From positions 4,545-68,544 of the forward strand of contig JAVYLW010000003.1 of assembly GCA_038740375.1 (NCBI GenBank): a stretch of 64,000 nt of DNA. Direction: 5' to 3'. Source of the stretch: Candidatus Pacearchaeota archaeon. GTDB lineage: Archaea > Nanobdellota > Nanobdellia > Pacearchaeales > GW2011-AR1. Shown piece after piece: positions 1 to 64,000 of the stretch. The notes beneath the pieces are model-generated. The model was given only the letters and a program-made list of their open reading frames with translations. It ran no database searches and was not told the origin of the DNA. Positions within the stretch are counted from its first letter, which is position 1. Every line of letters begins with the position of its first letter. The translations under genes were made by a program, and so were the position numbers.

Positions 1-1
1 A

Positions 2-166
2 TATAGATTAACTAAAAATTTTTCAGATAATAAAATTGGAGATGGTTTATCTAATGGAGATTCTGTATATTTTAAATTCTTTTTATCAGCACCAGCAGGT
101 CAGCCAGCAGGTTATTATAATAATACAATAATGTTTAAGCTTGTAAGTCATGGAAAAAATCCTTAA
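2..166 (+). CDS. 3' end of a secreted-protein gene (5' part lies outside the window); paralog of the next gene
   Basis: Frame 2 is open from the window edge to TAA at 164-166. The tail ...GDSVYFKFFLSAPAGQPAGYYNNTIMFKLVSHG aligns with the C-terminus of the 371-997 product (...GDNVYFRFWLDIPAATPAGSYNNTIYFKGVQNG). It is absent from the ORF track because there is no start in the window. Confidence 0.6.
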   Translation, partial: YRLTKNFSDNKIGDGLSNGDSVYFKFFLSAPAGQPAGYYNNTIMFKLVSHGKNP

Positions 167-370
167 ATATTAAATTGTTAAAAAATCAGATTTACCTTTG
201 TTTCATTGAAATAATAAGTTTGTGCTTTTTAAAATTAGAGAAAAATTATCTGCCAACAAATTTTTTCAAGTAAAAGTTGTAATAAATTTGTAGAATGAGT
301 CACAGGGTAGAGATTAATATATAATTTTTTGTTGAGAAATGTTTATAAATAGAAATTTCATTTATTTTAA

Positions 371-997
371 ATGAAAAAAGAGCGTTATTTTAAAGAAAAT
401 ATTTTAATAATAGTATTCTCAATATTATTTGGATTTTCATTATTAATGATTTTTATACAAGAGATTTCTCTTCAGGAGACTATAACAGGTCATGCAACAG
501 AAATTTATACTGTTTCAAATGTTTCAATATCGAGTTTTTTGTCTATTGACATGTCTCCTAATTTAACTGCTGGAATATTATTTGGAACTGTTAGTAACTT
601 GCCTGCTACAAATGTTAATGCAACTCATAATTATGATAGCGGTGAAAGTCCTCCAAATCAAAGTTCTATGTTTCTAAATGTTTCGTTAGATTCAAATACT
701 GCTGTTGATTTTTGTATTAAGGCAAATGACGATTTAGTTGACAGTGTTGGAGGCAATAGGATAGGAATAGATAATGAAACTTATTCTAACTCTTCAGTAA
801 ATAATTTAACTTTTCCATCTTTATCTAATGAAAAAAGTATTAATCATTCATATGTTAAATCAGCTATTAATGTTGAGAAAGGAGATAATGTTTATTTTAG
901 GTTTTGGTTAGATATTCCTGCTGCAACTCCTGCAGGAAGTTATAATAATACTATATATTTTAAAGGAGTACAAAATGGAAGTTCGTGTGGAAGCTAA
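371..997 (+). CDS. Secreted or anchored hypothetical protein (208 aa), tandem paralog of the upstream partial gene
   Basis: ATG-led ORF with an N-terminal hydrophobic segment (ILIIVFSILFGFSLLMIF). The C-terminal motif is shared with the 2-166 fragment. No enzyme motif recognised. Confidence 0.7.
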   Translation: MKKERYFKENILIIVFSILFGFSLLMIFIQEISLQETITGHATEIYTVSNVSISSFLSIDMSPNLTAGILFGTVSNLPATNVNATHNYDSGESPPNQSSMFLNVSLDSNTAVDFCIKANDDLVDSVGGNRIGIDNETYSNSSVNNLTFPSLSNEKSINHSYVKSAINVEKGDNVYFRFWLDIPAATPAGSYNNTIYFKGVQNGSSCGS

Positions 998-998
998 A

Positions 999-1679
999 AT
1001 GAAAAATAAATTAATTTTTTATATAATAATTATTGCATTTATTTTTTTAGTAGTTTTACCTAAATTTGTTTTTGCAGGTGTTGGTTTGAAATGGGATCAG
1101 CAATCTGCACTTATTGATGAAGGAAAAAAAACTTGTTTATCATATTCTGTATATAATCCTTGGCCTACAGATACAAATATTAAAGTTGATTTATCTGAAA
1201 ATTTAAAGTCTATTTTGATAATGCAAGAGTCTGAAACAAAATTTGTTCCTGCATATACTTCAAGTAATGAGTCAATACCTATAAAGTTTTGTTTTAAAGC
1301 TCCGAAAGTATATAAAAAAGATTGTTTAATTGGAAATTTATTATGTGAACAAAAATGTAACGAAGAGATGAAAGAGTATAATGGAGAAGTTATTGCAAGT
1401 TCAGTTCCTTTTGCAGCTCCTTCAGGAGGTTCTGGAGGTTCTGCAACAAGAATGGTTGTCGGAGCTCCACTTTCTATTAGAATAAAATGTATACCTAGCT
1501 CAAGAGACTTTACTTTAATCTATATATTAATAGCTGTAATATCTGTTTTAGTTATAGCATTATTACTTTATAAAAAATATAGAAAACCATCATTAGAAAG
1601 AGATAAAGAAAAACTAAAAGCATTAAAAGAAAAAATTAGAAAAGAAATTTTAAAGGACAAATCTAAAAAGAAAAGATAA
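999..1679 (+). CDS. Surface protein with signal peptide and C-terminal TM anchor plus Lys-rich tail
   Basis: The track ORF starts at 975, but the signal peptide MKNKLIFYIIIIAFIFLVVLPKFVFA starts at ATG 999, directly after the upstream stop. The C-terminal TM is LIYILIAVISVLVIALLLY, followed by a KKYRKPS...KSKKKR tail. Confidence 0.7.
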   Translation: MKNKLIFYIIIIAFIFLVVLPKFVFAGVGLKWDQQSALIDEGKKTCLSYSVYNPWPTDTNIKVDLSENLKSILIMQESETKFVPAYTSSNESIPIKFCFKAPKVYKKDCLIGNLLCEQKCNEEMKEYNGEVIASSVPFAAPSGGSGGSATRMVVGAPLSIRIKCIPSSRDFTLIYILIAVISVLVIALLLYKKYRKPSLERDKEKLKALKEKIRKEILKDKSKKKR

Positions 1680-2108
1680 AATTTATTGTATAAAATATAA
1701 AAATTATAATTAATTTTAAATAATAATCTTTTTTAAATATAGATCTTTAAAGGTATTAATTTAATTATTAGAATTTTTTAATTTATGATAATAGATTTAT
1801 GCTGATATGTTTATATGATGAATTACATAATATCTAGTTTTATATTTTTTAAAACTTTTTGTATTTTGATTTCGTTGCGATTGCGCAGGATTTATTATTT
1901 TATCGTCTAATATTTTAATATTTTAGACAAAACAGTAAAAGTTCTTATAATTTTTTTTATCGTCGATAATTCTCTTTCTTATCCTTCATTGATGCAAGAG
2001 AACCTGTATTTTAATAAAATGTTAATAATTTTAAATCTAAATGCTATTGTTATATAATTTAGAACAATTTTTAGAAAGTTATTAATAATCTAAATTTTTA
2101 ATTCTTTT

Positions 2109-3617
2109 ATGAACAGAATAATAAAAAAAGAGTGTGGTGAAATTAACAATTTATGTTTCATATTTTTAATAGTTTTTGCTGGAATTTGTTTTACTTTTTT
2201 TAGCTTGAGACTATCTGGTTTTGCAATAGAACAAGTTTTTTCTACGAATTCTTCAATAATTGTTGATCCTGGAATAAGGGTTATTTATAATACTTTTAGT
2301 GGTTCAACTACTGATTTTTTAAGAATGAGCGATATTCAACTTTCTAATATTTCAAATATGACTTTGGAGAATATTTTTGGAAAAATTGTTTTTAGAGAAA
2401 ATATAAATTTGACAAAAGATTCTGTAAATAATGTAATTAATCTTGATGATAATGTTAAAATATATCATAGAGGAATTACAATAAATACCTTAAGTCTTTC
2501 TAGTATGTTAAAACAATCAAGAATTTATTTTAAAGGAATAAGTTTAAATTCACCTTTTATTTATGTTGATGATGATCCTTGTTATAATTGCAGTATTTTA
2601 AGTTATTCAAATGCTGTTTTAGTAGTAGATGCCCCTGAATTTTCGAAGATAGAAATTTTTGAAACTCCTTTTTGTGGTGATTTTGTTTGTCAAGCTTTTA
2701 GAGGAGAGACTTGTGTTACTTGTCCGCAGGATTGTGGGTATTGTCCACCTCCTTCAGGTCCTCCTTCAGGAGGAGGTGTTGCAGTGCCTGGAGTAGAAGG
2801 TGGAGGTGCTGGAAGTTCTGGAGAAGGTATTTCAGCTGGAGGACAGATATTAGGTGTAACTCAAGAACAAGCAAAAGAAAGTTTTTTTAATATAAATCCT
2901 AATTTTATAAAAATTACTTTAGTTCAAGGTGAAGCTAAAAAAGAAACTTTAAAAATTACAAATACAGGAAAAAATAATATAGATATCATCCTAAATTCAG
3001 AAATTTTCGGAAAATTTGTAAATGTATCTGAAATTTCTTTTAATATAAAAGCTGGAAAAACAAAAGAAATTGAATTGTATTTTTATGCAGAAGAAAATGT
3101 AAAACCTGATATTTATATTGAAAAAATTACTATAGAAAGTGCTGATAAATCTAAGAATTTTGTGGTTATACTTGAAATAAAAGAGAAAAAACCTTTATTT
3201 GATATTAAAGTGTGGTTAAATAAAAAATCAGTATATCCTAAAGAAAAAATAACTGCTACAAACGAGATAAAAAATTTAGGAGAATTAAAAAATATAGATG
3301 TTGAGCTTTATTATGGGATTAAAAATTTTAATAATGATATATTATATTATAGGCAAGAAAGTTTAGCAATTCAAGATAAATTAAATGTTATTAGAGAAAT
3401 TGAAATTCCTGAATACCTAAGACCTGGAAATTATATATTTTATTCAAAAGTTACTTATGGCAAAATTAGTGCTTATGCTTCAGAACAATTAAATATCAAA
3501 GAAATTGAAGAACCTTTAATTAAAATTAATACTTTTACATCTGGAATAATAATATCTATAATTTTAATAATTATTATAATAATCACTCTGGTAAAATTAA
3601 AGAGAAGAAGATTTTAA
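2109..3617 (+). CDS. Anchored surface protein with a Cys-knot module, Pro/Gly linker and beta-sandwich-like repeats
   Basis: 502 aa with an N-terminal TM. Module FCGDFVCQAFRGETCVTCPQDCGYC is followed by PPPSGPPSGGG. Segments like LKITNTGKNNIDIILNS are typical of adhesion-type beta-sandwich domains. C-terminal TM plus KLKRRRF. Confidence 0.75.
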   Translation: MNRIIKKECGEINNLCFIFLIVFAGICFTFFSLRLSGFAIEQVFSTNSSIIVDPGIRVIYNTFSGSTTDFLRMSDIQLSNISNMTLENIFGKIVFRENINLTKDSVNNVINLDDNVKIYHRGITINTLSLSSMLKQSRIYFKGISLNSPFIYVDDDPCYNCSILSYSNAVLVVDAPEFSKIEIFETPFCGDFVCQAFRGETCVTCPQDCGYCPPPSGPPSGGGVAVPGVEGGGAGSSGEGISAGGQILGVTQEQAKESFFNINPNFIKITLVQGEAKKETLKITNTGKNNIDIILNSEIFGKFVNVSEISFNIKAGKTKEIELYFYAEENVKPDIYIEKITIESADKSKNFVVILEIKEKKPLFDIKVWLNKKSVYPKEKITATNEIKNLGELKNIDVELYYGIKNFNNDILYYRQESLAIQDKLNVIREIEIPEYLRPGNYIFYSKVTYGKISAYASEQLNIKEIEEPLIKINTFTSGIIISIILIIIIIITLVKLKRRRF

Positions 3618-3625
3618 TTTTGCAA

Positions 3626-4102
3626 ATGAGAAAGAAAATTTTTTTTATTCTATTAATATTCTTTTTTATTATTTTAATGTTAATTTTTATTTTATGGATA
3701 TTTTATAATCTTTATTTAAATGAAAAAAATAATAAAAATAATTTTTCCAAGGTATGTATTAAAAATAAATGTATAAATGTTGAGATAGCAAATACAACAG
3801 AATCTTTGGAAAGAGGTCTTATGTATAGAGATAGTTTATGTGAAAATTGTGGTATGTTATTTGTTTTTAATAAAGAAGGAATATATTATTTTTGGATGAA
3901 AAATACAAAAATACCTTTAGATATAATTTGGATAAATAATAAAAATAAGATTGTTGAAATAATTACTGCAGAACCTTGTGTTGAAGAAATTTGCAGAACC
4001 TATTTTTCAAATAATTCTGCAATTTATGTTTTGGAAGTAAATTCTGGATTTGCAAAAAGAAACTCTATAAAAATAGGAGATTATGTATATATAAAAATTT
4101 AA
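3626..4102 (+). CDS. DUF192 (COG1430) family protein with N-terminal membrane anchor
   Basis: ERGLMYR...CGMLFVF...FWMKNTKIPLDIIWI matches the DUF192 signature as I recall it. The track start (TTG 3620) is replaced by ATG 3626. Confidence 0.7.
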   Translation: MRKKIFFILLIFFFIILMLIFILWIFYNLYLNEKNNKNNFSKVCIKNKCINVEIANTTESLERGLMYRDSLCENCGMLFVFNKEGIYYFWMKNTKIPLDIIWINNKNKIVEIITAEPCVEEICRTYFSNNSAIYVLEVNSGFAKRNSIKIGDYVYIKI

Positions 4103-4129
4103 TATTATAACATTTTACTATTTTTCAGA

Positions 4130-4586
4130 TTATTTTAACAAATAATCTTTATTTTTCTTTTTTGATAATACTTCTAGATAATTTGTTGATTCAATGTAAT
4201 CTTTAGAAAAAATTATAGGTATATTATCTTTTAATAAAATAGATATTATTTTTCCATATAAAATATTTTTATTAATATTAACTTTGATATCTGAAAATTT
4301 TCCTTCTATTAAGAGTATCTTTTTATCTACTTTTTTTAAATTATTTATTTGATTATCTAGTCTTTTTGATGTGAGTGAATTAACAAAATCATTTATTTCT
4401 TTTCTTTCTATTATAACATTATTTACTATATAGTCTCCTATTTTTAAGTATTTTAAACAAATGTCGATATTTCTTTTTTTTAATTCTGCAGGAATTAAAC
4501 AATTTTTTTCATGAATATCTATAATAATTTTATTTTTTTTTATTTTTTATTCGTTTTTTTGTTTTTTTAAAAATATTATGAAACAT
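4130..4586 (-). pseudogene. ERCC4/XPF-type nuclease domain gene (Hef nuclease half), frame broken at a 9-nt homopolymer; no start codon in the nuclease frame
   Basis: The minus-strand frame is open over 4130-4546 and encodes ...IIIDIHEKN...LKIGDYIVNNVIIERKEINDFVNSLTSKRLDNQ (ERCC4 GDY...ERK...D..S motifs) but contains no Met. ATG at 4586 opens MFHNIFKKTKKRIKNKKK and stops at 4532-4530. Removing one T from the T9 run at 4533-4541 joins the two frames. Confidence 0.7.
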
Positions 4587-4598
4587 TATTAATACTGT

Positions 4599-6239
4599 TT
4601 ATTTTTTAAAAATATCAAATAACTTTTTTTGTTTATTGTTTTTTTCTTTTATTAAATCTTCTTCTTCAATTTTTTTTTCTTCTGAATATTTTTCATAATT
4701 ATTTTCATCTATTTTTATTTTGTTTTCTAATTCTTGTTTTATAGAATGAATTGCGCGATGCATTTTTCTTTCTTTTCCAATTGATGCATAATAATAAGCT
4801 TGGTCTAATGTATCTATTGTCATTAAAATTATGAGTTTTCCTTTCATTAATCTTGCTGTTCTTCCTGCTCTTTGTATTCTTCTTATAGCGCTTGGTATTG
4901 GTTCATAAAATATAACTGAGTTTACTTCTGGAATATCAAGCCCTTCTTCTCCTATACTAGTTGCTACAATAACATTTATTATTCCATTTTTAAAATCTTC
5001 AATTATTTTTTGTTGTTCTTTTTGAGATAGTCCTGTTTTTCTTTTTTTTGATTGTCCTATGAAAATACTTGCCTTTATATTAGGTATCTTTTTTATTTCA
5101 TTTGTTATTTTTAATGCAGTTTCTCTGTATTGTGTAAAAATAATTGATTTATTCTTAGGATTTTCTAATATATCTTTTTCTATTATTTTTATAAGCTCAT
5201 TAATTTTAGGATGTTCTATATTTTTTGAAACAAGCTCATTTAGAATAATATATGCTTTGTTAAATTCTTGATTTTTTGTTAATTGTTTTACTGCTTTTGA
5301 TTTGTTTTTATTTGCTTGTTCATATAAATCTTTTATATAACATAATGAAGAATGAAGGGTTTGGGTTTCTATTAATTCAATAAGATGAGATATTTTTATT
5401 GCTTGAGAACATGCGCTTGCTCCTGATAAAATGTTGAAATGTTTGTTACCTAATGAAGCTTGTTCTATAAGACTTGATTGTAGTTTTAATAAATTTATTT
5501 TTGTTGGAGGTTGAAATAGAAGTTTTCTGTTTTTTAGTTCTTCAATTTTTTTTTCAAAAATTTTTTTTATTATTTCAACAACTTTTTTTATATCTTCAGT
5601 AAGTTCTAACTTAACAACACTAAACTCCAATTCTTGCAAGTATTCTTTTACATCAGGGCTTTCTCTTGTTCTTAATTCTATTGCTTCAATATTTAAACTT
5701 TTAGCAATCTGTTCTATTGTTTTTTTATCTGTTCCAGGGCTTGCAGTCATTCCTATAATTCTTAGATTTTTTGCTTGTTCTTTATATTTTTCAGCTATAT
5801 AAGTATAAGCATAATTTTTTAAACAACGATGACATTCATCTTCAATTAATAAAGATACATCTTCTAAAGTGTATAGATTATTTTTTAGGTCATTTTGAAT
5901 ACATTGAGGAGTGGAAAATATTATGTCTGACTTTTCCCAAAGTTCTTTTCTTTTTTTTGCAATTGTCTTTCCTGTAAACAGAGTCATTTCAGCAAATAGT
6001 TCTGGAAGATGTTTTGTAAAATATTTTAAATGTTGTTCTGCTAAAGGTCTTGTTGGAGCTAAGAATAATACTTTTGTTTTTGGGTACTTTTTTTGTCTTT
6101 GTATAGTGAGCATTAATGCTATTAAAGTTTTACCAATACCTGTAGGCAATATTATTAAACAATTTTTTTCTACGCAAGTATTATATATATCTTCTTGATA
6201 TTTTCGAGGTTTTATTTTTTTGAGAATTTCTTGAAACAT
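4599..6239 (-). CDS. hef: Hef/FANCM-like superfamily 2 helicase (helicase half only)
   Basis: 546 aa. Walker A LPTGIGKT, DEAH-type box IEDECHR, motif VI QRAGRTAR, and an inserted helical domain between the two RecA lobes as in archaeal Hef. Ends in a Lys/Glu-rich linker-like tail. Confidence 0.85.
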   Translation of the reverse strand: MFQEILKKIKPRKYQEDIYNTCVEKNCLIILPTGIGKTLIALMLTIQRQKKYPKTKVLFLAPTRPLAEQHLKYFTKHLPELFAEMTLFTGKTIAKKRKELWEKSDIIFSTPQCIQNDLKNNLYTLEDVSLLIEDECHRCLKNYAYTYIAEKYKEQAKNLRIIGMTASPGTDKKTIEQIAKSLNIEAIELRTRESPDVKEYLQELEFSVVKLELTEDIKKVVEIIKKIFEKKIEELKNRKLLFQPPTKINLLKLQSSLIEQASLGNKHFNILSGASACSQAIKISHLIELIETQTLHSSLCYIKDLYEQANKNKSKAVKQLTKNQEFNKAYIILNELVSKNIEHPKINELIKIIEKDILENPKNKSIIFTQYRETALKITNEIKKIPNIKASIFIGQSKKRKTGLSQKEQQKIIEDFKNGIINVIVATSIGEEGLDIPEVNSVIFYEPIPSAIRRIQRAGRTARLMKGKLIILMTIDTLDQAYYYASIGKERKMHRAIHSIKQELENKIKIDENNYEKYSEEKKIEEEDLIKEKNNKQKKLFDIFKK

Positions 6240-6337
6240 TCTATGATTTTATTTAAAATTTAATAAATATAAAAGATTTTTGTTGTTACTTTGATTTTTA
6301 TCTTTAAACTTTTAGAAATTAATTAATTTAAAAATAA

Positions 6338-7027
6338 TTATAAAAAAACTATAAAAGATATTGCTAAGGTTATTAATGTTATTATTAATAAGAGGATCCA
6401 ATTAATCAGACTTCCAAAAAATATTTTAGTTCCGTCTAATCCTCCGAATGGAATCAAGTTCCACAAAACATAGTATAAAGGAAATCTTGCTAACTCTTTG
6501 AAATTTAATAAAATTCCGATTATTGAAAGCCCTATAAGTGCATATCCTGACCAAGCTATTACAAATGCGGGATCGTATTCATTTATTTCTGATTTTCTTA
6601 TTCTTCCTCTATGTTTTTGAATTCTTCTTTCAGGATAGTTTTTATAATTAAATTGCAAGAATGTTAAAGGTTTAATATAACTGAGAGAAAATAAAGTAAT
6701 AAAAAAAGGAAAAACTATTCCAATTGGAAAAGGTTTTTTAAAATGAGATCTTGAATAATAACTCCATCTATAAATTTTCCAAGTTTCAAATTCTATTCTT
6801 ATATCATAGTAATAAGATGCTATTTTTTTTACAGTTATACTTGTAAAGATGATAAGTATTGGAACTAAAAGAATGAATGGATTTTTTAAATTTATTATTA
6901 ATTTTTCATTTTTGTCAATATCTAATGTAATTATAAATTCAAAAATAATAATCATTAATATTATCCAAACTATCTCTTTATTTGTAAAATATATAAATCT
7001 ATTTGTACCTATTTTTTTTCTATTCAT
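6338..7027 (-). CDS. Polytopic membrane protein, site-2-protease (M50)-like C-terminus but no HExxH
   Basis: 229 aa with several TM segments. NLIPFGGLDGTKIF resembles the M50 NxxPxxxLDG motif. No HExxH is present anywhere in the ORF. Confidence 0.45.
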   Translation of the reverse strand: MNRKKIGTNRFIYFTNKEIVWIILMIIIFEFIITLDIDKNEKLIINLKNPFILLVPILIIFTSITVKKIASYYYDIRIEFETWKIYRWSYYSRSHFKKPFPIGIVFPFFITLFSLSYIKPLTFLQFNYKNYPERRIQKHRGRIRKSEINEYDPAFVIAWSGYALIGLSIIGILLNFKELARFPLYYVLWNLIPFGGLDGTKIFFGSLINWILLLIITLITLAISFIVFL

Positions 7028-7361
7028 GATTTTAATAAAATTCTTATTTATATAAATTTTTTCTAAAAATTATTTATATTTTTTAAATAATATTATACAA
7101 TTTTAATACATATTTTATTAAGGCAGAATTTTCAAGTTTACAAGTTGAAAAATTAAAGTTAGATTATAAAAAATTAGATAAAAAATAAATACTTTTAATT
7201 TATTTTGTTAATTTGTTAATTAATTCTCCTTACTTTTTTAAGATATAAAAAATTAATAGAGTTTGTGAAATTAAAAAAAATAGATTTTGAAGTATATTTT
7301 AAAGATATAGAAAAGTATATAAACTAATTACTTATTTTTTTTATATAAAAATTTTGATAAG

Positions 7362-7667
7362 ATGTTAAAAATTAAAAAAATTACAGACGTTATTGGAAAA
7401 AAAGTTTATACAGACACAGGAGATTATTTTGGAGAAATTGAAGAATCTAATCTTTTAGAGAATAAAGTTGAAAGTTGGAGAATTAAGGTTGCTAGTTCAA
7501 TGTCTAATTTTCTTGGAGGTGCAAGAGGTGTTATAATTCCTCATCAATTTGTAAGAGCTGTTGGAGATATTGTTATTATAAGTAGAGCTAATTTACCTTT
7601 AGATGAAGAATCTGATGTAGAAGATACTGTAGATCTTTCAGCTGAAGAAAAAGAGGCTGATTCTTAA
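7362..7667 (+). CDS. PRC-barrel domain protein with acidic tail
   Basis: 101 aa. The pattern DVIGKKVYTDTGDYFGEIEE...W.I is typical of PRC-barrel proteins. The gene ends 4 nt before the next gene. Confidence 0.65.
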   Translation: MLKIKKITDVIGKKVYTDTGDYFGEIEESNLLENKVESWRIKVASSMSNFLGGARGVIIPHQFVRAVGDIVIISRANLPLDEESDVEDTVDLSAEEKEADS

Positions 7668-7671
7668 AAAG

Positions 7672-8172
7672 ATGGCTGAACAACCTTTTTTGATATCAGG
7701 GTTTTTTTTATATTATGCCTTGCCATTTGCGCTTATTTTTACTTTAATATTTGCTATTTTACAAAAAACAAAACTTTTAGGTGAAGGTAAAAAGCAGATT
7801 GATGCTATTGTTGGACTAATTGTTGGACTTGTTCTTGTATCTACTCCTTTTGCTAGAGATATGGTTTTAAAATTAATGCCATTCTTAGCAGTGTTTGCAG
7901 TGATACTCTTAGTTTTTATGATATTATATGGTTTTATTTCTGGAAAAAAAGATGGAGATATTTTAAGTAAGGGATGGAAATATTTTTTTATTGGAGTATT
8001 AGCTATATCTTTAATCATTGCACTTTTAGTTATATCTAATTATTGGGAACCTCTATATGATCTTCTTGTTAATAGTCCTGGAAGTTCCAGTATATGGTTT
8101 AATGCACTTCTTATTGCAGTAATTATTGGAGCTTTAGTTGCTGTTTTAGTAGGAAAAGATAAAAGTAGTTAG
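7672..8172 (+). CDS. Integral membrane protein, paralog family A (member 1)
   Basis: 166 aa, 4-5 TM. The N-terminal motif LPFALIFTLIFAILQKTKLLGEG is shared with the 9567 and 10073 products. Confidence 0.7.
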   Translation: MAEQPFLISGFFLYYALPFALIFTLIFAILQKTKLLGEGKKQIDAIVGLIVGLVLVSTPFARDMVLKLMPFLAVFAVILLVFMILYGFISGKKDGDILSKGWKYFFIGVLAISLIIALLVISNYWEPLYDLLVNSPGSSSIWFNALLIAVIIGALVAVLVGKDKSS

Positions 8173-8315
8173 AAAGATTATTTATAAGATAATAATTTTT
8201 TAAGAAATTATATACCTTAAAATTAAAAAATGAGGATATTTTAATTTTATATATTATATAATAAATTATCGAATGAAAAAAATTAATTAATTATATTTTA
8301 TTTATTATTTTTATT

Positions 8316-8966
8316 TTAGATTTCTCCTTTAAATCTTTTAAGATAATTATTACAAAAACAATAAACTGCATAGGCAAATAGAATTCCAGATAAAATATCA
8401 ATACTATAATGTCCTCTAGATAAAAAAAGTGCTATAATCATTATTATACTAAAAAATAAAATTGTATATCTAGCAATTCCTTTTGTAAAAAGAAAATATA
8501 ATGTTAAGTTTCCTGTGTGGCCTGAAGGATAAACTCCTAATTCATATTTTGAAAAACCATTAAAAATAGATTCACTTCCGTTAAAATGAGGAGGATTTCC
8601 AATAGGTGTTAGTATTATAAATATTCCTCTAATAAGTTCAAAAATTCCTATTGTTATCATAAAAAAAGGTATTTTTTTGTATTCTTTTTTATTAATTATA
8701 TAAATTAAAAAAATAATAAAAGAAAAAAACGCTATCCAGTCATATAACCAAGAAACGTTATAATAAGGAATATTATCTAAGATAAGATCTGATAATGAAG
8801 GTAATTTTTTACCGTTATCTAAACTTTTATATAAATAGGTCTGAGAAAAAAAATTAGACGATATTCCTATAAAAAGTATAAAAAAAGAAATATAAAAATA
8901 TTTATTTTTGAACAACAAAAAAAGTTCTTTAATTTCATTTTTTTTAATTAAATCGTATATTGACAC
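8316..8966 (-). CDS. PAP2 / sphingomyelin-synthase-like lipid phosphotransferase family membrane protein
   Basis: 216 aa polytopic protein. SGHTGN and SRGHYSIDILSG resemble the C2/C3 motifs of the PAP2 superfamily. Confidence 0.5.
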   Translation of the reverse strand: MSIYDLIKKNEIKELFLLFKNKYFYISFFILFIGISSNFFSQTYLYKSLDNGKKLPSLSDLILDNIPYYNVSWLYDWIAFFSFIIFLIYIINKKEYKKIPFFMITIGIFELIRGIFIILTPIGNPPHFNGSESIFNGFSKYELGVYPSGHTGNLTLYFLFTKGIARYTILFFSIIMIIALFLSRGHYSIDILSGILFAYAVYCFCNNYLKRFKGEI

Positions 8967-9566
8967 TTTTAAAAAATTTTTTTTAATTTATAAATATAGT
9001 GGAACTATTTATTATAATGGAAAATAATATAATCCTAAATCAATAGGTATAATTTATACATATCATAATTTATATACAACTGTAATTTATAAATAATTAT
9101 ATATCTAAGAATAAAAACAAAAAATAAATTACTTACAGATTTATAATTAATGACATCTAAATATAGTTTTATTTTTATTTTTTAAATTCCTATCAAATAT
9201 TTCCAAAATTCTTTCATTATCTTTTTAAGTTTTCGCTTCTAATAATTTTCTACTACTAATTTTGTTAATTAAATATCAACTATTTTTTTAAAAAGTATGT
9301 ATAATTTATATTTTTTGTAAATTACTCACTCTTATATCCTGTCTATTAGTATCAGATTATTTTTTAAATTGTTTTTATAATTATTAATTACAAAAGTTAA
9401 AAAATCTAGTAATTCTAAAATTTAAATATAAAAAACTATTTTAATTATAATATTTTTTCGTTTTATAAATTATAACACGAATAATAAAATAAACTTTTAT
9501 TATTTTCATAATAGAAATATATTTAAAGAAAAAATATTTGATATATCTAATAAAAAAAGGGTTAAT

Positions 9567-10055
9567 ATGGTAACTTTAGTTGAAGTTTTAAGATCATGGG
9601 AAGCTGCAGGTGTATTTGCATATCTGTTACCTTTTTTAATGATATTTGCTGTTGTTTATGGAATACTTAATAAAAGCAATCTTTTGGGACAAAATAGAGG
9701 AGTTCAAGCAACTGTTGCTTTGACAGTAGGTTTGTTATCTTTATTAAATGATTATGTAACTAATTTTTTTTCAAGATTATTTCCTTATGCTGGAATGGGT
9801 ATTGCTGTTCTTTTAATTGCTCTTATTTTAATGGGACTTGCATTTGAAGAGGATTGGTCTGGAAAAATATGGTTTACTATTGGAATTATAAGTTTTGTAG
9901 TTGTTGTTATTTCAGCATTTAGTGATATGCCTTTTGGTATAGGTTTTGCACTTTCAAATTCATGGCCTGCTTTAATTGCTGGAGGAATTTTATTATGGCT
10001 TATGTATCTGATAGTATTTAACCCCCCTGGTTCAAAAAAAGATTCAGGTAAATAA
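9567..10055 (+). CDS. Integral membrane protein, paralog family A (member 2)
   Basis: 162 aa. LLPFLMIFAVVYGILNKSNLLGQN aligns with members 1 and 3. RBS-like GGG lies upstream of the ATG. Confidence 0.7.
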   Translation: MVTLVEVLRSWEAAGVFAYLLPFLMIFAVVYGILNKSNLLGQNRGVQATVALTVGLLSLLNDYVTNFFSRLFPYAGMGIAVLLIALILMGLAFEEDWSGKIWFTIGIISFVVVVISAFSDMPFGIGFALSNSWPALIAGGILLWLMYLIVFNPPGSKKDSGK

Positions 10056-10072
10056 TAAATCATTTTGTTATT

Positions 10073-10603
10073 ATGGAAACAATTAACATTACAGGTCTTT
10101 CATTTTTCATGCCAGTATTTAGTTTTTTATTTGTATTTGTAGTTGTTTATGCTATTTTGTTTAAAACTAAGATTTTAGGAGAAAGTCAATTTGTAAATAT
10201 GTTAATAGGTTTTATAGTAGCTATAATTTTTATTGGATTTTCAACTCCTACATTCTCTACTGAAAAATATATTAGAACTATTATACCATGGTTTGCAGTC
10301 TTGTTTGTTTGTGTATTTTTAGTTTTATTACTTATGGGTTTAGCTACCAAAGATGTTGGGAAAATAATGACTAGTAAGTTTGCTTGGGTATTTGCAATTA
10401 TATTAATAGTTATATTTTTAATAGCTGCTATAAGAGTTTTTTCTCCAGTATTAGATCCTGTTTATGGAATAAGTTCTTCTCCAACAGGGCAACCACAAAT
10501 ATTACTTCAATTAAAAAATATGATTTCAGGACCTGTTGGTGGAGGAATATTACTTATAATAATAGCAATTATAGTTGCTTGGGTTATAACAAGAGCTAAA
10601 TAA
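10073..10603 (+). CDS. Integral membrane protein, paralog family A (member 3)
   Basis: 176 aa. FMPVFSFLFVFVVVYAILFKTKILGES aligns with members 1 and 2. Starts 17 nt after member 2. Confidence 0.7.
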   Translation: METINITGLSFFMPVFSFLFVFVVVYAILFKTKILGESQFVNMLIGFIVAIIFIGFSTPTFSTEKYIRTIIPWFAVLFVCVFLVLLLMGLATKDVGKIMTSKFAWVFAIILIVIFLIAAIRVFSPVLDPVYGISSSPTGQPQILLQLKNMISGPVGGGILLIIIAIIVAWVITRAK

Positions 10604-10893
10604 GTTTTTAATTAAAAATTTTTACAGTTGTTCAATAAAGTTTACTAATGTTTTTTAATATAAGTTTAAAATAAAAAAATTTAATCTATAATTTTAATCT
10701 ATTATTCTTTTTTATACTACTTATAAAATGAATTTTTTGCAAGTTATATAACTAAGAATTAAATTAAAATTTATCTGATCTTTTTATCAAATTAAAAACG
10801 CGAAAGAATTTTTTTGAGAAATTTAATGTGCTAATATTTTTTTAAATTTTTATGAAATTATTTTTATCTTGATATAATATTTTAAAGATTTTT

Positions 10894-13179
10894 TTATATT
10901 TTTTTACCTTTTATAGTATTTTTTAACCATTCTTGCCATAATGGAAAAACACGTTCGCTTATAGGCAATCCTACTTCTTCTTGAATTTCTTTAGAAAATT
11001 GATGAAACATATTATTTGATAAACTATTAAATTTTGCTTCGAGCAGATCTGGAATATTAAATTTTTCTGATACATTTACAATTTCTTGCTTAATTTTACT
11101 TCTTAATAAAATATTGTCATAAATAGCTTCCCAATTTCCAGCCCATCCTTTTATATTAGATGCAATTGTTTTAATTACCTCAGAATTACCGTTTATTAAT
11201 TCTTCAGTAGGTTCGAGTTCATCTTTTTCTACATTATACTTTAATAAATCGACAAATCCTCCTTCTTCTTCAGGATCTTTTATCCAATGTTTTCTTACTT
11301 CTGAAATTTGTAAAACTCTTTTCATACTTTTTAGACCATCAGGAGTTTTTATTGGATTAGATATTATAATTATATCTGTTGCTTTAAAACTTGTTATTGG
11401 AACATCTAAGTCATTTACAACTCTATCAAAAACTGCATAAGGTGAAGAACCGTGAATAGTTCCTGCAACTACATTTGCTAAGGCACCAACTCTCATAGCT
11501 TCATAAAGTGCCTGAGCTTCTAAGGATCTTACTTCACCTACTATTAAACTAGAATCTCCAAGTCTTAAAGAAGTTCTTATTCCTTCATCTGCAGATACCT
11601 CTGTTGATGTTTTTAATAAACTACTTCTCACTTTCATTCTTAAAATATCATAATGAAGTTTTGCTAAAGATTCTACTGGCAGTTCTGCAGTATCTTCAAT
11701 TACTATTATTCTATATTTTGGCATTATTTCGAGCATTAATGAACCTAATAAACTTGTTTTTCCTGAACTTCTTGTTCCAGCAATAAGTAGTGTTCTTGAA
11801 CCATCTATTAAAAAAGAGAGAATACCTGCTGTAAAGCTATTTATCATTCTGTTCTTGATAAATAAAGGTAATGTCCAGGGTTCTTCCCTATGTCTTCTTA
11901 TTGCATATGCTAATCCATCAGGAGATAATGGTTGCTGTATGACAGCAACTCTTGCACGAATGTTACCAAGCCCAATATCACTATCTAAAATAGGATTAGC
12001 TTCATCTAAAGGTCTTCCAGAAATCATTCTTAATTTTGCAGCCCAAGAATCTACGTCTTCTTTACTTGGAATTATATTTGTTATACATTCATCAAATTCT
12101 TGATGCCTTATGAAAACAGGGTTTATAGATATTGGTGCATTTAAAACTATGTCTTGTATATTTTTATCCTGAAGCAATACTTCTATTAATCCAAAACCTA
12201 TGGTATGTCTTACTAAAATGTTTGCTAGTTTATTTAATTCATCATAGTCTAATTTTATTTTTTTGTTATCTGCTAATTCTCTTAATAAATCTCTAGACAC
12301 ATTAAAAAAAACTTGTCGTGTTTTTTCAGGATCAGTGAATTCCTCTGCTTTTGGTTGGTGTTCTATTAAAACATTTCTTGCAAGATTAATAAGTTCTTGT
12401 TTTTTTTCATCTAAAGAATATTCAGGAGGTGATAAGTGATAAATATATTTAGAGTCTTCAATTTTTTTTAGAATGGTAACAACTGATTTATCATATTCTT
12501 TTGAGATTTCGTATTGTTTTATTATATCTGCAGACTCAGGCAAACTTGCAACTAATCTTGTAAATGTGAAATTAGGTATTATATCAGGTCTGAAAAATTT
12601 ATGATAAAGATTTCTTTTTTCTGATATGTAATTCGTTAATTCTTCTTTAACTTCTTTTATTATTCTTAAGTTTTCTAAAAGTCCTAAAAATTTTTCTAGT
12701 AATTTTATATAATTTGATTGATCTAATTTAAGATTTTCTGGAGATTTTTCAAGATTAATTTTCTCTTTTCTTAGGATTCTATTTAATTGAATATAACAAG
12801 ATATAGGATCGCGTTTTAGTAAAGTTAATAAGTTTGCTATATCGTTATATCTCTCTGGTAAATATCTGGAATTACTTATAGATAACTTTGAAGGTGATAA
12901 AATTTTTTCTTGTTTAGTTAAATAAACGTAGAGATTAGCTATTTCCTGTAGTATAAATACTTGAGATGAATCATAGCTATAATTTCTTTGCTGAACAAAA
13001 ACTATTCTTGAGATATTAGGAGCTTCTATTAAAAGATCTATTGTTCTAGCCATAATATCAGGATTATCTGCTATACTTGGAACAGTCAAGGCTCCTAAAT
13101 AGTTAATATACATTGTTTGACTTCCAGCTTCTTTTAAAATTTCATATGCATAAAGCTGAGTTCCTGTTTTAAATATCAT
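10894..13179 (-). CDS. Type II/IV secretion-family ATPase (archaeal FlaI/PilB-like) with long N- and C-terminal extensions
   Basis: 761 aa. Walker A GTRSSGKTS lies at about residues 468-476, Walker B is RIIVIEDTAEL, followed by the GEVRS and GTIHGSS boxes typical of GspE/VirB11-class ATPases. Confidence 0.9.
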   Translation of the reverse strand: MIFKTGTQLYAYEILKEAGSQTMYINYLGALTVPSIADNPDIMARTIDLLIEAPNISRIVFVQQRNYSYDSSQVFILQEIANLYVYLTKQEKILSPSKLSISNSRYLPERYNDIANLLTLLKRDPISCYIQLNRILRKEKINLEKSPENLKLDQSNYIKLLEKFLGLLENLRIIKEVKEELTNYISEKRNLYHKFFRPDIIPNFTFTRLVASLPESADIIKQYEISKEYDKSVVTILKKIEDSKYIYHLSPPEYSLDEKKQELINLARNVLIEHQPKAEEFTDPEKTRQVFFNVSRDLLRELADNKKIKLDYDELNKLANILVRHTIGFGLIEVLLQDKNIQDIVLNAPISINPVFIRHQEFDECITNIIPSKEDVDSWAAKLRMISGRPLDEANPILDSDIGLGNIRARVAVIQQPLSPDGLAYAIRRHREEPWTLPLFIKNRMINSFTAGILSFLIDGSRTLLIAGTRSSGKTSLLGSLMLEIMPKYRIIVIEDTAELPVESLAKLHYDILRMKVRSSLLKTSTEVSADEGIRTSLRLGDSSLIVGEVRSLEAQALYEAMRVGALANVVAGTIHGSSPYAVFDRVVNDLDVPITSFKATDIIIISNPIKTPDGLKSMKRVLQISEVRKHWIKDPEEEGGFVDLLKYNVEKDELEPTEELINGNSEVIKTIASNIKGWAGNWEAIYDNILLRSKIKQEIVNVSEKFNIPDLLEAKFNSLSNNMFHQFSKEIQEEVGLPISERVFPLWQEWLKNTIKGKKI

Positions 13180-13494
13180 CTTTTCACCTTTTTTATAAAA
13201 TTAAGAAGAGATTATTATATTAAAAGTTATGTATAATAAATATGAAATAGATAAAAATGTATTGTTTAGAAAATTATTTTAAAAGAATTTTTTGTTCGTT
13301 TATACTTTTTAGAAAGTCTATTTGCCATATTCTAAAAAAAAGTTAAAATCAAAATAATTTTAAAGTTAGTGTTTTTTAGCTTAAATTTTTTATGTAATTT
13401 ACATCCTTTTTTAGAAATCATATCTATTACCCTTTTTTATTTTTGATACAATAAGTATTTTAAACCTAATATACTTCTTTAATTATATAAAAAA

Positions 13495-13884
13495 ATGGTA
13501 GAACAAAATATAAACGAACAATCTAGCCTAAACAATTTATTGACAGAATTAAGTATAAGGATAAGTGAATTAGAAGAAAGACAAAGATTGTTAAAGGACA
13601 GAATACTTCTTATAGGTAAAAATATAATTACAACAAGGGAAGAATTAGATAAACAAAATTTTGATATAAAAAAGAATATTAAGGATATTGAGTTTGAAAT
13701 AAAAGGAATAAAGCAATTAAATGAGAGAATAATTAGTGAGATTGGAAATTTTGCTAGAAGAAGTGAAATTCAAATATTACAAAGACAATTTGAAATATTT
13801 CAACCTCTAAAATTTGCAAGAATAGAAGATGTTAAAAAAATAGTTAGGGAAGAATTTGAAAATTTAAATAAATCAAATAAATAA
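13495..13884 (+). CDS. Coiled-coil protein (129 aa), divergent from the ATPase gene
   Basis: ATG ORF with heptad-like Leu/Ile/Glu/Lys composition throughout. No TM segment and no known motif. Confidence 0.55.
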   Translation: MVEQNINEQSSLNNLLTELSIRISELEERQRLLKDRILLIGKNIITTREELDKQNFDIKKNIKDIEFEIKGIKQLNERIISEIGNFARRSEIQILQRQFEIFQPLKFARIEDVKKIVREEFENLNKSNK

Positions 13885-13892
13885 TATATAAA

Positions 13893-14711
13893 ATGGCTAT
13901 TTTGGAAAGGGTTATTCAATTAAAAAAAGGAGGAATGTCTGATTCTCAAATAATTGATATTTTACGTCAAGAAGGAGTCTCTCCTAAAGAGATCAATGAT
14001 GCTTTAAATCAATCTAAAATTAAGTCAACTATAACACAAAATTTAGAATCTTCTCAAACTGAATTTTCAAATATGAAACCAAGTATAATGCTTGAGAAAA
14101 GAGAGAAAGTAAATAACGAAGAACCTTCTGAAAATGAAGAGGAATATTTAGAATATCAAGAGCCTGCTTATGAAAATATTCAAAAACAAGAACCTGTTTA
14201 TTATGAGGATCAGAATTATCAAAATTATCCATACTATAATCCAGATTCAACATATGAATATTATCCAGAATATCAGGCTCCAAAAGAACAATTAGCAATT
14301 GATATAGAGACTATTAATGATATTGTAGAGCAAATCATTGAAGAAAAGAATTCTGAATTAAACAAACAGGTTTCTGAACTTAAAAGATTTAAAGATGAAA
14401 CTAAAATTGATTTAGATAGGATAAATGAACGTCTTTTGAAATTAGAAAATACTTTTAATGATTTGCAAATTGCTATATTAAAGAAAATAGGAGAATATGG
14501 AGAAAACATTCAGGAAATTTCTAATGAAATGCGTGCAACTCAAGATTCTTTTTCTAAAATATTAAATCCTCTGACTGATAATATAAGAGAATTACAAAAA
14601 ATAGTAGGGATGCAAAATTCAAAAAAAGAGACAGATGATTCTGAAAAAAAAGAAGAAGATAAAAAAAGAATTGGAAAACAAAAACCGAGTTTTGAAGAAT
14701 ATCTTAGATAA
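13893..14711 (+). CDS. Coiled-coil protein (272 aa) with small N-terminal helical domain and acidic Tyr/Glu/Pro-rich linker
   Basis: ATG ORF 8 nt after the previous gene. The N-terminus is MAILERVIQLKKGGMSDSQIIDILRQEGVSPKEINDAL. The middle is low complexity (YQEPAYENIQKQEPVYYEDQNYQNYPYYNPD) and the C-terminus is coiled coil. Confidence 0.55.
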   Translation: MAILERVIQLKKGGMSDSQIIDILRQEGVSPKEINDALNQSKIKSTITQNLESSQTEFSNMKPSIMLEKREKVNNEEPSENEEEYLEYQEPAYENIQKQEPVYYEDQNYQNYPYYNPDSTYEYYPEYQAPKEQLAIDIETINDIVEQIIEEKNSELNKQVSELKRFKDETKIDLDRINERLLKLENTFNDLQIAILKKIGEYGENIQEISNEMRATQDSFSKILNPLTDNIRELQKIVGMQNSKKETDDSEKKEEDKKRIGKQKPSFEEYLR

Positions 14712-14888
14712 ATTTTTATTTTGATGTGCAATTTTTTTATATTTTCTTCTTCTAAATCTTTTTAAGAGAAAAATTTAAATATTATATAATGATTATTTTT
14801 TTATTAAAATGAAAAAAAAGGTTAAAAACATTTTTTTTTAAAATCGATTCTAATAATTACGTTTTTAATTTCTTTATTAATCTCATTT

Positions 14889-17543
14889 TTGTTTGCTGTT
14901 TTTTTACAAAATTCAAATAAAAATAATTTTTTAAGTAGTAATGAAGAGCTAAATGATGAAGAGATATATTCAGTAAAACCTTTAGGAAGTAATATTTTAA
15001 AAAGGTATATAACATTAAATATTTCTGATCAAACTTATTCTTATTCTACAAATAATGGTGTCATTAGATGTTCTTCTTCAAAAAATGCAAAGATTTTTAA
15101 TTTATCAAACAAATATCCTAATTATCAACAATCCGGAGTTTCTTATTTTAATTTATCTAATATAGTTAGTAATTCTGTAAGTAAAGCAGAGGTTTGTTAT
15201 GCAATATCTTACAGCGATAATATTCCTTATAATATATGGATATTAAATGAAACTTATTTGAAATGTCCTAATATTCCTATTTTTAATTCAAGATTGAAAT
15301 ATGCAATTTCTTATAAAAAAATTGTAAATACATCTAAGAATAACTACAATTGTTTTGATATAACAGATTATGTAAATCTTCAACTTTCCAAAGGAAATAA
15401 AGATATTTATTTTTCCATTATAGGAAATAGTACATTAGAAAATAAAATTATATCTTTTTATGGAAAAAATGATCTTTATCCTGCCTATATCAATATAACT
15501 ATTTTAGAAAATACTAGTATAAGTTCTACAGGATCTAATTGTCAGGACAGCGACGTTAGTTCAGACTATCCAGATGGAAAAAATGTTTATGTAAAAGGAT
15601 TCGTAAAGGAGATGAAAAGTGGTCGTCAAGCACAAGATTATTGTACTGGTTATAAAAATCAATTAATGGAATATTATTGTTTGCCTAATGGTAATTTTAC
15701 TGGTTATCTATATACTTGTCAGTATACTTGTAATGATGGGTATTGTCCAGAATCGTGTAAACCTAAAAATTGTTCAGAGCTTGGAAAAGAATGTGGAAAT
15801 TGGGATAATGGTTGTGGAGTTTTGATATATTGCGGAGGTTGTAAAGATTCACTAGTATGTAATTCAGAAGGAAAATGTTCAGTTTTTATTTCTAATTGTA
15901 CTGATTCTGATGTATTTAGTAAATATCCAGACGGAAATAATCCTTATTTAAAAGGTACTACTAAAGGGAATAATAAAACTTTTGTAGACTATTGTGGTTT
16001 TGACGGGAAACTTTATGAATTTTATTGCGATGTTTCAGGTAATATTAGGAGCGTATCTTATTATTGCCCTAATTTTGTAAATTGTTTAAATGGTAGATGT
16101 ATAAAAGAAAAATGTCAGAAAAATATAGATTGTCTTTATAATTCATATATTAAAAAACCACTTTGTGATATTAATAATGGAAAGTGCGTTGAATGTTTGA
16201 ATGTTAGTGATTGTGATGATGGTAAGTTTTGCATTAATAATTCATGTGAAATTTTTAATGCCGGAGTTTTAGTTTCAACTAAAAAAGATAAATATTTAGT
16301 CAATGAAAAAATTGAGTTAAGTGATATTTATGATTCAAAAAAAATAAGTAACTCTAAACTGTATGAGTATGCATATTTTTCTTCTTTAGATAATGATAAT
16401 GTTGCATGGATAGGAATGTATTTGTTTGGTACTGGAAAGATTCATGTTTATAATTTAAAAAATAATAAAGAAAAAAATGTTAATATTTCTTCTTCACCAA
16501 ATCTTAAGGGTATTGGTATTTCTGGTAATTATCTAGTTTATACTGATTTTAGAAAGGGTAAGAATAGTATTTTTTTATATGATCTTTTAAAGGATAAAGA
16601 AGAGATGATTGCACCAAATGCAGTGATTCCTCGTAATATCGACGAATCCAAAATAGACTTTATTTCTATTGATAAGAATATAGTTATTTGGTTAGACGAG
16701 AGAAATGAAGAAAAAAATAAATTAGTAAATAGATTATCCGATATATACGTTTACAATATAGATAGTAAAAAAGAAAAAAGAATTACTAAAACTTCAAATA
16801 TTATAAATAATCCTTTTATAAGAGATAATAAAATTGTTTGGGAAGATAAGAGAAATGGAAATTTTGATATCTATATGTATGATTTATCTAATAATATAGA
16901 GAAAAGAATAACAAGCAGTTCTGGTTTTAGTACTCCTACTATTTATGGAAATAAAATAGTCTGGAGTAATTATTCTGAAATATTTTTATTCGATTTAACT
17001 AATAACAGCCAAAGAAAAATAGCTGATGGAATACGTCCAATAATTTATAAAGATTACATTGTATATTCAAGGAATGGGCTTATTTATCTATACGATTTAA
17101 CAAAAAATAAAGAGTATCAATTAACAGTTTTTAGTTTGATAAATAATTTACTTACATTAAAATTTTATAATAATTCAATAATATGGTCTGATAATAGAGA
17201 TTCTATATATGATACTTTTAATCAAAATATAATTCTTTATGATATCAATACCAAGATGCTAAGTAAAGAATCAATTAAGTCTGAATTAATAAATATGAAT
17301 AATTTTAATATAAAAGTAAAGTTATTGTTAAAATTAGAAAAAAATATTAATAATCAATGGGTGGATCAAAGAAAAGTTTTTGAAGATACATTATCTTTAA
17401 ATAGAAAAAGTCAATTAGATATATCGAAATATTGGAATTCTCAAAATATAACTGTTTCGTCTTTCGGATTATATAGAGTTAAGGCTGAACTGTATATTGA
17501 TGGAAAAAAACAAAAAGAATACAGTTATACTTTTACTGTTTAA
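14889..17543 (+). CDS. Cys-rich / beta-propeller-repeat surface protein; the real start is probably ATG 14809, separated by a homopolymer frameshift
   Basis: 884 aa from TTG 14889. Two about 70-aa Cys modules (C[QT]DSD..YPDG.N.Y.KG...YC...EYYC...C.NG.C). Repeats of the type KIVWEDKRNGNFDIYMYDLSNN are typical of TolB-like surface beta-propellers. The frame is open from 14826 and encodes a TM-like segment. Confidence 0.8.
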   Translation: MFAVFLQNSNKNNFLSSNEELNDEEIYSVKPLGSNILKRYITLNISDQTYSYSTNNGVIRCSSSKNAKIFNLSNKYPNYQQSGVSYFNLSNIVSNSVSKAEVCYAISYSDNIPYNIWILNETYLKCPNIPIFNSRLKYAISYKKIVNTSKNNYNCFDITDYVNLQLSKGNKDIYFSIIGNSTLENKIISFYGKNDLYPAYINITILENTSISSTGSNCQDSDVSSDYPDGKNVYVKGFVKEMKSGRQAQDYCTGYKNQLMEYYCLPNGNFTGYLYTCQYTCNDGYCPESCKPKNCSELGKECGNWDNGCGVLIYCGGCKDSLVCNSEGKCSVFISNCTDSDVFSKYPDGNNPYLKGTTKGNNKTFVDYCGFDGKLYEFYCDVSGNIRSVSYYCPNFVNCLNGRCIKEKCQKNIDCLYNSYIKKPLCDINNGKCVECLNVSDCDDGKFCINNSCEIFNAGVLVSTKKDKYLVNEKIELSDIYDSKKISNSKLYEYAYFSSLDNDNVAWIGMYLFGTGKIHVYNLKNNKEKNVNISSSPNLKGIGISGNYLVYTDFRKGKNSIFLYDLLKDKEEMIAPNAVIPRNIDESKIDFISIDKNIVIWLDERNEEKNKLVNRLSDIYVYNIDSKKEKRITKTSNIINNPFIRDNKIVWEDKRNGNFDIYMYDLSNNIEKRITSSSGFSTPTIYGNKIVWSNYSEIFLFDLTNNSQRKIADGIRPIIYKDYIVYSRNGLIYLYDLTKNKEYQLTVFSLINNLLTLKFYNNSIIWSDNRDSIYDTFNQNIILYDINTKMLSKESIKSELINMNNFNIKVKLLLKLEKNINNQWVDQRKVFEDTLSLNRKSQLDISKYWNSQNITVSSFGLYRVKAELYIDGKKQKEYSYTFTV

Positions 17544-17801
17544 ATATAAAAATAATTTTTTGTTCTAAAAATTTTTTTAACTTTTAATCTTTTTTATCAA
17601 TTTAATATCAAATAAAAATATTAGATTTCAAGAGTTAATAAGAGCAAAGTTACATTATTAGTCTAAACTCTATTAGTATAATTTTATAATACTCATTAAA
17701 TGTATAGATAATATTCTTATTTGTATAATCTTTTTTAATTTATTTTTTATAAAAAACAAATAATTTATATATCTTAAAATATATATGCATATATAAAAAA
17801 A

Positions 17802-17806
17802 GGTGA
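17802..17806 (+). promoter_or_regulatory. Shine-Dalgarno-like GGTGA, 8 nt upstream of ATG 17815
   Basis: aaaaaGGTGAaacttgaaATG. The same GGTGA core recurs before several genes in the window. Confidence 0.4.
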
Positions 17807-17814
17807 AACTTGAA

Positions 17815-18357
17815 ATGATAAAAAAGAAAAAGAATACTAAGAGCGTTAAGAGAAAAAAAAATATTTCCAATTTATTTGTTAATAAAAATTTAAAAAAAGA
17901 GTCAAGTAAATACTATTTGTTTGGAATAAAAGTCATAACACTTTTAGTTTTATTATTATCTTTATACTGTTTGATTTTATTTAGCTTATACATAATTAGT
18001 TTTTTTGTAAAAGGTTCTTTAAGAGATTATATGCTTACTGGAATTTTTGATAAAGAGTATTTTATTTCAAGGTATGGTATTATAGCTGCTGAAAATTTTA
18101 TTTTATTAATAGGAGCATTTGTTTCATTATTTTCTTTCATTTTTTGTTTTTGGTTTTCTTTGGCATTTTGGAAAAGAAAAAATTGGGCTAGGATAACAAT
18201 TGGGCTAATTAGTTTAATTATATTTGTAATTTCATTAATGGATTTTATATTTGTAAAATTTAGAAGTGTAATGCAAATAATAACAATTCTTATTACAGGA
18301 TTTATTTTTTTATATTTATTTTTTAATAAAAAAGTTGTGGAATATTATACTAAATAA
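17815..18357 (+). CDS. Hypothetical polytopic membrane protein
   Basis: The track ORF starts at GTG 17803, which lies inside the GGTGA site, so ATG 17815 is preferred. Lys-rich N-terminus followed by about 4 TM segments. Confidence 0.5.
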   Translation: MIKKKKNTKSVKRKKNISNLFVNKNLKKESSKYYLFGIKVITLLVLLLSLYCLILFSLYIISFFVKGSLRDYMLTGIFDKEYFISRYGIIAAENFILLIGAFVSLFSFIFCFWFSLAFWKRKNWARITIGLISLIIFVISLMDFIFVKFRSVMQIITILITGFIFLYLFFNKKVVEYYTK

Positions 18358-18693
18358 TTTTTACTTTAATTTAAAATTAATTAATTTATTTTATGAGAAT
18401 AACAGAATTTTCTGTTAAAAATTTATTTTTAAACAAAAATTTTAAGATTAATATTCGTTCTAGTTTTTAGAAAGTATTTTAATTTAAATTATTTATTTGT
18501 ATTAAAAAACATTACTCTCATTTATTATTGATTTTGTAACAAAATTTATTTAATGGAATTTTATTTTTTATTAATTTTTTTAATATTTTCTCTATCCTAA
18601 GATAACAATTAATAAAACATTTATATATTACAAATTGTAATGTTATATATGAATACTTTTTAGTATAATCAAAACATAATTAAATAATTTAAA

Positions 18694-20640
18694 ATGAAAA
18701 AAAAGTTAAAAAGAGGTATTAACAGAATAAGTAAAAAAAATAATATTCTAAAAAGTTTAATTATAACTGTATTTTTAGTAATTATTTTATTTATTATTTT
18801 TGTTTTTTTATTTAATATTTTTTATAAAAAAGAAAAATATCATTTAAAAGAAGAACTTCCAAGCTTAGGAATTTTTGGAGGCGGATCAGGAAGTATTGAA
18901 GATCCTTATATAATATCTAATTGTCAAGAACTTCAAGATATAAATAAAGATCCTTTTTCTAATTACATTTTAGTTAATAATATTGATTGTTCTGATACTA
19001 TTAACTGGAATAATGGTGCTGGATTTCAATCAATTGGAGAGTATTATTGGGATAATGTTGCTAAAAAATATGTGGATAGAAAATTTAATGGAACTCTTGA
19101 TGGCAATGGTTTTAATATAACAAATCTATATGGAGAAGGTATTTTTTCTTATCTAAAAGGTAAAATAAAAAATGTTCATTTAGTAAATATCAATGTTTCT
19201 GGAGGAGGCTCTTTAGTTAATGTAAATGAAGGGGTTATTGAGAATTGTAGCTCTATTGGAAATGTTTCTCAAGGAGGAAATTACGAATTTGGAACTATAT
19301 ATGCAGATTGTTTAGAATTAAATAATCTAATTCGTATTTCTTTTAGAGAAGGTACTGGAGGGCTTGTTGGTTTTAATATAGGAAATATATCTAATTCTTA
19401 TTTTTATGGAGTAGTTAAAGGGTTTATTCAGGTAGGAGGATTAGTAGGAGTTAATAATGGAAATATTATTAATTCTTATTCTAATGTAGATATTTATGGA
19501 GATTATAATGCTGGCGGTTTAGCTGGACTTAGTGTTGCACGTAACAAATGGAAAGATGGAATTTATAATTCTTTTTCAGTTGGAAACATTTATGGAAGTT
19601 TTTCTTCAGGAGGATTAGTAGGAGTTAGTAATTCAATAGTTATTAATAATTCTTTTTTTAGCGGAAATGTTTGGGGAGATTTTAATTCTGGAGGAATAGT
19701 AGGGTATAGAGGAGATAGTTGTTATTCTTTTATTTATAATTCTTTTTATTATAACGAGACAGGAGATGTAAATTGGTGTTGGAGTAATTCAAGTGGAAGT
19801 TTTAATGACGGATGCACAATTGTTAATGATAAAAATTATTTTTATAATTTTGAAAATGAACCTATGATTTATTGGAATTTTGTTGAAGACTGGAGTAAAG
19901 ATAATATTCATGAAGGATATCCTAAATTAAAATGGGAAAATTCTTTTTTAGTTTATTGTGGGGATAATATATGTAATAATATGGAGAATTGTTTAACATG
20001 TTCACAAGATTGCGGTTCTTGTAGAAAAGAGGAGGATAATAAGATAAGTAATGAATTTTCTTCAGTAGGTGATAGTAAAAAAGAATATTGGATTAAATCT
20101 ATTTATATAAATGATAGTCAATTAAAAGAAGGTTTTGAGAATGAATTATTAACAAGACATAGAATTGTTTTTAAAATATCTAACAAAACTTATTTTATAG
20201 GAGTTACAGATATATTCTTTAATTATGCTAAAATAAATCTTTCTTTGAATAGAATGTTGACTTATTATTTTTTTATAGGTGATGATAAAAAATTTGATAT
20301 TGATAATAATCAATTATATGTAAAAATGAATTATTTAGATAAGTCAAAAGTTAAAATTTTTGTTAAATATACTCCTAAATCTAATAATCAAGATTCAGAT
20401 AAAATAAACGAGAGTGAGACAATTAAAAATGAGTCTAAACAACAATCTGTTGAAGTTCCTTATGAATCAGAAGAAGAAACTCCTTGGATTTTATATATTG
20501 CTGTTTTAGTTCTAATAATTCTTGTTATAGGTATAATTTTTGAAGTCTATTTATTTTTAAATGCAAAAAGAAAAATAAAGGAGTTTAGAAAAAGGGCGAT
20601 ATCTATTTATAAATATAAAAATAAGAATAAGAATATATAA
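18694..20640 (+). CDS. GLUG-repeat (beta-helix type) surface protein with Cys-knot module and C-terminal anchor
   Basis: 648 aa with an N-terminal TM. GGGSGSIEDPYIISNCQELQDIN...NIDCSDT..W...GFQSIG is followed by repeated GGLVG.NNG.I.NSY (GLUG) units, then YCGDNICNNMENCLTCSQDCGSC and a C-terminal TM. Paralog of 43177-44871. Confidence 0.8.
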   Translation: MKKKLKRGINRISKKNNILKSLIITVFLVIILFIIFVFLFNIFYKKEKYHLKEELPSLGIFGGGSGSIEDPYIISNCQELQDINKDPFSNYILVNNIDCSDTINWNNGAGFQSIGEYYWDNVAKKYVDRKFNGTLDGNGFNITNLYGEGIFSYLKGKIKNVHLVNINVSGGGSLVNVNEGVIENCSSIGNVSQGGNYEFGTIYADCLELNNLIRISFREGTGGLVGFNIGNISNSYFYGVVKGFIQVGGLVGVNNGNIINSYSNVDIYGDYNAGGLAGLSVARNKWKDGIYNSFSVGNIYGSFSSGGLVGVSNSIVINNSFFSGNVWGDFNSGGIVGYRGDSCYSFIYNSFYYNETGDVNWCWSNSSGSFNDGCTIVNDKNYFYNFENEPMIYWNFVEDWSKDNIHEGYPKLKWENSFLVYCGDNICNNMENCLTCSQDCGSCRKEEDNKISNEFSSVGDSKKEYWIKSIYINDSQLKEGFENELLTRHRIVFKISNKTYFIGVTDIFFNYAKINLSLNRMLTYYFFIGDDKKFDIDNNQLYVKMNYLDKSKVKIFVKYTPKSNNQDSDKINESETIKNESKQQSVEVPYESEEETPWILYIAVLVLIILVIGIIFEVYLFLNAKRKIKEFRKRAISIYKYKNKNKNI

Positions 20641-20853
20641 GACAAAAATAATTTATTTTTTCTATTTTAAAAAAGTAAGATTTATTTTATTACATAATTT
20701 ACTTTTATTAAAATTTTATGTTTAGTTTTATGAATTTATTAGTATTTTTTAGTCAAACTGAATAAGGTTATATTTATAGGGTATATTTATAAATATAAAA
20801 TTATATAAAGAAAGTTTTATTAATTCTTTTTTCTATTTTTGATTATTAAAAAA

Positions 20854-20858
20854 GGTGA
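20854..20858 (+). promoter_or_regulatory. Shine-Dalgarno-like GGTGA upstream of the platform-protein gene
   Basis: aaaGGTGAatgATGgatg. ATG codons at 20859 and 20862; the second has the better spacing. Confidence 0.4.
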
Positions 20859-23039
20859 ATGATGGATGTAGATGAAATTTTGAAAAAATATTCAAAAAAA
20901 ATTGAAAGTCAAATCAATAGAAGTAATTTTAATTTAAACTCTACAGATTCTTCGGATGTTTCTATTTCTAGAGATTATGAGCAATTCAAAAAAGATATGA
21001 TTCCTGCATTGTCTAGGTATGAGAGATTAGCTAGAGGTCTTGGAAGTATAATTAGAATTAAGCCATCTGTGAAAGACGAGGTAAGAATTCAAAAAGAATT
21101 AAATACAGCTCATCTTGATATAACTCCTGGAGAAGTTATTGGACTTGCATTTATGAGTTTTTTTATTTTTTTATTGACAGGATTTTTAATTTCTGTTTCA
21201 ATATGGTTTTTTACTGAACAAATTCCATTTTTATTCTTTTTTTTAATGTTGATAATTTCTTTATTTTTATATTATTATTTTTCTACTATGCCTTCTAGAC
21301 TTGCTATAAAGTGGAAACTAAAGGCTAGCAGCCAAATGGTTCCTGCAATTTTATATACAGTAATTTACATGAAACATACAAGTAATTTAGAAAGAGCTAT
21401 AAACTTTGTAAGCAAACATATTGATCCGCCATTATCACTAGATTTAAAAAAGGTTTTATGGGATGTTGAAACTGGAAAATTTTCTAATGTGAAGGATAGC
21501 TTAGACTCTTATTTAGATTTTTGGAGAGAAACAAATATGGAGTTTGTTGAAAGTTTTCATTTAATTGAATCTAGTTTATATGAACCTAATGAAACAAGAA
21601 GAGTTGAGATATTAGAAAGAGCATTAAGAGTTATTTTAGACGGAGTTTATGAAAAAATGCTTAAATATACTCATACAATAAAATCTCCTCTTACAAATGT
21701 TTATATGCTTGGAATTGTTTTGCCTACACTTGCTCTTGCTTTACTACCTCTTGCTTCAACATTATTACAAGGTATGATACAGGCAGTTCATGTGTTTGTT
21801 TTGTTTAATCTTGTAATACCTTTTTTAGTATTTTATCTTACAACTCAGGTAACTTTAAAAAGACCTGGAGGATATGGAGAAACAAGTTTTTTGGAAAAAA
21901 ATCCTTTATATTATCAATATCAATCCAAAAAACCTTATTATATTGCAGCACTAATATGCATTCCTATGTTTATAATAGGAATTTTGCCTTTGATTTTTGG
22001 TTATACAAATATACCTGAATTTATAGGAATTCCTAGAGATTTTTCTTTAGTAGATATAGGTCTTGGAATTTTAGGAAATGGAAATTTTTTTGGATTTGAA
22101 GAAACCGAGACAGGATATTTTGGACCTTTTGGTTTTGGTTCAATTATTTTATCTTTATTTATTCCTTTTTCAATAGCTATGTTTTTTGCTATTTCCTTTA
22201 ATTTAAGAACAAAAAATTTAATTAAGGAAAGAGATTCTACTAAAGCTTTAGAAGAAGAATTTAATTCTAGTTTATTTACTTTAGGAAATAGAATTGGTGA
22301 TGGAATACCTGCTGAGATTGCTTTTGCAAAAGTTGCCGATTCTGTTAGGGGACAAAAGACTGAAAATTTCTTTAAAATTGTTAATTCTAACATTCAATCA
22401 ATGGGAATGAGTTTGGAAGAAGCTATATTTAATTCAAAAAGAGGAGCTATTATATATTTTCCAAGCAGCCTTATAGCTACAAGTATGAGAATATTAATTG
22501 AAAGTTCTAAAAAAGGATTGCAAGTTGCTGCACAAAGTTTAATGAGTATTTCAGAATATGTTAGAAATATTCATAAAATTAATGATAGATTAAAAGATCT
22601 TTTAGCTGATGTAGTCTCTGATATGAAAAGTAATATGACTTTTTTAGCTCCGCTACTTGCTGGAATAGTAATAGGTCTTGCATCTATGATAACTCTTATA
22701 ATCAGTCAATTAAAAAGTTTTTTAGGCACAGTTATTGATATAGAAAGTAGTGGAATTGGAGCAAATATACTTAATATCATAACTCTTTTTAGATTAGAGT
22801 CTATTATTCCTCCTTATTATTTACAAATTGCTATAGGAATCTACATCATAGAAATAATTTTTATATTAACAATAACTTTAGTTATTATAGATTCTGGAGA
22901 AGATAAACTAAAACAAACTTATGATATATCAAAAAACTTAATTGCAGGTGGTTTTTTATATTTATTTACTTCATTACTTTCAATAATTTTATTGTCAATA
23001 CTTGCAGGAATTGCTCTTGCTGGTATCAGTGCAGGATAG
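20859..23039 (+). CDS. FlaJ/TadC/PilC-like polytopic membrane platform protein (assignment by architecture and context)
   Basis: 726 aa. Soluble helical regions alternate with clusters of TM helices, as in T2SS-F-type platform proteins. The gene lies between the secretion ATPase and the pilin-like gene array. Confidence 0.6.
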   Translation: MMDVDEILKKYSKKIESQINRSNFNLNSTDSSDVSISRDYEQFKKDMIPALSRYERLARGLGSIIRIKPSVKDEVRIQKELNTAHLDITPGEVIGLAFMSFFIFLLTGFLISVSIWFFTEQIPFLFFFLMLIISLFLYYYFSTMPSRLAIKWKLKASSQMVPAILYTVIYMKHTSNLERAINFVSKHIDPPLSLDLKKVLWDVETGKFSNVKDSLDSYLDFWRETNMEFVESFHLIESSLYEPNETRRVEILERALRVILDGVYEKMLKYTHTIKSPLTNVYMLGIVLPTLALALLPLASTLLQGMIQAVHVFVLFNLVIPFLVFYLTTQVTLKRPGGYGETSFLEKNPLYYQYQSKKPYYIAALICIPMFIIGILPLIFGYTNIPEFIGIPRDFSLVDIGLGILGNGNFFGFEETETGYFGPFGFGSIILSLFIPFSIAMFFAISFNLRTKNLIKERDSTKALEEEFNSSLFTLGNRIGDGIPAEIAFAKVADSVRGQKTENFFKIVNSNIQSMGMSLEEAIFNSKRGAIIYFPSSLIATSMRILIESSKKGLQVAAQSLMSISEYVRNIHKINDRLKDLLADVVSDMKSNMTFLAPLLAGIVIGLASMITLIISQLKSFLGTVIDIESSGIGANILNIITLFRLESIIPPYYLQIAIGIYIIEIIFILTITLVIIDSGEDKLKQTYDISKNLIAGGFLYLFTSLLSIILLSILAGIALAGISAG

Positions 23040-23270
23040 ATTTTTAAAGTTATATTTAAAAAATTTATTATTTTTTTTATTTTAATATTTATTTAAAAAA
23101 TTTTTTTAATATAACAAATTAAGAAAATAGAAAGTTTGAAAAATTGCTAATTTATTTTAATGTTTAATTATTAAATTCAGAACGAAATTTGTATAGAAAT
23201 ATAAAATTGAAACTAGTATAATTAAAATATTAAGGATAATATATAAATAATATAGAATAATTAATTAAAT

Positions 23271-23450
23271 ATGCAATTAAGATTATTTAAAAAAAGAAGT
23301 GAGAAAAAAGGAATTGAATTAGATATGCTTGGTTGGTTTATTATAGCACTAATTATTTTAATTATTTTAATTATTTTAATTGCTATATGGAAGGAAAAAA
23401 TGTTTAATGGAATAAAATTTATTATCAATTTATTTAGGTTTAGAAGTTAA
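23271..23450 (+). CDS. Mini pilin-like protein (59 aa) with class III signal peptide; not in the ORF track
   Basis: Encodes MQLRLFKKRSEKKG/IELDMLGWFIIALIILIILIILIAIW... : a basic stretch, Gly, a short polar stretch with Glu, then a hydrophobic helix. The layout is Flp/archaeal-pilin-like. It is 1 aa below the track cutoff. Confidence 0.55.
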   Translation: MQLRLFKKRSEKKGIELDMLGWFIIALIILIILIILIAIWKEKMFNGIKFIINLFRFRS

Positions 23451-23464
23451 ATTTAATATTTAAA

Positions 23465-24841
23465 ATGGATAAAAATAAAAAGAGGATGAAAAAATATGGA
23501 AAAGTTAGTCTTCCTATAAATTATTTAGTATTATTGATAATTCTCGTTATAGTTATATTTTTAGTAGTATTTTTTGTATTTAGATTAGGATGGATTCAAG
23601 AGTGGAAAATATTTTTGCCAGATTGGATTGTTGGTAATCAATCTTATTATGGTGAAAGAGGATGTCCTTCTGGAAGTTTTGAGGTAGCTTATTTAGATTC
23701 AAGAAATTATATTATTTTAAATGGAAGCAGAACAAATATATATATTTTAGGAAACAAGATTTATTTAGATGATGGAAGTTCTTTTAAAAAAGATAATCAA
23801 ATAGGATTTATTCATGGAAAAGAAAAGGGATATTTGATTGTTATAACTCTTGCAGGATTTAATCCTGATGATAGATACTCTTATAATACAAATTCTCTTC
23901 TTCCAAATTCTAAAGATGAGAGAAGATTATTATTTTATAATCCTTTTTTAGAAGGTTCTTCTATTTGTTTAAGTAGTGAAATGATGAATTATATAAACTC
24001 TATTATGAGTTGCAAATTAACTTGCGAACTTGTTGAAGGTGTCTGTAGATCTAATTGTCTTGCTGGAGAGGTTTATAATGGACAAATAGATTGTCCGAAT
24101 GGACAATATTGTTGTGTAAAAGAAACAGCTGAATTTTTATCTTCTGAAAATATAACACTTTTATCAAAGTCTTATTTTGAAAATGTTTTTTTTAGTAAAA
24201 CTCAAGTGCAAAAAGATATATTAAATAATAATATTTTTAAAGGAATTCCTGGAACTAGATATGCTCTTGCAATGTTTGTTAAGAGAAATGTTCCAATATG
24301 TTATAGTTTTGATAGTAATACTAAATATATAGAAAGTGGTTTTAGAAATTCTGATGATAATGAAGAAACTTGTTTTATTGCTCCAAAGCCTTTCACTTAT
24401 TCAAATGAAAAATTTATAGAGTTTGTTGCTTGGAATAAAGATTTAAATCAAAAAGTAATAAAAAGATGGAAATTGATTCCTGTAGATGTAACAGAAATTG
24501 GTTTTGATCCTGGAAAAATAATTATAGATAGTTCTGATTTTCGTGAAAAAATGAAAAATGCAGATGAAGGAGATAGATTTTATGTTTTTTTAGAAGAAAG
24601 AAATGATTGGGAAAAAAGTACTAATTTAGGATTGAGTAGTGAACTCAGATACACATTTGTATATAAAATTGAAAAAAAAGGAGATAGGATATGTATTTAT
24701 GCATGGGATGAAAAAATTGTTGGAGAAAGTTCTGGATGGCATTTATTAGATTGTGCTGGGTTAGGTAGAGATTGTATATTAATATCTGATATTGAAAATA
24801 GTTTTAAGGAAACTTTAGATAATAAATGTTCTTGGAATTAA
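23465..24841 (+). CDS. Pilin-like protein (458 aa) with Cys-rich module
   Basis: N-terminus MKKYG/KVSLPINYLVLLIILVIVIFLVVFFVF. Module CKLTCELVEGVCRSNCLAGEVYNGQIDCPNGQYCCV. Confidence 0.7.
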   Translation: MDKNKKRMKKYGKVSLPINYLVLLIILVIVIFLVVFFVFRLGWIQEWKIFLPDWIVGNQSYYGERGCPSGSFEVAYLDSRNYIILNGSRTNIYILGNKIYLDDGSSFKKDNQIGFIHGKEKGYLIVITLAGFNPDDRYSYNTNSLLPNSKDERRLLFYNPFLEGSSICLSSEMMNYINSIMSCKLTCELVEGVCRSNCLAGEVYNGQIDCPNGQYCCVKETAEFLSSENITLLSKSYFENVFFSKTQVQKDILNNNIFKGIPGTRYALAMFVKRNVPICYSFDSNTKYIESGFRNSDDNEETCFIAPKPFTYSNEKFIEFVAWNKDLNQKVIKRWKLIPVDVTEIGFDPGKIIIDSSDFREKMKNADEGDRFYVFLEERNDWEKSTNLGLSSELRYTFVYKIEKKGDRICIYAWDEKIVGESSGWHLLDCAGLGRDCILISDIENSFKETLDNKCSWN

Positions 24842-24857
24842 TATAAAAATAACAAAA

Positions 24858-25484
24858 ATGAGAAAAAAAATTAAAAAACAAGATTTTACAAAAAGAAATA
24901 AAAAATTTGAAAATAACAAAAGAGCAGAGACTGAGCCATTAGGTTCAAATGTTGTCAACTTTGTAATTGGATTAATTGCATTAATAATTTTAATTGGAGT
25001 AGGTGTTATGGTTTATAAATTAATTTCTGTTAATTCAAGTGATGTTAAGACTGCAGAGGTGGTTGTTGAAAAAATAAGAAATATAATGGAAGAAGCTAAA
25101 AGAAATCCTGGGCAGGATTTTTTTTATGATGTTGAAGGTCCTGGAAATAAATGGTGGTGGATAATTGCTTGGCCTTATCAAAATAGAATAGAAAAACCTA
25201 TTAAATGTAATTTATACAGAAAATCTTGGTGTATATGTATTTGTGAAAGACCTTCTAACTTAAGAGTAGCTTGGAATTTGATTACTAGTAATTTAATGAT
25301 AAGAAGCATAACTACTTCATTACAAAAATGTAATAATAATGGAAGATGTTTAGAAGTAGAAAATCCTGTCAAAACAATTAATCAAGGCTATAATATGCCT
25401 ATTCCAATAGAATCTCCTCCAATTCAAATAAGTATAAAATATATTGATTCAGATAAAGGTTATGAAATAACTTTTGTAAAATAA
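24858..25484 (+). CDS. Pilin-like protein (208 aa)
   Basis: NNKRA/ETEPLGSNVVNFVIGLIALIILIGVGVMVY is class III-like. The globular part is Trp- and Cys-containing. Confidence 0.65.
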   Translation: MRKKIKKQDFTKRNKKFENNKRAETEPLGSNVVNFVIGLIALIILIGVGVMVYKLISVNSSDVKTAEVVVEKIRNIMEEAKRNPGQDFFYDVEGPGNKWWWIIAWPYQNRIEKPIKCNLYRKSWCICICERPSNLRVAWNLITSNLMIRSITTSLQKCNNNGRCLEVENPVKTINQGYNMPIPIESPPIQISIKYIDSDKGYEITFVK

Positions 25485-25511
25485 CTTTGTAAAATTGTTT
25501 ATATAAATAAA

Positions 25512-25631
25512 ATGAATAAAAATAATAAAGCTTTAATTGAAGAATTAGTTAAATATTTAATTTGGATATTTTTAGCTATTATATTAATACTTGCAGTTTA
25601 TTTCATAGGAAAAAATTTAAAATTGTTTTAA
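25512..25631 (+). CDS. Mini pilin-like peptide (39 aa); not in the ORF track
   Basis: Encodes MNKNNKA/LIEELVKYLIWIFLAIILILAVYFIGKNLKLF. It sits between two pilin-like genes with 27-nt and 7-nt gaps. Confidence 0.4.
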   Translation: MNKNNKALIEELVKYLIWIFLAIILILAVYFIGKNLKLF

Positions 25632-25638
25632 TAAAAAA

Positions 25639-26616
25639 ATGAAAAATAAAATAAATAAAAAAAGAGGTTCTATATTGCCAGATACTTCTGTAAAAATAAT
25701 AATTCTTGTAATAAGTTTTGTCATTTTATTATTAGCTATAGGTTATTTTGTTTATACTGATATTATAAAAAATTCAGGCTGTAAGGATTCTATTATTATT
25801 AGAAACAGCATTAATCTTGGTTTTTTGCCTGTAGATAATATTGTTCCTTTGAACTGTGTAACAAATAAAATTTGTTTAACTCAATCTGGAGAAAACTGCA
25901 AAAGATTTGGGAAACCTGATAAGAAACAATCTATTTTTAATAAAAAACTTGATAAAGATCCTGAAAAAGCAAAAAAACAAGTTATCGAAAAAATTGTTGA
26001 AGAAATGTTAACATGCCAAACTTTATTTACTAATGATAAAGGAGAACCCTATTATTTTATGCCTGCAAAGTGGTTTGATTTTAATAATAAATATTGTCTA
26101 ATTTGTTCTAGAATTGTTTTAGATGATGAAGCAAGAAAAAATATTAATGGAATTACTTATGGAGAATTATATCAAAAATTAGCAGAGAAAAAAATTCCTA
26201 ATGGAAGAAGTTATCTTGATTTTTTATATTCTGGATGGCAAGATTGGAGAAGAGCTCAAGACTTATACAGAGTTTTTAAAGATAAATATCCTGATAAAAT
26301 GCCTGATAAATTTGAGGATTGGAAAATTGATCTTTCTAAGGAAGATGGTATTGTGATTGTTGTTCAAATGACAACAAAAGGTTATTTAAACCAAATTTTA
26401 GCAAGTGGAGCTGTTTTACTTGGTAGTGCTTTGGTTTTGACATATATTGGAGCTCCAGTAGGTATAGCTTTAATAGGAGTAGGTACTAGCGCAGGAGTTA
26501 CTTTTTGGTATACTGCTCCTGATGAAAGATATCTATATTCACCTCCTGCAATATATGGAGGGGATATAGATACACTAAAAAGTTTAGAGTGCGATTCTTT
26601 TGAATTTTCTCCTTAA
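25639..26616 (+). CDS. Pilin-like protein (325 aa) with an additional C-terminal hydrophobic hairpin
   Basis: NKKRG/SILPDTSVKIIILVISFVILLLAIGYF at the N-terminus. ILASGAVLLGSALVLTYIGAPVGIALIGVGTSAGVTFWY near the C-terminus. Confidence 0.7.
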   Translation: MKNKINKKRGSILPDTSVKIIILVISFVILLLAIGYFVYTDIIKNSGCKDSIIIRNSINLGFLPVDNIVPLNCVTNKICLTQSGENCKRFGKPDKKQSIFNKKLDKDPEKAKKQVIEKIVEEMLTCQTLFTNDKGEPYYFMPAKWFDFNNKYCLICSRIVLDDEARKNINGITYGELYQKLAEKKIPNGRSYLDFLYSGWQDWRRAQDLYRVFKDKYPDKMPDKFEDWKIDLSKEDGIVIVVQMTTKGYLNQILASGAVLLGSALVLTYIGAPVGIALIGVGTSAGVTFWYTAPDERYLYSPPAIYGGDIDTLKSLECDSFEFSP

Positions 26617-26828
26617 TTATTTTTCATTATAATTTTTTAATTTTTATAATAAAAAATGTATTCATTTTTAATATTATTTTGTTAATTTCATTTGTATTAT
26701 TTAAACTTAAAATAAAATAGATTTTTTTTTAAATTGTTTAACAATTTTCGATTTTAAAAATTTTAAATTTTTTTCTAAATTAAATTTTAGAGAGATAAAT
26801 TTTTAATGTTAAATAACTTTGTCTATTA

Positions 26829-27293
26829 ATGAAAATAGAAAAGAGAAAAATGAATAAAATTGCTAGCGAAGTTTTATTGGGAGCGATCATCTTTTTGGTC
26901 GTTATTATTTTATTTGGTTCAATCTTAATTCTTTTTATATACAGGTTTGGTAAAACAGCTTCTATGTTTGAACAACTTTATTCAAAACAAATTGCTTTAA
27001 TGATAGACTATTCATTAACAGGCACTAATTTTAGTTTAGATATTTCAAAATTATATGAAGTTGCAAGAGAGAATAATTATAATGGTGAGTTAATTAAAAT
27101 AGATAATAATAACCATAATGTTTTTGTTAAATTAACTTCTGGAAAAGGTTATAGATATAAATATTTTAGCGATGCTGATGTTTTATGGAATATTAAACCT
27201 GAAGAAAAGAGATTGTATGTTACTATTTTGTCTAAAAATAAAGAAAATGTTATAAGAAATATTGAGCTATCTCAATATTTTGATGATATATGA
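26829..27293 (+). CDS. Pilin-like protein (154 aa)
   Basis: MNKIA/SEVLLGAIIFLVVIILFGSILILFIY. Confidence 0.65.
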   Translation: MKIEKRKMNKIASEVLLGAIIFLVVIILFGSILILFIYRFGKTASMFEQLYSKQIALMIDYSLTGTNFSLDISKLYEVARENNYNGELIKIDNNNHNVFVKLTSGKGYRYKYFSDADVLWNIKPEEKRLYVTILSKNKENVIRNIELSQYFDDI

Positions 27294-27327
27294 AAAAAAT
27301 TTTAGTTAATGATTAAGATTTTGGTTT

Positions 27328-27843
27328 ATGATAAAGATAATAAAAATTAATAAAATGAAGGCTAAAAAAATTTATAAGAATGCAAGTAGCAAAATACTTT
27401 CGTTTTGGTTAATCATCATTTTGTTTTTAATAGCTTTTGTTATTTCTATAGGAGTATTAGCTTTTTATTCTTCTGATATAGATGTTAGACAATTAGAGGC
27501 TAATTCAATGAATGATAAAATTATAATGTCTCTTTCTACAGGAGGTTATATAAATAATGAAGTTTTTAATAAAGACTCTAAAATTACTCAAATTGTTGAA
27601 ATATCTGATTTTGTCATAAGGGACAGCAAAGATTTTTATTTTAATGTTACAATATATAATTCTAATTATAGAGAATTAAGAAGTTTTGTTCTTGGAAATC
27701 CTGATTTTGAATTTCAGTGCAGGTTAAAAGGAAAGAAATATGCAAAATGTAGGGATAGTGAATTTATTTTGTTAAATAGAACAAATCCAGAAGAAAAATT
27801 CATAATTAAAGTTCTTACAGGATCAAATCAAAAAGGAGTTTAA
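27328..27843 (+). CDS. Pilin-like protein (171 aa)
   Basis: KIYKNA/SSKILSFWLIIILFLIAFVISIGVLAF. Confidence 0.65.
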   Translation: MIKIIKINKMKAKKIYKNASSKILSFWLIIILFLIAFVISIGVLAFYSSDIDVRQLEANSMNDKIIMSLSTGGYINNEVFNKDSKITQIVEISDFVIRDSKDFYFNVTIYNSNYRELRSFVLGNPDFEFQCRLKGKKYAKCRDSEFILLNRTNPEEKFIIKVLTGSNQKGV

Positions 27844-27848
27844 TAATT

Positions 27849-28415
27849 ATGAAAATTAAGAAAATCAAATTTAAAAAAGCAGTCATAGGAGATACTGTAA
27901 CATGGGTTGCAGCAATTATAATAATTGCAATCTTACTTTTTATTTATTTGTTAATAACTTTTTTTATGAGTGAGAAAAAATTTATTTTAAATAATTTTGA
28001 CATTAATTTAAAAGGAGAATATTATGGAGATGACTTTGCATTACTTGAAAGTATGTATTCTTTTTTAAATACACCTGTGGTATATGAAAATAAAAAGATG
28101 AGAATTCTTGATGCTTTGTTAAGTAAGAAAATTTCTGTCGATGATTACGAACTTTATAAAATAGTTAATGATACTATGAGTTTTTATTGTTCAGATTATT
28201 TTATATGGGTTCCTGATGTTCAATTTTTGCCGAAAGGTTTAGAGCCAAATTATTATGAAAAAGGAAGAATTTATTTTTTTAGAAGTAAAGATATTAATGA
28301 AAAAAATCCCTGGAATTATGGAGTTAATTATAGGCCTAATGAAGATGTTGAAGAAGTTTTTATAAGATACTCTACATTAAAAAGTTGCGTAGGTAGTAAA
28401 GATTTAACAAAATGA
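27849..28415 (+). CDS. Pilin-like protein (188 aa)
   Basis: KFKKA/VIGDTVTWVAAIIIIAILLFIYLLITFF. Starts 5 nt after the previous gene. Confidence 0.65.
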   Translation: MKIKKIKFKKAVIGDTVTWVAAIIIIAILLFIYLLITFFMSEKKFILNNFDINLKGEYYGDDFALLESMYSFLNTPVVYENKKMRILDALLSKKISVDDYELYKIVNDTMSFYCSDYFIWVPDVQFLPKGLEPNYYEKGRIYFFRSKDINEKNPWNYGVNYRPNEDVEEVFIRYSTLKSCVGSKDLTK

Positions 28416-28897
28416 TATTATTTAAAAAATATAATTATATCTGTAATAAAAAAGGTTTAATGTCAATTGCTACAGTATTATTAGTCTTATTAACTTTAGT
28501 TTTAATTGGAGTTGCTTTAGGAAATTTTGTTCTAAATGAAAGAAAACAAGCTTATTATTTTGAACTTCCTGTTCAAATTTATTATATGAATAATGAAGTT
28601 TTACGTTTAGATTTTTATTTGCAAGAACTTTTTGATAAGGCGCTAAAAGAAATGAAGCCTGACTTTAGTCCTCAGGATTTTATTAATAAATATATTGAAA
28701 ATATGGAAAACTATAAACCTCGTGAGATTAATATTTATAAAAGTCAAATATTAAGAGAACTAAACTTTGATAATATTTTTGTTGATAATGATAAAATAAC
28801 ATTTAAAATTAATATTTTGATTTCTAAAGAAAGCGAAGATAAAAATTTTAAAGTAAGTTACATTTATAGGAGGGAATTTGTAAAGAAACTTTCATAA
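28412..28897 (+). CDS. Pilin-like protein (161 aa)
   Basis: CNKKG/LMSIATVLLVLLTLVLIGVALGNF. ATGA start/stop overlap with the upstream gene. Confidence 0.65.
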   Translation: MILFKKYNYICNKKGLMSIATVLLVLLTLVLIGVALGNFVLNERKQAYYFELPVQIYYMNNEVLRLDFYLQELFDKALKEMKPDFSPQDFINKYIENMENYKPREINIYKSQILRELNFDNIFVDNDKITFKINILISKESEDKNFKVSYIYRREFVKKLS

Positions 28898-28936
28898 AAA
28901 GATTTTTAAATACTAAAGTTAATATTATTTTATTAA

Positions 28937-28943
28937 AAGAGGT
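28937..28943 (+). promoter_or_regulatory. Shine-Dalgarno-like AAGAGGT, 5 nt upstream of ATG 28949
   Basis: ttaaAAGAGGTaaaaaATG. Confidence 0.4.
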
Positions 28944-28948
28944 AAAAA

Positions 28949-29557
28949 ATGAATAAGCGCGGTGCTGAAATGACTATTGGAACGATTATTGTTATTATAC
29001 TAGCTTTAGTTGTTCTTGTTGTTATTATCTATGGATTTACAGTTGGTTGGAGTAATTTATGGCAGAAGATAACAGGATTTTCACCAAAATCAAATGTTCA
29101 TACTCATGTTCAAGCATGTCAAATTGCATGCACTTCTGAATCTAAATATGATTATTGCAAACCAAGACAAGTAATTTTTGAAGATAAAGGAAAACCTGTT
29201 CAATTTAGATCTTGCGAGGATTTGCAAATTCAGAGAGGATCTTCTATAGGTCTTGAGCCTTGTTTATCTATATCTTGTGCTGGAACTGAAGAAGCTGGTA
29301 GTTGTGAAAATATTGGTGGAAAATGGCAATTAGATCCTTGTTTAACTTCGTATCAATTAGATATAACTTCTAGAGTTACAAATAATTTTAATAAAGGTAA
29401 TAATAAGTTCTGTTGTCAAACTACATGCGCTCTTCTTAATGGAATATGGAGAGCTAGTCCTTGTGATGGAAGAACTGAAAATGATAGAACTGACGATATT
29501 ACTGATAAAGTGAGTGATAATCCTAATAACTATAGATTTTGCTGTGTTGCAAAATAA
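28949..29557 (+). CDS. Pilin-like protein (202 aa) with textbook class III signal peptide and Cys-rich head
   Basis: MNKRG/AEMTIGTIIVIILALVVLVVIIYGF. The remainder carries many Cys, including two aromatic-Cys-Cys motifs (KFCCQTTC, RFCCVAK). Confidence 0.8.
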   Translation: MNKRGAEMTIGTIIVIILALVVLVVIIYGFTVGWSNLWQKITGFSPKSNVHTHVQACQIACTSESKYDYCKPRQVIFEDKGKPVQFRSCEDLQIQRGSSIGLEPCLSISCAGTEEAGSCENIGGKWQLDPCLTSYQLDITSRVTNNFNKGNNKFCCQTTCALLNGIWRASPCDGRTENDRTDDITDKVSDNPNNYRFCCVAK

Positions 29558-29767
29558 TTTATTATTTAAATCATAGTAGTTAAATTGTTAATAAAATTTT
29601 TTGAAATAAATATGATTTTTTTAAAGATGTTATTAAATAATTTTTTAATAAGTTGATAACAATTTATATAAAAAAGTATTTTTATTCTATTAATATAAGT
29701 AAAATCAAAAAATTTTATAAATCAATCTTAACTTAATTTATAAATAAAATATTTAAATATTCGTTAT

Positions 29768-29887
29768 ATGGATTACGGATTTCCTGAAAAGCGGAAAAAT
29801 AAGAATGATAAAAGAGCAAAAAATCGCTATAATAGATATAAGCGTGGTGGACACTCTAGAATTAAGAAAATGAATAAAATCTGTTAG
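29768..29887 (+). CDS. Candidate small, very basic protein (39 aa); not in the ORF track
   Basis: Encodes MDYGFPEKRKNKNDKRAKNRYNRYKRGGHSRIKKMNKIC. G+C is locally higher than in the flanking intergenic DNA. No family recognised. Confidence 0.3.
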   Translation: MDYGFPEKRKNKNDKRAKNRYNRYKRGGHSRIKKMNKIC

Positions 29888-29994
29888 ATTTGTATATTTT
29901 TGATTATTTTTTCTTAAAATATTTTTTTAACTAAATTAGCTAAAATTATTAGTTAGATTAATAAATGATTATTTCTTATTTTTTTTGTTAAAAA

Positions 29995-29999
29995 GGTGA
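29995..29999 (+). promoter_or_regulatory. Shine-Dalgarno-like GGTGA upstream of the prepilin peptidase gene
   Basis: aaaaGGTGAttaatagcgtATG (10-nt spacer). Confidence 0.35.
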
Positions 30000-30009
30000 T
30001 TAATAGCGT

Positions 30010-30858
30010 ATGTTATTAAATTATGAAAATCTTTTTTTGATTATACTTGCTATTGTTTGGTTAGTTGGCGCTGTATTACAAGATTTAAAAAGACGTGAGG
30101 TAGATAATTTATGGAATTTTTCTTTAGTTATTTTTGCATTAGGATATAGATTCATTGTAATGTCTTATTCTGGAAATTACTGGTTTTTTATTAATGGAAT
30201 AATTGGAGTTGTAGTATTTTTTGTGTTAGGTAATTTATTTTATTATTCTAGGCTATTTGCCGGAGGAGATGCTAAACTTTTAATAGCATTAGGAGGAATA
30301 CTTCCTCTTAGTTATGATTGGATAATTAATGTTAAAATTTTTGGAATATATATATTATCTTTTTTATTTTTAGGTTCTTTATATGTATTAATCTGGGCTA
30401 TTTTTTTGATGTTTATTAATTGGAAAAAATTTAAAAAAGAATTTTTGAAGCAATGGAGAATTTATCATAATTATTTTTTTGTATTTTTTGTCATAATTCT
30501 TCTCTTTATATTAATTGTTTTATTGCTAGGTAAAAATATATTTGTTATTTTGGGAATAATTTTATCTTTATTTCCAGTTTTGTTTATATTTGCTAAATCT
30601 ATCGAAGAATCTTGCATGATAAAAGCATTAGATCCAAAAAAAATAACAGAAGGAGAATGGCTTTATAAAAATTTAAAAGTAGGTAAAAAGAAAATAATAG
30701 CAAATTGGGAGGGTATTTCTGAAGATGAATTAAGATTAATTAGAAATAAATATAAAAAGAAAGTATTAATTAAACAAGGAATTCCCTTTACTCCTAGTTT
30801 TTTGATAGGATTTTTGATTTTGTTATTTATTTTATGGAAATATAAACTTTTGTTTTAA
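30010..30858 (+). CDS. Prepilin/preflagellin peptidase (A24 family, PibD/FlaK/EppA-like)
   Basis: 282 aa polytopic protein. An Asp-containing first loop (VLQDLKRREVDN) and FAGGDAKLLIALGG give the two aspartyl motifs of A24 peptidases. The gene is adjacent to the pilin-like array. Confidence 0.8.
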   Translation: MLLNYENLFLIILAIVWLVGAVLQDLKRREVDNLWNFSLVIFALGYRFIVMSYSGNYWFFINGIIGVVVFFVLGNLFYYSRLFAGGDAKLLIALGGILPLSYDWIINVKIFGIYILSFLFLGSLYVLIWAIFLMFINWKKFKKEFLKQWRIYHNYFFVFFVIILLFILIVLLLGKNIFVILGIILSLFPVLFIFAKSIEESCMIKALDPKKITEGEWLYKNLKVGKKKIIANWEGISEDELRLIRNKYKKKVLIKQGIPFTPSFLIGFLILLFILWKYKLLF

Positions 30859-30939
30859 TTTTTAAAATTTAAATTGCTGATTAATTTTTATTGAAAATAT
30901 ATAACAAAGTTTAAATATTAAAAAATATTTAATTATTAT

Positions 30940-31233
30940 ATGAAAAAAAGAGAAAAATTAAGAGAAAATAAAAAAAAATTTTGGGACGATATTGATTCTA
31001 AACTTAAATGGGGATTTAAAGGTTTACAATTTTCTTTCGTTTTATTATTAATTATAATTTTTATTTTACTTGCAGTTGTTCTTGTTTCAAGCAAAGATAT
31101 AGCAGAAGTTAATAAGCTTATATTAAAATTACCTGAAGGTTATGATTATCTTGGAATATTAGCAGAAATAATTTTATTTATAGCTATTCCTTTTTTAATT
31201 GGAATCAAAATAGGAAGTAAGATTAAAAAATAA
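30940..31233 (+). CDS. Small membrane protein (97 aa)
   Basis: ATG ORF with two hydrophobic segments after a Lys-rich N-terminus. Confidence 0.45.
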   Translation: MKKREKLRENKKKFWDDIDSKLKWGFKGLQFSFVLLLIIIFILLAVVLVSSKDIAEVNKLILKLPEGYDYLGILAEIILFIAIPFLIGIKIGSKIKK

Positions 31234-31531
31234 TTATAAAAACTTTATTAATTAAATTTAATTATTTATGATATATTATTAATTTTTAATTTTTGTTATG
31301 TTATATGATCTAATTTGTAAGTATAAGAAATGAGATATATTATTAATTAAATCTTTAGCAAGAAATTCGAACATTTTTAAAGGGAAGATGAATTGCATTA
31401 TGATTAAAGAGCAATGAAATATATAGAGAATCAAGAGATGCATCATAATCCCCGGCTAAATCAATAAGGACATCTGTCCATTTTAGTGGATGGAGGATAT
31501 CAAGTCTAATATTTTCTAATGAATTATTAAA

Positions 31532-32179
31532 TTAAGGTATTCTAAAACTTATTTTTGGTAATCTATCATCGTTTTCACTTTTGTCTTTTATTTTTTTTGA
31601 TATTCGATGTTTTTGCTCTAATTTATTTTTAAGGAATTTTAAATCTTTTTCTTCTGCTTTTTGTTTTTTTAAAGGAATATCTCTATATAAAGGAATTACA
31701 TTTATAAAACAATGACCTTGAAAGCTAGAAGTTTCTATTTTTATATCATCAGGTTTTAGTTTCTTTTTTATTTTGTTTGCTATTTTTTGAGCTAAACTCA
31801 TAGCTGTTTTTGGTATTTTTTCAGTTGGAAGATGCTCTTTTGGAAGAATTATAGAATGACCTTTTGATAAAGGATTTATTTCCAAAACTGCTATTGATTT
31901 ATTATTCTCATTTAATTTATATGATGGAATAATTCCTTTTATTATTGAACAAAATATGCATTCTTTTTCATTTTCGTTTTGTTTTTCTTGTTCTAATAAT
32001 CCATCTTTTTCAGAAACACTAATATTATTTTTTTTTAAGAATTCTTCTAATTCTTGTTCGTTTAGATTTTCTATGTATTTTTTTATTTGTTCTTTATTTG
32101 GATTATCTAATTTATCAACATATGAGATTAATTGTTGTTTTATATCATCAATTTGTTCTTTTGTAAATGACATACACAA
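31532..32179 (-). CDS. HIT-fold protein with degenerate histidine triad and N-terminal acidic/coiled extension
   Basis: CIFCSIIKGIIPSYKL...AVLEINPLSKGHSIILPKEH is the typical HIT N-terminal half. The expected HxHxHxx is QGHCFINVIP, with only one His. Confidence 0.6.
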   Translation of the reverse strand: MCMSFTKEQIDDIKQQLISYVDKLDNPNKEQIKKYIENLNEQELEEFLKKNNISVSEKDGLLEQEKQNENEKECIFCSIIKGIIPSYKLNENNKSIAVLEINPLSKGHSIILPKEHLPTEKIPKTAMSLAQKIANKIKKKLKPDDIKIETSSFQGHCFINVIPLYRDIPLKKQKAEEKDLKFLKNKLEQKHRISKKIKDKSENDDRLPKISFRIP

Positions 32180-32278
32180 ATTAAAATATTTTTAAAGTTA
32201 TAAACTTATTGGAAACTTGATTTTTTTATTATGTTGTTAATATTATTTTAAACAAATCATTAATAAAATTTTTTATTT

Positions 32279-32551
32279 TTATCCTACAGCTCTTCTAAAG
32301 TCTATTATTTCTGCAGAATTTACCTCTTTTATTTTTCTTAATTTTTCTAATAATTCATCTGAATCTAAAGTTTCTTCTCGAGTGAATAATATATTTAAAG
32401 CTGTTAATCCAAAAGCAATAGGTTCTTTTTCTGCTCTAAAACTATTACAATTTTCTTTTTCTGTAATTTCTTTTGCTTTTTTTTCTATTTTTTCTAAATC
32501 TGAATTTGGAGATTTAGGCATTATTTTAATTTTAAAGATTGCAAGCCCCAT
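32279..32551 (-). CDS. ef1b: Translation elongation factor aEF-1 beta
   Basis: 90 aa. The pattern KIKIMPKSPNSDLEKI...EKEPIAFGLTALNILF...AEIIDFRR is characteristic of archaeal EF-1beta. Confidence 0.8.
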   Translation of the reverse strand: MGLAIFKIKIMPKSPNSDLEKIEKKAKEITEKENCNSFRAEKEPIAFGLTALNILFTREETLDSDELLEKLRKIKEVNSAEIIDFRRAVG

Positions 32552-32678
32552 ATTTTTTTTTGTTTAATCTTATTTATAAAATTTTCTAAAACTAATTTTA
32601 TATTTTTAAATCTTTATTTGGATACTACCGCAATACTTATAAAGAGGAAAATTTGTTTATTCAGTAATATGTAAAAAA

Positions 32679-32683
32679 GGTGA
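32679..32683 (+). promoter_or_regulatory. Shine-Dalgarno-like GGTGA, 5 nt upstream of ATG 32689
   Basis: aaaaaaGGTGAtaataATG. The track start, GTG 32680, lies inside this motif. Confidence 0.45.
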
Positions 32684-32688
32684 TAATA

Positions 32689-33624
32689 ATGGATAATTAT
32701 AAACAACTTTTAGATTTTATTTCTCAAAACTCAAAGATTTCTGTTGAAGAAATAGAAAGAAGAATAGAAGCTAAAAGAGCAAAACTTGCGGGTTTAATTA
32801 GTAAAGAAGGTGCTGCACAAATAATTGCTGCTGAACTTAATATTAGTTTTGATAAACAAGTTATAAAGATATCTCAAATAGTTTCTGGCATGAGAAAAGT
32901 AAACCTCGTAGGTAAAATTATTAATATTTTCCCTATAAAAGAATATAATAAGAATGGCAGAAGTGGAAGGATTGGTAGTTTTATTTTAGCAGACGAGACT
33001 AGTAATATTAGAGTAGTTCTTTGGGATGAAAATCATATTGAACTTATTTCTCAAGGAAAAATTTTGGAAAATTCTGTTGTTGAAATTTATAATGCTACAA
33101 TTAGAAATGGAGAAATTCATTTGACAAGTTTTTCTGAAATAAAACTTACAGATAAGGTTATAGATAATATAGTTCTTGAAAAACCTAGTGTGAAAAAGAA
33201 TATAATTGATTTTAATCCTAATGATAATATTTCTACTAGAGCTTTTATTGTTCAAATATTTGAACCAAAATTTTTTAATGTTTGTTCTTCTTGTAAAAAA
33301 AAAGTAAATGAGTTATTTGAATGTCAAGTTCATGGTAAAATAATACCTGAAAAAAGATCTGTTCTTAATATGGTTATTGATGATGGAAGCGATTCTATTA
33401 GGGCTGTAATGTTTGCAGAACAAGCAGAAAAATTTTTTGGAAGTTTGCAAATACTTGAGGATAGTGAACTATTTTCTGTTAAAAAAGAAGAATTATTAGG
33501 AAAAGAAGTAATTATCACAGGACAAGTTAGAAAAAATTCTTTATATAATGAAAACGAGCTTATTGTTAACTCGATTGAGGAAATAGATTTAGATGAAATT
33601 ATAAATGAGCTTGAATCAAATTAA
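32689..33624 (+). CDS. Replication protein A-like ssDNA-binding protein (OB folds plus zinc ribbon)
   Basis: N-terminal helical domain, then OB-fold segments (VNLVGKIINIFPIKEY...ILADETSNIRVVLWDE). Zinc-ribbon motif CSSCKKKV...CQVHG is embedded in the second OB fold, as in archaeal RPA/RFA. Confidence 0.75.
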   Translation: MDNYKQLLDFISQNSKISVEEIERRIEAKRAKLAGLISKEGAAQIIAAELNISFDKQVIKISQIVSGMRKVNLVGKIINIFPIKEYNKNGRSGRIGSFILADETSNIRVVLWDENHIELISQGKILENSVVEIYNATIRNGEIHLTSFSEIKLTDKVIDNIVLEKPSVKKNIIDFNPNDNISTRAFIVQIFEPKFFNVCSSCKKKVNELFECQVHGKIIPEKRSVLNMVIDDGSDSIRAVMFAEQAEKFFGSLQILEDSELFSVKKEELLGKEVIITGQVRKNSLYNENELIVNSIEEIDLDEIINELESN

Positions 33625-33802
33625 TTAAAATTATAAAAATATTTCGATATTCTATATTTTTCTAAAATATTTTAAAAATCGTTAAATTAAAAATCTGTTA
33701 TTTTATTATTCTCTAAATTTAGTTTTTGAGAAATAAAAAATTATGTAAGAATTTCTATTATGTTTGTGATTATTCTATTATATATAACAGAGGTTAGATA
33801 AT

Positions 33803-33814
33803 TTTTATAAATAA
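33803..33814 (+). promoter_or_regulatory. Candidate TATA box (TTTTTATAAATA) about 25 nt upstream of the radA ATG (possible leaderless mRNA)
   Basis: The position fits an archaeal -26 TATA if transcription starts at or near the ATG. Specificity is weak in DNA this AT-rich. Confidence 0.25.
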
Positions 33815-33832
33815 AGAGAAACTTAAATTGAA

Positions 33833-34858
33833 ATGGTTGAAAAAGATAAAAGTGGTGATAATGGAGAGGTATCTAAAAAAAGAAAGAAAAAAGAAGAAAC
33901 TAAAGGAGAGGAGCTTAGTCTTTCTGATCTTCCTGGAATAGGGCCTGCAGCCTTAGAAAAACTTGAAGCTGCTGGAATTTATGATTTAATGGGAATTGCT
34001 GTAATGGGTCCAAAAGAGTTGTCTGAAACTGCAGGTTTAGGAGAAGCAGTTGCTCGTAAAGCTATACAAGCAGCTCGTAAGATGTTAGATCTTGGTTTTC
34101 AAGATGGACTTGAGTTTGCTCAAAAAAGAAAAGAGATTTTTTATATAACAACAGGTTCAAAAGAATTAGATAAACTTTTGGGAGGCAAAGGAATAGAGAC
34201 TAAAGCAATTACAGAAGCTTATGGAGCATTTGGAAGTGGAAAAAGTCAGCTTGGTTTTAGCTTAGCTATAAACGTTCAATTACCTGTTGAAAGAGGAGGT
34301 GCAGAGGGAAAAGCATTAATTATTGATACAGAAGGAACATTTAGACCTGAAAGAATAAGACAAATTTCAGAGAACAAGGGTTTAAATCCAGATAATGTTT
34401 TAAAAAATATTTTGGTTGCAAGAGCTTTTAATTCAGATCATCAAATATTGCTTATTGATAAGGTAGGTGAATTAATAAAAAATGGAGAACCTATAAGGCT
34501 TGTAATAGTAGATTCTCTTACAGCTCATTTTCGAGCTGAATTTTCAGGAAGAGGTCAACTTGCTGATAGGCAGCAGAAACTTAACAGATATTTACATAAT
34601 CTTATGAAAATGGCTGAACAATATAATTTAGCAGTTTATGTTACAAATCAGGTAATGGCTAATCCTGCAATGATGTTTGGAGATCCTACGACTGCTGTTG
34701 GAGGTAATATTGTTGCTCATAGTTCTACCTATAGAATTTATTTAAGAAAAGGAAAAAAAGGTAGTCGTGTTGCAAAAATGATAGATTCACCTAATCTTCC
34801 TGATAACGAGTGTATATTTTTTGTTGGAGATAACGGAGTTAGTGACGAAGAGCAATAA
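33833..34858 (+). CDS. radA: DNA repair and recombination protein RadA
   Basis: 341 aa. N-terminal HhH ([20 protein letters not shown]), Walker [10 protein letters not shown], Walker B LVIVDSL, and the conserved VTNQV...[18 protein letters not shown]. Confidence 0.95.
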
Positions 34859-35026
34859 AACAATAAATAAATTTTTATTATGTTTATTAGATGCTCTTAT
34901 TTCTGGTAATATTTTTATAAAATATTTTTAATTTATATAATAATTATTATTTATAATCAAATTTTAAAATTTTATTTTTTTTGAGTTATATTTATAAACA
35001 TATTCTTATTTTTTTTAATATTTAAT

Positions 35027-35554
35027 ATGAACAATGAATTAAAAAAAGAGATTTGGAAAGTTTTTAGTGTAGGAAGCTTTTTGTTTATAACTATATTCTT
35101 TGTACTTCCTTATTTAATTCAAATCTCAACTTTTTTTCATGAAAAAGCGCATCAAAAAGCCTTAAAAAAATATGGTGTTGATAGTTATTATTCAGTTAAT
35201 TTACTTGAAACAATCCCTAATTTTTTTAATCCTCAAGTTACAAAACTCGGAGTTACAAAATTTAATATGAATGAGTATAAGAAGCTTGATAAATATCAGA
35301 GAGCAGAGGTTAACATTGCAGGCATTGTTTCTGATCTTAGATTTTTATTTTTAATTGGAGTTTATCTTGCTTTAACAAATGTTTATACTTATTATAAAAT
35401 AAAGTTTAAACAAGATTATGATTTAACTTGGCAAATTGCGATAAACTGGATATTATTCATGTGGCTTTTAGCTCTTGTTCAAATTACTGTTTCTAACATC
35501 ACTTATAGAGTTGGAGACATTTATAGTTTAATAAATCATATGGTCGCAATATAA
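35027..35554 (+). CDS. Membrane protein with HExxH motif (putative zinc metallopeptidase)
   Basis: 175 aa. FFHEKAHQ comes directly after the first TM, and further TM segments follow. The architecture resembles small membrane zincins (DUF3267-like). Confidence 0.45.
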   Translation: MNNELKKEIWKVFSVGSFLFITIFFVLPYLIQISTFFHEKAHQKALKKYGVDSYYSVNLLETIPNFFNPQVTKLGVTKFNMNEYKKLDKYQRAEVNIAGIVSDLRFLFLIGVYLALTNVYTYYKIKFKQDYDLTWQIAINWILFMWLLALVQITVSNITYRVGDIYSLINHMVAI

Positions 35555-35844
35555 TCTATTAATTTATATATTTAAATTTATAAAAATAATTTAAATTTAT
35601 TTAACGAATTTATTAAAATTTTTATAATGAGATATATTTATAATTTTTTATGACAATACTACTAATATTTTTTCTTTTCTGTTATAATAAAATATTTTAA
35701 AATTTTTCTTATTGCTATAGTAAAGTATAAAAAGTTTTTTGCAAGAGATTATACAATGATTATGCAGTTTTATTATAAAAATTATTTTAATTTTATAAGA
35801 TAATTTTTTAATAATTTTTTTATATAGGATATTAAAAAATTAAA

Positions 35845-37215
35845 ATGAAAGAAGAAAAAGTAGAGAATATAAAAGAAGAATCTATAGAGCTAAATAAATT
35901 TATTTTTGCTGATTTACATTTGCATTCAAAGTATTCTCGTGCTTGTTCAAAAGAACTTAATTTTGAAAATTTGGTTAAATGGGCTAGAATTAAAGGCTTG
36001 TCTTTACTTGGAACTGGAGATTTTACACATCCTTTATGGTTTAATGAAATTAAAACAAAACTTAAAGAAAAGGATGGAATTTATTATTATAAGGATTCTA
36101 ATGGAGAATTTCCTTTTATATTAAGCTCTGAAATTTCTTTAGTTTATACTTCTAATTTCAAGTTAAGGAAAATTCATTTGGTTTATCTTTCACCAAATTT
36201 AGAAACTGTAGAAAAAATAAATATGTGGCTTGATACTATTGGACGTAGGGATTATGATGGAAGACCAATTTTTGGGATTTCTTGTAGAGATTTTGTTGCT
36301 AAAATGGAAGAGATTGATTCTAAGATAGAAGTTATACCTGCACATGCTTGGACTCCTTGGTTTGGAATTTTTGGAAGTCTAGGAGGATTTGATAAACTTT
36401 CAGAGGCTTTTTTAGATAAGACTTACCTAATACATGCAATAGAAACAGGAATATCTTCAGATCCTGAGATGAATTGGAAAATAAAAGATTTAGATAACAT
36501 ATCTATAGTTAGTTTTTCTGATGCTCATTCTTTTTGGCCTCATAGGATTGGTAGAGAAGCTACTATGTTCAATATACCTATATCTGGAAAGCTATCTTAT
36601 AATGAAATAATAAGACAAATTCGTGAAAAAGATTTTTTTGGAACCATTGAAACAGATCCTGCTTATGGAAAATATCATTTTGACGGTCATAGAAATTGTA
36701 ATTTTTCTTGTTCTCCTGAAGAAACTTTAAGACTTAATGGTATATGCCCTATTTGTGGAAAAAAACTTTTAGTAGGAGTTGAATATAGGGTTAAGGAATT
36801 ATCAAAAATAGCTCCTGCAAATCACCAGAAAAAAAAATTTTATTATAAATTAATGCCCTTACATGAAATAATTTCTATATCTTTAAATGCAGGAATTAAT
36901 AGCAAAGCTGTTTGGAAAGTTTATTATAACTTAATTGAAAAATTTGGAAATGAATTTAATGTGTTAATTAAAGTTTCAAAAGATGAAATATTTAAAGTTA
37001 CTAATAATAAAATTTTGACTGATTTGATAATAGACAATAGAGAAGGGAAAATACAAGTAAAACCTGGTTATGATGGAGTTTATGGAAAAGTTTTAATTAG
37101 AGGAAGTGAAGTTTCTATTCAAAGTAATGAAAAAAACTTCTATGAAAAAACAAATAATTCTAATAATAACTATAAAATTTTAAGAAAAACTGAAAAACAA
37201 AAGACTTTATTTTAG
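35845..37215 (+). CDS. PHP-domain nuclease, Endonuclease Q-like
   Basis: 456 aa. FADLHLHSKYSRACS is the PHP metal motif at the N-terminus. Further His/Asp motifs follow (IPAHAWTPWFG, SFSDAHS), and the zinc-finger motif CPICGKKL is present, as in archaeal EndoQ. Confidence 0.6.
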   Translation: MKEEKVENIKEESIELNKFIFADLHLHSKYSRACSKELNFENLVKWARIKGLSLLGTGDFTHPLWFNEIKTKLKEKDGIYYYKDSNGEFPFILSSEISLVYTSNFKLRKIHLVYLSPNLETVEKINMWLDTIGRRDYDGRPIFGISCRDFVAKMEEIDSKIEVIPAHAWTPWFGIFGSLGGFDKLSEAFLDKTYLIHAIETGISSDPEMNWKIKDLDNISIVSFSDAHSFWPHRIGREATMFNIPISGKLSYNEIIRQIREKDFFGTIETDPAYGKYHFDGHRNCNFSCSPEETLRLNGICPICGKKLLVGVEYRVKELSKIAPANHQKKKFYYKLMPLHEIISISLNAGINSKAVWKVYYNLIEKFGNEFNVLIKVSKDEIFKVTNNKILTDLIIDNREGKIQVKPGYDGVYGKVLIRGSEVSIQSNEKNFYEKTNNSNNNYKILRKTEKQKTLF

Positions 37216-37222
37216 AACTTTT

Positions 37223-37948
37223 TTAAGTTTTTTCAAAAGAAAATTCACACTTGTTTTTTTTTGCTAATTTTTCTATTTCTTCTAATATATCTTTGATTTC
37301 ATTTCTTATTTTTTTTAAGTTTTCACCTGAAATTTCAATACTGTATTTTCCTGCTGCTATATAACTTATGGAACATTTATGGTTTTTGCAAGAAGATTGT
37401 ATTATTTCTTTTATTTTTTTTATACCATCTGAATCTTTGCTTGAAAGTTTAAATATTTGTTTTATTTTTTTAGGTTTTTCTTTTTTAAGTTCTATAATTT
37501 TTAAAATTTTTTCAGACTTTTCTTTTTCAATATATTCATTTAATAGAGGAGGATTATTCTTTATTTTTTCAAAAAATTCTAATATAGAGTATTTTTCCAA
37601 AATTTTTTTAATAGTTTTTTCTGTTTCTTCTTCTCCTAATATTGTTTTTAATATTGCTATATAAGATTTTTCTCTTTCTACTTTTTGTAAAAAATCCTTT
37701 TTTTCATTTAAACCAACTCTTCTTAATGAAAGATGAATTCTTTCACCTTTTATGCTCAATATTAAGCAAACAATCTTTTTTCCAGGAACTACATAATCTC
37801 TAAGATTTCTTATTCTTCCAGGAGCAATTTCAGAGGTTGTTATTGTGCCTTCTCCATTTCCATCAATTTTAACAAATACAGTTGTTCCTACAATTTTTTC
37901 AACAGTGCATAATACTAATTCACCTTCATTTAAATTTTCATTTACCAT
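37223..37948 (-). CDS. eif2a: Translation initiation factor aIF-2 alpha subunit
   Basis: 241 aa. N-terminal S1/OB domain (GELVLCTVEKIVGTTVFVKID...IHLSLRRV) followed by helical and alpha-beta domains. The gene is immediately downstream of S27e, the conserved archaeal arrangement. Confidence 0.8.
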   Translation of the reverse strand: MVNENLNEGELVLCTVEKIVGTTVFVKIDGNGEGTITTSEIAPGRIRNLRDYVVPGKKIVCLILSIKGERIHLSLRRVGLNEKKDFLQKVEREKSYIAILKTILGEEETEKTIKKILEKYSILEFFEKIKNNPPLLNEYIEKEKSEKILKIIELKKEKPKKIKQIFKLSSKDSDGIKKIKEIIQSSCKNHKCSISYIAAGKYSIEISGENLKKIRNEIKDILEEIEKLAKKNKCEFSFEKT

Positions 37949-38015
37949 AATAAATAATGACTATAATAGGAGATTATAAAGATTTGCTTTTTTATTTTTT
38001 TTATTATACATAATT

Positions 38016-38186
38016 TTAATTTAGAACTTCTATAACCCTTGCCAATATTTCGGCTTTACCACCTTTTGGTTCTGCTAGAACAGATTCGCAAATTAAACAT
38101 TTTACTCTTGTTGTTGCACCCTCAAATATTATTTGTTCATTTTTGCATGATTGACATCTTACTTTTATGAATCTATACTTTCCCAT
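38016..38186 (-). CDS. rps27e: Ribosomal protein S27e (56 aa); not in the ORF track
   Basis: The reverse-strand ORF encodes MGKYRFIKVRCQSCKNEQIIFEGATTRVKCLICESVLAEPKGGKAEILARVIEVLN. The CxxC...CxxC zinc ribbon and the NEQI.F...GGK motifs match archaeal S27e. Confidence 0.85.
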   Translation of the reverse strand: MGKYRFIKVRCQSCKNEQIIFEGATTRVKCLICESVLAEPKGGKAEILARVIEVLN

Positions 38187-38446
38187 TAAATTATTATTAG
38201 CTAAGGGTTTTTAAAGATGTTGGTTATAGATTTTTCTAAATCGATATTTAATACTAAATTTTATTATCTGTTATTATTATGTGACTTTCGTTTAATTGTA
38301 TATATAATATTTCTATTTTTATTATGTCTAATTAAGTAATTAAAAGAATAAATAGTAATTTATTGAGCTAAGAAATATCTTTTAGATTGTAAATTTTTTA
38401 TAATCTTTTAAATAATATTTTTTTTTATATTGTTGATTTTTAAAAT

Positions 38447-39781
38447 TTAAACTTTTATTATTTCTATTTCTAATTGTTTTTTTATAAGTTCAATAAATCT
38501 TTCTTCATCTTTTTTATTTATTATGCAACCTGCTGCTTCTTTGTGACCTCCAGATTCTCCTCCTATTATAGAAGTTATGGAATCCATTAGTTCTCTTAAA
38601 TTTCTTGAATCTTTTGAATATTTTCCACATAATCTTGCTGAAACTTTTATTTTTTCGTTGTGATAAGCCATTGCTATTATAATAGTTCCTTCTTGATATA
38701 TTGAAGAAAAAGAAAGAATTGATGCTAAAGTTCCAATTATAGTATCTTTTATTTTGTCTTTTGCATTTATTATAACGTATTTTTTACCAGTTATATTGTT
38801 ATTTTTTTCTATATATCTTAAACCTGATATAATGTGTTGTCTGTATTTAATATATAATCTTTCTGCTTTTTTTCTTGCTTCAGTATTACCTAAACATAAC
38901 ATTAAAGCAATTTCAGGTTTATCCATTCTAGAACATGCGTTTATTATAGCAGAAAGTTCTCTTGCATCTTCTATTTTGTTAAAAAATTTTATAAGATATA
39001 AATTGCCTAAGTATTCAGAACCTTCGCTTGCAGGCAATCTTAGTAAAATTGCCGTGGTTAATCTTTTCATTTCTTCTTCATCTAATTCAATTAATGATTT
39101 AAAACTCTTATTTGTTTTTTCAATTCCAGCTTCTTTTAGAAGCTCATATGTTCCTTTTGAATCTCCTGTAACTCCTGGAATAAACGGTTTTGATGAAAAT
39201 TCTAATGCTTTATCAATTGGTCTTGTAGAAGGATATATCAAAAGTCCTTTTTTAATCTTTATATTAGCTTCATTAATTATGGTATTTCTAATTTTTGATA
39301 TATTTTTTTCTAAAGTGTCTCCGATAATTCCCAAAATAGCAAGATATGCTAAATTTTTATTTTCTTGAGAAATTGATTTAGCTACTAAATAGCAAAGTTC
39401 AGCAGTGCATAATTCTTCATAGTTCTCTTTTAGAAAGTGAGGATTTAATATTAGTATATTTTCAGGAATGTTGTTTGTTGAATACTCGTGATGATCTATT
39501 ATTAATATTTCTCTATCTAAGTTTTTTAATTCATTTAAACTTCCAGAACCTAAATCAAGAAGTATTATTATTCTTTCTTTTGGAAAGTTGTTTATTTCTT
39601 CTTTTGTTAGTTGTTTTACTATTTTTATTAAAAACTGTTTGTTTAGTTTTTCTAAAGTTTTAGATAATATAGCTGCTGAAGATATTCCGTCAGTATCAAA
39701 ATGTGCTATTATTTGTATTTTTTTGTTTTCTATTTTTTTTAAGAATAATTTAGAAAATCTCTCAATATGTTCTTGTAACAT
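38447..39781 (-). CDS. DHH/DHHA1 phosphoesterase, archaeal RecJ/Cdc45 (GAN)-like
   Basis: 444 aa. Motif I HFDTDGISS, DHH motif LIIDHHE, and DHHA1 motif GGHKEAAG. Confidence 0.75.
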   Translation of the reverse strand: MLQEHIERFSKLFLKKIENKKIQIIAHFDTDGISSAAILSKTLEKLNKQFLIKIVKQLTKEEINNFPKERIIILLDLGSGSLNELKNLDREILIIDHHEYSTNNIPENILILNPHFLKENYEELCTAELCYLVAKSISQENKNLAYLAILGIIGDTLEKNISKIRNTIINEANIKIKKGLLIYPSTRPIDKALEFSSKPFIPGVTGDSKGTYELLKEAGIEKTNKSFKSLIELDEEEMKRLTTAILLRLPASEGSEYLGNLYLIKFFNKIEDARELSAIINACSRMDKPEIALMLCLGNTEARKKAERLYIKYRQHIISGLRYIEKNNNITGKKYVIINAKDKIKDTIIGTLASILSFSSIYQEGTIIIAMAYHNEKIKVSARLCGKYSKDSRNLRELMDSITSIIGGESGGHKEAAGCIINKKDEERFIELIKKQLEIEIIKV

Positions 39782-40165
39782 TTTCCTCTTTTTTGCCTTT
39801 TTAATTTTAAATTATATTATTTTATTTATAAATATTTGTTTATAAATTTTTTTTTGAAATTATTTTTTTAATATTTTTGTGATTTTTTTCCATATTTTTA
39901 AAATTTTATAATAATTAATTTATTTTTTAATAAGTATAAATATTTTTATCGGTCTTGCTTAATATAATTTGAAAATTTAATTTAATCTTAAAATAATTTT
40001 TGTATTGTTTTTTAATAAAGTTATACAAAAAATATCTATGTTTTATTTTTTAAATTAGGAGATATTTTTAACAAAGTTATAAAAGATAAAGTTCTTTTCT
40101 TTTATAGGATAAAAAATAATAAGAAATGATAAGGAATGTATCTCTATTATCTTAATTTAGTTTTT

Positions 40166-40507
40166 TTATTTATTTAAATATTCTTCTCTTTTTTTTAATT
40201 TTGCTTTTGAGATAATATAAGCTCGTTCTGCTTTTTTGTCTTTTTTGTGTTTTTTGTTATGAGATTCAATTGCTAAGACTTTTTTCTTTAAGTTGATTAT
40301 ATTTGGATCTTGATATTTATCTCCTAAAACTTCTTTTATTCTAAATCCATATAATTTAACATTAGGTATGCCATATTGATCTCTTAAAGTCAGACCTATT
40401 TTTTCAGCAGTCATTCCTTTATTTGCTAATTTTAGAATAATAGCTCTTACTTCATCTGAAGTATACTTTAACCATATAGGTTTTTCTATTTTTTTAGTTT
40501 TTACCAT
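40166..40507 (-). CDS. rps15: Ribosomal protein S15 (S13e family)
   Basis: 113 aa. PIWLKYTSDEVRAIILKLANKGMTAEKIGLTLRDQYGIP...L.IESHNKKHKKDK matches archaeal S15P. Confidence 0.85.
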   Translation of the reverse strand: MVKTKKIEKPIWLKYTSDEVRAIILKLANKGMTAEKIGLTLRDQYGIPNVKLYGFRIKEVLGDKYQDPNIINLKKKVLAIESHNKKHKKDKKAERAYIISKAKLKKREEYLNK

Positions 40508-40570
40508 GTTTATTTTATAAAAGTTAGGTTTTTAAAGGTTATTATAATTTTATTTTTATAAAAGTCTTAA

Positions 40571-40643
40571 AGCCCCGTAGGACAGTGGTCAAGTCTACGA
40601 GCCTTTGGAGCTTGTGACCCAGGTTCGAATCCTGGCGGGGCTA
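40571..40643 (+). tRNA. tRNA-Gln (anticodon UUG)
   Basis: Folded by hand. Acceptor AGCCCCG/CGGGGCT (A1-U72, as is usual for archaeal tRNA-Gln), D arm GGAC/GTCT, anticodon arm CGAGC-CTTTGGA-GCTTG, T arm CCAGG-TTCGAAT-CCTGG, discriminator A. No encoded CCA. It is a G+C island in AT-rich DNA. Confidence 0.85.
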
Positions 40644-40906
40644 TTATATAGTTGATAGAAAATTGCAATATCTAAATTAAGGTAATTTGCATAATTAACG
40701 ATATTATAGGATATATCTATATCTAAAATTGAAAAAATGATTTAATTAAACTACTCTATAACATATATATTTTATTTCTACATTCTAATAAAATCTTTTT
40801 GATTTAAATTAGTAGAATTTTTACCTATCAAGAATGCTCGAACAATTTAACATTTATCATCGGTCATTTTAATAATCTATTAGATAATATTATTTAAACT
40901 CTATTT

Positions 40907-41512
40907 TTAATATCTTTCTTTATATCTTCCTCTAGATTCTATAATTTTAATTCTTCTTTTTATTTCTTCTGCATTTTTTGCATTATAATGTTTGAGAATA
41001 GATGTCCAACAATCTTTCCAGATTTTAAAGTGTTTTGCTTCTAAAGCTTTTTGAAGCAAATGAAGATCAACTGCTTTATCTTCAATTTTATTTGAATGAA
41101 ATGAAAGACCAAAATCTATGAAATAGACTTTATTTTCTTTTTCAACATAAATCATATTGCTAGTTGTTAAGTCACCGTGTATTATTCCTTGATTATGAAT
41201 TTTTGAAATGTTTGACGCGATTAATTTACATATTTTTTTGAAATTTAATTCTTCTAAATTTTCTGAAAGTTTTTTTCCATAAATAAATTCCATTGTAATC
41301 TCTTGTTCATAATCTGATTTTATTATTTTTGGAACTGGAATTATATTTTCAAGTTTTTTAATAATTTTAGTTTCTGATTTTGTTCTTGATTTTCGAAGTT
41401 TTTTATCTAGAATATCTATTCTGTAATTTTTTTTAATTCTTTTTTTAATTACTCTATTTTTATCTTTATAGATTATGGCTTCTGCTCCTTGTTGGATTAT
41501 TTGATATTCCAT
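40907..41512 (-). CDS. bud32: Bud32/PRPK-type small kinase (KEOPS subunit)
   Basis: 201 aa. GAEAIIYK, catalytic loop IIHGDLTTSNMIY, and DFGLS. The size and motifs are typical of archaeal Bud32. Confidence 0.8.
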   Translation of the reverse strand: MEYQIIQQGAEAIIYKDKNRVIKKRIKKNYRIDILDKKLRKSRTKSETKIIKKLENIIPVPKIIKSDYEQEITMEFIYGKKLSENLEELNFKKICKLIASNISKIHNQGIIHGDLTTSNMIYVEKENKVYFIDFGLSFHSNKIEDKAVDLHLLQKALEAKHFKIWKDCWTSILKHYNAKNAEEIKRRIKIIESRGRYKERY

Positions 41513-41591
41513 TATTTATTGATAAATAATTTTTTATATAAAAGGTATTTTTAGTTAAATTAATTTTTGAATGATTTATGTTTTAATTTTT

Positions 41592-42968
41592 TTAAAATCT
41601 TATTTTTTTTCCAAATTTTTTAGCAATTTTCATCATTTGTTTTTGGGAAAGTCCTTGACTTGGATCAAAATTTTCTAAATTTCCACTTCCTTTTACTAAC
41701 TCTTTTAAGAGCTTATATTGTTTTATTAATTGGCGTATATCAGCTGTTGTAGTGCCGCTTCCTTTTGCTATTCTTCCTAACCTCGATGTTTGTTTTTCTA
41801 ATATTTCAGGATTTTCAATTTCTTCTTTTGTCATAGAATCTATTGCATATTGCCATTTTTTCAATTTTTCTTCGCTTGCTCCCAACATTTCTTCAGAAAT
41901 TTTTGTTTTTGAAAATCCTGGAATCATTTCAATTATTTTTGAAAAACTTCCTACATTTCCCATATTTTTTAGCTGTTCTTGAAAATCTCTTAAATCAAAA
42001 TCTCCTTCTTTTAATTTATTTTTCAATTTTTTTTGAGAACTTTTGTCTATTGCTGATTCAACTTTTTCTAATAAACCTTCTAAATCTCCTAATCCTAATA
42101 GTCTACTAATAAATGATTTAGGGTTAAAAGTTTCAATGTCTCCAGGTTTTTCGCCTGTTCCTATGAAAAATACAGGTGCGTTTGTTTCATTACAAGCAGT
42201 TAAAGCGCCACCACCTTTTGCAGTAGAATCCATTCTTGTAATAATTACTCCATTGATATTACATGCTTTTTTAAATTCTGATGCTTGTTTTTTAGCAGCT
42301 TGACCAATATCAGCTTGAATTACTAAAATTATATAATCAGGATTTATTTCTTTATTTAATTCTGTTATCTCTTTAATTAATTCTTGATCAAGACTATGTC
42401 TTCCAGCAGTATCTATTATAACAAGATCAAAATTATCTAATTTTTCTTTAAACTTTTTGTAAGTTTTTATTGCATTTTTTTCTTCTTTATCAACAAAAAC
42501 TGGTATTTTTGTTTTTTCTCCTAATTGTAACAACTGATCTTTTGCTGCAGGTCTATGAACATCAAGCCCAAGCATTGCAACTTTAAAACCTCTTTTTGAA
42601 TAATAAGTAGCAAGTTTTGATGCAGTTGTCGTTTTTCCTGAGCCGTATAAACCTAATAATAATATTTTTGTTTTCTTACCTTTTTCTATTTTAAGTTCAT
42701 GTTTTTCTTTTCCTAATAAATTCAGTATTTCATCATGTAAAATTTTTGTTAAATGTTCTTTTCTTTCTATTCCTTTTATTTTTTCATTTTCTGCTTCTTT
42801 TCTTATTTTGTCTCCTAGTTCTTTTACAAGATATATATTTACATCTGCTTGAATTAGGGCTTTTTGTAAATCTTTAATTACAGATTCTATTGTTTTTTTA
42901 TCTAAGAACATAGCTCCAGCTATTTTATTAAATCCTTTTTTTAAAGCCGAGCTTAGGTTCTCTAACAT
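41592..42968 (-). CDS. srp54: Signal recognition particle protein SRP54
   Basis: N domain, G domain (GLYGSGKTTT, DTAGR, TRMDSTAKGG) and Met-rich M domain. The track start is TTG 43037; ATG 42968 (MLENLSSALKK...) matches the usual N-terminus. Confidence 0.9.
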   Translation of the reverse strand: MLENLSSALKKGFNKIAGAMFLDKKTIESVIKDLQKALIQADVNIYLVKELGDKIRKEAENEKIKGIERKEHLTKILHDEILNLLGKEKHELKIEKGKKTKILLLGLYGSGKTTTASKLATYYSKRGFKVAMLGLDVHRPAAKDQLLQLGEKTKIPVFVDKEEKNAIKTYKKFKEKLDNFDLVIIDTAGRHSLDQELIKEITELNKEINPDYIILVIQADIGQAAKKQASEFKKACNINGVIITRMDSTAKGGGALTACNETNAPVFFIGTGEKPGDIETFNPKSFISRLLGLGDLEGLLEKVESAIDKSSQKKLKNKLKEGDFDLRDFQEQLKNMGNVGSFSKIIEMIPGFSKTKISEEMLGASEEKLKKWQYAIDSMTKEEIENPEILEKQTSRLGRIAKGSGTTTADIRQLIKQYKLLKELVKGSGNLENFDPSQGLSQKQMMKIAKKFGKKIRF

Positions 42969-43176
42969 GTTTTTATATAGAAAATCATAGTTTATAGAGT
43001 TTTGTAATTTATTTTTTATAAGTTTAATATACTTCAAATATACTGTTATATAAATTTATTTTTTAAAAATAAACTATTGAAAATTTATTAAAAGTTAAAA
43101 AGTTATTTTGAATAATTTATTTTTTGATAATCTTTATAAATTATTAAATATTAATATTTTTAAAAGAATCTTTGTT

Positions 43177-44871
43177 ATGAATTTGAACTCCTATAAAAAA
43201 AGAATAAGAATATTTTGTTTTATCTTTATTTTTTTATTATTAATTATAAATATTTTTATATATTTTTTTTATTTGAAATATTTTTTATCTAAGATTAATT
43301 TTGAAAAGGAATTAAAAATAAAAGGAAGTGAACTTGCTAGTTTAAACTCTATTAATAAAAAAGATAATAAAGATAATATACTTTTTTCAGGTGGGAGCGG
43401 AACAATTGAAGATCCTTATAAAATATCTAATTGTTTGGAATTACAGAATATTAATTATAATTTAGATGCTAATTATGTTTTAATTCAAGATATAGATTGT
43501 TCTGAAACAAAAAATTGGAATAATGGAAAAGGATTTGAGCCTATAGGATCTTATAATAATTCTTTTAAAGGAAATTTTTATGGAAGAAACTATAAAATTA
43601 TCGGATTATTTGTAAATAAATCAAGCTTTTATTCAGGATTGTTTGGTTATATTAATAATAGTGTTATAACAGATGTTATTTTAGTTAACCCTGAAATAAT
43701 AGAAAATTGGTATGCTGGAAGTTTAGTTGGATATAGTTATAAAGGAATTATAATAAATTCTCATGTAAGAGGAGGTAATGTAATAGCTGTTAGGGCATTA
43801 GGGGGTTTAGTTGGTGCAAATTCAGGAAGTATAATAAATTCATCTGTAGAGAATGTTAATGTTTTTAGTTATGTGTTATATGTAGGAGGATATGTATGTA
43901 GTACTGCCGGAGGTTTAGCTGGTTCAAGTTCAGGAGAAATAATCAGTTCTTATTCGATTTCAAATGTAAGTTGCGGAGGTTCGAATTCTTTTAGTATAGG
44001 AGGATTAGTTGGGAGTGCTAGCGGTAGTATTATAAATTCTTATTCAAAAGGAGATGTTAGAGGTTATTATCAAGTTGGAGGATTAGTAGGCAGTAGTGGC
44101 AATCTTAGAATTATAAATTCGTATTCTTCTGGAAATATATACAATTTTATACAATCAGAGTCAGGAGGATTAGTTGGTTTTGTTGATGGAAATATAACTA
44201 TAATAAATTCTTTTTCAACAGCATCTTTAAATAGTAATAAAGCTAGAGGGCTTGTTGGCTGGATAATGGCTCTTAAAAAAATTGAAATTATAAATTCTTA
44301 TTGGAATAATCACTCGAATTCTTTAGCTTATTATTGTTGGTCCAATCAAACAAATAACTATAATGATGGTTGTGTTGCAATTCAAAATAACGAGCAATAT
44401 TTTTATTATATTAATAATCCTCCATTAGAATCATGGAATTTTAATTCTATTTGGGATGATAAAAATGATAAAGAAAATTTTCCTGTTTTAAAATGGCAAG
44501 AAAATTTTGTTGATTTTTGTAATAAAAATGGATTTTGTGATAATGGTGAAAGTTGTTCACTTTGTCCTTCTGAATGTGTATGCTCTTTAAACAGTCCTGA
44601 TTGTGTTCCTACTCATATAAGAGCAGATATTAAAGGATGTACTTGTATTCCAAAATGGGTTTGCACTAACTGGAGCGAGTGTATTAACTCAAAAAAAGAA
44701 AGAATATGTAAGGATATAAAAAACTGTGGTATAAACGATGGAAAACCTGCTGAAAATATTTCTTGTGGATGCGAAAATATAGGAATTTGCATAGATACAA
44801 ATTATAATAATAATGTTGAGGATGAAGAGATCTTATGTGCAATAAATAAATGGATAAATAGTAACAAATAA
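43177..44871 (+). CDS. GLUG-repeat surface protein with Cys-rich C-terminal modules; paralog of 18694-20640
   Basis: The track start is TTG 43108; ATG 43177 gives MNLNSYKKRIRIFCFIFIFLLL (signal anchor). SGGSGTIEDPYKISNCLELQNIN...DIDCSETKNW, repeated GGLVG...I.NSY units, then FCNKNGFCDNGESCSLCPSEC and CIPKWVCTNWSECIN modules. Confidence 0.8.
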   Translation: MNLNSYKKRIRIFCFIFIFLLLIINIFIYFFYLKYFLSKINFEKELKIKGSELASLNSINKKDNKDNILFSGGSGTIEDPYKISNCLELQNINYNLDANYVLIQDIDCSETKNWNNGKGFEPIGSYNNSFKGNFYGRNYKIIGLFVNKSSFYSGLFGYINNSVITDVILVNPEIIENWYAGSLVGYSYKGIIINSHVRGGNVIAVRALGGLVGANSGSIINSSVENVNVFSYVLYVGGYVCSTAGGLAGSSSGEIISSYSISNVSCGGSNSFSIGGLVGSASGSIINSYSKGDVRGYYQVGGLVGSSGNLRIINSYSSGNIYNFIQSESGGLVGFVDGNITIINSFSTASLNSNKARGLVGWIMALKKIEIINSYWNNHSNSLAYYCWSNQTNNYNDGCVAIQNNEQYFYYINNPPLESWNFNSIWDDKNDKENFPVLKWQENFVDFCNKNGFCDNGESCSLCPSECVCSLNSPDCVPTHIRADIKGCTCIPKWVCTNWSECINSKKERICKDIKNCGINDGKPAENISCGCENIGICIDTNYNNNVEDEEILCAINKWINSNK

Positions 44872-44895
44872 TAAAAAAATTTACATAATCTTTAA

Positions 44896-45651
44896 ATGAA
44901 TAACTATAAAAAATATGAGAAAAGAAAAAATATTATAGAAACTAATAAAAAATTAATTTTGATTATTTTAATATCTTTAATTATTCTAATATTATTAATT
45001 AATTTTTGTTATTCTTCAAATTTGAGGCAAGTTGTTCCTTTGTTTGTAAGGTCAAATTCAAACTTCGATATAACTTATATTGCTTCTGATGTTCCTGAAA
45101 AATGGGGAGCTATAATTGTTCAAAATTTTTCAGGAGAATGTTTTATTGATGGAAAAAAAATATATAAAGGAGTAATGCTTTCAACAGAAGGATTAGTTAA
45201 AAAAATAACCGTTTCAACATTAGGTGAAGGTTCATGTATTCTATCAGGTTATTATCAATTTTCAGAAGATATAAATCCAACCAATTTTCAGGAATTATTT
45301 ATTTTAATAAAAAATGACTGTGGTTCAGAATGTTCTTTAGATTCTATAAATCAGAATTCTGGAGTTTCTGGAGGAATTGGTGGAGTAGGAATTTCTTCTG
45401 TTATTTCTGAGAATAATCAAACTAAAAATAAAAATTTTAGTAATAATATTAATTTTATAGAAAGCCAAAAAATAAAAAACGAAACTTCTGAAAATGAATT
45501 TCCTAAAATAGAATCCAAAAAAAATAATAAAAATTTCGTTAAATATTCTCTTTTGTCTTTTTTAATAATAGGAATTGTCTTTATTATCTTTTTTTATTTT
45601 TTTAGAAAAATTTTCTTTATAAAAAATAAATTTCATTTAAAAATTTATTAA
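44896..45651 (+). CDS. Hypothetical anchored surface protein (251 aa)
   Basis: N-terminal TM (LILIILISLIILILLINF), a globular middle region, a Gly/Ser linker, and a C-terminal TM (LLSFLIIGIVFIIFFYFF). Confidence 0.55.
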   Translation: MNNYKKYEKRKNIIETNKKLILIILISLIILILLINFCYSSNLRQVVPLFVRSNSNFDITYIASDVPEKWGAIIVQNFSGECFIDGKKIYKGVMLSTEGLVKKITVSTLGEGSCILSGYYQFSEDINPTNFQELFILIKNDCGSECSLDSINQNSGVSGGIGGVGISSVISENNQTKNKNFSNNINFIESQKIKNETSENEFPKIESKKNNKNFVKYSLLSFLIIGIVFIIFFYFFRKIFFIKNKFHLKIY

Positions 45652-45949
45652 ATAAAAGTATTAAAATGATTTATTTGTTAAAATATTCTATAAATTATAT
45701 ACGAATTTTAATATAACAAACCTCATTTTATTACAAAATTTTTGATTATTTTATGCTATCTATACCAAGGGGATAATTCTAGTTATTAGTAGTTATTTAT
45801 AAAATTAATATTGTTTTGTTATTTTCTATTTTTCATTAGCAAATATTTTAATGAATATTTTAGGTTTAAATTTAGAAGCAGAGAGACCAAACATTTATAA
45901 AATATAATATTTTATAAATTAATATTGAAGATTATATAAAGCAAAAAAG

Positions 45950-47677
45950 ATGGAAAAAAGAAATTTAGGTCTTATTAGATTTATAGCATTTATATTTTTT
46001 TTATTAATTACAATTCAAGGTATTTTTGCAGTTACTAATAAACCAAAAGTAGCTTATATTTATAGATCTCAGGGATATATTGATGAAAATGTTGTTGATG
46101 TTTTTAATGAAGCTGGTTTAGAAACAGTGTTTATTTCAGAAAAGAAAATACCTAATGATTTATCAGAATACAGATTTATTTTTGTTGGAGATGAGTTTTT
46201 TAATGGAAATATACCTGTAAATAAATATCAGACAATTTTATTTAACTTTAATCAAGTAGAAAGAGCAGGTCTTGTTCCTTTAGGAGGTATTGGAAAACTT
46301 GCTTCAAAAGAACCTTTATCTGTTAGTATCAATGGGACTTTTGTTCCTGTTTATACAATTGCTAAAGATAATAACGGAGTTTCTATATCTTATTATTATT
46401 TAAATAACTTTAATAAAGCAAAATCTGTAAAGAGTGTGGCTAGTACTTATACTACAAGTTCTGGCCCTGATTTTGGTAATGTTATTGCTTTTGTTTCAAA
46501 AGGTGAAAAATTATTAAATAGTAAAAGTGCTGGAGGAGATATATGCTTTTTTGGAATAACTAAATCAAAATATTGGACAGATGAAGCAAGAAATTTGTTT
46601 AAAAGTTGTGTTGAATTTGTAAATAAACCATTATCTTCTGAGATTACTTGTCAAAAAGATTCAGATTGTGGAATTTCAGGTTTTATAGATGAACCTGTTT
46701 GTTCTGGAAATGATTTAGTTCAAAAATACGTTACTTATAAATGTAATAAACCTGGAACTTTTGAAAGTAGTTGTTCTAATAAAACTACTATGAAAATTGT
46801 TGAAAATTGTTTAATTTGTTCTAATAATACTTGTCAAAATGTGAAATGTTTTAAGAATAAAGATTGTGATGATAAAAATTCTTCAACTGAAGATATTTGT
46901 CATAAAGCAGGTAGCCTTGATGCTTATTGTATACATACTGTTAAAAAAGAAAAAATAGTCATTGTTTCATTTATAGCAACTCCTAGTGAAACAAGTGTAA
47001 AATTAGATTTTTCTACTAATATAAATAATTCTGTTGTGAAAAATTATAAATTAAAAAATGGTGGTAATGATTGGATTAATGTTGATAATAATAGTTATAT
47101 TTTTACAGGTTTAAATCCTGATACAGAATATACTTTTTATGTTCAGGCAATAGATTATTTAAATGATAGTTCTGATATAGTTAATATTACTGTTAGGACA
47201 TTATCTCTTCCAGAGCCTCCTCCACAACAACCATTACCTTCTTCTGGCGGTGGTGGAAGTTCAGGGCCTATTCAAGGACAATTTAGTTGGTGCAGTAATA
47301 ATTGGACATGTACACAATGGTCTGAATGTATTAATGGTTTTCAGACTAGAAGTTGCGGAGTGCCTCCTGGAAAATGTATTCCTGAAAGAGAAAAACCTGC
47401 TGAGAAAAGAGAATGTGTTCCTTCTTTAAATCAATCAATTTCTACTTCTTTGAGTGAAACAGAAGATGCTAATTCGAGAAAAGAGTTTAATGAAAAAATT
47501 CCTGAAAACTTACCTTTTACTGATACAAGTAATTTAGTTAATAATCCTATAACTGGTGCTGCAATTGCTGCAAATATAGGTAAATATTCTTGGATATGGA
47601 TTCCTGTTTTAATTGCAGGAATAGTTCTTGCATATTATTTTTTAGCTGGTGGAAGATTTAAGAAACAAAGAATATAA
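45950..47677 (+). CDS. Surface protein with Cys-rich region, FN3-like domain, Pro/Gly linker, WxCTxWSEC module and C-terminal anchor
   Basis: 575 aa. Signal peptide (IRFIAFIFFLLITIQGIFA). FN3-like TGLNPDTEYTFYVQAID. PPQQPLPSSGGGGSSGP linker. WCSNNWTCTQWSECINGFQTRSC. C-terminal TM plus RFKKQRI. Confidence 0.7.
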   Translation: MEKRNLGLIRFIAFIFFLLITIQGIFAVTNKPKVAYIYRSQGYIDENVVDVFNEAGLETVFISEKKIPNDLSEYRFIFVGDEFFNGNIPVNKYQTILFNFNQVERAGLVPLGGIGKLASKEPLSVSINGTFVPVYTIAKDNNGVSISYYYLNNFNKAKSVKSVASTYTTSSGPDFGNVIAFVSKGEKLLNSKSAGGDICFFGITKSKYWTDEARNLFKSCVEFVNKPLSSEITCQKDSDCGISGFIDEPVCSGNDLVQKYVTYKCNKPGTFESSCSNKTTMKIVENCLICSNNTCQNVKCFKNKDCDDKNSSTEDICHKAGSLDAYCIHTVKKEKIVIVSFIATPSETSVKLDFSTNINNSVVKNYKLKNGGNDWINVDNNSYIFTGLNPDTEYTFYVQAIDYLNDSSDIVNITVRTLSLPEPPPQQPLPSSGGGGSSGPIQGQFSWCSNNWTCTQWSECINGFQTRSCGVPPGKCIPEREKPAEKRECVPSLNQSISTSLSETEDANSRKEFNEKIPENLPFTDTSNLVNNPITGAAIAANIGKYSWIWIPVLIAGIVLAYYFLAGGRFKKQRI

Positions 47678-47955
47678 ATTAAAAAATAAATTTTTTTAAA
47701 GATTATCTTTTTTAATAATATTCTTATTTTAAGATATTAATCTATATGTAAAAAGAAGACTTTTATTGTTTGTAAAATATCTTTAAATTTTCTTGATTTT
47801 AATAATTAATATATAAATTATATTAATTTTTGTATTGTATTAAATAAATATTTGAAATAGTAATTCAAATATTAGTGACGATTATTCATAATATTTTTAT
47901 TAATATATATAAAATGTTTAGTTAGCTCTCAGTTTTTATTAAATTATAATTTTTT

Positions 47956-49329
47956 TTATAATCCTAAGCTTTCTATAAATTCTTGTTTGTTGAATAATTT
48001 TAAATCTTCGTATGATTGTCCTGTTCCTAAATAAAAAATAGGTTTTTTTGTTACATAAGAAATAGATATTATCGTTCCTCCTTTTTCATCAATATCAGCT
48101 TTGCTTAAAATTGAACCATCAATTCCTATAGCTTCATTAAATTTTTTTGATTGTTCTATTGCATCATTTCCAGCTATTGATTCTGCAACAAATATCTTTA
48201 AATTAGGTTTTGTTACTCTGCAAATTTTTTCCATTTCAGCTATTAAATTATTTTTAGTGTGCATTCTTCCTGCGGTATCTATTAAAACAACATCAATGTT
48301 GTGATTTTTTGCGTATTTTATTGCATCAAAACCTACTGCTGCAGGGTCTGCTTGATAATTATGCTTTATTAAAGGTATGTTTAATTTATTTGCATGTTCT
48401 TGTAATTGTTCGATTGAAGCTGCTCTAAATGTATCTGCTGCTGCTAATACCACTGAAAGATTGTTATTTTTTAACAAATATGCAATTTTTGCTATTGTTG
48501 TTGTTTTACCAGTTCCGTTAATTCCAAAAAATAAGATTACATAAGGATCTTTTTCTTTTTTATTTTTAATTTCTATTAGAAGATCAAAAGGTTCTATTAT
48601 CAATTCTTTTAATGCTTCTTTTAATTCATTAAAAATTGTTTTTTCAAGATTTTCCTTTTTAATTTCTTTGTTTATAAGTTTTTTTGATAGTATATTTTTT
48701 ATTTCTTCAACAACTTCTAATGCAGTATTATTTTCAAGTAAAAGCATTTCTAAATCATTAAAAATTTCATTAAAATCCTTATCAGTTATTTTATATGTAA
48801 AAGTGGACTTTAATTTTTCAAAAAAAGATTTTTTTTCTTCTTTTTCTTTTTCTAGTTTTTTAATCTCTTTTTCTTCTTCTTTTATTTCAGGTTCTTCAAT
48901 TGGCTTTATTTCAGGCTCAATTTTTAAAAGATCGGTTTCTTTAGCAAATCTTTCTTTTTCTTTTTCTAGTTTTTTAATCTCTTTTTCTTCTTCTTTTAGT
49001 TCTTTTTTTACTTTTTCTTTTAGTTCTTTAATTTCTTTAATTTTTTCTTCTTCCTTTTTTTCCTCTTTATTTTTTCCAAAAATTTTTTCAAAAAAAGATT
49101 TTTTTTCTTCAATCTTTTCTTCTTTCTTCGTTTCTTTTTCTTTTTTCTTTTTTCCTTTCTTTTTTTCAGGTTTTTCTTTAATCTCTTTTTCTTTTTTAGT
49201 ATCTTTGACAGGTTCTTCAATTTTTTCTTTTTTTTCTTCGATGATTCCATCTATTTTTTCTTCTGGTTTTAATTTATCTTTGACATTTTTTGCCCATTCT
49301 TTTAGTTTGTTCTTTAACAACCCAAACAT
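47956..49329 (-). CDS. ftsY: Signal recognition particle receptor FtsY with long Lys/Glu-rich N-terminal domain
   Basis: 457 aa. The C-terminal NG domain has GINGTGKTTT, DTAGR and SKADIDEKGG. The first about 170 aa are KE-rich low complexity. Confidence 0.9.
   Translation of the reverse strand: MFGLLKNKLKEWAKNVKDKLKPEEKIDGIIEEKKEKIEEPVKDTKKEKEIKEKPEKKKGKKKKEKETKKEEKIEEKKSFFEKIFGKNKEEKKEEEKIKEIKELKEKVKKELKEEEKEIKKLEKEKERFAKETDLLKIEPEIKPIEEPEIKEEEKEIKKLEKEKEEKKSFFEKLKSTFTYKITDKDFNEIFNDLEMLLLENNTALEVVEEIKNILSKKLINKEIKKENLEKTIFNELKEALKELIIEPFDLLIEIKNKKEKDPYVILFFGINGTGKTTTIAKIAYLLKNNNLSVVLAAADTFRAASIEQLQEHANKLNIPLIKHNYQADPAAVGFDAIKYAKNHNIDVVLIDTAGRMHTKNNLIAEMEKICRVTKPNLKIFVAESIAGNDAIEQSKKFNEAIGIDGSILSKADIDEKGGTIISISYVTKKPIFYLGTGQSYEDLKLFNKQEFIESLGL
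48838..48998. repeat. Perfect 47-nt direct repeat (48838-48884 and 48952-48998) inside the ftsY KE-rich region
   Basis: TTCTTTTTCTTTTTCTAGTTTTTTAATCTCTTTTTCTTCTTCTTTTA occurs twice, 114 nt apart (in frame). It encodes the duplicated peptide EEEKEIKKLEKEKE. Confidence 0.8.
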
Positions 49330-49380
49330 GTTTTTTATAAGATTGTAAGGTTTATAAGTAATACTCTTATATAAAAAATA

Positions 49381-49417
49381 ATTTTATTTATAATTTTATT
49401 TATAATTTTTATTTATA
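49381..49417. repeat. Three tandem copies of ATTTTATTTATA (third copy has one extra T) in the ftsY/apgM divergent intergenic region
   Basis: Read directly: attttatttata attttatttata atttttatttata. Confidence 0.6.
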
Positions 49418-49475
49418 ATAACATATCTTTTTATACTTTGTTAAATTATTGATTATGTATCAAAGATGGTGAAAA

Positions 49476-50729
49476 ATGAATAAAATATTAGTTATATTAG
49501 ATGGTGCAGCTGATTTACCTCATCCTTTTTTAAATGGAAAAACTCCTCTTGAGGCAGCAGAAATGCCTAATTTAGATTTTTTTTCTGAGTATTCTTGTAT
49601 GGGTTATATGTATCCAATATCAGAAAATGTTGCTCCAGGATCTGATAATTCTTTGCTTAGTATTTTTGGAAATAATCCTGAAATTTGTAAGAGAGGAGTA
49701 TTAGAAGCTGTAGGTATAGGTCTTAATATAAAAAAAGGAGATATAGTTTTTAGAACGAATTTTGGTACTATTGAAAATCTGAAAACTAGAAAGGTTATCG
49801 ACAGAAGAGTTGGAAGAACTTTATCTAGTAATGAAGCTAAAATATTAGCAAAGGATATAAACGATAAAATTAAGCTTCCATGTAAATTTTTATTTGTTCC
49901 AACAATTCAGCATAGAGGTGTTTTATTATTTTCCGGAGGAAATTTTTCAGAGAACATAACAAGCATTGATCCTGAATGGAATGGAGATAATCTCGATAAA
50001 AGTCAAGAAAACTATTTTAATTTTTGTTCTTCATTAGATAATAGTTTGTCATCTAATTATACTAGTTTTTTAGTTAACGAGTTTATATCGCAGGTATTTG
50101 ACATATTAAATAATCATCCTTTAAATTTTGAGAGAATAAGAAAAGGTCTTTTACCTGCTAACATGCTTTTTATAAGAGGAGGAGGTACTAAAGTACCAAA
50201 ATTGAAACAATATAGGAACTGGATGTCAATTAATTCTATGCCTCTTGAAATAGGAATCTCTAAACTTTCGGGAATGAAAGTTTTTAGTTTTGATTATCCA
50301 AAACAAAAAAGCATGGATTCTTATAAAAATTTATATGAGGGACTTTATAAAAATATAAAATTTTTTATTAAAGTGATAAAAAAGAATCATAATATTTTTA
50401 GAGGATGTTATATCCATTTTAAAGAACCTGATATTCCTGGGCATGATAATAAACCTAATGAAAAAAGGAAAATTCTTGAGTTTATTGATAATAATTTTTT
50501 TTCTTTTTTGAAAAAATTTTCATTAAAGCATAAATTTAATCTTGTTGTTACATGCGATCATGCAACACCTTGTAAATTGAAGTCTCATAGCAGTGATTTT
50601 GTTCCTGTGATGGTTTATGACGGAAAAAATACAGATGGTACTTTTCATTTTTGTGAGACGATAGCTAAAGAAGGGATATTAGGAAAGTTTTATGGGAAAG
50701 ATTTTATAAAAAAAACAGGTTTAATTTAG
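49476..50729 (+). CDS. apgM: Cofactor-independent phosphoglycerate mutase, archaeal type (ApgM)
   Basis: 417 aa. ILVILDGAADLP...GKTPLEAAEMPNLD at the N-terminus. HFKEPDIPGHD and TCDHATPC are metal-binding motifs of the alkaline-phosphatase-superfamily ApgM group. Confidence 0.8.
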   Translation: MNKILVILDGAADLPHPFLNGKTPLEAAEMPNLDFFSEYSCMGYMYPISENVAPGSDNSLLSIFGNNPEICKRGVLEAVGIGLNIKKGDIVFRTNFGTIENLKTRKVIDRRVGRTLSSNEAKILAKDINDKIKLPCKFLFVPTIQHRGVLLFSGGNFSENITSIDPEWNGDNLDKSQENYFNFCSSLDNSLSSNYTSFLVNEFISQVFDILNNHPLNFERIRKGLLPANMLFIRGGGTKVPKLKQYRNWMSINSMPLEIGISKLSGMKVFSFDYPKQKSMDSYKNLYEGLYKNIKFFIKVIKKNHNIFRGCYIHFKEPDIPGHDNKPNEKRKILEFIDNNFFSFLKKFSLKHKFNLVVTCDHATPCKLKSHSSDFVPVMVYDGKNTDGTFHFCETIAKEGILGKFYGKDFIKKTGLI

Positions 50730-50929
50730 TTTTTATATATTATTTTATTTCTTTAATTTTTAAATTTTTTGTGAGAATATTTCTTATTTTAAGTAGGACT
50801 TTTTTATAAATAGTAAAAAAATATCAATAGATATTTTGTTTTAATAAAATATATTTTTTACTTTAATTACTTTAAAGGAATTCTAAAATTTCAAAAAAGT
50901 TATAAAGTGTTTATTTTTTTGTAATTATA

Positions 50930-51496
50930 ATGATAACATATAATGACTTATATGATACTTTAAGAAAAGAAAGGTACAGTGAGCAACTTCAAAGTATTCC
51001 AAAAAATTTTATTAAAGAAGTTGCACTTTATTTAAAAGATAAAAAAGAAATCGCAAATAGAAAAACAGACGATTTTTCTGATACTGCATTAAAGACAAAA
51101 AAGCAGTTTGAAAACTCTCTTGCTATATTTAAAGAGTTAATGCTTAGAAGAAAGAAAAAAATTTTAGAACTTGCATTTGTTGCAACTGAAACAGGTATAT
51201 CAAAAAGAGATTTTGAAAACATGCTTCAGATTGAAAGAGATATGTTTGATTCTATAATTAAGACAATTGAAAAAACTGATAAAAAGGTTTCAGAAATGCT
51301 TAAAGGTATGGATGAAGAAGAGTCTAATAAGCTTAATAACAAAATGATTGTTTTTGTTGAAGATGTTGAAGAATTCTTAGATATAGATGGAAATAAATTA
51401 GGTCCTTTTAAAAAAGGCGATGTTGCAAATATTCCTGAAGAAATAGCAAATATATTGATAATCGATAGAAAAGCAGAAGCTATTTCTGAAGACTAA
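50930..51496 (+). CDS. GINS subunit-like protein (Gins51/Gins15-type), tentative
   Basis: 188 aa. The N-terminus ITYNDLYDTLRKERYSEQLQSIPKNFIKEVALYLKD resembles the archaeal GINS A-domain opening. The C-terminal small domain is VEEFLDIDGNKLGPFKKGDVANIPEEIANILI. Confidence 0.45.
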   Translation: MITYNDLYDTLRKERYSEQLQSIPKNFIKEVALYLKDKKEIANRKTDDFSDTALKTKKQFENSLAIFKELMLRRKKKILELAFVATETGISKRDFENMLQIERDMFDSIIKTIEKTDKKVSEMLKGMDEEESNKLNNKMIVFVEDVEEFLDIDGNKLGPFKKGDVANIPEEIANILIIDRKAEAISED

Positions 51497-51722
51497 ATTA
51501 TTTAATCTTGATAAATTACGATTTATTATAAATTTACATTTATTTTTGTGTAAAGTATATTTGTATTGTAATGCAGTTTTAATTAAGATATTCAAGATTT
51601 GATAAAAATTTTTGAATTTAATAAATTTTACACTCTTTAATTAAACATAAAATGAGGAATGATTTTGATAAATAGTTTATTTCATATATATTTCTTTTTT
51701 AAATATTTTAAGAAATTAATAA

Positions 51723-51974
51723 CTATTGTTTATCAAAAATAGACTCATGAAATTTTTTATAACGCCACATCCATAAACCAACACCTATTATTAGTAAACC
51801 CCAAAGAGCTATAAAAATATCAAGAATCGTAATCTTGCTAGTTCCTCCAATTACTCTTCCTGTGATTGTGTTTGTAGTTGATAAAAAAACTATTAAACCA
51901 ACTATGATTACAAATGAAGCTGCTAATTTTTGAAATGCTATTTTTGTAGGATCGTAATTATTTTTATTTTTCAT
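51723..51974 (-). CDS. Small membrane protein (83 aa)
   Basis: ATG ORF with two clear TM segments. Confidence 0.45.
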   Translation of the reverse strand: MKNKNNYDPTKIAFQKLAASFVIIVGLIVFLSTTNTITGRVIGGTSKITILDIFIALWGLLIIGVGLWMWRYKKFHESIFDKQ

Positions 51975-52238
51975 TTTATGAATATTGATATTTTAGTATA
52001 TAAATTTTTTTAATTTTTTATATTTTTCCAAGATTATAATTAATTTTTTCAATATCTTAAATTAATACTAATAAAACTAATCATTAAATCAATTTTTCAA
52101 AATTAAGCAAGACATTCTTTTAAATTTTAAATTATTTTTATAAATATTAAAAATTTATTTTTTAAACAATTTTTTTATCTATCCATTTATCTATCTAAAA
52201 TACATTAATCTTTTAAAGTAATTTCTTTTTTTGTAAAC

Positions 52239-53270
52239 ATGGATGTTAGTGATAATGCAAATAATTATGAAAGATTAGAGTCTCCTAGATATTTTAAGGA
52301 TAAATATCCCATAAGTTTTGAAGCTAGAGAAAACGTTAACACCAATCGTGAATATATAAAAAATATTCTTGATTTAAAAGATAAAAGAAGATTATTTATT
52401 GTTGGTCCATGTTCTATTCATAATTTTGATGAAGCAATAGAATACGCAAAGAAATTAAAGAAGATTTCAGATTATGTTAAATCTAAAATCTTAATATTAA
52501 TGAGAGTTTATTTAGAAAAACCTAGAACAATAATTGGTTGGAAGGGTTTTATTAACGATCCTGATTTGAATTCCAGTTTTAATATTAAAAAAGGAATAAG
52601 TCTTTCTAGAGAACTTCTAATTAAAATAAATGAGTTTGGTATTCCTACTGCAACTGAATTTTTAGATGTTTTAGTTTATCCTTATATTTATGATTTAATA
52701 TCTTGGGGGGCTATTGGAGCTAGAACTTCTGAATCACAAATTCATAGACAAATGGTTTCAGGATTTTCAATTCCTATAGGATTTAAAAATTCAACTTCTG
52801 GAAATATCGATATAGCAATAAATGCAATAAAATCTGCAAGATATCCTCATAGTTTTATAGGTATTTCAGAGGAAGGATTTGTTTCAACAATATCAACAAA
52901 AGGAAATTCTTATTGTCATTTAATTTTAAGAGGCAGTGATAATGGGCCTAATTATGAATCTGAATTTGTGTCAGAGGTGTTGGATAGATTATCTGAAGAA
53001 TCTTTGAAGGATATAGTTATGATTGATTGTAGTCATGGAAATTCTTTTAAGAATTATAAACTTCAAGTCGAAGTTTTTAGAGATGTTATTAATCAAATGA
53101 AAACTAACCAAAAAATAATAGGACTTATGCTTGAATCAAATCTTCTTGAAGGAAATCAGGTCATTCCTAATGATTTATCAAAATTAAAAAAAGGTGTATC
53201 TGTAACAGACGGTTGTATATCTATTGAAACAACAGAAAGAATAATCAAAGAAGCTTATGATATTTTATAA
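52239..53270 (+). CDS. 3-deoxy-7-phosphoheptulonate (DAHP) synthase, class I AroG/AroF/AroH-like
   Basis: 343 aa, collinear with E. coli AroG as I recall it: IVGPCSIH, MRVYLEKPRTIIGWKGFINDP, WGAIGARTSESQIHRQ, IGFKNSTSG, HLILRG, IDCSHGNS, ESNLLEGNQ. Confidence 0.9.
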   Translation: MDVSDNANNYERLESPRYFKDKYPISFEARENVNTNREYIKNILDLKDKRRLFIVGPCSIHNFDEAIEYAKKLKKISDYVKSKILILMRVYLEKPRTIIGWKGFINDPDLNSSFNIKKGISLSRELLIKINEFGIPTATEFLDVLVYPYIYDLISWGAIGARTSESQIHRQMVSGFSIPIGFKNSTSGNIDIAINAIKSARYPHSFIGISEEGFVSTISTKGNSYCHLILRGSDNGPNYESEFVSEVLDRLSEESLKDIVMIDCSHGNSFKNYKLQVEVFRDVINQMKTNQKIIGLMLESNLLEGNQVIPNDLSKLKKGVSVTDGCISIETTERIIKEAYDIL

Positions 53271-53476
53271 AAAGTTATTTTTTATAATAGTATCTTTTTT
53301 GATTCTAATTTTTAAATAAATTATTTTTTCTTCTTTTATTGTTTCTTATCTATTCTAAGAAGAGAGGAAAAATGAATAATTTTTTAAGCTTATTAATGAA
53401 TAAGAAGTATCAATTTTTTATAGTAATTTTTTATTTAAATCGAACAGATTTTCGTTTAAATTATTTTATTTATGTA

Positions 53477-53797
53477 TTAATTCATTATTTTATTTAGTTT
53501 ATGATAAAATTTAATTTTTTTATTTTTTGATTTCCCTCCTTTAATCTGTCCCCAGTTGTTTGAAACATATTCAAATTTTAAGTTTCTTTTTTTTATATTC
53601 GCTATGTGACATAAATCAAGAAAAAAGGATTTTGGAATTAATCTTCTTTCACTATAATAATTCTTTAATGTAGAATATTTAATGTTAAATCCGAATTGCA
53701 ATATTTGTTTTAGTGACTTTATGTTGAGATTTTTCATTGCTAATTTTAAGAAAATTCTTTGTTTTCCTTTTTTAAATTTTATTCTTTGTTCTTTCAT
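53477..53797 (-). CDS. Hypothetical small basic protein (106 aa), possibly HTH-containing
   Basis: ATG ORF. The segment YSTLKNYYSERRLIPKSFFLDLCHIA looks helix-turn-helix-like. No family recognised. Confidence 0.4.
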   Translation of the reverse strand: MKEQRIKFKKGKQRIFLKLAMKNLNIKSLKQILQFGFNIKYSTLKNYYSERRLIPKSFFLDLCHIANIKKRNLKFEYVSNNWGQIKGGKSKNKKIKFYHKLNKIMN

Positions 53798-53847
53798 GTG
53801 TTCATAACTTTTATTCTTTGTGCTGCGACACCTAAATGTAAGAAAAG

Positions 53848-53855
53848 TTTAAATA
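53848..53855 (+). promoter_or_regulatory. Candidate TATA box (TTTAAATA) about 25 nt upstream of the L44e ATG
   Basis: The spacing suits a leaderless or short-leader transcript of the L44e-S3Ae-ndk operon. Low specificity in AT-rich DNA. Confidence 0.25.
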
Positions 53856-53876
53856 CCTTTGTATCAAACTCATTTT

Positions 53877-54194
53877 ATGAAACTTCCAAAGAAAACTAAT
53901 AGATATTGTCCTTTTTGTAAAAAAAGGACAGAACAAAAAATTGAATTAGTGTCAACTGGACATAAAAGAGGTGCTTTAAAATGGGGTTCTATAAATAGAG
54001 CGAAATTAAGAGGAGCTTTTCCTGGAAAAGGTAATAAACCAAAAGGAGGAAGCAAACCTGCTATTAAATCTTGGAAAAGGAAAACAAAAACAACTACGAG
54101 AAAAGTTTTAATTTATACTTGTCAATTATGTAAAAAATCAAAACATTCTAATAGATCTAGGAGGGTATCAAAGATAATTATCGGAGAAAAATAA
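53877..54194 (+). CDS. rpl44e: Ribosomal protein L44e
   Basis: MKLPKKTNRYCPFCKKRTEQK...YTCQLCKKSKH gives the two CxxC pairs and basic composition of L44e. The track start (TTG 53859) is replaced by ATG 53877. Confidence 0.8.
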   Translation: MKLPKKTNRYCPFCKKRTEQKIELVSTGHKRGALKWGSINRAKLRGAFPGKGNKPKGGSKPAIKSWKRKTKTTTRKVLIYTCQLCKKSKHSNRSRRVSKIIIGEK

Positions 54195-54986
54195 ATGGCA
54201 ACTAAAACTGATAAACAGATAATAAGAAGAAAAAAGTTCATTACAGTTGAATTACCTATAATAAATTTTAAAGTAGAATTAATTGGAAATTCAACTAAAG
54301 ATATTATTGGAAGGACAATAAAATTAGATTTAACTAGACAATTAAAGGGAAAAAGTGTTGAAATGACTTTTAAAACAAAATTGGAAAATGATAAAGTTAT
54401 AGGAGTTCCTTTTAAAATAAAACTTCTTTCATATTTTATTAGAAGAATGATTAGGAGAAGAATAAGTTATGTAGAAGATTCTTTTAATGTTCAATCAAGA
54501 GAAAGTCTATTAAAGATAAAACCTTTTTTAATAACTAAAAGAAAAGTTTCAAGAAGAATAAGAAAAACTTTAAGAAATAGAGCTAAAAACTGGATTATAG
54601 ATTATATTTCTGAAAGGAGCGATTATGAAATCTTTAATGATATTATTTCAAATAAAGTTCAAAAGATGTTATCATTATATTTAAAAAAGACATATCCTCT
54701 TTCATTATGTGAGATAAGAATTTTAGAGATTGTAAGATCTTTAAGTCCTGAAGAAATTTCTAAAATAGAAGTGAGTAAAAAAATTGATAAAAAAATAAAA
54801 GATCAAGATGCGGAATATGAAATTGATAATAAAGGATTTGATAAAGAAGAAATTGAAAATAAGGAAATAAAGGAAGCTCAGAGTGTAATATCTGAAACCC
54901 AGAAAAAAGCAATTGAAATACAGGAAAATAATCATGATAAAAAGATTAAAAAAACTACTAAAAAATTAAAAAAAAGAGAAAGTTGA
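54195..54986 (+). CDS. rps3ae: Ribosomal protein S3Ae (S1e) with Lys/Glu-rich C-terminal extension
   Basis: The ATG abuts the L44e stop. IGRTIKLDLT..., FIRRMIRRRISYVEDSF and KKTYPLSLCEIRILEIV match conserved S3Ae blocks. Confidence 0.8.
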   Translation: MATKTDKQIIRRKKFITVELPIINFKVELIGNSTKDIIGRTIKLDLTRQLKGKSVEMTFKTKLENDKVIGVPFKIKLLSYFIRRMIRRRISYVEDSFNVQSRESLLKIKPFLITKRKVSRRIRKTLRNRAKNWIIDYISERSDYEIFNDIISNKVQKMLSLYLKKTYPLSLCEIRILEIVRSLSPEEISKIEVSKKIDKKIKDQDAEYEIDNKGFDKEEIENKEIKEAQSVISETQKKAIEIQENNHDKKIKKTTKKLKKRES

Positions 54987-54989
54987 GGA
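54985..54989 (+). promoter_or_regulatory. Shine-Dalgarno-like GAGGA, 8 nt upstream of the ndk ATG 54998
   Basis: agttGAGGAaacagaaaATG, located within the end of the S3Ae gene. Confidence 0.45.
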
Positions 54990-54997
54990 AACAGAAA

Positions 54998-55492
54998 ATG
55001 GTAATTGAACAAACTCTTGTTTTAATAAAACCTGATGGAGTTGAGAGAGGTCTTGTTGGTGAAATTATTAAAAGATTTGAACAGAGAGGTTTAAAATTAG
55101 TTGCATTAAAACTTGTTAAAATAGGAAAAGATCATGCTTTAAAGCATTATACAGATGATTTAGCAAAGAGGAGAGGTGAGGCTGTTAGAGAAAAAATGGT
55201 TGATTTTATTACTTCAGGTCCTGTTGTTGCTATGATAATCGAGGGTGTTGATGCAGTTGAAAATGTAAGAAAAATAGTTGGTTCAACAGAATCAAAAGAA
55301 GCTTTGCCTGGTACAATTAGAGGAGATTTTTCTCATGTAAGTTTTTCTCATGCAGATGAGAATGAAACTATTGTAAAGAATATAATACATGCTTCGTCTA
55401 GTAAACAAGATGCTGAATATGAAACTAAACTTTGGTTTTCTTTAGAAGAAATACATTCTTATAAAAGAGTAGATGAGCATCATGTATTTTAA
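54998..55492 (+). CDS. ndk: Nucleoside diphosphate kinase
   Basis: EQTLVLIKPDGVERGLVGEII.RFE.RGLK, GPVVAMIIEG, TIRGDF and NIIHAS (active-site His). ATG 54998 is preferred to the track TTG 54983. Confidence 0.9.
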   Translation: MVIEQTLVLIKPDGVERGLVGEIIKRFEQRGLKLVALKLVKIGKDHALKHYTDDLAKRRGEAVREKMVDFITSGPVVAMIIEGVDAVENVRKIVGSTESKEALPGTIRGDFSHVSFSHADENETIVKNIIHASSSKQDAEYETKLWFSLEEIHSYKRVDEHHVF

Positions 55493-55602
55493 AATTTAAT
55501 AATCTTTAGATGTTCTATTTTTTTTGAAAGTTTATTTTTAAAATTAAATTATGTTTTAGTTTATAGAATATTTTTTAAACTCTTTTATTTATAATTTATT
55601 AT

Positions 55603-55675
55603 GCCTGCATAGCTCAGTTGGTAGAGCACCTGCCTTGTAAGCAGGGGGTCGTCGGTTCGATCCCGGCTGCAGGCT
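55603..55675 (+). tRNA. tRNA-Thr (anticodon UGU)
   Basis: Hand fold: acceptor GCCTGCA/TGCAGGC, D arm GCTC-AGTTGGTA-GAGC, anticodon arm CCTGC-CTTGTAA-GCAGG, variable GGGTC, T arm GTCGG-TTCGATC-CCGGC. Confidence 0.9.
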
Positions 55676-55806
55676 TTTTAGTATGAAATTTTTTACAATA
55701 GGTGTTAATAACTAGGAAAATTTATTTTTTATCATTATATATTTTAATTTAATCATTATTTTTTAGTTTAGATAAATTTAAATTTAGAATATTTTGCAGT
55801 AATATT

Positions 55807-56124
55807 ATGGTAGAATCATTTGATTTTAATTATGTATTTGATAATTTTAATAAATTTGATAAAGAAATTAGAAAAACTATAAAAAGACATTTTTTAACTT
55901 TAGGTAAAGAGAGTTTTTTATTAGGGCTTATATTAATATCTACCATATTATATTTTACTTTTATATTTAAAATTATTCCAATTTGGGTGGTTCCTTTTTT
56001 TGCTACATTTGGTTTAATTCTTTCTATAATGCAGATATTGAGACAAACACATGCTTTGGCTATCGCAGGTTTTATTTTGAATTTATTTGCTCTACTTATT
56101 TCTATGTTTTATTTAATCATTTAG
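55807..56124 (+). CDS. Small membrane protein (105 aa)
   Basis: ATG ORF with three hydrophobic segments in the C-terminal two thirds. Confidence 0.45.
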   Translation: MVESFDFNYVFDNFNKFDKEIRKTIKRHFLTLGKESFLLGLILISTILYFTFIFKIIPIWVVPFFATFGLILSIMQILRQTHALAIAGFILNLFALLISMFYLII

Positions 56125-56290
56125 TTCTTTATATTTTATATTTGTGATTATTTTTTTACAAATTTATATAATTGATAAGATTCTGATAAAGATATCAGTT
56201 TCTATAAATATTTACTAATATAGGATAGGTATTTCTTTGAATCTTTTATTACAATAAAATTAAAAAATAACTTTTTCTTATTAATTTTAA

Positions 56291-56361
56291 GGCCTCATAG
56301 TTCAGTGGTAAAACACCTCTTTGACGTGGAGGAGTCCCAAGTTCAATTCTTGGTGGGGCCA
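56291..56361 (+). tRNA. tRNA-Val (anticodon GAC)
   Basis: Hand fold: acceptor GGCCTCA/TGGGGCC (one G-U), short D stem GTT/AAC, anticodon arm CCTCT-TTGACGT-GGAGG, T arm CCAAG-TTCAATT-CTTGG, discriminator A. Confidence 0.8.
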
Positions 56362-56611
56362 TATTTAATAAAAATTATTTGAAATAATTAAAAACTTTTT
56401 TAGTATTTTTTATATTTAAAGATAAATTTCATCAATAATTAATTTCTTTAGAAATCTTTGTTTTTAAAAATAGTTAAGATAATCTTAATTTTACTTACTA
56501 ACTTACTTACTAATTAATTTAATAAATAAGAAAAATTTATATATTATCTATTATATCACTTTATATATATGTTATAATTTTATTACAATATATATAATCA
56601 AAAGAGGGGTT

Positions 56612-56758
56612 ATGAAAAAATATCTGTTATTAATAGAGGATGAAGAATTATGGCAAAAATTTAAGGATTCTATTGAAAAAGATATTAACAGTGAGATTAT
56701 TGAAATGATTAGGAAAAAAGTAAAAGATAAAAAAGAGGTAAAAGATGTTAAGAAATAA
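56612..56758 (+). CDS. Small ribbon-helix-helix-like protein (48 aa); not in the ORF track
   Basis: Encodes MKKYLLLIEDEELWQKFKDSIEKDINSEIIEMIRKKVKDKKEVKDVKK: a beta-strand-like start followed by two helices, an Arc/CopG-like layout. A purine-rich AGAGGGG lies 4 nt upstream. It overlaps the next gene by 14 nt. Confidence 0.4.
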   Translation: MKKYLLLIEDEELWQKFKDSIEKDINSEIIEMIRKKVKDKKEVKDVKK

Positions 56759-58640
56759 TTCTTTTATAAATAAGAAGTCGCAAATTACTTTATTTATCAT
56801 TTTTGTAATAGTTATTGTTGCACTTATTTTTTTATTTTTTATATTTAAGGGTAAAATTATTAGTTCTAATATTCCTAAGAATTTTGAACCTGTTTATACT
56901 CATTATCTCTCTTGTATTGATTATGAAGCTAAGAATGGGGCTTTGATTCTTGGAGAGACAGGAGGACATATTAAGGAAACTTCTTTTTCTCCTGGAAGTA
57001 TTTATATGCCTTTTTCATCTCATCTCGGATTTTTAGGAAATGCAATTCCTTATTGGTATTATGTTTCAGGAAACGGTCTTGTTTATGAGAAAATTCCAAG
57101 TATTAATGATATGCAAGATGAAATTTCAGAATATATAGAACAAAATATTTTAAGAAATTGTGATTTTTCATATTTTGAAAAACAAGGATATGAGATTAAT
57201 TTAAGTGAAGCTATTGTAACAAGTGAGATTAAAGAAAATGTTATAATTAGTAAGGTAAAACAAAATATTGAAATTAAATACGATAAAAAAAGTTGGACTG
57301 GTAAGAATCATATTGTAGAGACAAAATCTAATTTAGGAAAATTTTATAATTTGGCTATAAAAATTTATAATCATAATAAGAAAAATATGTTTTTGGAGAA
57401 ATACGGTGTTGATATTTTAAGATTATATGCTCCTGTTGACGGGGTTGAAATTTCCTGTTCTCCAAAAATATGGTTTTTAACTCAAGTAAGAGAAAATTTA
57501 ATTCAGGCATTAGAGGCAAATATTCCTAAAATAAAAATTGATGGAGATTATTATAGACTTGAAAATAAAGATAATAAATATTATGTTCAAAATATTGGAG
57601 AAAAAACTCCTTTTAATGTTAATTTTATGTATTCTAGATATTGGCCTATGAAAATTGAAGTATGGCCTAGTGAAGATAATGTTCTAAGAGCTGATCCTGT
57701 AGGAATTCAAGAAGGTTTAGGAATACTTGGATTTTGTTATGTCCCTTATCATTTTGTATATGATTTTCATTTTCCTGTTTTGATACAAATATATTCTCAA
57801 GGAGAAATTTTTCAGTTTCCTGTTGTGGTAATAATAGATAAGAATCAGCCTAGAAAAGCACTTGATGGAAGTAGTGGTCCTAATATTGTTCCTGACTTGT
57901 GTTTGCGTAAAAATACAAAAATTACAATCTATACTTATAATAATAGTTTAAGTCCTATTCCAGCAAGAATAAAATTCAAATGTTTTGATAATACTTGCTA
58001 TATTGGAGAGGTAAGTGGAAACGGAGCTCCTTTAATTTCTGAATTTCCGCAATGTGGAAATGGATATATTATTGCTTCAAGTGATGGATATGAAACAAGA
58101 AAAGAGTTAATTTCAACTATAAATGAGGGAAGTTATAATATCTTTTTAGATAAAAAGTATAAGTTGAGTGTCGAAGTTAGGAATAAAGGAAACAAACTTG
58201 ATAAAAAAGCAATTATTACTTTTTCAAAAGAAAATGGTACTTCAACGACTGTTTCTTATCCAGATGTTAAGGAGATAGAATTAACAGAGGGTGAATATAA
58301 AGTTGTTGCTTATATTTATACAAATACAAGTTTATATTTGAAAGGTGGAAGCATGCGAAAATGTGTTGATGTTCCTAAAAGTAATATCTTCGGTTTTTTT
58401 GGAATTACAGAGGAGAAATGTTTTGATATGCAAATACCCGGTCAGACTATTGATATGGCAATTGCAGGCGGAGGTACTCAAAAAACTTATTTTCCTGAAT
58501 CAAGATTGTCAAGTTCGAAAAAGTTGATTATAGAACCTGAATTTTTTAATAATCCTAAAAAAATTGAAGATTTGCAAACAAACTTTAATTTGGTTGACAT
58601 TTCACATTTAAATTTTTATTTTGAAGAAAATGAAAATTAA
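56745..58640 (+). CDS. Large exported protein (631 aa) with prepilin-like N-terminus
   Basis: MLRNNSFINKKS/QITLFIIFVIVIVALIFLFFIF resembles the class III signal peptides of the 23271-29557 array. No known domain is recognised in the remainder. Confidence 0.75.
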   Translation: MLRNNSFINKKSQITLFIIFVIVIVALIFLFFIFKGKIISSNIPKNFEPVYTHYLSCIDYEAKNGALILGETGGHIKETSFSPGSIYMPFSSHLGFLGNAIPYWYYVSGNGLVYEKIPSINDMQDEISEYIEQNILRNCDFSYFEKQGYEINLSEAIVTSEIKENVIISKVKQNIEIKYDKKSWTGKNHIVETKSNLGKFYNLAIKIYNHNKKNMFLEKYGVDILRLYAPVDGVEISCSPKIWFLTQVRENLIQALEANIPKIKIDGDYYRLENKDNKYYVQNIGEKTPFNVNFMYSRYWPMKIEVWPSEDNVLRADPVGIQEGLGILGFCYVPYHFVYDFHFPVLIQIYSQGEIFQFPVVVIIDKNQPRKALDGSSGPNIVPDLCLRKNTKITIYTYNNSLSPIPARIKFKCFDNTCYIGEVSGNGAPLISEFPQCGNGYIIASSDGYETRKELISTINEGSYNIFLDKKYKLSVEVRNKGNKLDKKAIITFSKENGTSTTVSYPDVKEIELTEGEYKVVAYIYTNTSLYLKGGSMRKCVDVPKSNIFGFFGITEEKCFDMQIPGQTIDMAIAGGGTQKTYFPESRLSSSKKLIIEPEFFNNPKKIEDLQTNFNLVDISHLNFYFEENEN

Positions 58641-61600
58641 TGAAAAATATAAGTGTGTATTTAAATTGGATAATAAAAAAATTAGGCAGATTTTTTATTT
58701 TGTAATATTTTTAATTTTGATTCATATTCCTTTGATTAATTCTCAATCAATGTATTCTTCTAGTTTTAATGATGTTTCTTCATCAAGCTCATCTTTTAAT
58801 GTTCAACCAGGTTCTTCTAGTTTTTCTGGAAAAACTTACGGAGGTAGTAGTTTTAGCGGTGGAGTATATGGAGCTTCGATAGGTCCTCAATTTAATAATC
58901 CTGGATTTTATATTGGACCTGGATTTGTTTCTCCTGAAGTATATTGGCCTAAATTTAATAAAGAAGATTGTTTTGAAAGAGCAGATTTTATAATGCAGAT
59001 TGCTCCAGGAGGATGCACTCCTGCTGTTGTTAGATCTGATTTATTAGAAGAGCAAGATGTTCCTGTTTTTTGTAAAGTAATGTCAGTAACAGTTAATCCA
59101 CTGATTGATGTTTCTAGAATTAGAAGTATATATTTTAGAGGTAATAATCCTGCAGGAGTTTCTGGAATATCTTATTTTCCTGCACGAGCTGCTTTGAATA
59201 GTCAACAGACATTAATTAGTTCTCCAATTAATGATAATTTAGGTTATGTTGTTATAGTTTTGTCAAGAAAACAATCTGAAAAAGATATGCCTGATTTTAT
59301 TGAAGGAAACATAACTGCTGTAGTTGATTATGATGTTCAAGGAGCTTTTGGTATAGGAAATACGAATTTTTATATTAATGAGATGAGTGATGAAGAATGG
59401 TATAGAAATTATAAACAATATGGCTTTTGGAACGGTAAGGGTTATATTAGAGCTGATTCAATAGAGCCTGACAAAGCAACAATATCTATTTATAGAGATT
59501 CTGAACAAAGAATTTATTCGATTACACTTAAGAAAGGAGAAACATCAGGAGATATTTATTTAAATGGTTTTTATTGTGCTGCTGGATTGAATTTAAGACT
59601 TGAAAATATAGGAGCTCCTGTTGATTCAGCCTTATTGCAGATTAATGATCAACAAATTTGGGTTTCTAGAGGAGATAGGTTGATGAATAATAGATGTACT
59701 GTCACTAATTTAGAGGCTTATAATAATGGAGGAAAGATAAGTATTAGCTGTCCTGTTAGAAATGGAAGAATTGATCTTTCTTTAAATTCTGGAAGAGCTA
59801 ACTTAAGTGTTAATGGTTTAGACTATAAGTTATATTCAATTGGAGATGTTGTAAAATTAGGAAATGAAAATGAAGGAAACTGGTATTTAGGATATGTTGG
59901 TCAAGATTATAAGGGAAATGATTTTGTTGTTATTGTTCAAGATGAATATTCTGATACATATTATGAATTTAGCGATAAAGACGTTTTTAATACTGTTCAA
60001 GGAGTTTTATCAAAATCTACTATCTTAATAAGCGAAGAGCAGCTTCAAAAACAGATTAAAGAAGCAATTATAAAACAGTATACTATTAAATTAAGAGGTA
60101 TTTCTTCTGTAAGAGGAATTGAAGATAAATTAAAAGTATGCATAACAACTAAAGAAAGCTCTGATTGTGGAATAAGTATTGCAGATATATTAACTGCAAA
60201 AGATAGAGTTTGGGATTTAACAAAAGAAGATGAGAAAATAACAAAAGAATATTATGATTGGGCTATAAAATATTACGAGGATTTAATTTCTCTATATCCT
60301 GGAGAAAAAAGAGTTCAAGGTTCAAGCGAAGATAGTTATTCTGCTATGGCTCTATATGAAGCAGCTATAATGTCAAGAAGATTTGGAATGAATGAAAAAT
60401 CTCAAGAGTATTTAAATAAACTTTTAAGAGATTATCCTAATACTTTTTTAGCTAATAAAGTAGCAAGAGATGTTGAATTGTTGAATAAATATGGTTCTTC
60501 TAACTCAAGAGCTACTGTGCAAATTGGGACTGATAATTATTTTGTTGAATTATTAGACTTTAAAAAACCAACTAGATTTGATGCAAGTGCAACTTTGTTG
60601 ATAAACGGGAAAGAAACTGAAATAGGATTAAATGAGATTATTAATATAGGAATATCTAATGGAAGCTCTAGAAATATACAATTATCTGAGATTAACACAG
60701 ATTATGTAGTTTTGAAATATTCTAAAACTGCTTTAGAGAGATTTTATACTAGTTCAGATTATAAAACAGAAAGGCTAAATCTTCATGCGCAAACAGATGT
60801 TGATGGAGTTAGAGTTAAGCTAGTTAATATAAACCTTAAGGAACAAGCTAAAATATCTATAATTCCAAAAATGTTTGGACCAAGATCAGAGGCTAATTTT
60901 ACATTTAGAATCGGAATTGAAAAAAGGGCAATAAAATTATCTACTCAGCAGACAAAAGATTTGATAGAAAATCTTAAAAAAAATATAAAAGAATGGGAAA
61001 ATATTAATAATAAATTGGGAAAAATTGTAAGTTCAATGAAGGGTGCTTGTTTTGCTACTTCTGCTATGTTAACTGTTAAAAATCTAGTAAATGGCTGGAG
61101 TGGAGAATCTATGGCTAGAAAAGAAGTTATGACTAAATCAGGAGGTTGGAATGAGTTTTGCGAAAAGTTAGTTAGTGATAAAACTAGTTCTCCTTTAAAT
61201 GGAAAATCTTATACAGATTCAACAGTGCAAAAATGTCTTTTAGATCATGACTCTTATATTTCTAAAGATGTAGAGATATATAAGAATCAAATAGAAAAAA
61301 CTAATGATTTGATAAAACAAATACAAAAACAAGTAGGAATTCAGAAAACTGATATTTTAGATATGACAGGGCAAGTAGATTCTAGAAAAGTTGAAGATGA
61401 ATTTGCAAAAAAATTCAAGGAATTTTGCTTAAATTCTAAGGGAAGTATTACTCTTCCAGATGCATTTAATACCACAATTAATTTAGGAAAAGAAGGAGGT
61501 ATGTGTGATTGGGATACTCTTACTCAAGAACAAAGAAGGCAGATAATGACCTTAGTTAATACAAGGGACAGTATTTCAAGCCTAGGTGGAAGTTCTATTC

Positions 61601-64000
61601 TTCAGAATATGATTGATAAAGATCTTGGAAGGGTAGTTTTAGATTCAAAAAATTTTTGGGAAAATGAGGGTGCAAGAAGAAGAAATGAAGAAGAAAGAAA
61701 AAAGAATAATATGGGTATAAGAGCAATTGTTCCTGGCGGAGACAGAATTACCTACGGAGACATTAAAATAGTTACTAAAGGTGATTCTAATCATAATATT
61801 TATAAAAATTATAATGTAGGACAAGCTGTAATTTTAATTAATGTTCCTTTTAGGGAGAGTTATGCAGGACATGCTTTTGAAGCAGATTCTGAAGTTGCTG
61901 GAAAACAAGTTACTGTTCCTTTAATAAGACAGCCTGGAGGAGATTATACTGTAGATCCTAAAGGTGAAATATATTTAGTAGAAAGTGGTAAATTAGTTTC
62001 TGATAATGGTGCAAGGTCTGTTAGAGATTATATGAGTTTAAAAGGTATTATTAGATTTAGAGAGTCTAACGCGAAAGTCTATCAGAATAAGATTTTAAAT
62101 CCAGAGGATATGAGAGTTAAATATTTTGAAAGAGCACCTTATAAAGGTCTTCCTGCAGAAGTTCCTTTTGATGTTGAAAACGGATGGTATGTTGAATTAA
62201 CATACGAGCTATCAGGATTTGGAAGACCTTATGATGAGTCTGGAAGAGTTGTTAATTTTTGGATATGTAATGTTGGACCTAATGGAGCGATTGATTTTCA
62301 GAAAAGTTTAGATGACATTTGTAGATATTATAATGGACAAGCAACAGGAGAATTAGGTTTTGGAATTGATCCTTCTGAAGAAAGAAATCTTATAATGAGA
62401 GCTCAACAGGCAATATACGATGCTGCTAAACAATATGGTAAAGATAGAGTTATTATTAATGGTTATAGTTTTAAATCAGGAACTGCATTTGGAGGAGAAC
62501 AAGGAAGATGCAGTGATTTTATGAGTCCTTCTGATTGCAATATTTTGTTTAATGTTTGTGATCCTGTGATGTGTCCTTCTTCAAGATGTGATTTAGGAGG
62601 TGAATTTAGAGTTGATAATGTTGTTCAAACCGGAATAATAGGTAGTTTATTATTATGTTTACCAAATTATAAAGAAGGAATAGTTGTTCCAATATGTTTA
62701 TCTGGAGTTCATGCTGGAATTGAGGGTTATATTAGTATTATGAACTCTACAGTTGCTTGTTTAAATGAAAGTTTAACAACAGGAAGAAATATTGGAATCT
62801 GTGATGAAATTAAAAGTATATACTTATGCGAATTTTTCTGGAAGCAAGCTACACCTTTAATGAATATTCTGATTCCTAGAATGGTTGAATCTTTTTATGG
62901 TCAGGGAGTTAGAGGAGGAGGAGAATATTCAACTGTTCAAGAAGCTTGGAATAATATGCAGTCAAGTATAAAATATTTTACAAACGAATATGCTGTAAAT
63001 TCAATGACAGCATTTCAGGCAAGATCTATAGATAGTGTTGGAAGTGAAATATGTAAATCATTTAATTCAGTAACATATCCTAGTTCAAAAGATTTTTTTG
63101 ATAGATTAATAGAGCCAGATAGTCCTGTTCAATTTACTGGATGGTTTTCAGAAGATCAATATACTACAGCAACTATTCCTGCAACTTCTCATTATAAAGT
63201 TTATTTTCACATTTATGCAGGAAAAGATCAAGGTGCTTATTATACTGTTTATTTGAAAGATGTTCCTCCTATTAACAATATTTTTTTAAATCAAATTTAT
63301 GTTGTTGATAGAGGCTATGTTTCTCGAGGAAGTCAGGTTGATAGAGCAATAGACTTTACAGGAGTTTCTGGTTACAAACAAATGTGTATAAATATAAATG
63401 GAAAAGATGAATGCGGTTTTGGAAAAGTTTCAACCTCTTTTTTAATAAATAGCATTTCTGATGCATATGCAGAAGAACAAGCAAATACTTTAAATATTAA
63501 AACTTCAAAAGAATGTGTTGCTGGAACTCCATCATTAATATCTGCTATAAATCCAAGTTTACAACAAGGTGCTCAAGATATCATTGATCCTCAAATGTAT
63601 AACTATGGAATAATTAGAGTATGTTCTACTGAAAATCCTGGTAAAAGAGTGCTTCCTAGTGGAGAGTTTGATACTACAAACTCTACTTTTGATAGATGGA
63701 AAGAAGTAGGATATTGTGATGATCCTACAATAAAATGTTGGCTCGATACGAGTTCTGTTAAAAATGTTATTAAGAATAAAGGAATATTGAATAAAACTTT
63801 ACAAAACATAGATTTAAATGTTTTAGGAGAAATTGATTTTTGGACTCCTGAACAGAGTACTAGTGTTGCAGCAGAATCGCAAAAAGAAATTGAATCTTTA
63901 ATTATAAATCCTGGAGAAAATAAACTTTCTATTGAAAATAAGATATCTCCAATAGTTAAAAAATTAAGAGATCTTTCTAATTTAGGCCCTTCCAATAAAT
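58630..64000 (+). CDS. Giant secreted Cys-rich protein, 3'-truncated by the window edge (at least 1790 codons); not in the ORF track
   Basis: ATG 58630 overlaps the upstream gene by 11 nt, and the frame stays open to position 64000 (checked codon by codon). Sec-type signal (IFYFVIFLILIHIPLINSQS), Ser/Gly-rich segment, a TPR-like stretch (YYDWAIKYYEDLISLYPG...ALYEAAIMSRRFG...YLNKLLRDYPN), and many Cys clusters (e.g. CSDFMSPSDCNILFNVCDPVMCPSSRCD). Confidence 0.85.
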   Translation, partial: MKINEKYKCVFKLDNKKIRQIFYFVIFLILIHIPLINSQSMYSSSFNDVSSSSSSFNVQPGSSSFSGKTYGGSSFSGGVYGASIGPQFNNPGFYIGPGFVSPEVYWPKFNKEDCFERADFIMQIAPGGCTPAVVRSDLLEEQDVPVFCKVMSVTVNPLIDVSRIRSIYFRGNNPAGVSGISYFPARAALNSQQTLISSPINDNLGYVVIVLSRKQSEKDMPDFIEGNITAVVDYDVQGAFGIGNTNFYINEMSDEEWYRNYKQYGFWNGKGYIRADSIEPDKATISIYRDSEQRIYSITLKKGETSGDIYLNGFYCAAGLNLRLENIGAPVDSALLQINDQQIWVSRGDRLMNNRCTVTNLEAYNNGGKISISCPVRNGRIDLSLNSGRANLSVNGLDYKLYSIGDVVKLGNENEGNWYLGYVGQDYKGNDFVVIVQDEYSDTYYEFSDKDVFNTVQGVLSKSTILISEEQLQKQIKEAIIKQYTIKLRGISSVRGIEDKLKVCITTKESSDCGISIADILTAKDRVWDLTKEDEKITKEYYDWAIKYYEDLISLYPGEKRVQGSSEDSYSAMALYEAAIMSRRFGMNEKSQEYLNKLLRDYPNTFLANKVARDVELLNKYGSSNSRATVQIGTDNYFVELLDFKKPTRFDASATLLINGKETEIGLNEIINIGISNGSSRNIQLSEINTDYVVLKYSKTALERFYTSSDYKTERLNLHAQTDVDGVRVKLVNINLKEQAKISIIPKMFGPRSEANFTFRIGIEKRAIKLSTQQTKDLIENLKKNIKEWENINNKLGKIVSSMKGACFATSAMLTVKNLVNGWSGESMARKEVMTKSGGWNEFCEKLVSDKTSSPLNGKSYTDSTVQKCLLDHDSYISKDVEIYKNQIEKTNDLIKQIQKQVGIQKTDILDMTGQVDSRKVEDEFAKKFKEFCLNSKGSITLPDAFNTTINLGKEGGMCDWDTLTQEQRRQIMTLVNTRDSISSLGGSSILQNMIDKDLGRVVLDSKNFWENEGARRRNEEERKKNNMGIRAIVPGGDRITYGDIKIVTKGDSNHNIYKNYNVGQAVILINVPFRESYAGHAFEADSEVAGKQVTVPLIRQPGGDYTVDPKGEIYLVESGKLVSDNGARSVRDYMSLKGIIRFRESNAKVYQNKILNPEDMRVKYFERAPYKGLPAEVPFDVENGWYVELTYELSGFGRPYDESGRVVNFWICNVGPNGAIDFQKSLDDICRYYNGQATGELGFGIDPSEERNLIMRAQQAIYDAAKQYGKDRVIINGYSFKSGTAFGGEQGRCSDFMSPSDCNILFNVCDPVMCPSSRCDLGGEFRVDNVVQTGIIGSLLLCLPNYKEGIVVPICLSGVHAGIEGYISIMNSTVACLNESLTTGRNIGICDEIKSIYLCEFFWKQATPLMNILIPRMVESFYGQGVRGGGEYSTVQEAWNNMQSSIKYFTNEYAVNSMTAFQARSIDSVGSEICKSFNSVTYPSSKDFFDRLIEPDSPVQFTGWFSEDQYTTATIPATSHYKVYFHIYAGKDQGAYYTVYLKDVPPINNIFLNQIYVVDRGYVSRGSQVDRAIDFTGVSGYKQMCININGKDECGFGKVSTSFLINSISDAYAEEQANTLNIKTSKECVAGTPSLISAINPSLQQGAQDIIDPQMYNYGIIRVCSTENPGKRVLPSGEFDTTNSTFDRWKEVGYCDDPTIKCWLDTSSVKNVIKNKGILNKTLQNIDLNVLGEIDFWTPEQSTSVAAESQKEIESLIINPGENKLSIENKISPIVKKLRDLSNLGPSNK

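Follow-up and report, generated by a model that had tools for sequence, protein, structure and literature searches.

Does a Hef-type nuclease gene that has been cut off from its start codon represent a gene in decay, an error in the sequence, or a gene that is still expressed in spite of a frameshift? This question is raised by a 64,000-nucleotide stretch of a Candidatus Pacearchaeota archaeon (hereafter the window; assembly GCA_038740375.1, contig JAVYLW010000003.1, positions 4,545 to 68,544 of the forward strand), in which a Hef-type helicase gene is followed by an ERCC4 nuclease frame with no start codon. The original prediction, made from the sequence, had noticed that the frame is broken at a run of nine identical nucleotides.

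The helicase gene is located on the reverse strand (4599..6239), is intact and stands alone, and encodes 546 amino acids plus a stop codon at 4599-4601; its predicted end and frame hold. Its product has the motifs PTGIGKT, DECH, TASPG and QRAGRTAR, matches the Pfam domains DEAD, Helicase_C and RNA_helicase_helical (an SF2 core with an inserted helical domain), and aligns with positions 14-542 of the 781 positions of the NCBIfam Hef profile NF010337 (E 3.6e-169). Stand-alone helicase homologs of 520-550 amino acids number in the thousands in a protein search. The C-terminal tail of the helicase, QKKLFDIFKK (4602..4631, reverse strand), fits the pattern Q-x-x-h-x-x-a-a with one aromatic residue and is predicted to function as a PIP box. 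In most relatives the helicase ends in Q-[KE]-x-L-F followed directly by the stop codon, and among the translations compared the longer tail occurs only in the window and in its closest relative, L023.

A 12-nucleotide spacer (4587..4598, reverse strand) separates the helicase stop codon from an ATG at 4586-4584. This ATG opens an 18-codon frame, MFHNIFKKTKKRIKNKKK, which ends with a TAA at 4532-4530 (4530..4586, reverse strand). The TAA directly follows an A9 homopolymer (4533..4541, reverse strand; T9 on the plus strand), at which the frame changes by +1, so the slippery homopolymer sits exactly at the frame junction. The ERCC4 nuclease frame is at 4130..4546 on the same strand, with 138 codons (4546-4133) and a stop codon at 4132-4130. 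It was predicted to contain no Met, and it indeed has neither ATG nor GTG; its sole TTG, at codon 136, is irrelevant as a start. The frame matches Pfam ERCC4 over profile positions 1-139 of 140 (E 1.3e-21), which corresponds to a complete nuclease domain, and it covers positions 569-700 of NF010337. The catalytic motifs DIHE...GDY...ERKEIND are present and align with those of orthologs, the best PDB match is the nuclease domain of Pyrococcus furiosus Hef (1J22, residues 6-134 of 143), and identity to the closest intact orthologs is 59-66%. With this near-complete nuclease-domain frame still present, the genome is not nuclease-free; the 85%-complete assembly holds no second copy.

Orthologs from the same genus open with MFHNIF, MLHNIF, MLYDIF or a similar motif, after which come a linker rich in Lys and IIxDIHEKN. 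The leader, K-rich linker and II[IA]DIHEKN peptide all recur in the window, but spread over two frames. The M-[FLP]-x-[ND]-I-F start of the same-genus orthologs identifies the ATG at 4586 as ancestral, and measured against these orthologs there is a genuine frameshift. Deletion of one A (giving A8) yields a protein of about 151 amino acids, very close to the 150 originally expected, whose N-terminus is colinear, residue for residue, with the closest ortholog, P0003. In the window, the nuclease thus has no uninterrupted reading frame from a canonical start, and its ancestral ATG is in another frame. We also considered read-through of the helicase stop codon into the leader, whose ATG is in the helicase frame, but these frames differ among relatives, and we therefore treat the match as chance.

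The original prediction viewed the locus as a canonical Hef gene that is split here. There are indeed two separate genes, but nothing about this is peculiar to the locus. Of 41 related genomes, 38 encode the nuclease on its own, in an open frame of 209-244 codons, and in the translated loci it carries both an ERCC4 and an HhH2 domain; one relative's nuclease gene has a single in-frame TAA and is otherwise uninterrupted. (Two genomes, G006 and G018, have neither helicase nor nuclease, but both are incomplete, so these absences are uninformative.) Separate helicase and XPF-type nuclease genes are the normal layout across the order, and since a two-gene Hef is normal in Pacearchaeota-like DPANN archaea, a ‘split Hef’ is no anomaly among them. 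The DPANN two-gene modules, which consist of a stand-alone ‘ERCC4-related helicase’ and a nuclease of about 220 amino acids with ERCC4 and HhH2 domains, share with the window the gene order, the leader motif of the nuclease and a PIP-like C-terminus of the helicase, and L022 also has the same downstream neighbour. The window copy alone, however, is frameshifted at A9 and short of the last ~70 codons. At the A9 site, 38 relatives and approximately 50 protein homologs are all in frame, and no ortholog examined shares the shift, let alone compensates for it with an alternative start. The frameshift is unique to the window genome and so does not mark a conserved recoding site; its absence from the orthologs argues against a programmed event.

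The second deviation from the orthologs is at the 3′ end. As predicted, the (HhH)2 domain is missing: nothing in the window nuclease matches the HhH2 part of NF010337 (profile positions 700-781), there is no HHH match in Pfam, and a tblastn search of the whole 0.97-Mb assembly with the HhH2 tails of three orthologs found no remnant. By contrast, HhH2 is present in the orthologs that were translated or aligned (L002-L020 and full-length protein matches), where about 70 codons of linker and HhH2 occupy the place of the 27-nucleotide spacer (4103..4129) that we regard as the site of the 3′ deletion. This spacer is followed by a convergent gene of the DUF192 family (3620..4102, forward strand), which serves as a downstream syntenic anchor since L022 and L023 have the same neighbour; a DUF192 gene is also found further downstream on the P0002 contig, and the window copy is 57% identical to that of L023. 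In L022, a full 218-amino-acid nuclease with HhH2 ends 17 nucleotides before this convergent gene. Among the orthologs examined, none naturally lacks HhH2. One apparent example (P0012, 165 amino acids) was rejected, as the end of its contig repeats an internal 38-mer and represents an assembly loop. The last residues of the window nuclease, KDYLLK, align ambiguously and could be either the native C-terminal tail, which would imply an in-frame internal deletion, or residues of the linker.

The closest relative of the window helicase is that of L023 (75% identity), which is supported as its sister (98/97). In L023, the helicase stop codon is followed by 19 nucleotides and then by the DUF192 gene, with no trace of a nuclease at this syntenic site of a contig of only 4 kb. 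The next clade retains an intact nuclease gene. Given its absence from this site in L023, a loss at the locus is tolerated in the clade of the window and L023. No closer relative came to light: a protein-seeded metagenome scan returned 25 loci, none nearer than L023 over the full gene; a genus-wide search of 49 GTDB genomes found no helicase above 73% identity; there is no record of an identical helicase protein, no metagenome contig that matches the DNA exactly when the A-run is allowed to vary, and no second assembly of the same species. Two matches of 77-80% (L044 and L046) were set aside because each covers only an N-terminal part of the gene, at the end of a contig. A nuclease might be encoded elsewhere in the L023 organism, which would count against decay.

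Relative to its orthologs, then, the nuclease gene carries two lesions, while the helicase is intact and the sister lineage has no nuclease gene at this site. Our leading explanation, on which we are evenly divided, is that the nuclease was genuinely inactivated, and only very recently, with the gene being lost by reductive evolution and a helicase-only Hef left behind. We infer that the genome truly carries A9 and that it yields no working nuclease. The locus is a two-gene Hef module of the kind typical for Pacearchaeota-like DPANN archaea, with the helicase gene followed by that of a short XPF-type nuclease. Against the orthologs, one lesion is an extra nucleotide (+1, A8 to A9) in a homopolymer of Lys codons, 17 codons past the ancestral ATG, which cuts the start from the catalytic domain. 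The other, independent, is a deletion of ~70 codons that took away the linker and the (HhH)2 domain for dimerisation and DNA binding. The end state would be a helicase-only Hef like that of Thermoplasma. The loss of HhH2 as a second lesion and the absence of the gene from the syntenic site in L023 shift the balance towards real, recent decay. Moreover, such an end state is known to be viable, from a Hef that consists of the helicase part and ends in a PIP box (PMC4838364).

The nuclease domain itself is without sign of relaxed constraint, an observation that counts against decay. Compared with each of the three closest intact orthologs, changes unique to the window are about as numerous as the ortholog's own (16 versus 17, 15 versus 13 and 9 versus 6), only about two window-specific changes at conserved columns are non-conservative, and all catalytic motifs and the MFHNIF leader are kept. 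With no acceleration in rate and the motifs retained, the inactivation must be very recent, artefactual or bypassed. In this genome of 24% GC, 7-10% of substitutions create stop codons, which caps neutral drift at ~7-10% nucleotide divergence; as the 138-codon frame is still open, both lesions, if real, are very young.

The same observations suit a reading that we regard as possible rather than probable, in which A9 reflects a miscall in the consensus or assembly, or else a length variant (minority or majority) of the sampled population, and the true gene has A8; its functional 151-amino-acid product would lack HhH2 and work with the helicase and PCNA. A domain that evolves at the rate of its intact orthologs, with its catalytic residues and N-terminal motif kept and 138 codons open despite the stop-creating fraction, is what a functional gene would have, and A8 restores exact colinearity with P0003. 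The remaining protein is also coextensive with the crystallised, independently folding nuclease domain 1J22. On the other hand, the P. furiosus nuclease reportedly requires both its nuclease and its HhH2 dimer interfaces for efficient fork cleavage (work attributed to Nishino and colleagues, 2003), which counts against a working nuclease without HhH2, as do the lack of a natural HhH2-less ortholog among those examined and the missing gene at this site in L023.

Homopolymers across the assembly bear on this reading as well. Runs of nine A or T are the longest common class (179 genome-wide, versus only 5 of at least 10, with one clear coding case among the latter noted) and the most error-prone. 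A second break occurs 10 kb away, at a T9 run (14831-14839) in an otherwise intact 904-codon gene for a surface protein, for which no orthologs were found in 40 relatives. Two breaks in ~160 coding 9-runs fit a miscall rate of about 1%, and the clustering of the two, which counts against decay, could reflect a local consensus problem. However, none of 943 coding A/T runs of at least 8 nucleotides breaks a frame internally, assembly-wide, and the adjacent helicase gene has two A9 runs, 140 nucleotides and 1 kb away, that are both in frame, so the assembly is not error-ridden. The corrections needed are also opposite (-1 at A9 in the nuclease, +1 at T9 in the surface protein), and hence there is no systematic bias. 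The ERCC4 frame is the only credible long coding frame without a start, if a transposase fragment is set aside. Other candidate breaks were rejected: of 12 ‘junction’ homopolymers, 9 with a start codon beside the run were read as neighbouring genes or short shadow frames, and of the 3 whose downstream frame has no ATG next to the run, two are pairs of adjacent genes (eS1/NDK, and a gene that precedes ATCase) and the third looks like an antisense shadow. A T8 candidate on contig C4 and a pair with an ‘in-frame stop’ on C5 are likewise antisense shadows.

If A9 is real, the nuclease could still be produced, in small amounts or switchably, through slippage or phase variation, which we consider unlikely. 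RNA polymerase could slip on A9 to give A8 or A11 mRNAs, ribosomes could slide by +1 on AAA-AAA-AAA ahead of the TAA, or tract length could vary within the population, with the T9 of the surface protein as a second such switch. The position of the slippery run, with a 0-frame stop right after it, would suit these routes, as would the perfect preservation of both gene halves. Frameshifted genes at poly(A) tracts that are rescued by transcriptional slippage are said to have been described in endosymbionts by Tamas and colleagues in 2008. In bacteria, disrupted reading frames at poly(A) tracts, including ones restorable at 9A or 9T, are rescued in this way (Baranov et al. 2005, PMC1088944), and the fall from 179 runs of length 9 to 5 of at least 10 is a signature that Baranov et al. 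tie to slippage avoidance. Like those genes, the window gene belongs to a very AT-rich, reduced genome that avoids longer runs, and its frame can be restored by a change of one nucleotide in a 9-nucleotide A run. Unlike them, it has suffered a large deletion too and has a sister lineage that lost the gene, and the avoidance threshold is 10 rather than 9. Indeed, genes contain and tolerate 136 A9 runs in the sense orientation, which suggests that slippage at nine is too infrequent to matter. In addition, no stimulatory element was identified, and a frameshift conserved in no ortholog is not an evolved recoding signal.

A related and quite unlikely proposal is that A9 and T9 are genuine hypermutable or slippage-prone 5′ switches (contingency loci), and that a minimal XPF nuclease without HhH2 is still made; it may come from slipped transcripts at a low level or be made in an ON subpopulation. 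This would account for purifying selection on both gene halves despite the frameshift. Slippage or phase variation in general would also suit the placement of both 9-run breaks, which occur no later than codon 18 of their genes, where only 14-24% of coding runs are found; one of the broken genes encodes a surface protein, the classic phase-variable class. The positional bias is weak, as it relies on two cases (p about 0.04) from scans that targeted gene starts or flanks of 60 codons or more.

Finally, translation could begin at a near-cognate codon, ATA (4543-4541) or ATT (4528-4526), without any frameshift and possibly by termination-reinitiation after the 18-codon leader, whose stop codon overlaps this region. 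The N-terminus of the product would roughly coincide with that of order-level orthologs (MIIxD...), which have no leader and start directly with M-I-I-[AV]-D; at that place the window reads K-I-I-I-D and includes ATT and ATA codons. Near-cognate initiation is generally very inefficient, however, which counts against this highly improbable reading. The frame also offers none of the codons ATG, GTG and TTG ahead of codon 136, the A-rich stretch upstream shows no Shine-Dalgarno-like purine motif, and the intact ancestral leader peptide would be left unexplained.

Returning to recent decay, the resulting module would resemble Thermoplasma acidophilum Hef (taHef), a helicase-only protein whose C-terminal PIP box was shown experimentally (Rohleder et al. 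2016, PMC4838364). If the window nuclease is dead, the layout is the same, with a predicted PIP-like tail, and L023 already has it; unlike taHef, the window keeps a nearly intact nuclease remnant, and the loss would be independent of that in Thermoplasma. The intact module of L022, the truncated and frameshifted one of the window and the deleted one of L023 would then form a series of nuclease shedding that converges on the helicase-only Hef. If the truncated protein is instead active, it would show that ERCC4 can function in the absence of HhH2 alongside a Hef helicase and PCNA, and if the 9-nucleotide tracts vary in length, they would give an initial sign that DPANN archaea have phase variation by homopolymers. 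The result is modest and mostly ordinary, and mainly concerns annotation and evolution.

Among characterised nucleases, the window protein is like euryarchaeal Hef (P. furiosus and T. kodakarensis; NF010337; PDB 1J22-1J25) in its profile coverage, best structure match and GDY...ERK...D motif. However, euryarchaeal Hef is one polypeptide, whereas the window has two genes, no HhH2 and a nuclease frame cut off from its start codon, and for each of its pieces the summed score against NF010337 is below the equivalog cutoff of 610. The short XPF of crenarchaea (NF040956; PDB 2BGW/2BHN, Aeropyrum XPF) is likewise a stand-alone ERCC4 nuclease that is not fused to a helicase. The ERCC4 frame matches positions 3-133 of the 222 positions of NF040956 (E 2.7e-19), with a score of 69.6 against a cutoff of 300; it has neither HhH2 nor the C-terminal region beyond, and is nearer to the Hef type.

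The helicase gene ends at 4599, as the original prediction had it (6239-4599, minus strand), and encodes an SF2 helicase of 546 aa that matches the NCBIfam Hef model over 14-542 of its 781 positions (E 3.6e-169) and contains the Pfam domains DEAD, helical insert and Helicase_C. It is followed on the same strand by the predicted start-less ERCC4 frame, 138 codons in the +1 frame (open 4546-4133, stop 4132-4130), with no ATG or GTG and a sole TTG at codon 136. The ERCC4 domain that this frame encodes is complete (Pfam profile 1-139 of 140, 1.3e-21; Hef profile 569-700), and its nearest solved structure is the nuclease domain of P. furiosus Hef (1J22, residues 6-134 of 143). The (HhH)2 domain (HhH2), already noted as lacking from the nuclease, was found neither at the locus nor elsewhere in the assembly by domain and profile searches and a genome-wide search. 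The region's genome has 24% GC, the assembly comprises 0.97 Mb in 15 contigs and is about 85% complete, and its closest homologs, by their protein names, assign it to Pacearchaeota/Nanoarchaeota (DPANN). The original observation is thus borne out.

The separation of helicase and nuclease had been viewed as a local departure from canonical Hef, but this part of the interpretation does not hold. In 38 of 41 related genomes from the same genus and order, the nuclease is a separate open frame, 209-244 codons long, which encodes ERCC4 and HhH2 in the twenty translated loci. The helicase of these relatives lies directly upstream of the nuclease, 0.6-1.6 kb upstream, or elsewhere. Of 5,539 helicase homologs, the 120 best range from 512 to 563 aa in length, and are thus stand-alone helicases. 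The locus is therefore a two-gene Hef typical of its lineage, and its split is neither a local feature nor a new one. In one relative (L042, Ga0247842_10000545, locus 1081-4128), a stretch of about 1.5 kb (1488 to 3001) interrupts the helicase gene behind residue 136; this could be an intein or mobile insertion, and no nuclease is found within 3 kb downstream.

A part of the interpretation that stands is the frameshift, a real one when measured against orthologs. In same-genus orthologs and in the three closest protein homologs, a single frame starts with M-[FLP]-x-[ND]-I-F and runs through a linker rich in Lys to II[IA]DIHEKN, whereas in the window the frame changes between the same leader peptide and KIIIDIHEKN. 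As predicted, an ATG at 4586, 12 nt past the helicase TAA, opens an 18-codon frame (MFHNIFKKTKKRIKNKKK) that stops at 4532-4530, by the A9 homopolymer (4533-4541, minus strand). Removing one base fuses leader and nuclease, and the N-terminus of this A8 version (MFHNIFKKTKKRIKNKKNKIIIDIHEKN) has exactly the length of that of P0003, the closest intact ortholog (MLHNIFSKNKKNKIKNKSKIIIDIHEKN). Together with the likeness of the leaders, this equal length indicates that ATG 4586 is the ancestral start and that A9 is one base too long. As every ortholog compared lacks the shift, this is no conserved recoding site. Conservation thus lends no support to slippage, ribosome sliding or phase variation at A9, and 136 genes evidently tolerate A9 tracts, which makes this reading improbable; that the nuclease frame is initiated at a near-cognate codon is a minor possibility.

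The gene is also shortened at its other end. Orthologs run about 70 codons further, through a linker and HhH2. At L022, the locus of a relative, a 218-aa nuclease gene stops 17 nt short of a convergent DUF192 gene, and the window's frame has its stop 27 nt before this same gene, so its 3′ part has been deleted. The nearest relative of the helicase is on a Logan contig, L023 (75% helicase identity), which shares the window's M50-like upstream gene and its helicase tail. In an IQ-TREE helicase tree, the window and L023 are supported sisters (98/97) within a clade (100/99) that includes L021 and L022. In L023, DUF192 begins 19 nt past the helicase stop, and no nuclease remnant is detectable between the two. 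The clade thus contains a series in which the nuclease is intact (L022; in L021, at least its 5′ 114 codons are there), truncated and frameshifted (the window), or absent (L023).

Several observations concern the surroundings of the gene. The contig of P0002, a nuclease homolog (JGI sample 3300075153), has four small genes between nuclease and DUF192 gene, namely a MazE/PemK toxin-antitoxin pair, a DUF4258 gene and one unnamed gene. This makes the nuclease's 3′ flank an insertion/deletion hot spot, which could explain the loss of the HhH2-coding end in the window. Upstream of the helicase, the M50-like membrane protein of 229 aa (6338-7027, minus strand) has the motif NLIPFGGLDG and lacks HExxH; its gene is conserved, with synteny, in both L021 and L023, which makes it a neighbour that the Hef helicase stably keeps in the clade. 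A 165-aa homolog, P0012 (L059, ENA k141_1606800), was considered as a natural HhH2-less nuclease and rejected as a MEGAHIT loop artefact, since a 38-nt stretch at its end (601-638) exactly repeats an internal one (335-372).

Two independent lesions in one gene and the syntenic absence in the sister make real, recent decay of the nuclease gene the best single explanation, to which we give roughly half of our belief; most likely, the nuclease half of the two-gene Hef is being lost. A tentative alternative is that A9 is a homopolymer miscall or length variant, and that an older, tolerated HhH2 deletion left a working minimal nuclease of 151 aa. Its support comes from the undiminished conservation of the nuclease domain. 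Among the window, L021 and L022, helicases are pairwise 67-70% identical and nucleases 59-66%, with the window no outlier; in a relative-rate count with eight outgroups, changes unique to the window and those unique to its partner numbered 16/17, 15/13 and 9/6. Across 54 columns with at least 85% conservation in 50 homologs, the window shows 14 deviations, nearly all of them common to the clade or conservative, and its clade-mates show 10 and 7. As 7-10% of single substitutions in the nuclease frame create a stop and all 138 codons are still open, neutral drift must be below about 7-10% nucleotide divergence. Any inactivation is thus young when set against the 0.26 substitutions per site on the terminal branch that leads to the window in the helicase tree, and the L023 deletion and the window's lesions are therefore probably independent events. 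Judged from these comparisons, the nuclease would have been functional until very recently, or may still be.

The assembly's homopolymers bear on whether the A9 is real. Its A/T runs number 2,644, 950, 179, 4 and 1 for lengths of 7, 8, 9, 10 and 11, respectively. A sharp run-length step is a signature tied to selection against slippage-prone tracts (Baranov et al., PMC1088944), and the step here looks like such selection with a threshold at 10. By crude gene calls, 943 runs of at least 8 lie inside genes (136 of them sense A9 and 24 sense T9), and no internal frame break was found at any of these; twelve candidate junction homopolymers were rejected as adjacent genes or antisense shadow frames. 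The neighbouring helicase gene has two A9 runs, both in frame. Only one in-gene run of at least 10 is clear, an A10 that falls in codons 4-8 of a contig C8 gene (around 16150), with a further candidate at C8 511. The clean record of the other coding runs favours real mutations.

Across the assembly, the only unshadowed long start-less frames resembling real coding sequence are the ERCC4 frame and a DDE-type transposase-like fragment outside the window (contig C1, 56190-56828, minus strand; 212 codons, first start at codon 103). A scan for breaks near gene 5′ ends yielded one further credible case, a T9 at 14831-14839 (region 14809-14891). There, ATG 14809 gives MKKKVKNIFF and a stop, and the -1 frame goes on with LKSILIITFLISLLISFLFAVFLQ into a 904-codon Cys-rich surface protein. 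A T10 would join the n-region of a predicted signal peptide to its h-region; no orthologs to support this N-terminus were found in 40 relatives. The two broken runs, of about 160 coding 9-runs, each lie within 18 codons of a gene start, on one contig and 10 kb apart, and need opposite corrections. Such clustering speaks slightly for a local problem of the consensus or for a variable region. No second assembly of the species was found among metagenome contigs and 49 GTDB genomes of the genus.

Decay of the nuclease would leave a helicase-only Hef similar to that of Thermoplasma, taHef, which binds PCNA via a C-terminal PIP box (PMC4838364). The helicases of most relatives end in Q-[KE]-x-L-F, and only the window and L023 end in QKKLFDIFKK, a fuller PIP-like box (4602-4631, minus strand). 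With this extended tail, the PIP box may have been completed secondarily in a clade losing the nuclease. The nuclease leader (4569-4586, minus strand) begins MFHNIFKK, and its NIFKK lies 30 nt downstream of the tail's DIFKK; the DNA encoding the two is nearly identical (GATATTTTTAAAAAA and AATATTTTTAAAAAA), a likeness that fits the idea, offered as a lead, that Hef was split by fission at its PIP box.

Follow-up and report, generated by a model that had tools for sequence, protein, structure and literature searches.

Does a run of ten consecutive genes in the genome of an uncultured Pacearchaeota archaeon encode the pilins of a type IV filament and, if so, which of them builds the fibre? The genes lie in the window (the whole 64,000-nucleotide stretch of DNA analysed), and an earlier note had read them as prepilin-like genes with class III signals. 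That reading stands, within a type IV filament locus; we consider that here, with good probability, a conserved, lineage-specific locus of the TFF/T4P-like kind in Pacearchaeota and Woesearchaeota (DPANN) encodes its pilins. The combination of ATPase, platform, SPIII peptidase and at least five minor pilins is already known from archaeal TFF loci (PMC4858521; bioRxiv 10.64898/2026.04.22.720090). A machine of this kind is expected; its protein families have no curated pilin counterpart, and the system is unannotated.

Table 1. Features of the locus, with window coordinates. A slash marks the predicted cleavage site; loci are those in which the family was found.
Feature	Length (aa)	Coordinates	Strand	Site or remark	Family: loci; consensus
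Secretion/assembly ATPase, PilB/CpaF/FlaI-type	761	10894..13179	-	Pfam T2SSE	
Two cytoplasmic coiled-coil proteins	129 and 272	13495..14711	+	conserved divergent ATPase neighbours	
Polytopic platform protein, PilC/GspF/TadC-like	726	20859..23039	+	9 predicted TM	
p1, mini pilin-like protein	59	23271..23450	+	KKG/IELD, mature 45 aa	68
p2, large variable Cys-rich pilin-like protein, adhesin candidate	458	23465..24841	+	KKYG/KV	MNKKG/E
p3, pilin-like protein	208	24858..25484	+	NKRA/ETEP	63
p4, mini membrane protein, pilin-like N-terminus	39	25512..25631	+	NNKA/LIEEL, mature 32 aa	51
p5, pilin-like N-terminus and C-terminal hydrophobic segment	325	25639..26616	+	KKRG/SILP	56; KNKKG/E
p6, minor-pilin candidate	154	26829..27293	+	likely start M8, MNKIA/SEV	53; MNKKG/E
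p7, minor-pilin candidate	171	27328..27843	+	YKNA/SSK	52; MNKKG/GEK
p8, minor-pilin candidate	188	27849..28415	+	FKKA/VIGD	48; KNKKA/QIG
p9, minor-pilin candidate	161	28412..28897	+	NKKG/LMSI; overlaps p8 by ATGA	46; NKKA/D
p10, best major-pilin candidate	202	28949..29557	+	MNKRG/AEMTIG	
Small very basic conserved ORF	39	29768..29887	+	directly upstream of peptidase	39
Class III signal (prepilin) peptidase, A24 family	282	30010..30858	+	PF01478; 5 predicted TM	35 (phmmer)

The array and its N-terminal motif

An ORF check of the window recovered all ten prepilin-type ORFs that the earlier note had placed between 23271 and 29557, and the N-terminal layout it had described is common to all of them: a basic leader, Gly or Ala, a few residues that are polar or acidic, and then a ~20-aa hydrophobic helix. 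TM prediction found exactly one N-terminal hydrophobic segment of ~19 aa or more in each protein. In p5 there is an additional segment close to the C-terminus, present in 32 of 57 family members at about 60 aa from the end; this is atypical of pilins and counts against a pilus reading. The ATGA overlap of p8 and p9 (28412-28415) is real. Short spacing, given earlier as 5-30 nt, holds for most gaps (5-34 nt), the exceptions being those upstream of 26829 (212 nt) and of 28949 (51 nt), so that more than one transcription unit is likely.

A strict [KR][GA] immediately precedes the helix in p1, p3, p4, p5, p8, p9 and p10, that is, in seven of the ten window proteins. The other three lack K/R at position -2 (p2 YG/KV, p6 IA/SE, p7 NA/SS), a feature that also counts against a pilus reading; the family consensus before the helix is MNKK[GA] in all ten families, these three included. 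Across 83 related loci, 85-98% of the members of nine families and 60% of p4 members have [KR][GA] no more than 12 aa ahead of the helix, as compared with 13% of 239 control ORFs for membrane proteins, many of whose positives are unassigned genes within the cluster itself. Among the other window ORFs with an N-terminal TM helix, the rule flagged one of 19 (at 18694); in a second of these (at 30940) FKG/LQFSF was seen by eye and missed by the rule. Gly or Ala at -1 is kept in 70-90% of members of most families and in about 50% of p4 members. No conserved Gln at +1 was found across the ten families; known archaeal processing sites are KG/Q, RA/L, KA/I and similar (PMC4371748). Profile-profile alignment placed the N-terminal modules of p1, p4, p6 and p10 in register. 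When N-terminal conservation was compared without gaps, the families were not clearly told apart.

Neither the ten proteins nor their family members reached any Pfam or NCBIfam pilin model, and the p1, p6 and p10 profiles did not match solved pilins in sequence, which again counts against a pilus reading. Might the array then be a chance resemblance among unrelated membrane-anchored or Sec-secreted proteins, whose Lys-rich N-termini and helix reflect a 24% GC genome? Lys-rich N-termini are indeed common because the genome is so AT-rich, and the missing pilin-family matches would fit. However, the -1 Gly or Ala is retained although its codons are GC-rich, the motif far exceeds its frequency in controls, the N-terminal modules stay in register between families, and gene order is conserved beside an ATPase, a platform and an A24 peptidase. 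That order is kept across the 83 Pacearchaeota and Woesearchaeota loci, and in dozens of species-level genomes reads [p10-like]-p1-[p2]-p3-p4-p5-p6-p7-p8-p9-p10-small basic ORF-peptidase. We therefore regard chance resemblance as highly improbable.

ATPase, platform and peptidase

The T2SSE ATPase, the 9-TM platform and the A24 peptidase complete a type IV filament locus. The ATPase scores 49 bits against the T2SSE cutoff of 24.9, its best PDB sequence matches being A. fulgidus GspE (2oap, 3e-31), CpaF (1e-24) and FlaI (2e-16); in related loci L002 and L003 the platform gene immediately follows the ATPase orthologue. The adjoining coiled-coil proteins, probable accessory components, have no Pfam match; they are 53% and 44% identical to the ATPase-adjoining pair in locus L001, and L002 and L003 have a pair of similar size there (matched by size alone). 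The platform has >3700 homologues, none with a Pfam domain and one labelled 'TadB' in a JGI record. In its AF2 model (pLDDT 78.6) the soluble domain resembles the cytoplasmic domains of OutF, EpsF and PilC (probability 0.87-0.99, target TM 0.60-0.69, rmsd 2.9-4.0 Å; whole-chain E-values >1). The platform fails against Pfam T2SSF, which matched just one of 16 members (E 0.012); this weakness of T2SSF and fold support is a further point against a pilus reading.

The peptidase, which the earlier note had placed just downstream of the array, scores 32.7 bits against the PF01478 cutoff of 26.5 and has both catalytic Asp residues (D25, and D87 in a GGD motif). The small basic ORF varies most at the third codon position and has no Rfam match; wherever both were detected, it and the peptidase form the end of the array.

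The pilin-like proteins carry a very short basic leader (consensus M-N-K-K-G/A); an acidic or polar residue and then the hydrophobic helix of ~20 aa come after it. By analogy with T4P systems, they would insert N-in into the membrane. The A24 peptidase would then cleave after Gly or Ala at the cytoplasmic face, and the ATPase, acting via the platform, would pull the helices from the membrane into a helical fibre.

Candidate fibre subunits and the probable role of the proposed filament

The main fibre subunit would most likely come from the multi-copy p10 family. Its 132 homologues (111-253 aa) have the N-terminal ~110 aa in common, with a nearly invariant helix and six conserved Cys. A locus has one to three copies; about 25 of the related loci have one directly after the platform gene, where Com and T2SS operons usually carry their major pilin. 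The p10 leader is the most canonical and the shortest in the array. In the AF2 model (pLDDT 88.4) a 36-residue N-terminal helix (7-42) carries a compact Cys-rich head, for which the PDB gave no fold match (Foldseek) and no profile sequence match. Its copy number, position in the locus and quality of leader make the p10 family at least as good a major-pilin candidate as the two mini-proteins p1 and p4.

The earlier note had instead made the mini-proteins the filament-forming subunits and the larger proteins minor or tip subunits. This is not established, and it stays a live rival because tiny EpdE, the Methanococcus maripaludis major pilin, provides an archaeal precedent. Both small ORFs are real, conserved genes; of the two, which had been described as unannotated, p4 is indeed absent from public protein records, and p1 is annotated as a hypothetical protein (QXW97_01870 / MEM0465431.1). 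On the rival account p1 especially would form a helix-only fibre like those of Flp/Tad and EpdE, with p10 among the minor or tip subunits. The p1 family was found, always as a single copy, in 68 of 84 sequences searched (83 loci and the window), and a library of 1.84 billion proteins contains 35 cluster representatives of it, 49-75 aa long. Its members share a K[KR][GA] leader (in 96%), D/E at about +4/+5 as in bacterial and Epd pilins, one TM helix and a C-terminal IKNLFRFG. The mature size fits helix-only pilins such as EpdE (about 6.4 kDa mature; PMC4390842), the Epd major pilin has no globular domain, like Tad (bioRxiv 10.64898/2026.04.22.720090), and the ATPase here is a near relative of the Tad ATPase CpaF.

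The likeness to Flp/Tad pilins drawn earlier was not borne out, however: neither mini-protein family matches Flp (Flp_Fap), other pilin models or solved Tad/Flp pilins. The hydrophobic helix of p1 is loosely conserved, and its best-conserved part, the basic IKNLFRFG tail, is more like a membrane-surface or interaction motif than a fibre surface. As for p4, the K-K-A leader is present in about 60% of members; its absence from about 40% is another feature counting against a pilus reading. Leaderless orthologues occur in at least ten species-level lineages, and p4 therefore need not be a peptidase substrate. Their start Met aligns with the -1 Gly or Ala, at most one residue from the predicted cleavage site, and marks where the functional part begins. 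Mature p4 barely exceeds a TM helix. It is also p10 that exists in several copies and fills the position behind the platform gene. A mini-protein fibre thus seems possible but doubtful. With p10 as the main subunit, p1 and p4 may be helix-only pilin-like subunits built into the core or base of the fibre, or may serve as membrane assembly factors.

The larger proteins would divide between a conserved set of minor pilins of low abundance, with a priming or capping role in assembly (p5-p9), and variable Cys-rich surface or adhesin modules (p2, p3). The presence and length of p2 differ among loci; the window copy has 15 Cys and a weak beta-defensin-like Cys motif. The p3 family has K/R in about 90% at -3 and -2, Gly or Ala in about 90% at -1, and a median of 7 Cys; p5 has 8 Cys. 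Such Cys-rich C-terminal domains suggest an extracytoplasmic location. The p6 family has a conserved YEQxYAKQIALxID motif; its ComGF match (E 0.0034) is attributed to chance because it is confined to one of 30 members.

The filament likely serves attachment to surfaces or host cells in these small-genome, presumably host-dependent archaea. A short pseudopilus, a T2SS/Com-like piston for secretion, DNA uptake or breaching of the host envelope, is an unlikely alternative to a long adhesive pilus; the pilin-like proteins would then form a short stalk and tip, and the mini-proteins and p5 would be GspL/GspM-like membrane assembly components. DPANN genomes are reduced and dependent on uptake from hosts, which speaks for a piston, as do the gsp/comG-like operon logic, the many minor-pilin-like genes per candidate major pilin and the second membrane segment of p5. 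On the other hand, the cluster genes scanned included none of the secretin, DNA-receptor or ComEA/ComEC types, true pili are made by archaeal TFF loci rich in minor pilins, e.g., Epd (PMC4858521), and pili are reported, in general terms only, on ultra-small groundwater cells (PMC9938205).

Comparison with known systems

Bacterial Tad/Flp loci (Flp, TadE/F, CpaF, TadB/C, TadV) resemble this one in the CpaF-like ATPase, the dedicated A24 peptidase within the locus, the helix-only mini subunits (mature size about 45 aa) and the acidic residue of p1 near +4/+5. Unlike them, the locus has no Flp_Fap match and no G/XXXXEY motif (Tyr is rare in p1), lacks TadZ, RcpA and a secretin, belongs to an archaeon without an outer membrane, and has far more pilin-like genes. 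With T2SS (gspE-F-G-H-I-J-K-L-M-O) and Gram-positive comG operons it shares a gene succession in which ATPase and platform are followed by a pilin of about 115-145 aa, then by four or five minor pilins and small bitopic membrane proteins, and finally by the prepilin peptidase; however, homology is detectable only for the ATPase, platform and peptidase, and the N-methylation-type G/F(M)xxxE motif is absent. Aap/Ups of Sulfolobales and other archaeal adhesion pili are similar in their small PibD-type A24 peptidase, [KR]A/[LI] motifs and presumed adhesion role (PMC4371748), whereas those loci have one or two pilins with Ig-like or beta-rich heads as against at least ten families here, with mini-proteins and Cys-rich heads that have no PDB fold match.

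Like the present locus, the M. maripaludis Epd locus (archaeal TFF 'system 1' or clade 1, Makarova et al. 2016) combines an ATPase, a platform, several class III-signal pilin-like proteins and many accessory genes. Epd sites are of the KG/Q or RA/Q type, EpdE lacks a globular domain, and system 1 is reported in some DPANN (PMC4371748, PMC4390842, PMC4858521, bioRxiv 10.64898/2026.04.22.720090). In contrast to Epd, the conserved +1 Gln is absent across families here and the pilins have no sequence-family match; a single 726-aa platform gene replaces two, the peptidase, with 282 aa and 5 predicted TM, differs from the large dedicated EppA type, and the operon includes two mini-proteins together with a universal Cys-rich pilin family of ~115 aa.

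The gene array and its setting

An earlier note had read this region as an array of prepilin genes with class III-type N-termini accompanied by an A24 peptidase, and that reading was confirmed by the ORFs themselves, by family consensus and by the contrast with control ORFs. The ten consecutive pilin-like ORFs, here p1 to p10, lie in the window (GC ~24%) exactly where they had been placed, and the ATGA overlap between p8 and p9 (28412-28415) is real. The spacing of 5-30 nt claimed for the array holds in part: most gaps are 5-34 nt, but 212 nt precede p6 and 51 nt precede p10. Because these two gaps are larger, the array probably comprises at least two transcription units. A scan for sigma-70 promoters and terminators returned 88 sites against 84 expected, which is uninformative for an AT-rich archaeon, and Rfam gave no match between 20000 and 32500.

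Positions of the pilin-like ORFs, their putative machinery and neighbouring genes
Feature	Position (strand)	Length (aa)	Remark
Predicted secretion ATPase	10894-13179 (-)
Coiled-coil protein	13495-13884 (+)		cytoplasmic
Coiled-coil protein	13893-14711 (+)		cytoplasmic
Three genes	14889-20640 (+)	884, 184, 648	between ATPase module and platform
Likely platform protein	20859-23039	726
Gap	23040-23270		231 nt
p1	23271-23450	59
p2	23465-24841	458
p3	24858-25484	208
p4	25512-25631	39
p5	25639-26616	325
p6	26829-27293	154
p7	27328-27843	171
p8	27849-28415	188
p9	28412-28897	161
p10	28949-29557	202
Small basic ORF	29768-29887 (+)		L001 counterpart at 19177-19317
A24 peptidase	30010-30858	282
ORF downstream of peptidase	30940-31233 (+)	97
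aEF-1beta-like gene	32279-32551		flanking archaeal housekeeping gene; reading of ORF translation; orthologue in related loci carries PF00736
OB-fold RPA-like protein	32680		flanking archaeal housekeeping gene; reading of ORF translation
RadA-like recombinase	33833		flanking archaeal housekeeping gene; reading of ORF translation

The ATPase matched PF00437 (T2SSE) at 49 bits (cutoff 24.9) and, in the PDB, afGspE (3e-31), CpaF (1e-24) and FlaI (2e-16); these matches predict a secretion ATPase of the T2SSE/VirB11 family, as expected of a type IV filament (TFF) system. An A24 peptidase does lie just downstream of the array: PF01478 scored 32.7 bits (cutoff 26.5), and both catalytic Asp residues are present, D25 (LQDLKRRE) and D87 in the GGD motif (AGGDAKL). 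The peptidase has five predicted TM segments and, past the A24 profile match (residues 13-130), a conserved extension of ~90 aa at its C-terminus (about residues 190-282) that is also found in the related locus L001. The 726-aa protein, identical to NCBI QXW97_01865 from a Candidatus Pacearchaeota MAG (DPANN), is likely a platform of the PilC/GspF/TadC/FlaJ type. It has nine predicted TM helices and >3700 homologues, one of them named TadB in a JGI record, and its AF2 model (pLDDT 78.6) has soluble helical domains that matched those on the cytoplasmic side of OutF, EpsF and PilC (prob 0.87-0.99, target TM 0.60-0.69, whole-chain E >1). Pfam T2SSF did not match the window protein and matched one of 16 homologues (E 0.012); a search of the platform profile against PDB sequences gave nothing significant.

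Other genes surround this core. Divergent from the ATPase gene, two conserved neighbours encode the coiled-coil proteins (53% and 44% identity to L001), which match no Pfam domain and could serve as accessory or regulatory subunits. The ATPase module is inverted relative to the platform gene in the window. Between the two lie genes for an 884-aa Cys-rich protein with repeats, a 184-aa membrane protein and a 648-aa protein with a GLUG motif, KRG near its N-terminus and a C-terminal TM segment; all three are absent from the equivalent position in the related loci L002 and L003, and possibly represent insertions of surface or adhesin genes.

We collected 83 related loci from Pacearchaeota, Woesearchaeota and Nanoarchaeota genomes and assigned families by HMM; the homologue search for p6 returned at least three proteins. 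The gene array is recognised as ~12 families, in the kept order ATPase, platform, (p10-like, ~115 aa), p1, (p2, variable), p3, p4, p5, p6, p7, p8, p9, p10, (p10), small basic ORF, A24 peptidase. The ~115-aa p10-like gene, which follows the platform gene in ~25 related loci, is missing from the window, and the gap at that point held no ORF and no tblastn trace of a remnant. The small basic ORF (36-46 aa, MDYGxPEKRKxKxDKRAKxRYNRYKRGG...) lies directly upstream of the peptidase gene in 39 loci. It is probably protein-coding, because third-codon positions vary most; public protein sets do not contain it, and with no Rfam match it is no known RNA. A reduced-looking variant of the locus occurs in L048, L051, L055, L056, L067, L070, L072, L074, L077 and L082.

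Prepilin-type N-termini

Each of p1 to p10 has one N-terminal hydrophobic segment of ~19 or more residues, and p5 has a second near its C-terminus. The proposed layout of basic leader, G/A, polar or acidic residues and helix was borne out. Strict [KR][GA] stands directly before the helix in seven of the ten window proteins (KG/IELD, RA/ETEP, KA/LIEE, RG/SILP, KA/VIGD, KG/LMSI and RG/AEMT, the slash marking the predicted cleavage point); in the other three, G/A at -1 is preceded at -2 by Y, I or N. The consensus M-N-K-K-[G/A], with polar or acidic residues and then a hydrophobic helix after it, was recovered in all ten families, including the three with a deviating window copy. A [KR][GA] within 12 residues before the helix was found in 85-98% of family members (60% for p4) versus at most 13% of 239 control ORFs taken from these loci; many of the control positives are cluster genes that were assigned to no family. 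Applied to 19 further window ORFs that have a TM helix at the N-terminus, the rule flagged one, at 18694. Conservation of G/A at -1 is not compositional, because G and A codons are GC-rich and the genome has 24% GC.

Profile-profile alignments placed KKG/KKA and the helix of p1, p4, p6 and p10 in a shared register, with scores that are inflated by transmembrane composition and therefore to be read with caution. Most of the ten families commonly have an acidic residue at one of the positions +1 to +5; the +1 residue is variable, with Q confined to p8 and some of p10. Judged by the class III signal layout (short basic leader, G/A/S at -1, hydrophobic domain of ~20 aa), p1 to p10 are predicted peptidase substrates, whose leaders would be cleaved and which would polymerise into an extracellular filament. 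Separately, the 97-aa ORF downstream of the peptidase gene shows by eye a canonical-looking FKG/LQFSF before a hydrophobic helix, along with a second TM segment; it was missed by the rule, and it has a match in one other locus only and is therefore outside the conserved set.

Known pilin families gave little in return. Scanned against Pfam and NCBIfam, the ten proteins reached no pilin model at E ≤ 0.1 save ComGF for p6, a match (E 0.0034; 17.6 bits, cutoff 80) that occurred in one of 30 family members and was rejected as chance. Isolated sub-threshold matches to TrbC/VirB2 pilin, Flp1_like, ComGF and ComGG appeared among members of the p1, p10 and p6 families, in one or two members each, and the profiles of these families matched nothing significantly among PDB sequences.

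Mini-proteins and candidates for the major subunit

The earlier note had proposed the two mini ORFs, p1 and p4, as filament-forming subunits and called them unannotated. Both are conserved in relatives, p1 in 68 loci and p4 in 51; p4 is indeed absent from public protein sets, but p1 is already an NCBI hypothetical protein. With one TM helix each, predicted mature lengths of 45 aa (p1) and 32 aa (p4) and family length medians of 55 and 40 aa, both fit the expected form of a mini pilin, namely ~40-60 aa when mature, one helix and no globular domain. A tiny archaeal major pilin has precedent in EpdE (~6.4 kDa; PMC4390842; bioRxiv 10.64898/2026.04.22.720090), and the mini-pilin proposal therefore stays alive. 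p1 combines a K[KR][GA] leader, D/E at about +4/+5 and its helix with an IKNLFRFG motif that is conserved at the C-terminus; searched exhaustively, 1.84 billion representatives yielded 35 clusters, all of 49-75 aa.

p4 carries the leader in only ~60% of members. Its ORF is both maximal and leaderless in at least 10 lineages; the Met there corresponds in the alignment to the -1 G/A of orthologues that have a leader, and stop codons occur in frame 0-11 codons before it. These leaderless forms are 33-34 aa long and start M-x-L-[DE]-x-L-I-K (e.g., in locus L051). In these lineages p1 is directly followed by a third mini ORF, likewise leaderless and 52-56 aa long ('MELTIxQLIKII...'; the two leaderless mini ORFs of L051 are at 13259-13429 and 13935-14036). 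Such natural N-termini mark the start of the functional part, and p4 therefore need not be a peptidase substrate. In most loci of the leaderless-p4 subgroup, p8 and p9 are also shortened.

A bolder reading is that the 32-45-residue mini subunits form a helix-only fibre or fibre core, some lineages dispensing with prepilin processing for two of them (leaderless p4 and the 52-56-aa family, whose initiator Met takes the place of the cleaved G/A). We consider this improbable; if true, leader removal would not be intrinsically required for incorporation. We know of no precedent for naturally leaderless type IV pilin-like subunits.

As to the major pilin, p10 is our tentative candidate. This choice, made by analogy only, follows from its leader, the shortest and most canonical of all (MNKRG/AEMTIG), from 132 homologues sharing an N-terminal core of ~110 aa with a near-invariant helix and six conserved Cys, from its 1-3 copies per locus and, in ~25 loci, place directly after the platform gene, and from its AF2 model (pLDDT 88.4), a 36-residue N-terminal helix with a compact Cys-rich head. 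Foldseek found no PDB match to this model, perhaps because the head is a small Cys-rich fold not seen before, or because the search was upset by the long helix. We rate p1, alone or co-polymerised, as somewhat less likely than p10 in that role, and leave the rest of the weight undecided. Ungapped N-terminal conservation gave no clear separation of families and did not pick out a major pilin. In p5, a class III-like N-terminus is joined in 32 of 57 members by a second hydrophobic segment, rich in Gly/Ala, that lies ~60 aa before the C-terminus; atypical for a pilin, this segment may mark a base or anchor component.

Significance and comparison with known systems

Pacearchaeota and Woesearchaeota, two abundant groups of DPANN archaea, are uncultured; their genomes are small, and an attached life on other cells is presumed. 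The locus is among their best-conserved surface machineries, as the number of platform homologues alone illustrates, and its source-named pilin-like genes are all called 'hypothetical protein'. The recognised families provide annotation rules (MNKK[G/A] leader plus gene order), and the locus gives concrete candidates for host-attachment studies. Its mini-proteins and leaderless variants are a natural test case for the minimal size of a type IV filament subunit and the need for a leader. The general picture is unchanged, type IV filament systems in DPANN being already expected.

The proposed composition of the locus, with ATPase, platform, SPIII peptidase, major pilin, at least five minor pilins and adhesin-like proteins, follows the plan already described for archaeal TFF loci (PMC4858521), and DPANN have already been reported with system 1, Aap-like or 4A loci (bioRxiv 10.64898/2026.04.22.720090). 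Our literature search found general statements on DPANN TFF systems only, and no published description of the Pacearchaeota array.

Individual systems differ from the window locus in specific ways. The archaellum has archaellin and FlaH/FlaF/FlaG, whereas no archaellin (FlaB) or accessory (FlaH, FlaF, FlaG) family matched among the cluster genes scanned. The suggestion that p1 is of Flp/Tad type gained no support from profile comparison: Flp/Tad pilins have Flp_Fap and G/XXXXEY, and p1 is without both, though its mature size fits. No Flp_Fap match was found in 30 p1 members, one of which matched Flp1_like (E 0.054); no solved Tad pilin matched the p1 profile, and D/E stands at +4 in 47% of members and at +5 in 28%, with Tyr at the next position in only ~20%. 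In Epd and archaeal TFF system 1 the platform is encoded by two separate genes, and a large, dedicated EppA-type peptidase processes substrates with Gln at +1, whereas here there is a single platform gene, and the 282-aa, five-TM peptidase faces a variable +1 residue.

The region probably represents a lineage-specific version of a known kind of system, the type IV filament (TFF/T4P-like) machinery. It is set apart from known archaeal TFF loci by pilin families and a platform outside curated profiles, by the one large platform gene, by two or three mini-proteins inside the operon, some of them leaderless, and by a Cys-rich pilin family of ~115 aa.

Follow-up and report, generated by a model that had tools for sequence, protein, structure and literature searches.

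Do the three overlapping genes at the downstream end of this window (the whole 64,000-nucleotide stretch of DNA that was analysed, from a Pacearchaeota MAG with a genome GC of 24%) belong together, and what might they build? Few uncultivated archaea are as widespread as Pacearchaeota and Woesearchaeota, and for neither group, to our knowledge, is a protein of the surface layer or of host attachment known. Published genome bins of Pacearchaeota are smaller than 1 Mb (0.72 and 0.88 Mbp; PMC11537232). The evidence tips modestly toward a self-regulated, vertically inherited operon of Pacearchaeota and Woesearchaeota that builds an anchored cell-surface complex. The operon is a good candidate for encoding a major cell-surface structure of these tiny archaea. 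Its coding region has the following features:

56603..56609, forward strand: SD-like AGAGGGG that ends 2 nt before the small-ORF ATG, read from the sequence.
56612..56758, forward strand: small ORF for a 48-aa cytoplasmic protein, MKKYLLLIEDEELWQKFKDSIEKDINSEIIEMIRKKV with a Lys-rich tail, recognized from homologs and codon-position differences.
56735..56739, forward strand: SD-like GAGGT within the small ORF, 5 nt ahead of the ATG of the 631-aa gene, read from the sequence.
56745..58640, forward strand: gene for a predicted 631-aa surface protein, assigned from its homolog family and an AF2 model.
58630..64000, forward strand: gene for a giant secreted protein, with 1,790 of its 1,937 aa inside the window.

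The coordinates of the three ORFs, the 14-nt overlap between the small ORF and the 631-aa gene (56745-56758) and the 11-nt overlap between the latter and the giant gene (58630-58640) are all as an earlier sequence-only reading of the window had given them. The position of the GAGGT motif inside the small ORF is consistent with translational coupling of the 631-aa gene. An Rfam scan of 55500-56900 finds two tRNAs and no other RNA element.

Chance does not account for the gene arrangement. In 77 of 80 related loci the 631-like gene is followed by a homolog of the giant gene, and the remaining three stop at a contig edge, which leaves the pair adjacent in every locus that extends far enough (77/77). 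With start codons picked heuristically, the two genes overlap by at most about 40 nt or are separated by at most about 25 nt at about 57 of the junctions, and 26 have a 4-nt overlap. Gaps of 100-830 nt at other junctions were considered as the site of a conserved fourth gene, and they hold unrelated inserted genes. In 40 of the 80 loci (40 of 77 scored, absence being scored within 1.5 kb upstream; the gene could be elsewhere in those genomes), the 631-like gene is immediately preceded by a small-ORF homolog. These homologs mostly overlap the 631 start by 4-14 nt, and locus L070 has a truncated copy at its contig edge. Wherever the small family occurs, the order is always small gene, gene for ~615 aa, giant gene. 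The relatives' loci therefore bear out the earlier proposal of a conserved, tightly packed and probably co-translated unit, although it is the 631-giant pair that co-occurs in all informative loci and the small gene is present in only about half of the lineages. Because the other half do without it, the small gene is not essential to the pair.

All three families are large, unnamed and restricted to DPANN archaea. Scans of the three proteins against Pfam, NCBIfam and PHROGs return nothing above any cutoff, profile searches of PDB sequences with all three families give no match, and no description of the module was found in the literature, in agreement with the initial impression that this is not a described system. 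The 631 family is found in 406 species genomes. Across orders the pair retains 42-67% identity, and it is single-copy, near-universal in the clade and in core-genome synteny beside housekeeping genes (L44e-S3Ae-NDK, SRP54/FtsY, TFIIB). Hundreds of Pacearchaeota and Woesearchaeota species have inherited the operon. Since some 7.8 kb are maintained at this level of identity over so many species and among housekeeping neighbours, its products are probably central to the cell envelope.

The 631-aa protein has more than 2,417 full-length homologs with 50-67% identity, all from DPANN genomes and all unnamed. A class III-type signal and a hydrophobic helix at its N-terminus are followed by an alpha/beta domain spanning residues ~48-365 and, towards the C-terminus, by beta-sandwich domains at ~390-630. 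All 10 of its Cys residues are invariant. The giant protein, whose ATG is at 58630 and whose reading frame continues for 1,790 codons until the window ends, is 1,937 aa long in the source genome (P0121). Apart from a Sec-type signal peptide at about residues 1-38 (nt 58630-58743), it has no hydrophobic segment. There are 33 Cys in the part within the window, and the family alignment has 28 invariant and 2 nearly invariant Cys columns. Its earlier description as a Cys-rich exoprotein is thus borne out by the signal peptide and by the roughly 30 conserved Cys. The family comprises 603 homologs of ~1,850-2,400 aa, and the homolog in locus L001, which is 54% identical over 1,747 aa, has no C-terminal anchor. 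One region stands out:

62050..63999, forward strand: most conserved Cys-rich core of the giant protein (residues 1141-1790), defined by invariant columns.

Within this core, the densest Cys cluster spans residues 1294-1400 (nt 62509-62829). The core family is sharply bounded: 1,105 representative clusters match at E <= 1e-3 and 948 of these match at E <= 1e-30. An AF2 model of the core is poor (pLDDT 55.7, and ~30 in the Cys cluster), and a fold search with it gives no match at E <= 1e-3, the model being too poor to indicate a fold. A TPR_6 match of about 30 residues falls below its cutoff (19.3 bits against 26.3) and explains the label of TPR repeat protein in some sources.

A large anchorless subunit beside a smaller anchored one could be an S-layer of the SlaA/SlaB kind, in which the giant would form the outer lattice and the 631-aa protein the membrane stalk. 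Predicted co-transcription of the two genes, their single-copy, core-genome and near-universal status in the clade, and a promoter near consensus would all suit such a structure. An S-layer protein has been determined for no DPANN archaeon (10.1101/2023.10.27.564410). We nevertheless judge this identity unlikely. S-layer proteins usually diverge fast, whereas this pair keeps its 42-67% identity across orders, and some 30 conserved Cys are atypical of them. The anchor is N-terminal and of class III type, unlike the C-terminal TM of SlaB, and Pfam, NCBIfam and PDB-sequence searches give no similarity to SlaA/SlaB or known S-layer families. The candidates that have been proposed for DPANN archaea, NEQ300 and MJ1_0160, are ~1,000-aa Ig-fold proteins of a different kind.

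The attachment of the 631-aa protein depends on how its N-terminus is read. The relevant element is:

56772..56846, forward strand: class III signal core, K10-K11-S12 followed by Q13-ITLFIIFVIVIVALIFLFFIF, with a predicted prepilin-peptidase site at S12/Q13 and then 22 hydrophobic residues.

Throughout the family the motif is [KR][KR]-[A/G/S] followed by Q-[VI]-T and ~22 hydrophobic residues. Among 108 members, position -2 is K/R in 88, position -1 is A, G or S (48/42/18), position +1 is Gln without exception (108/108) and position +3 is T/S in 104. The leader ahead of the motif is hypervariable and ranges from 10 to 60 aa. In the window protein, position -2 is K and the hydrophobic stretch reaches a Kyte-Doolittle maximum of 3.66. 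Two archaeal pilin sites, KG/QV and RA/QI (the slash marks the cleavage position), are experimentally supported (PMC4371748). The 631-family site agrees with both.

The same residues might instead belong to a plain signal anchor that stays uncleaved, with K-K-S-Q kept for topology, partner binding or the like. The window protein has Ser rather than Gly/Ala at -1, which a strict [GA] rule of the FlaFind type would reject, its N-terminus has no match to Pfam Class_IIIsignal, and the positive-inside rule alone accounts for the K/R residues. However, a position -1 limited to A/G/S and a +1 Gln without exception, behind so variable a leader, form the signature of a peptidase site rather than a topology signal, and we regard an uncleaved anchor as rather improbable. 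The prepilin-type N-terminus that was first suspected from this one protein is therefore upheld as a conserved, predicted class III-type site and probably not a generic anchor.

The window also contains two genes relevant to such processing and to pili:

30010..30858, forward strand: Peptidase_A24 (prepilin peptidase), a candidate processing enzyme outside the operon (PF01478, 32.7 bits against a cutoff of 26.5).
10894-13179, reverse strand: T2SSE-type ATPase.

The Pfam match confirms the peptidase assignment that had been made for 30010-30858, and the predicted enzyme is 282 aa long. Pilin-like genes are located at about 23-30 kb of the window, and the pilus genes lie 26-45 kb from the module. 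None of the other pilin-like genes in the window has Gln at +1, and the invariant Gln of the 631 family is consequently not explained by the general specificity of this peptidase.

The 631-aa protein could be a true large minor or tip pilin, with the type IV pilus machinery presenting the giant as a pilus-borne adhesin. Its conserved class III site with Gln at +1 is like that of the EppA-type pilins (PMC4371748), an A24 peptidase, a T2SSE ATPase and several pilin-like N-termini occur in the same window, and the best domain-level Foldseek matches include Gram-positive pilus adhesins. Those matches are generic beta-sandwiches with TM ~0.12, and Foldseek searches of PDB and BFVD with the whole AF2 model (pLDDT 74.5) return only generic tandem beta-sandwiches with TM <= 0.19. 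The model places helices at residues 10-35 and 48-71, ahead of further domains, with a low-confidence break at 36-47, and it lacks the continuous alpha-1 helix of ~50 residues that is typical of pilins. At 631 aa, the protein is also 3-5 times the size of archaeal pilins (~100-250 aa in total), and big non-pilin proteins with class III signals are known, such as that of the Sulfolobus bindosome (PMC4371748). In relatives, the module never adjoins pilus genes and has ribosomal, SRP and TFIIB neighbours instead. The suggestion that the 631-aa protein links the giant to the pilus system is accordingly without comparative support, and we hold the pilin identity to be distinctly improbable.

Homologs of the small protein at 40 loci are 65-82% identical, within a family of 2,555 proteins that are 42-62 aa long. 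Compared in pairs, the genes differ by 0.23, 0.11 and 0.46 at the first, second and third codon positions, and the small ORF is therefore under purifying selection and encodes a real protein. The product has no signal peptide. By eye, an RHH layout could fit it, with MKKYLLLIE as the strand followed by two helices, and INSEII recalls VNSEIY of Arc. Profile searches give no significant match to any DNA-binding family. PF03869 (Arc) is matched by one of 23 family members at E = 0.05 and none reaches the cutoff, and hhalign probabilities are 3.9% against Arc and 1.1% against CopG, with manually entered Arc and CopG sequences. Some 631 homologs have long N-terminal leaders, which were considered as fused degenerate small ORFs and rejected (best E = 0.021 among 24 leaders).

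The region upstream of the small ORF contains two further elements:

56491..56530, no strand assigned: ten period-4 units T[TA]A[CG], a candidate operator of the small protein and the sole such array in the window.
56527..56543, forward strand: BRE-like TAAGAAAAA, then TATA box TTTATATA (56536-56543), the predicted operon promoter, from a conserved consensus.

The array reads TTAC, TTAC, TAAC, TTAC, TTAC, TAAT, TAAT, TTAA, TAAA, TAAG, and it abuts or overlaps the BRE-like AAGAAA. No second array of this kind occurs on either strand of the 64-kb window. Such a TWAS array (T[TA]A[CG]) is present in all 40 loci that have the small ORF and in none of the 37 that lack it (Fisher p = 8e-23). Its register relative to the TATA box is constant among the sequences with the small ORF (41/41). 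Across ~1.05 Mb of locus sequence there are 37 strong array matches, and each of them is found 75-189 nt ahead of the start of a small ORF. A promoter consensus of TAAGAAAnn followed by TTTATATA is kept at this position across 41 loci, and the predicted operon promoter is close to that consensus. A second TATA-like box occurs at 56560-56567, and TATA-like strings are common at 24% GC. The array and the small ORF are scattered together across the tree, which implies repeated joint loss. In seven loci, the small-gene slot is occupied by a wHTH gene that is not orthologous and has repeated sites of its own. This replacement and the co-inherited, operator-like repeat make DNA binding by the small protein probable, and the 48-aa protein is probably an autoregulator. 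Of the earlier label of a mini RHH-like protein, the gene and its probable DNA binding survive, while the RHH assignment is without profile support.

Might the 48-aa product instead serve the exported proteins as a cytoplasmic chaperone or targeting factor, or its ORF be a leader for coupling, with the TWAS array as an independent promoter element? The small protein matches no DNA-binding family, and its ORF overlaps the next start codon in every case, which is what one would expect of a coupling ORF. On the other side, the co-occurrence of the small gene with the array is perfect and unique and includes repeated joint loss, and a bona fide wHTH gene with sites of its own fills the same slot. 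The small protein is also better conserved than its neighbour, which would be needless in a mere coupling ORF. Such a role outside transcription seems to us decidedly unlikely.

It is very unlikely that the giant is a secreted effector, enzyme or toxin against hosts or competitors with the 631-aa protein as its export or activation partner, for although the giant is secreted and anchorless, has a C-terminal tail that varies among homologs and has one homolog (P0217) with a precomputed Peptidase_M10 match, no catalytic family matches the window copy or the L001 homolog, the gene is single-copy, in core synteny and evenly conserved, unlike polymorphic toxins, and no immunity-like gene is conserved downstream.

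In the self-regulated surface operon that we favour, the Lys-tailed 48-aa protein would bind the array of about ten tetramers beside BRE/TATA in the cytoplasm and control transcription of its own operon. Since the array extends into the BRE, the protein would most likely act as a repressor that occludes TFB/TBP. The overlap of the stop codon of one gene with the start codon of the next would keep production of the 631-aa protein and the giant together. The former would be inserted with its N-terminus in the cytoplasm, and the A24 peptidase would remove the short basic leader by cutting ahead of the invariant Gln, after [A/G/S]. Once mature, the protein could then be held by its 22-residue hydrophobic N-terminal helix and display its alpha/beta and beta-sandwich domains outside. 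The disulfide-rich, 1,937-aa giant would be exported via Sec and, being anchorless, be retained on the cell by its 631-aa partner. The complex may serve as a major envelope or host-contact structure.

A bolder version of this proposal, which we would not expect to hold in full and rate as improbable, makes the pair the principal envelope or host-contact apparatus, either the missing S-layer or a structure for docking to and opening a host cell. The giant would then have a ~110-residue, ten-Cys, partly hydrophobic core with a new fold, and the 48-aa protein would be the founder of a novel class of very small DNA-binding proteins, which polymerise on a 4-bp-period operator phased with BRE/TATA. 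The two surface proteins are concrete targets for antibodies, cryo-ET labelling and metaproteomic peptides, and the pairing of the 48-aa protein with its 40-bp array would be easy to test. Regulator and operator were repeatedly lost together, and an unrelated wHTH gene took over, which provides a clean natural experiment in archaeal promoter rewiring.

The proposed regulation resembles that of the RHH repressor omega of plasmid pSM19035, which coats arrays of 7-bp heptads next to promoters. Both are very small proteins encoded first in an operon, with about ten short contiguous repeats abutting the promoter. In the present case, however, the unit is 4 bp rather than 7 bp, the promoter has an archaeal BRE/TATA, RHH homology is not detectable and the array is a candidate operator. 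The pair of putative surface proteins is most like SlaA/SlaB of Sulfolobales, where a big anchorless exported subunit and a smaller membrane-anchored one are also encoded by adjacent and, in the present case by prediction, co-expressed genes and the anchored partner has beta-sandwiches. There is no sequence or fold similarity between the systems, and an N-terminal class III-type helix takes the place of the C-terminal TM and coiled coil of SlaB. The pair described here is also far more conserved and rich in conserved Cys, and it has a dedicated small regulator gene upstream. The Sulfolobus bindosome offers a parallel for the 631-aa protein, a non-pilin of ~600 aa with a prepilin-type signal that is held at the surface by its hydrophobic N-terminus. 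The 631-aa protein differs in that it has no substrate-binding-protein fold or Pfam domain and no adjacent ABC transporter or Bas genes, and its partner is a giant secreted protein.

The EppA-type pilins of Methanococcus maripaludis have the sites KG/QV and RA/QI and require Gln at +1, and EppA itself is a much larger prepilin peptidase (PMC4371748). The 631 family shares a near-identical site motif, the invariant +1 Gln and Ser/Thr at +3 with these pilins, but the 631-aa protein lacks Glu at +5, is 3-5 times larger and is not encoded with pilus genes. The window A24 peptidase is small (282 aa) compared with EppA, which is described as much larger (PMC4371748). A final comparison is with Module 98 of Castelle et al. 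2021, which consists of 51 families, mostly of unknown function, that are common to Pacearchaeota and Woesearchaeota (PMC8204110). The families in that paper are anonymous and the operon is not among the things it describes, but the taxonomic spread and the lack of annotation are the same for the operon families, and all three plausibly belong to Module 98.

We lean toward reading the module as a self-regulated operon whose products assemble into an anchored surface complex. In this reading the small protein would bind a tetramer array beside the BRE/TATA elements, the 631-aa protein would be cut at S12|Q13 and then held by its hydrophobic helix, and the Sec-secreted giant would be retained by the 631-aa protein. 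The rival explanations concern different steps of this model and are not mutually exclusive. All three ORFs lie where the sequence-only reading had placed them, and the two overlaps that it reported are both found; its interpretation is borne out in part. The ATG of the small ORF, the first of the three, has a Shine-Dalgarno-like AGAGGGG ahead of it, and a GAGGT within the small ORF lies 5 nt ahead of the 631-aa ATG (window GC is ~24%). The 631-aa protein is identical to hypothetical protein QXW97_02070 of a Candidatus Pacearchaeota MAG (137-kb contig), and the giant is QXW97_02075, with a full length of 1,937 aa.

Features of the module and its surroundings (window positions)
10894-13179, - strand: T2SSE ATPase gene, near a cluster of pilin-like ORFs
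53859-55492, same strand as the module: L44e-S3Ae-NDK genes (named by eye), just 5' of the module
55603-55675: tRNA-Thr, between the L44e-S3Ae-NDK block and the module
55807-56124: 105-aa membrane-protein ORF, in the same interval
56291-56361: tRNA-Val, in the same interval
56491-56530: tetramer array, upstream of the small ORF
56536-56543: TATA box, next to the array
56612-56758, + strand: 48-aa ORF, start of the module
56745-58640, + strand: 631-aa ORF, overlapping the small ORF by 14 nt
58630 (ATG) to the window end, + strand: giant ORF, open for 1,790 codons, overlapping the 631-aa ORF by 11 nt

Conservation of the trio holds for the 631-like/giant pair, with a giant homolog 3' of the 631-like gene in 77 of 80 related loci (the remaining 3 stop at a contig edge), and in 40 loci for the small gene directly upstream. 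On long contigs, the small gene is invariably followed by a ~615-aa gene and then the giant. With start codons picked heuristically, 26 of the 631-like/giant junctions are 4-nt overlaps and about 57 lie in the range from ~40 nt overlapping to 25 nt apart. The conserved neighbourhood consists of housekeeping genes (L44e-S3Ae-NDK, SRP54/FtsY and TFIIB). Synteny with L44e-S3Ae-NDK is kept in distant relatives (loci L001 and L083-L088), and the orientation is divergent in the relatives examined versus same-strand in the window. This adjacency, the tight junctions and the housekeeping neighbourhood therefore indicate a vertically inherited core module rather than an accessory island. A fourth conserved component in the junction gaps of 100-830 nt was ruled out, as these hold unrelated inserted genes. 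Such genes were acquired repeatedly (L011:9851-10217, L032:9809-10088, L073:3166-3503, L077:2242-3073 and L006:9866-10067) and by eye are MazG-like (L011, L032), GIY-YIG-like (L073) or Bro-N/KilA-like (L077). Restriction-modification genes (DNA_methylase, RE_Bsp6I) and GmrSD also occur near the module in some relatives (L083:4307-5308, 6368-6916; L086:1-1734).

The N-terminus of the 631-aa protein had been read as prepilin-type, and its family pattern agrees. The consensus of 108 homologs is [KR][KR]-[A/G/S]-Q-[V/I]-T-[I/V]-F-I-I followed by ~15 further hydrophobic residues. All 108 have Q at +1, the sole residues at -1 are A (48), G (42) and S (18), and 88 have K/R at -2; the leader ahead of the motif varies from ~10 to 60 residues. 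The motif matches the archaeal pilin sites KG|QV and RA|QI, which have experimental support, and the peptidase EppA requires Gln at +1 (PMC4371748). Genes for an A24 prepilin peptidase and a T2SSE ATPase are present in the window. The family pattern is the signature of a predicted prepilin-peptidase (class III) site rather than a generic anchor, and an uncleaved anchor is unlikely. In some homologs the leader and cleavage motif look as if tandemly duplicated: 40-60-aa leaders (proteins P0026, P0054, P0101, P0117, P0021, P0034 and P0053) carry one or two extra '...NS[RH]F.F...SK[RS]S' units before the final SKRS|Q site. An origin of these long leaders as fused small ORFs was rejected (best E=0.021). 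The AlphaFold model of the 631-aa protein (pLDDT 74.5) has a helix at 10-35, a break, a helix at 48-71, an alpha/beta domain and C-terminal beta-sandwich domains. Foldseek found nothing beyond generic tandem beta-sandwich similarity to this model. All ten Cys residues are invariant.

The giant has a Sec-type signal peptide (family consensus V-x-A|Q, I-N-S|Q in the window copy) and no second hydrophobic segment, and its full-length L001 homolog is without a C-terminal anchor. These two proteins are 54% identical over 1,747 residues. Conservation is concentrated in three blocks (~residues 85-400, 740-1000 and 1150-1720), 28 Cys are invariant and 2 nearly so, and the C-terminal tail is variable. 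The model of the giant core is poor (pLDDT 55.7, and ~30 across the densest Cys cluster), with no fold match at E<=1e-3. One 2,099-aa homolog (P0217) has a precomputed Peptidase_M10 (PF00413) match, missing in the window copy, that may be an inserted domain. An exported, anchorless giant encoded directly 3' of an anchored partner, with the translation of the two coupled, suggests, by inference, that the two proteins form a surface complex. Such a complex could be an S-layer in the strict sense, an assignment that we doubt; as of a 2023 preprint, the S-layer protein had been determined for no DPANN archaeon (10.1101/2023.10.27.564410).

A true pilus tip adhesin is a somewhat poorer account of the pair. 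It would suit the class III signal, but the suggested tie to the pilus system loses ground: the 631-like gene never adjoins pilus genes in relatives, and a length of 631 aa is atypical of a pilin. The pilin-like ORFs at window positions 23465-29557 carry [KR][GA] ahead of a hydrophobic segment at their N-termini, and all of them lack Gln at +1 and a Pfam match. The 458-aa ORF at 23465-24841 matches Defensin_beta_2 barely above cutoff (23.4 bits vs 22.2).

The small ORF is a real gene, conserved at the protein level (65-82% identity in the 40 loci). Homolog pairs differ by 0.23, 0.11 and 0.46 at the first, second and third codon positions, versus 0.66 in unaligned upstream DNA. Its start codon is ATG (GTG in one locus), and one further, truncated copy sits at a contig edge. 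Upstream of the small ORF, some ten T[TA]A[CG] tetramers follow one another and end at TAAGAAAnn|TTTATATA; the array is in fixed register with the TATA box and at the equivalent position in L003-L081. Within the unit, information content is ~1.8-2.0 bits for T and A at positions 1 and 3 and ~0.2-0.6 bits at position 4. Because the period is 4 nt, the array also puts TAA/TAG stops into every frame of both strands. It is present in the window and in 40/40 loci with the small ORF, versus 0/37 without it (Fisher p=8e-23). Strong matches in ~1.05 Mb of loci number 37, each placed 75-189 nt 5' of where a small ORF starts, and a single match occurs in the 64-kb window.

When the 631 family is arranged in a neighbour-joining tree, loci that have the small ORF are mixed among loci that lack it across the whole tree, which implies that regulator and array were ancestral and were lost together many times. 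In 25/30 loci without an upstream regulator gene (L001, L004, L018, L021, L023 and L026, for example), the TATA box TTTATATA lies exactly 29 nt 5' of the 631 start. This spacing is that expected for a leaderless mRNA and suggests that transcripts may become leaderless after regulator loss. Seven other loci (L014, L020, L025, L030, L039, L042 and L048) fill the slot with a different small gene that overlaps or abuts the 631 start (L020:4703-4924, for example). It encodes a 62-74-aa winged-HTH protein, with HTH_11 (27.8 bits) and HTH_24 (22.3 bits) matches above cutoff. The gene comes with ATTGCTTATCAAT-like sites of its own, near -97 and -37 (7.9 per kb vs a background of 0.148 per kb). The most telling argument that this slot belongs to a transcription regulator is its occupation here by a bona fide DNA-binding protein instead of the small protein. 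Comparative evidence thus points to the small protein as a putative DNA-binding protein, and a role other than DNA binding is improbable, even though sequence comparison gives no backing to its earlier ribbon-helix-helix label. Least probable of all is a giant that acts as a secreted effector.

None of the three proteins, nor a full-length 631-like/giant pair from one relative, matches Pfam, NCBIfam or PHROGs at curated cutoff, and profile searches with all three families found no match among PDB sequences. Homologs of the 631-aa protein number >2,417; the top 120 are full-length with 50-67% identity, are unnamed or 'hypothetical', and come from MAGs labelled Pacearchaeota, Nanoarchaeia or 'archaeon'. 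For the giant there are 603 homologs (about 1,850-2,400 aa), and for the small protein 2,555 (42-62 aa). Scanning one genome per species gave 631-aa relatives in 406 stretches, of which the best 80 are labelled Pacearchaeota, Woesearchaeota, Nanoarchaeota or 'archaeon' with one exception. This contig (L019, JAFCCB010000019.1), filed as 'Candidatus Dojkabacteria bacterium', carries the full archaeal module and is probably mis-binned. An exhaustive HMMER search with the giant core matched 1,105 representative clusters at E<=1e-3, 948 of these at E<=1e-30, so the giant family is sharply bounded; the core lies at ~residues 1,000-1,900 of full-length proteins, and the matches do not indicate other architectures.

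The module is not described in the literature that we found by searching. Its three families may belong to 'Module 98', 51 anonymous families common to Pacearchaeota and Woesearchaeota (Castelle et al. 2021, PMC8204110). For the 631-aa protein, the closest functional analogy is with large non-pilin class III substrates such as the Sulfolobus bindosome proteins (PMC4371748). All three proteins stand outside described families, and each part is of a kind already known, namely a probable small autoregulator, a surface protein with a class III signal and a Sec-secreted giant. What is unusual is the near-universal conserved giant and the 4-bp-period candidate operator phased with the TATA box.
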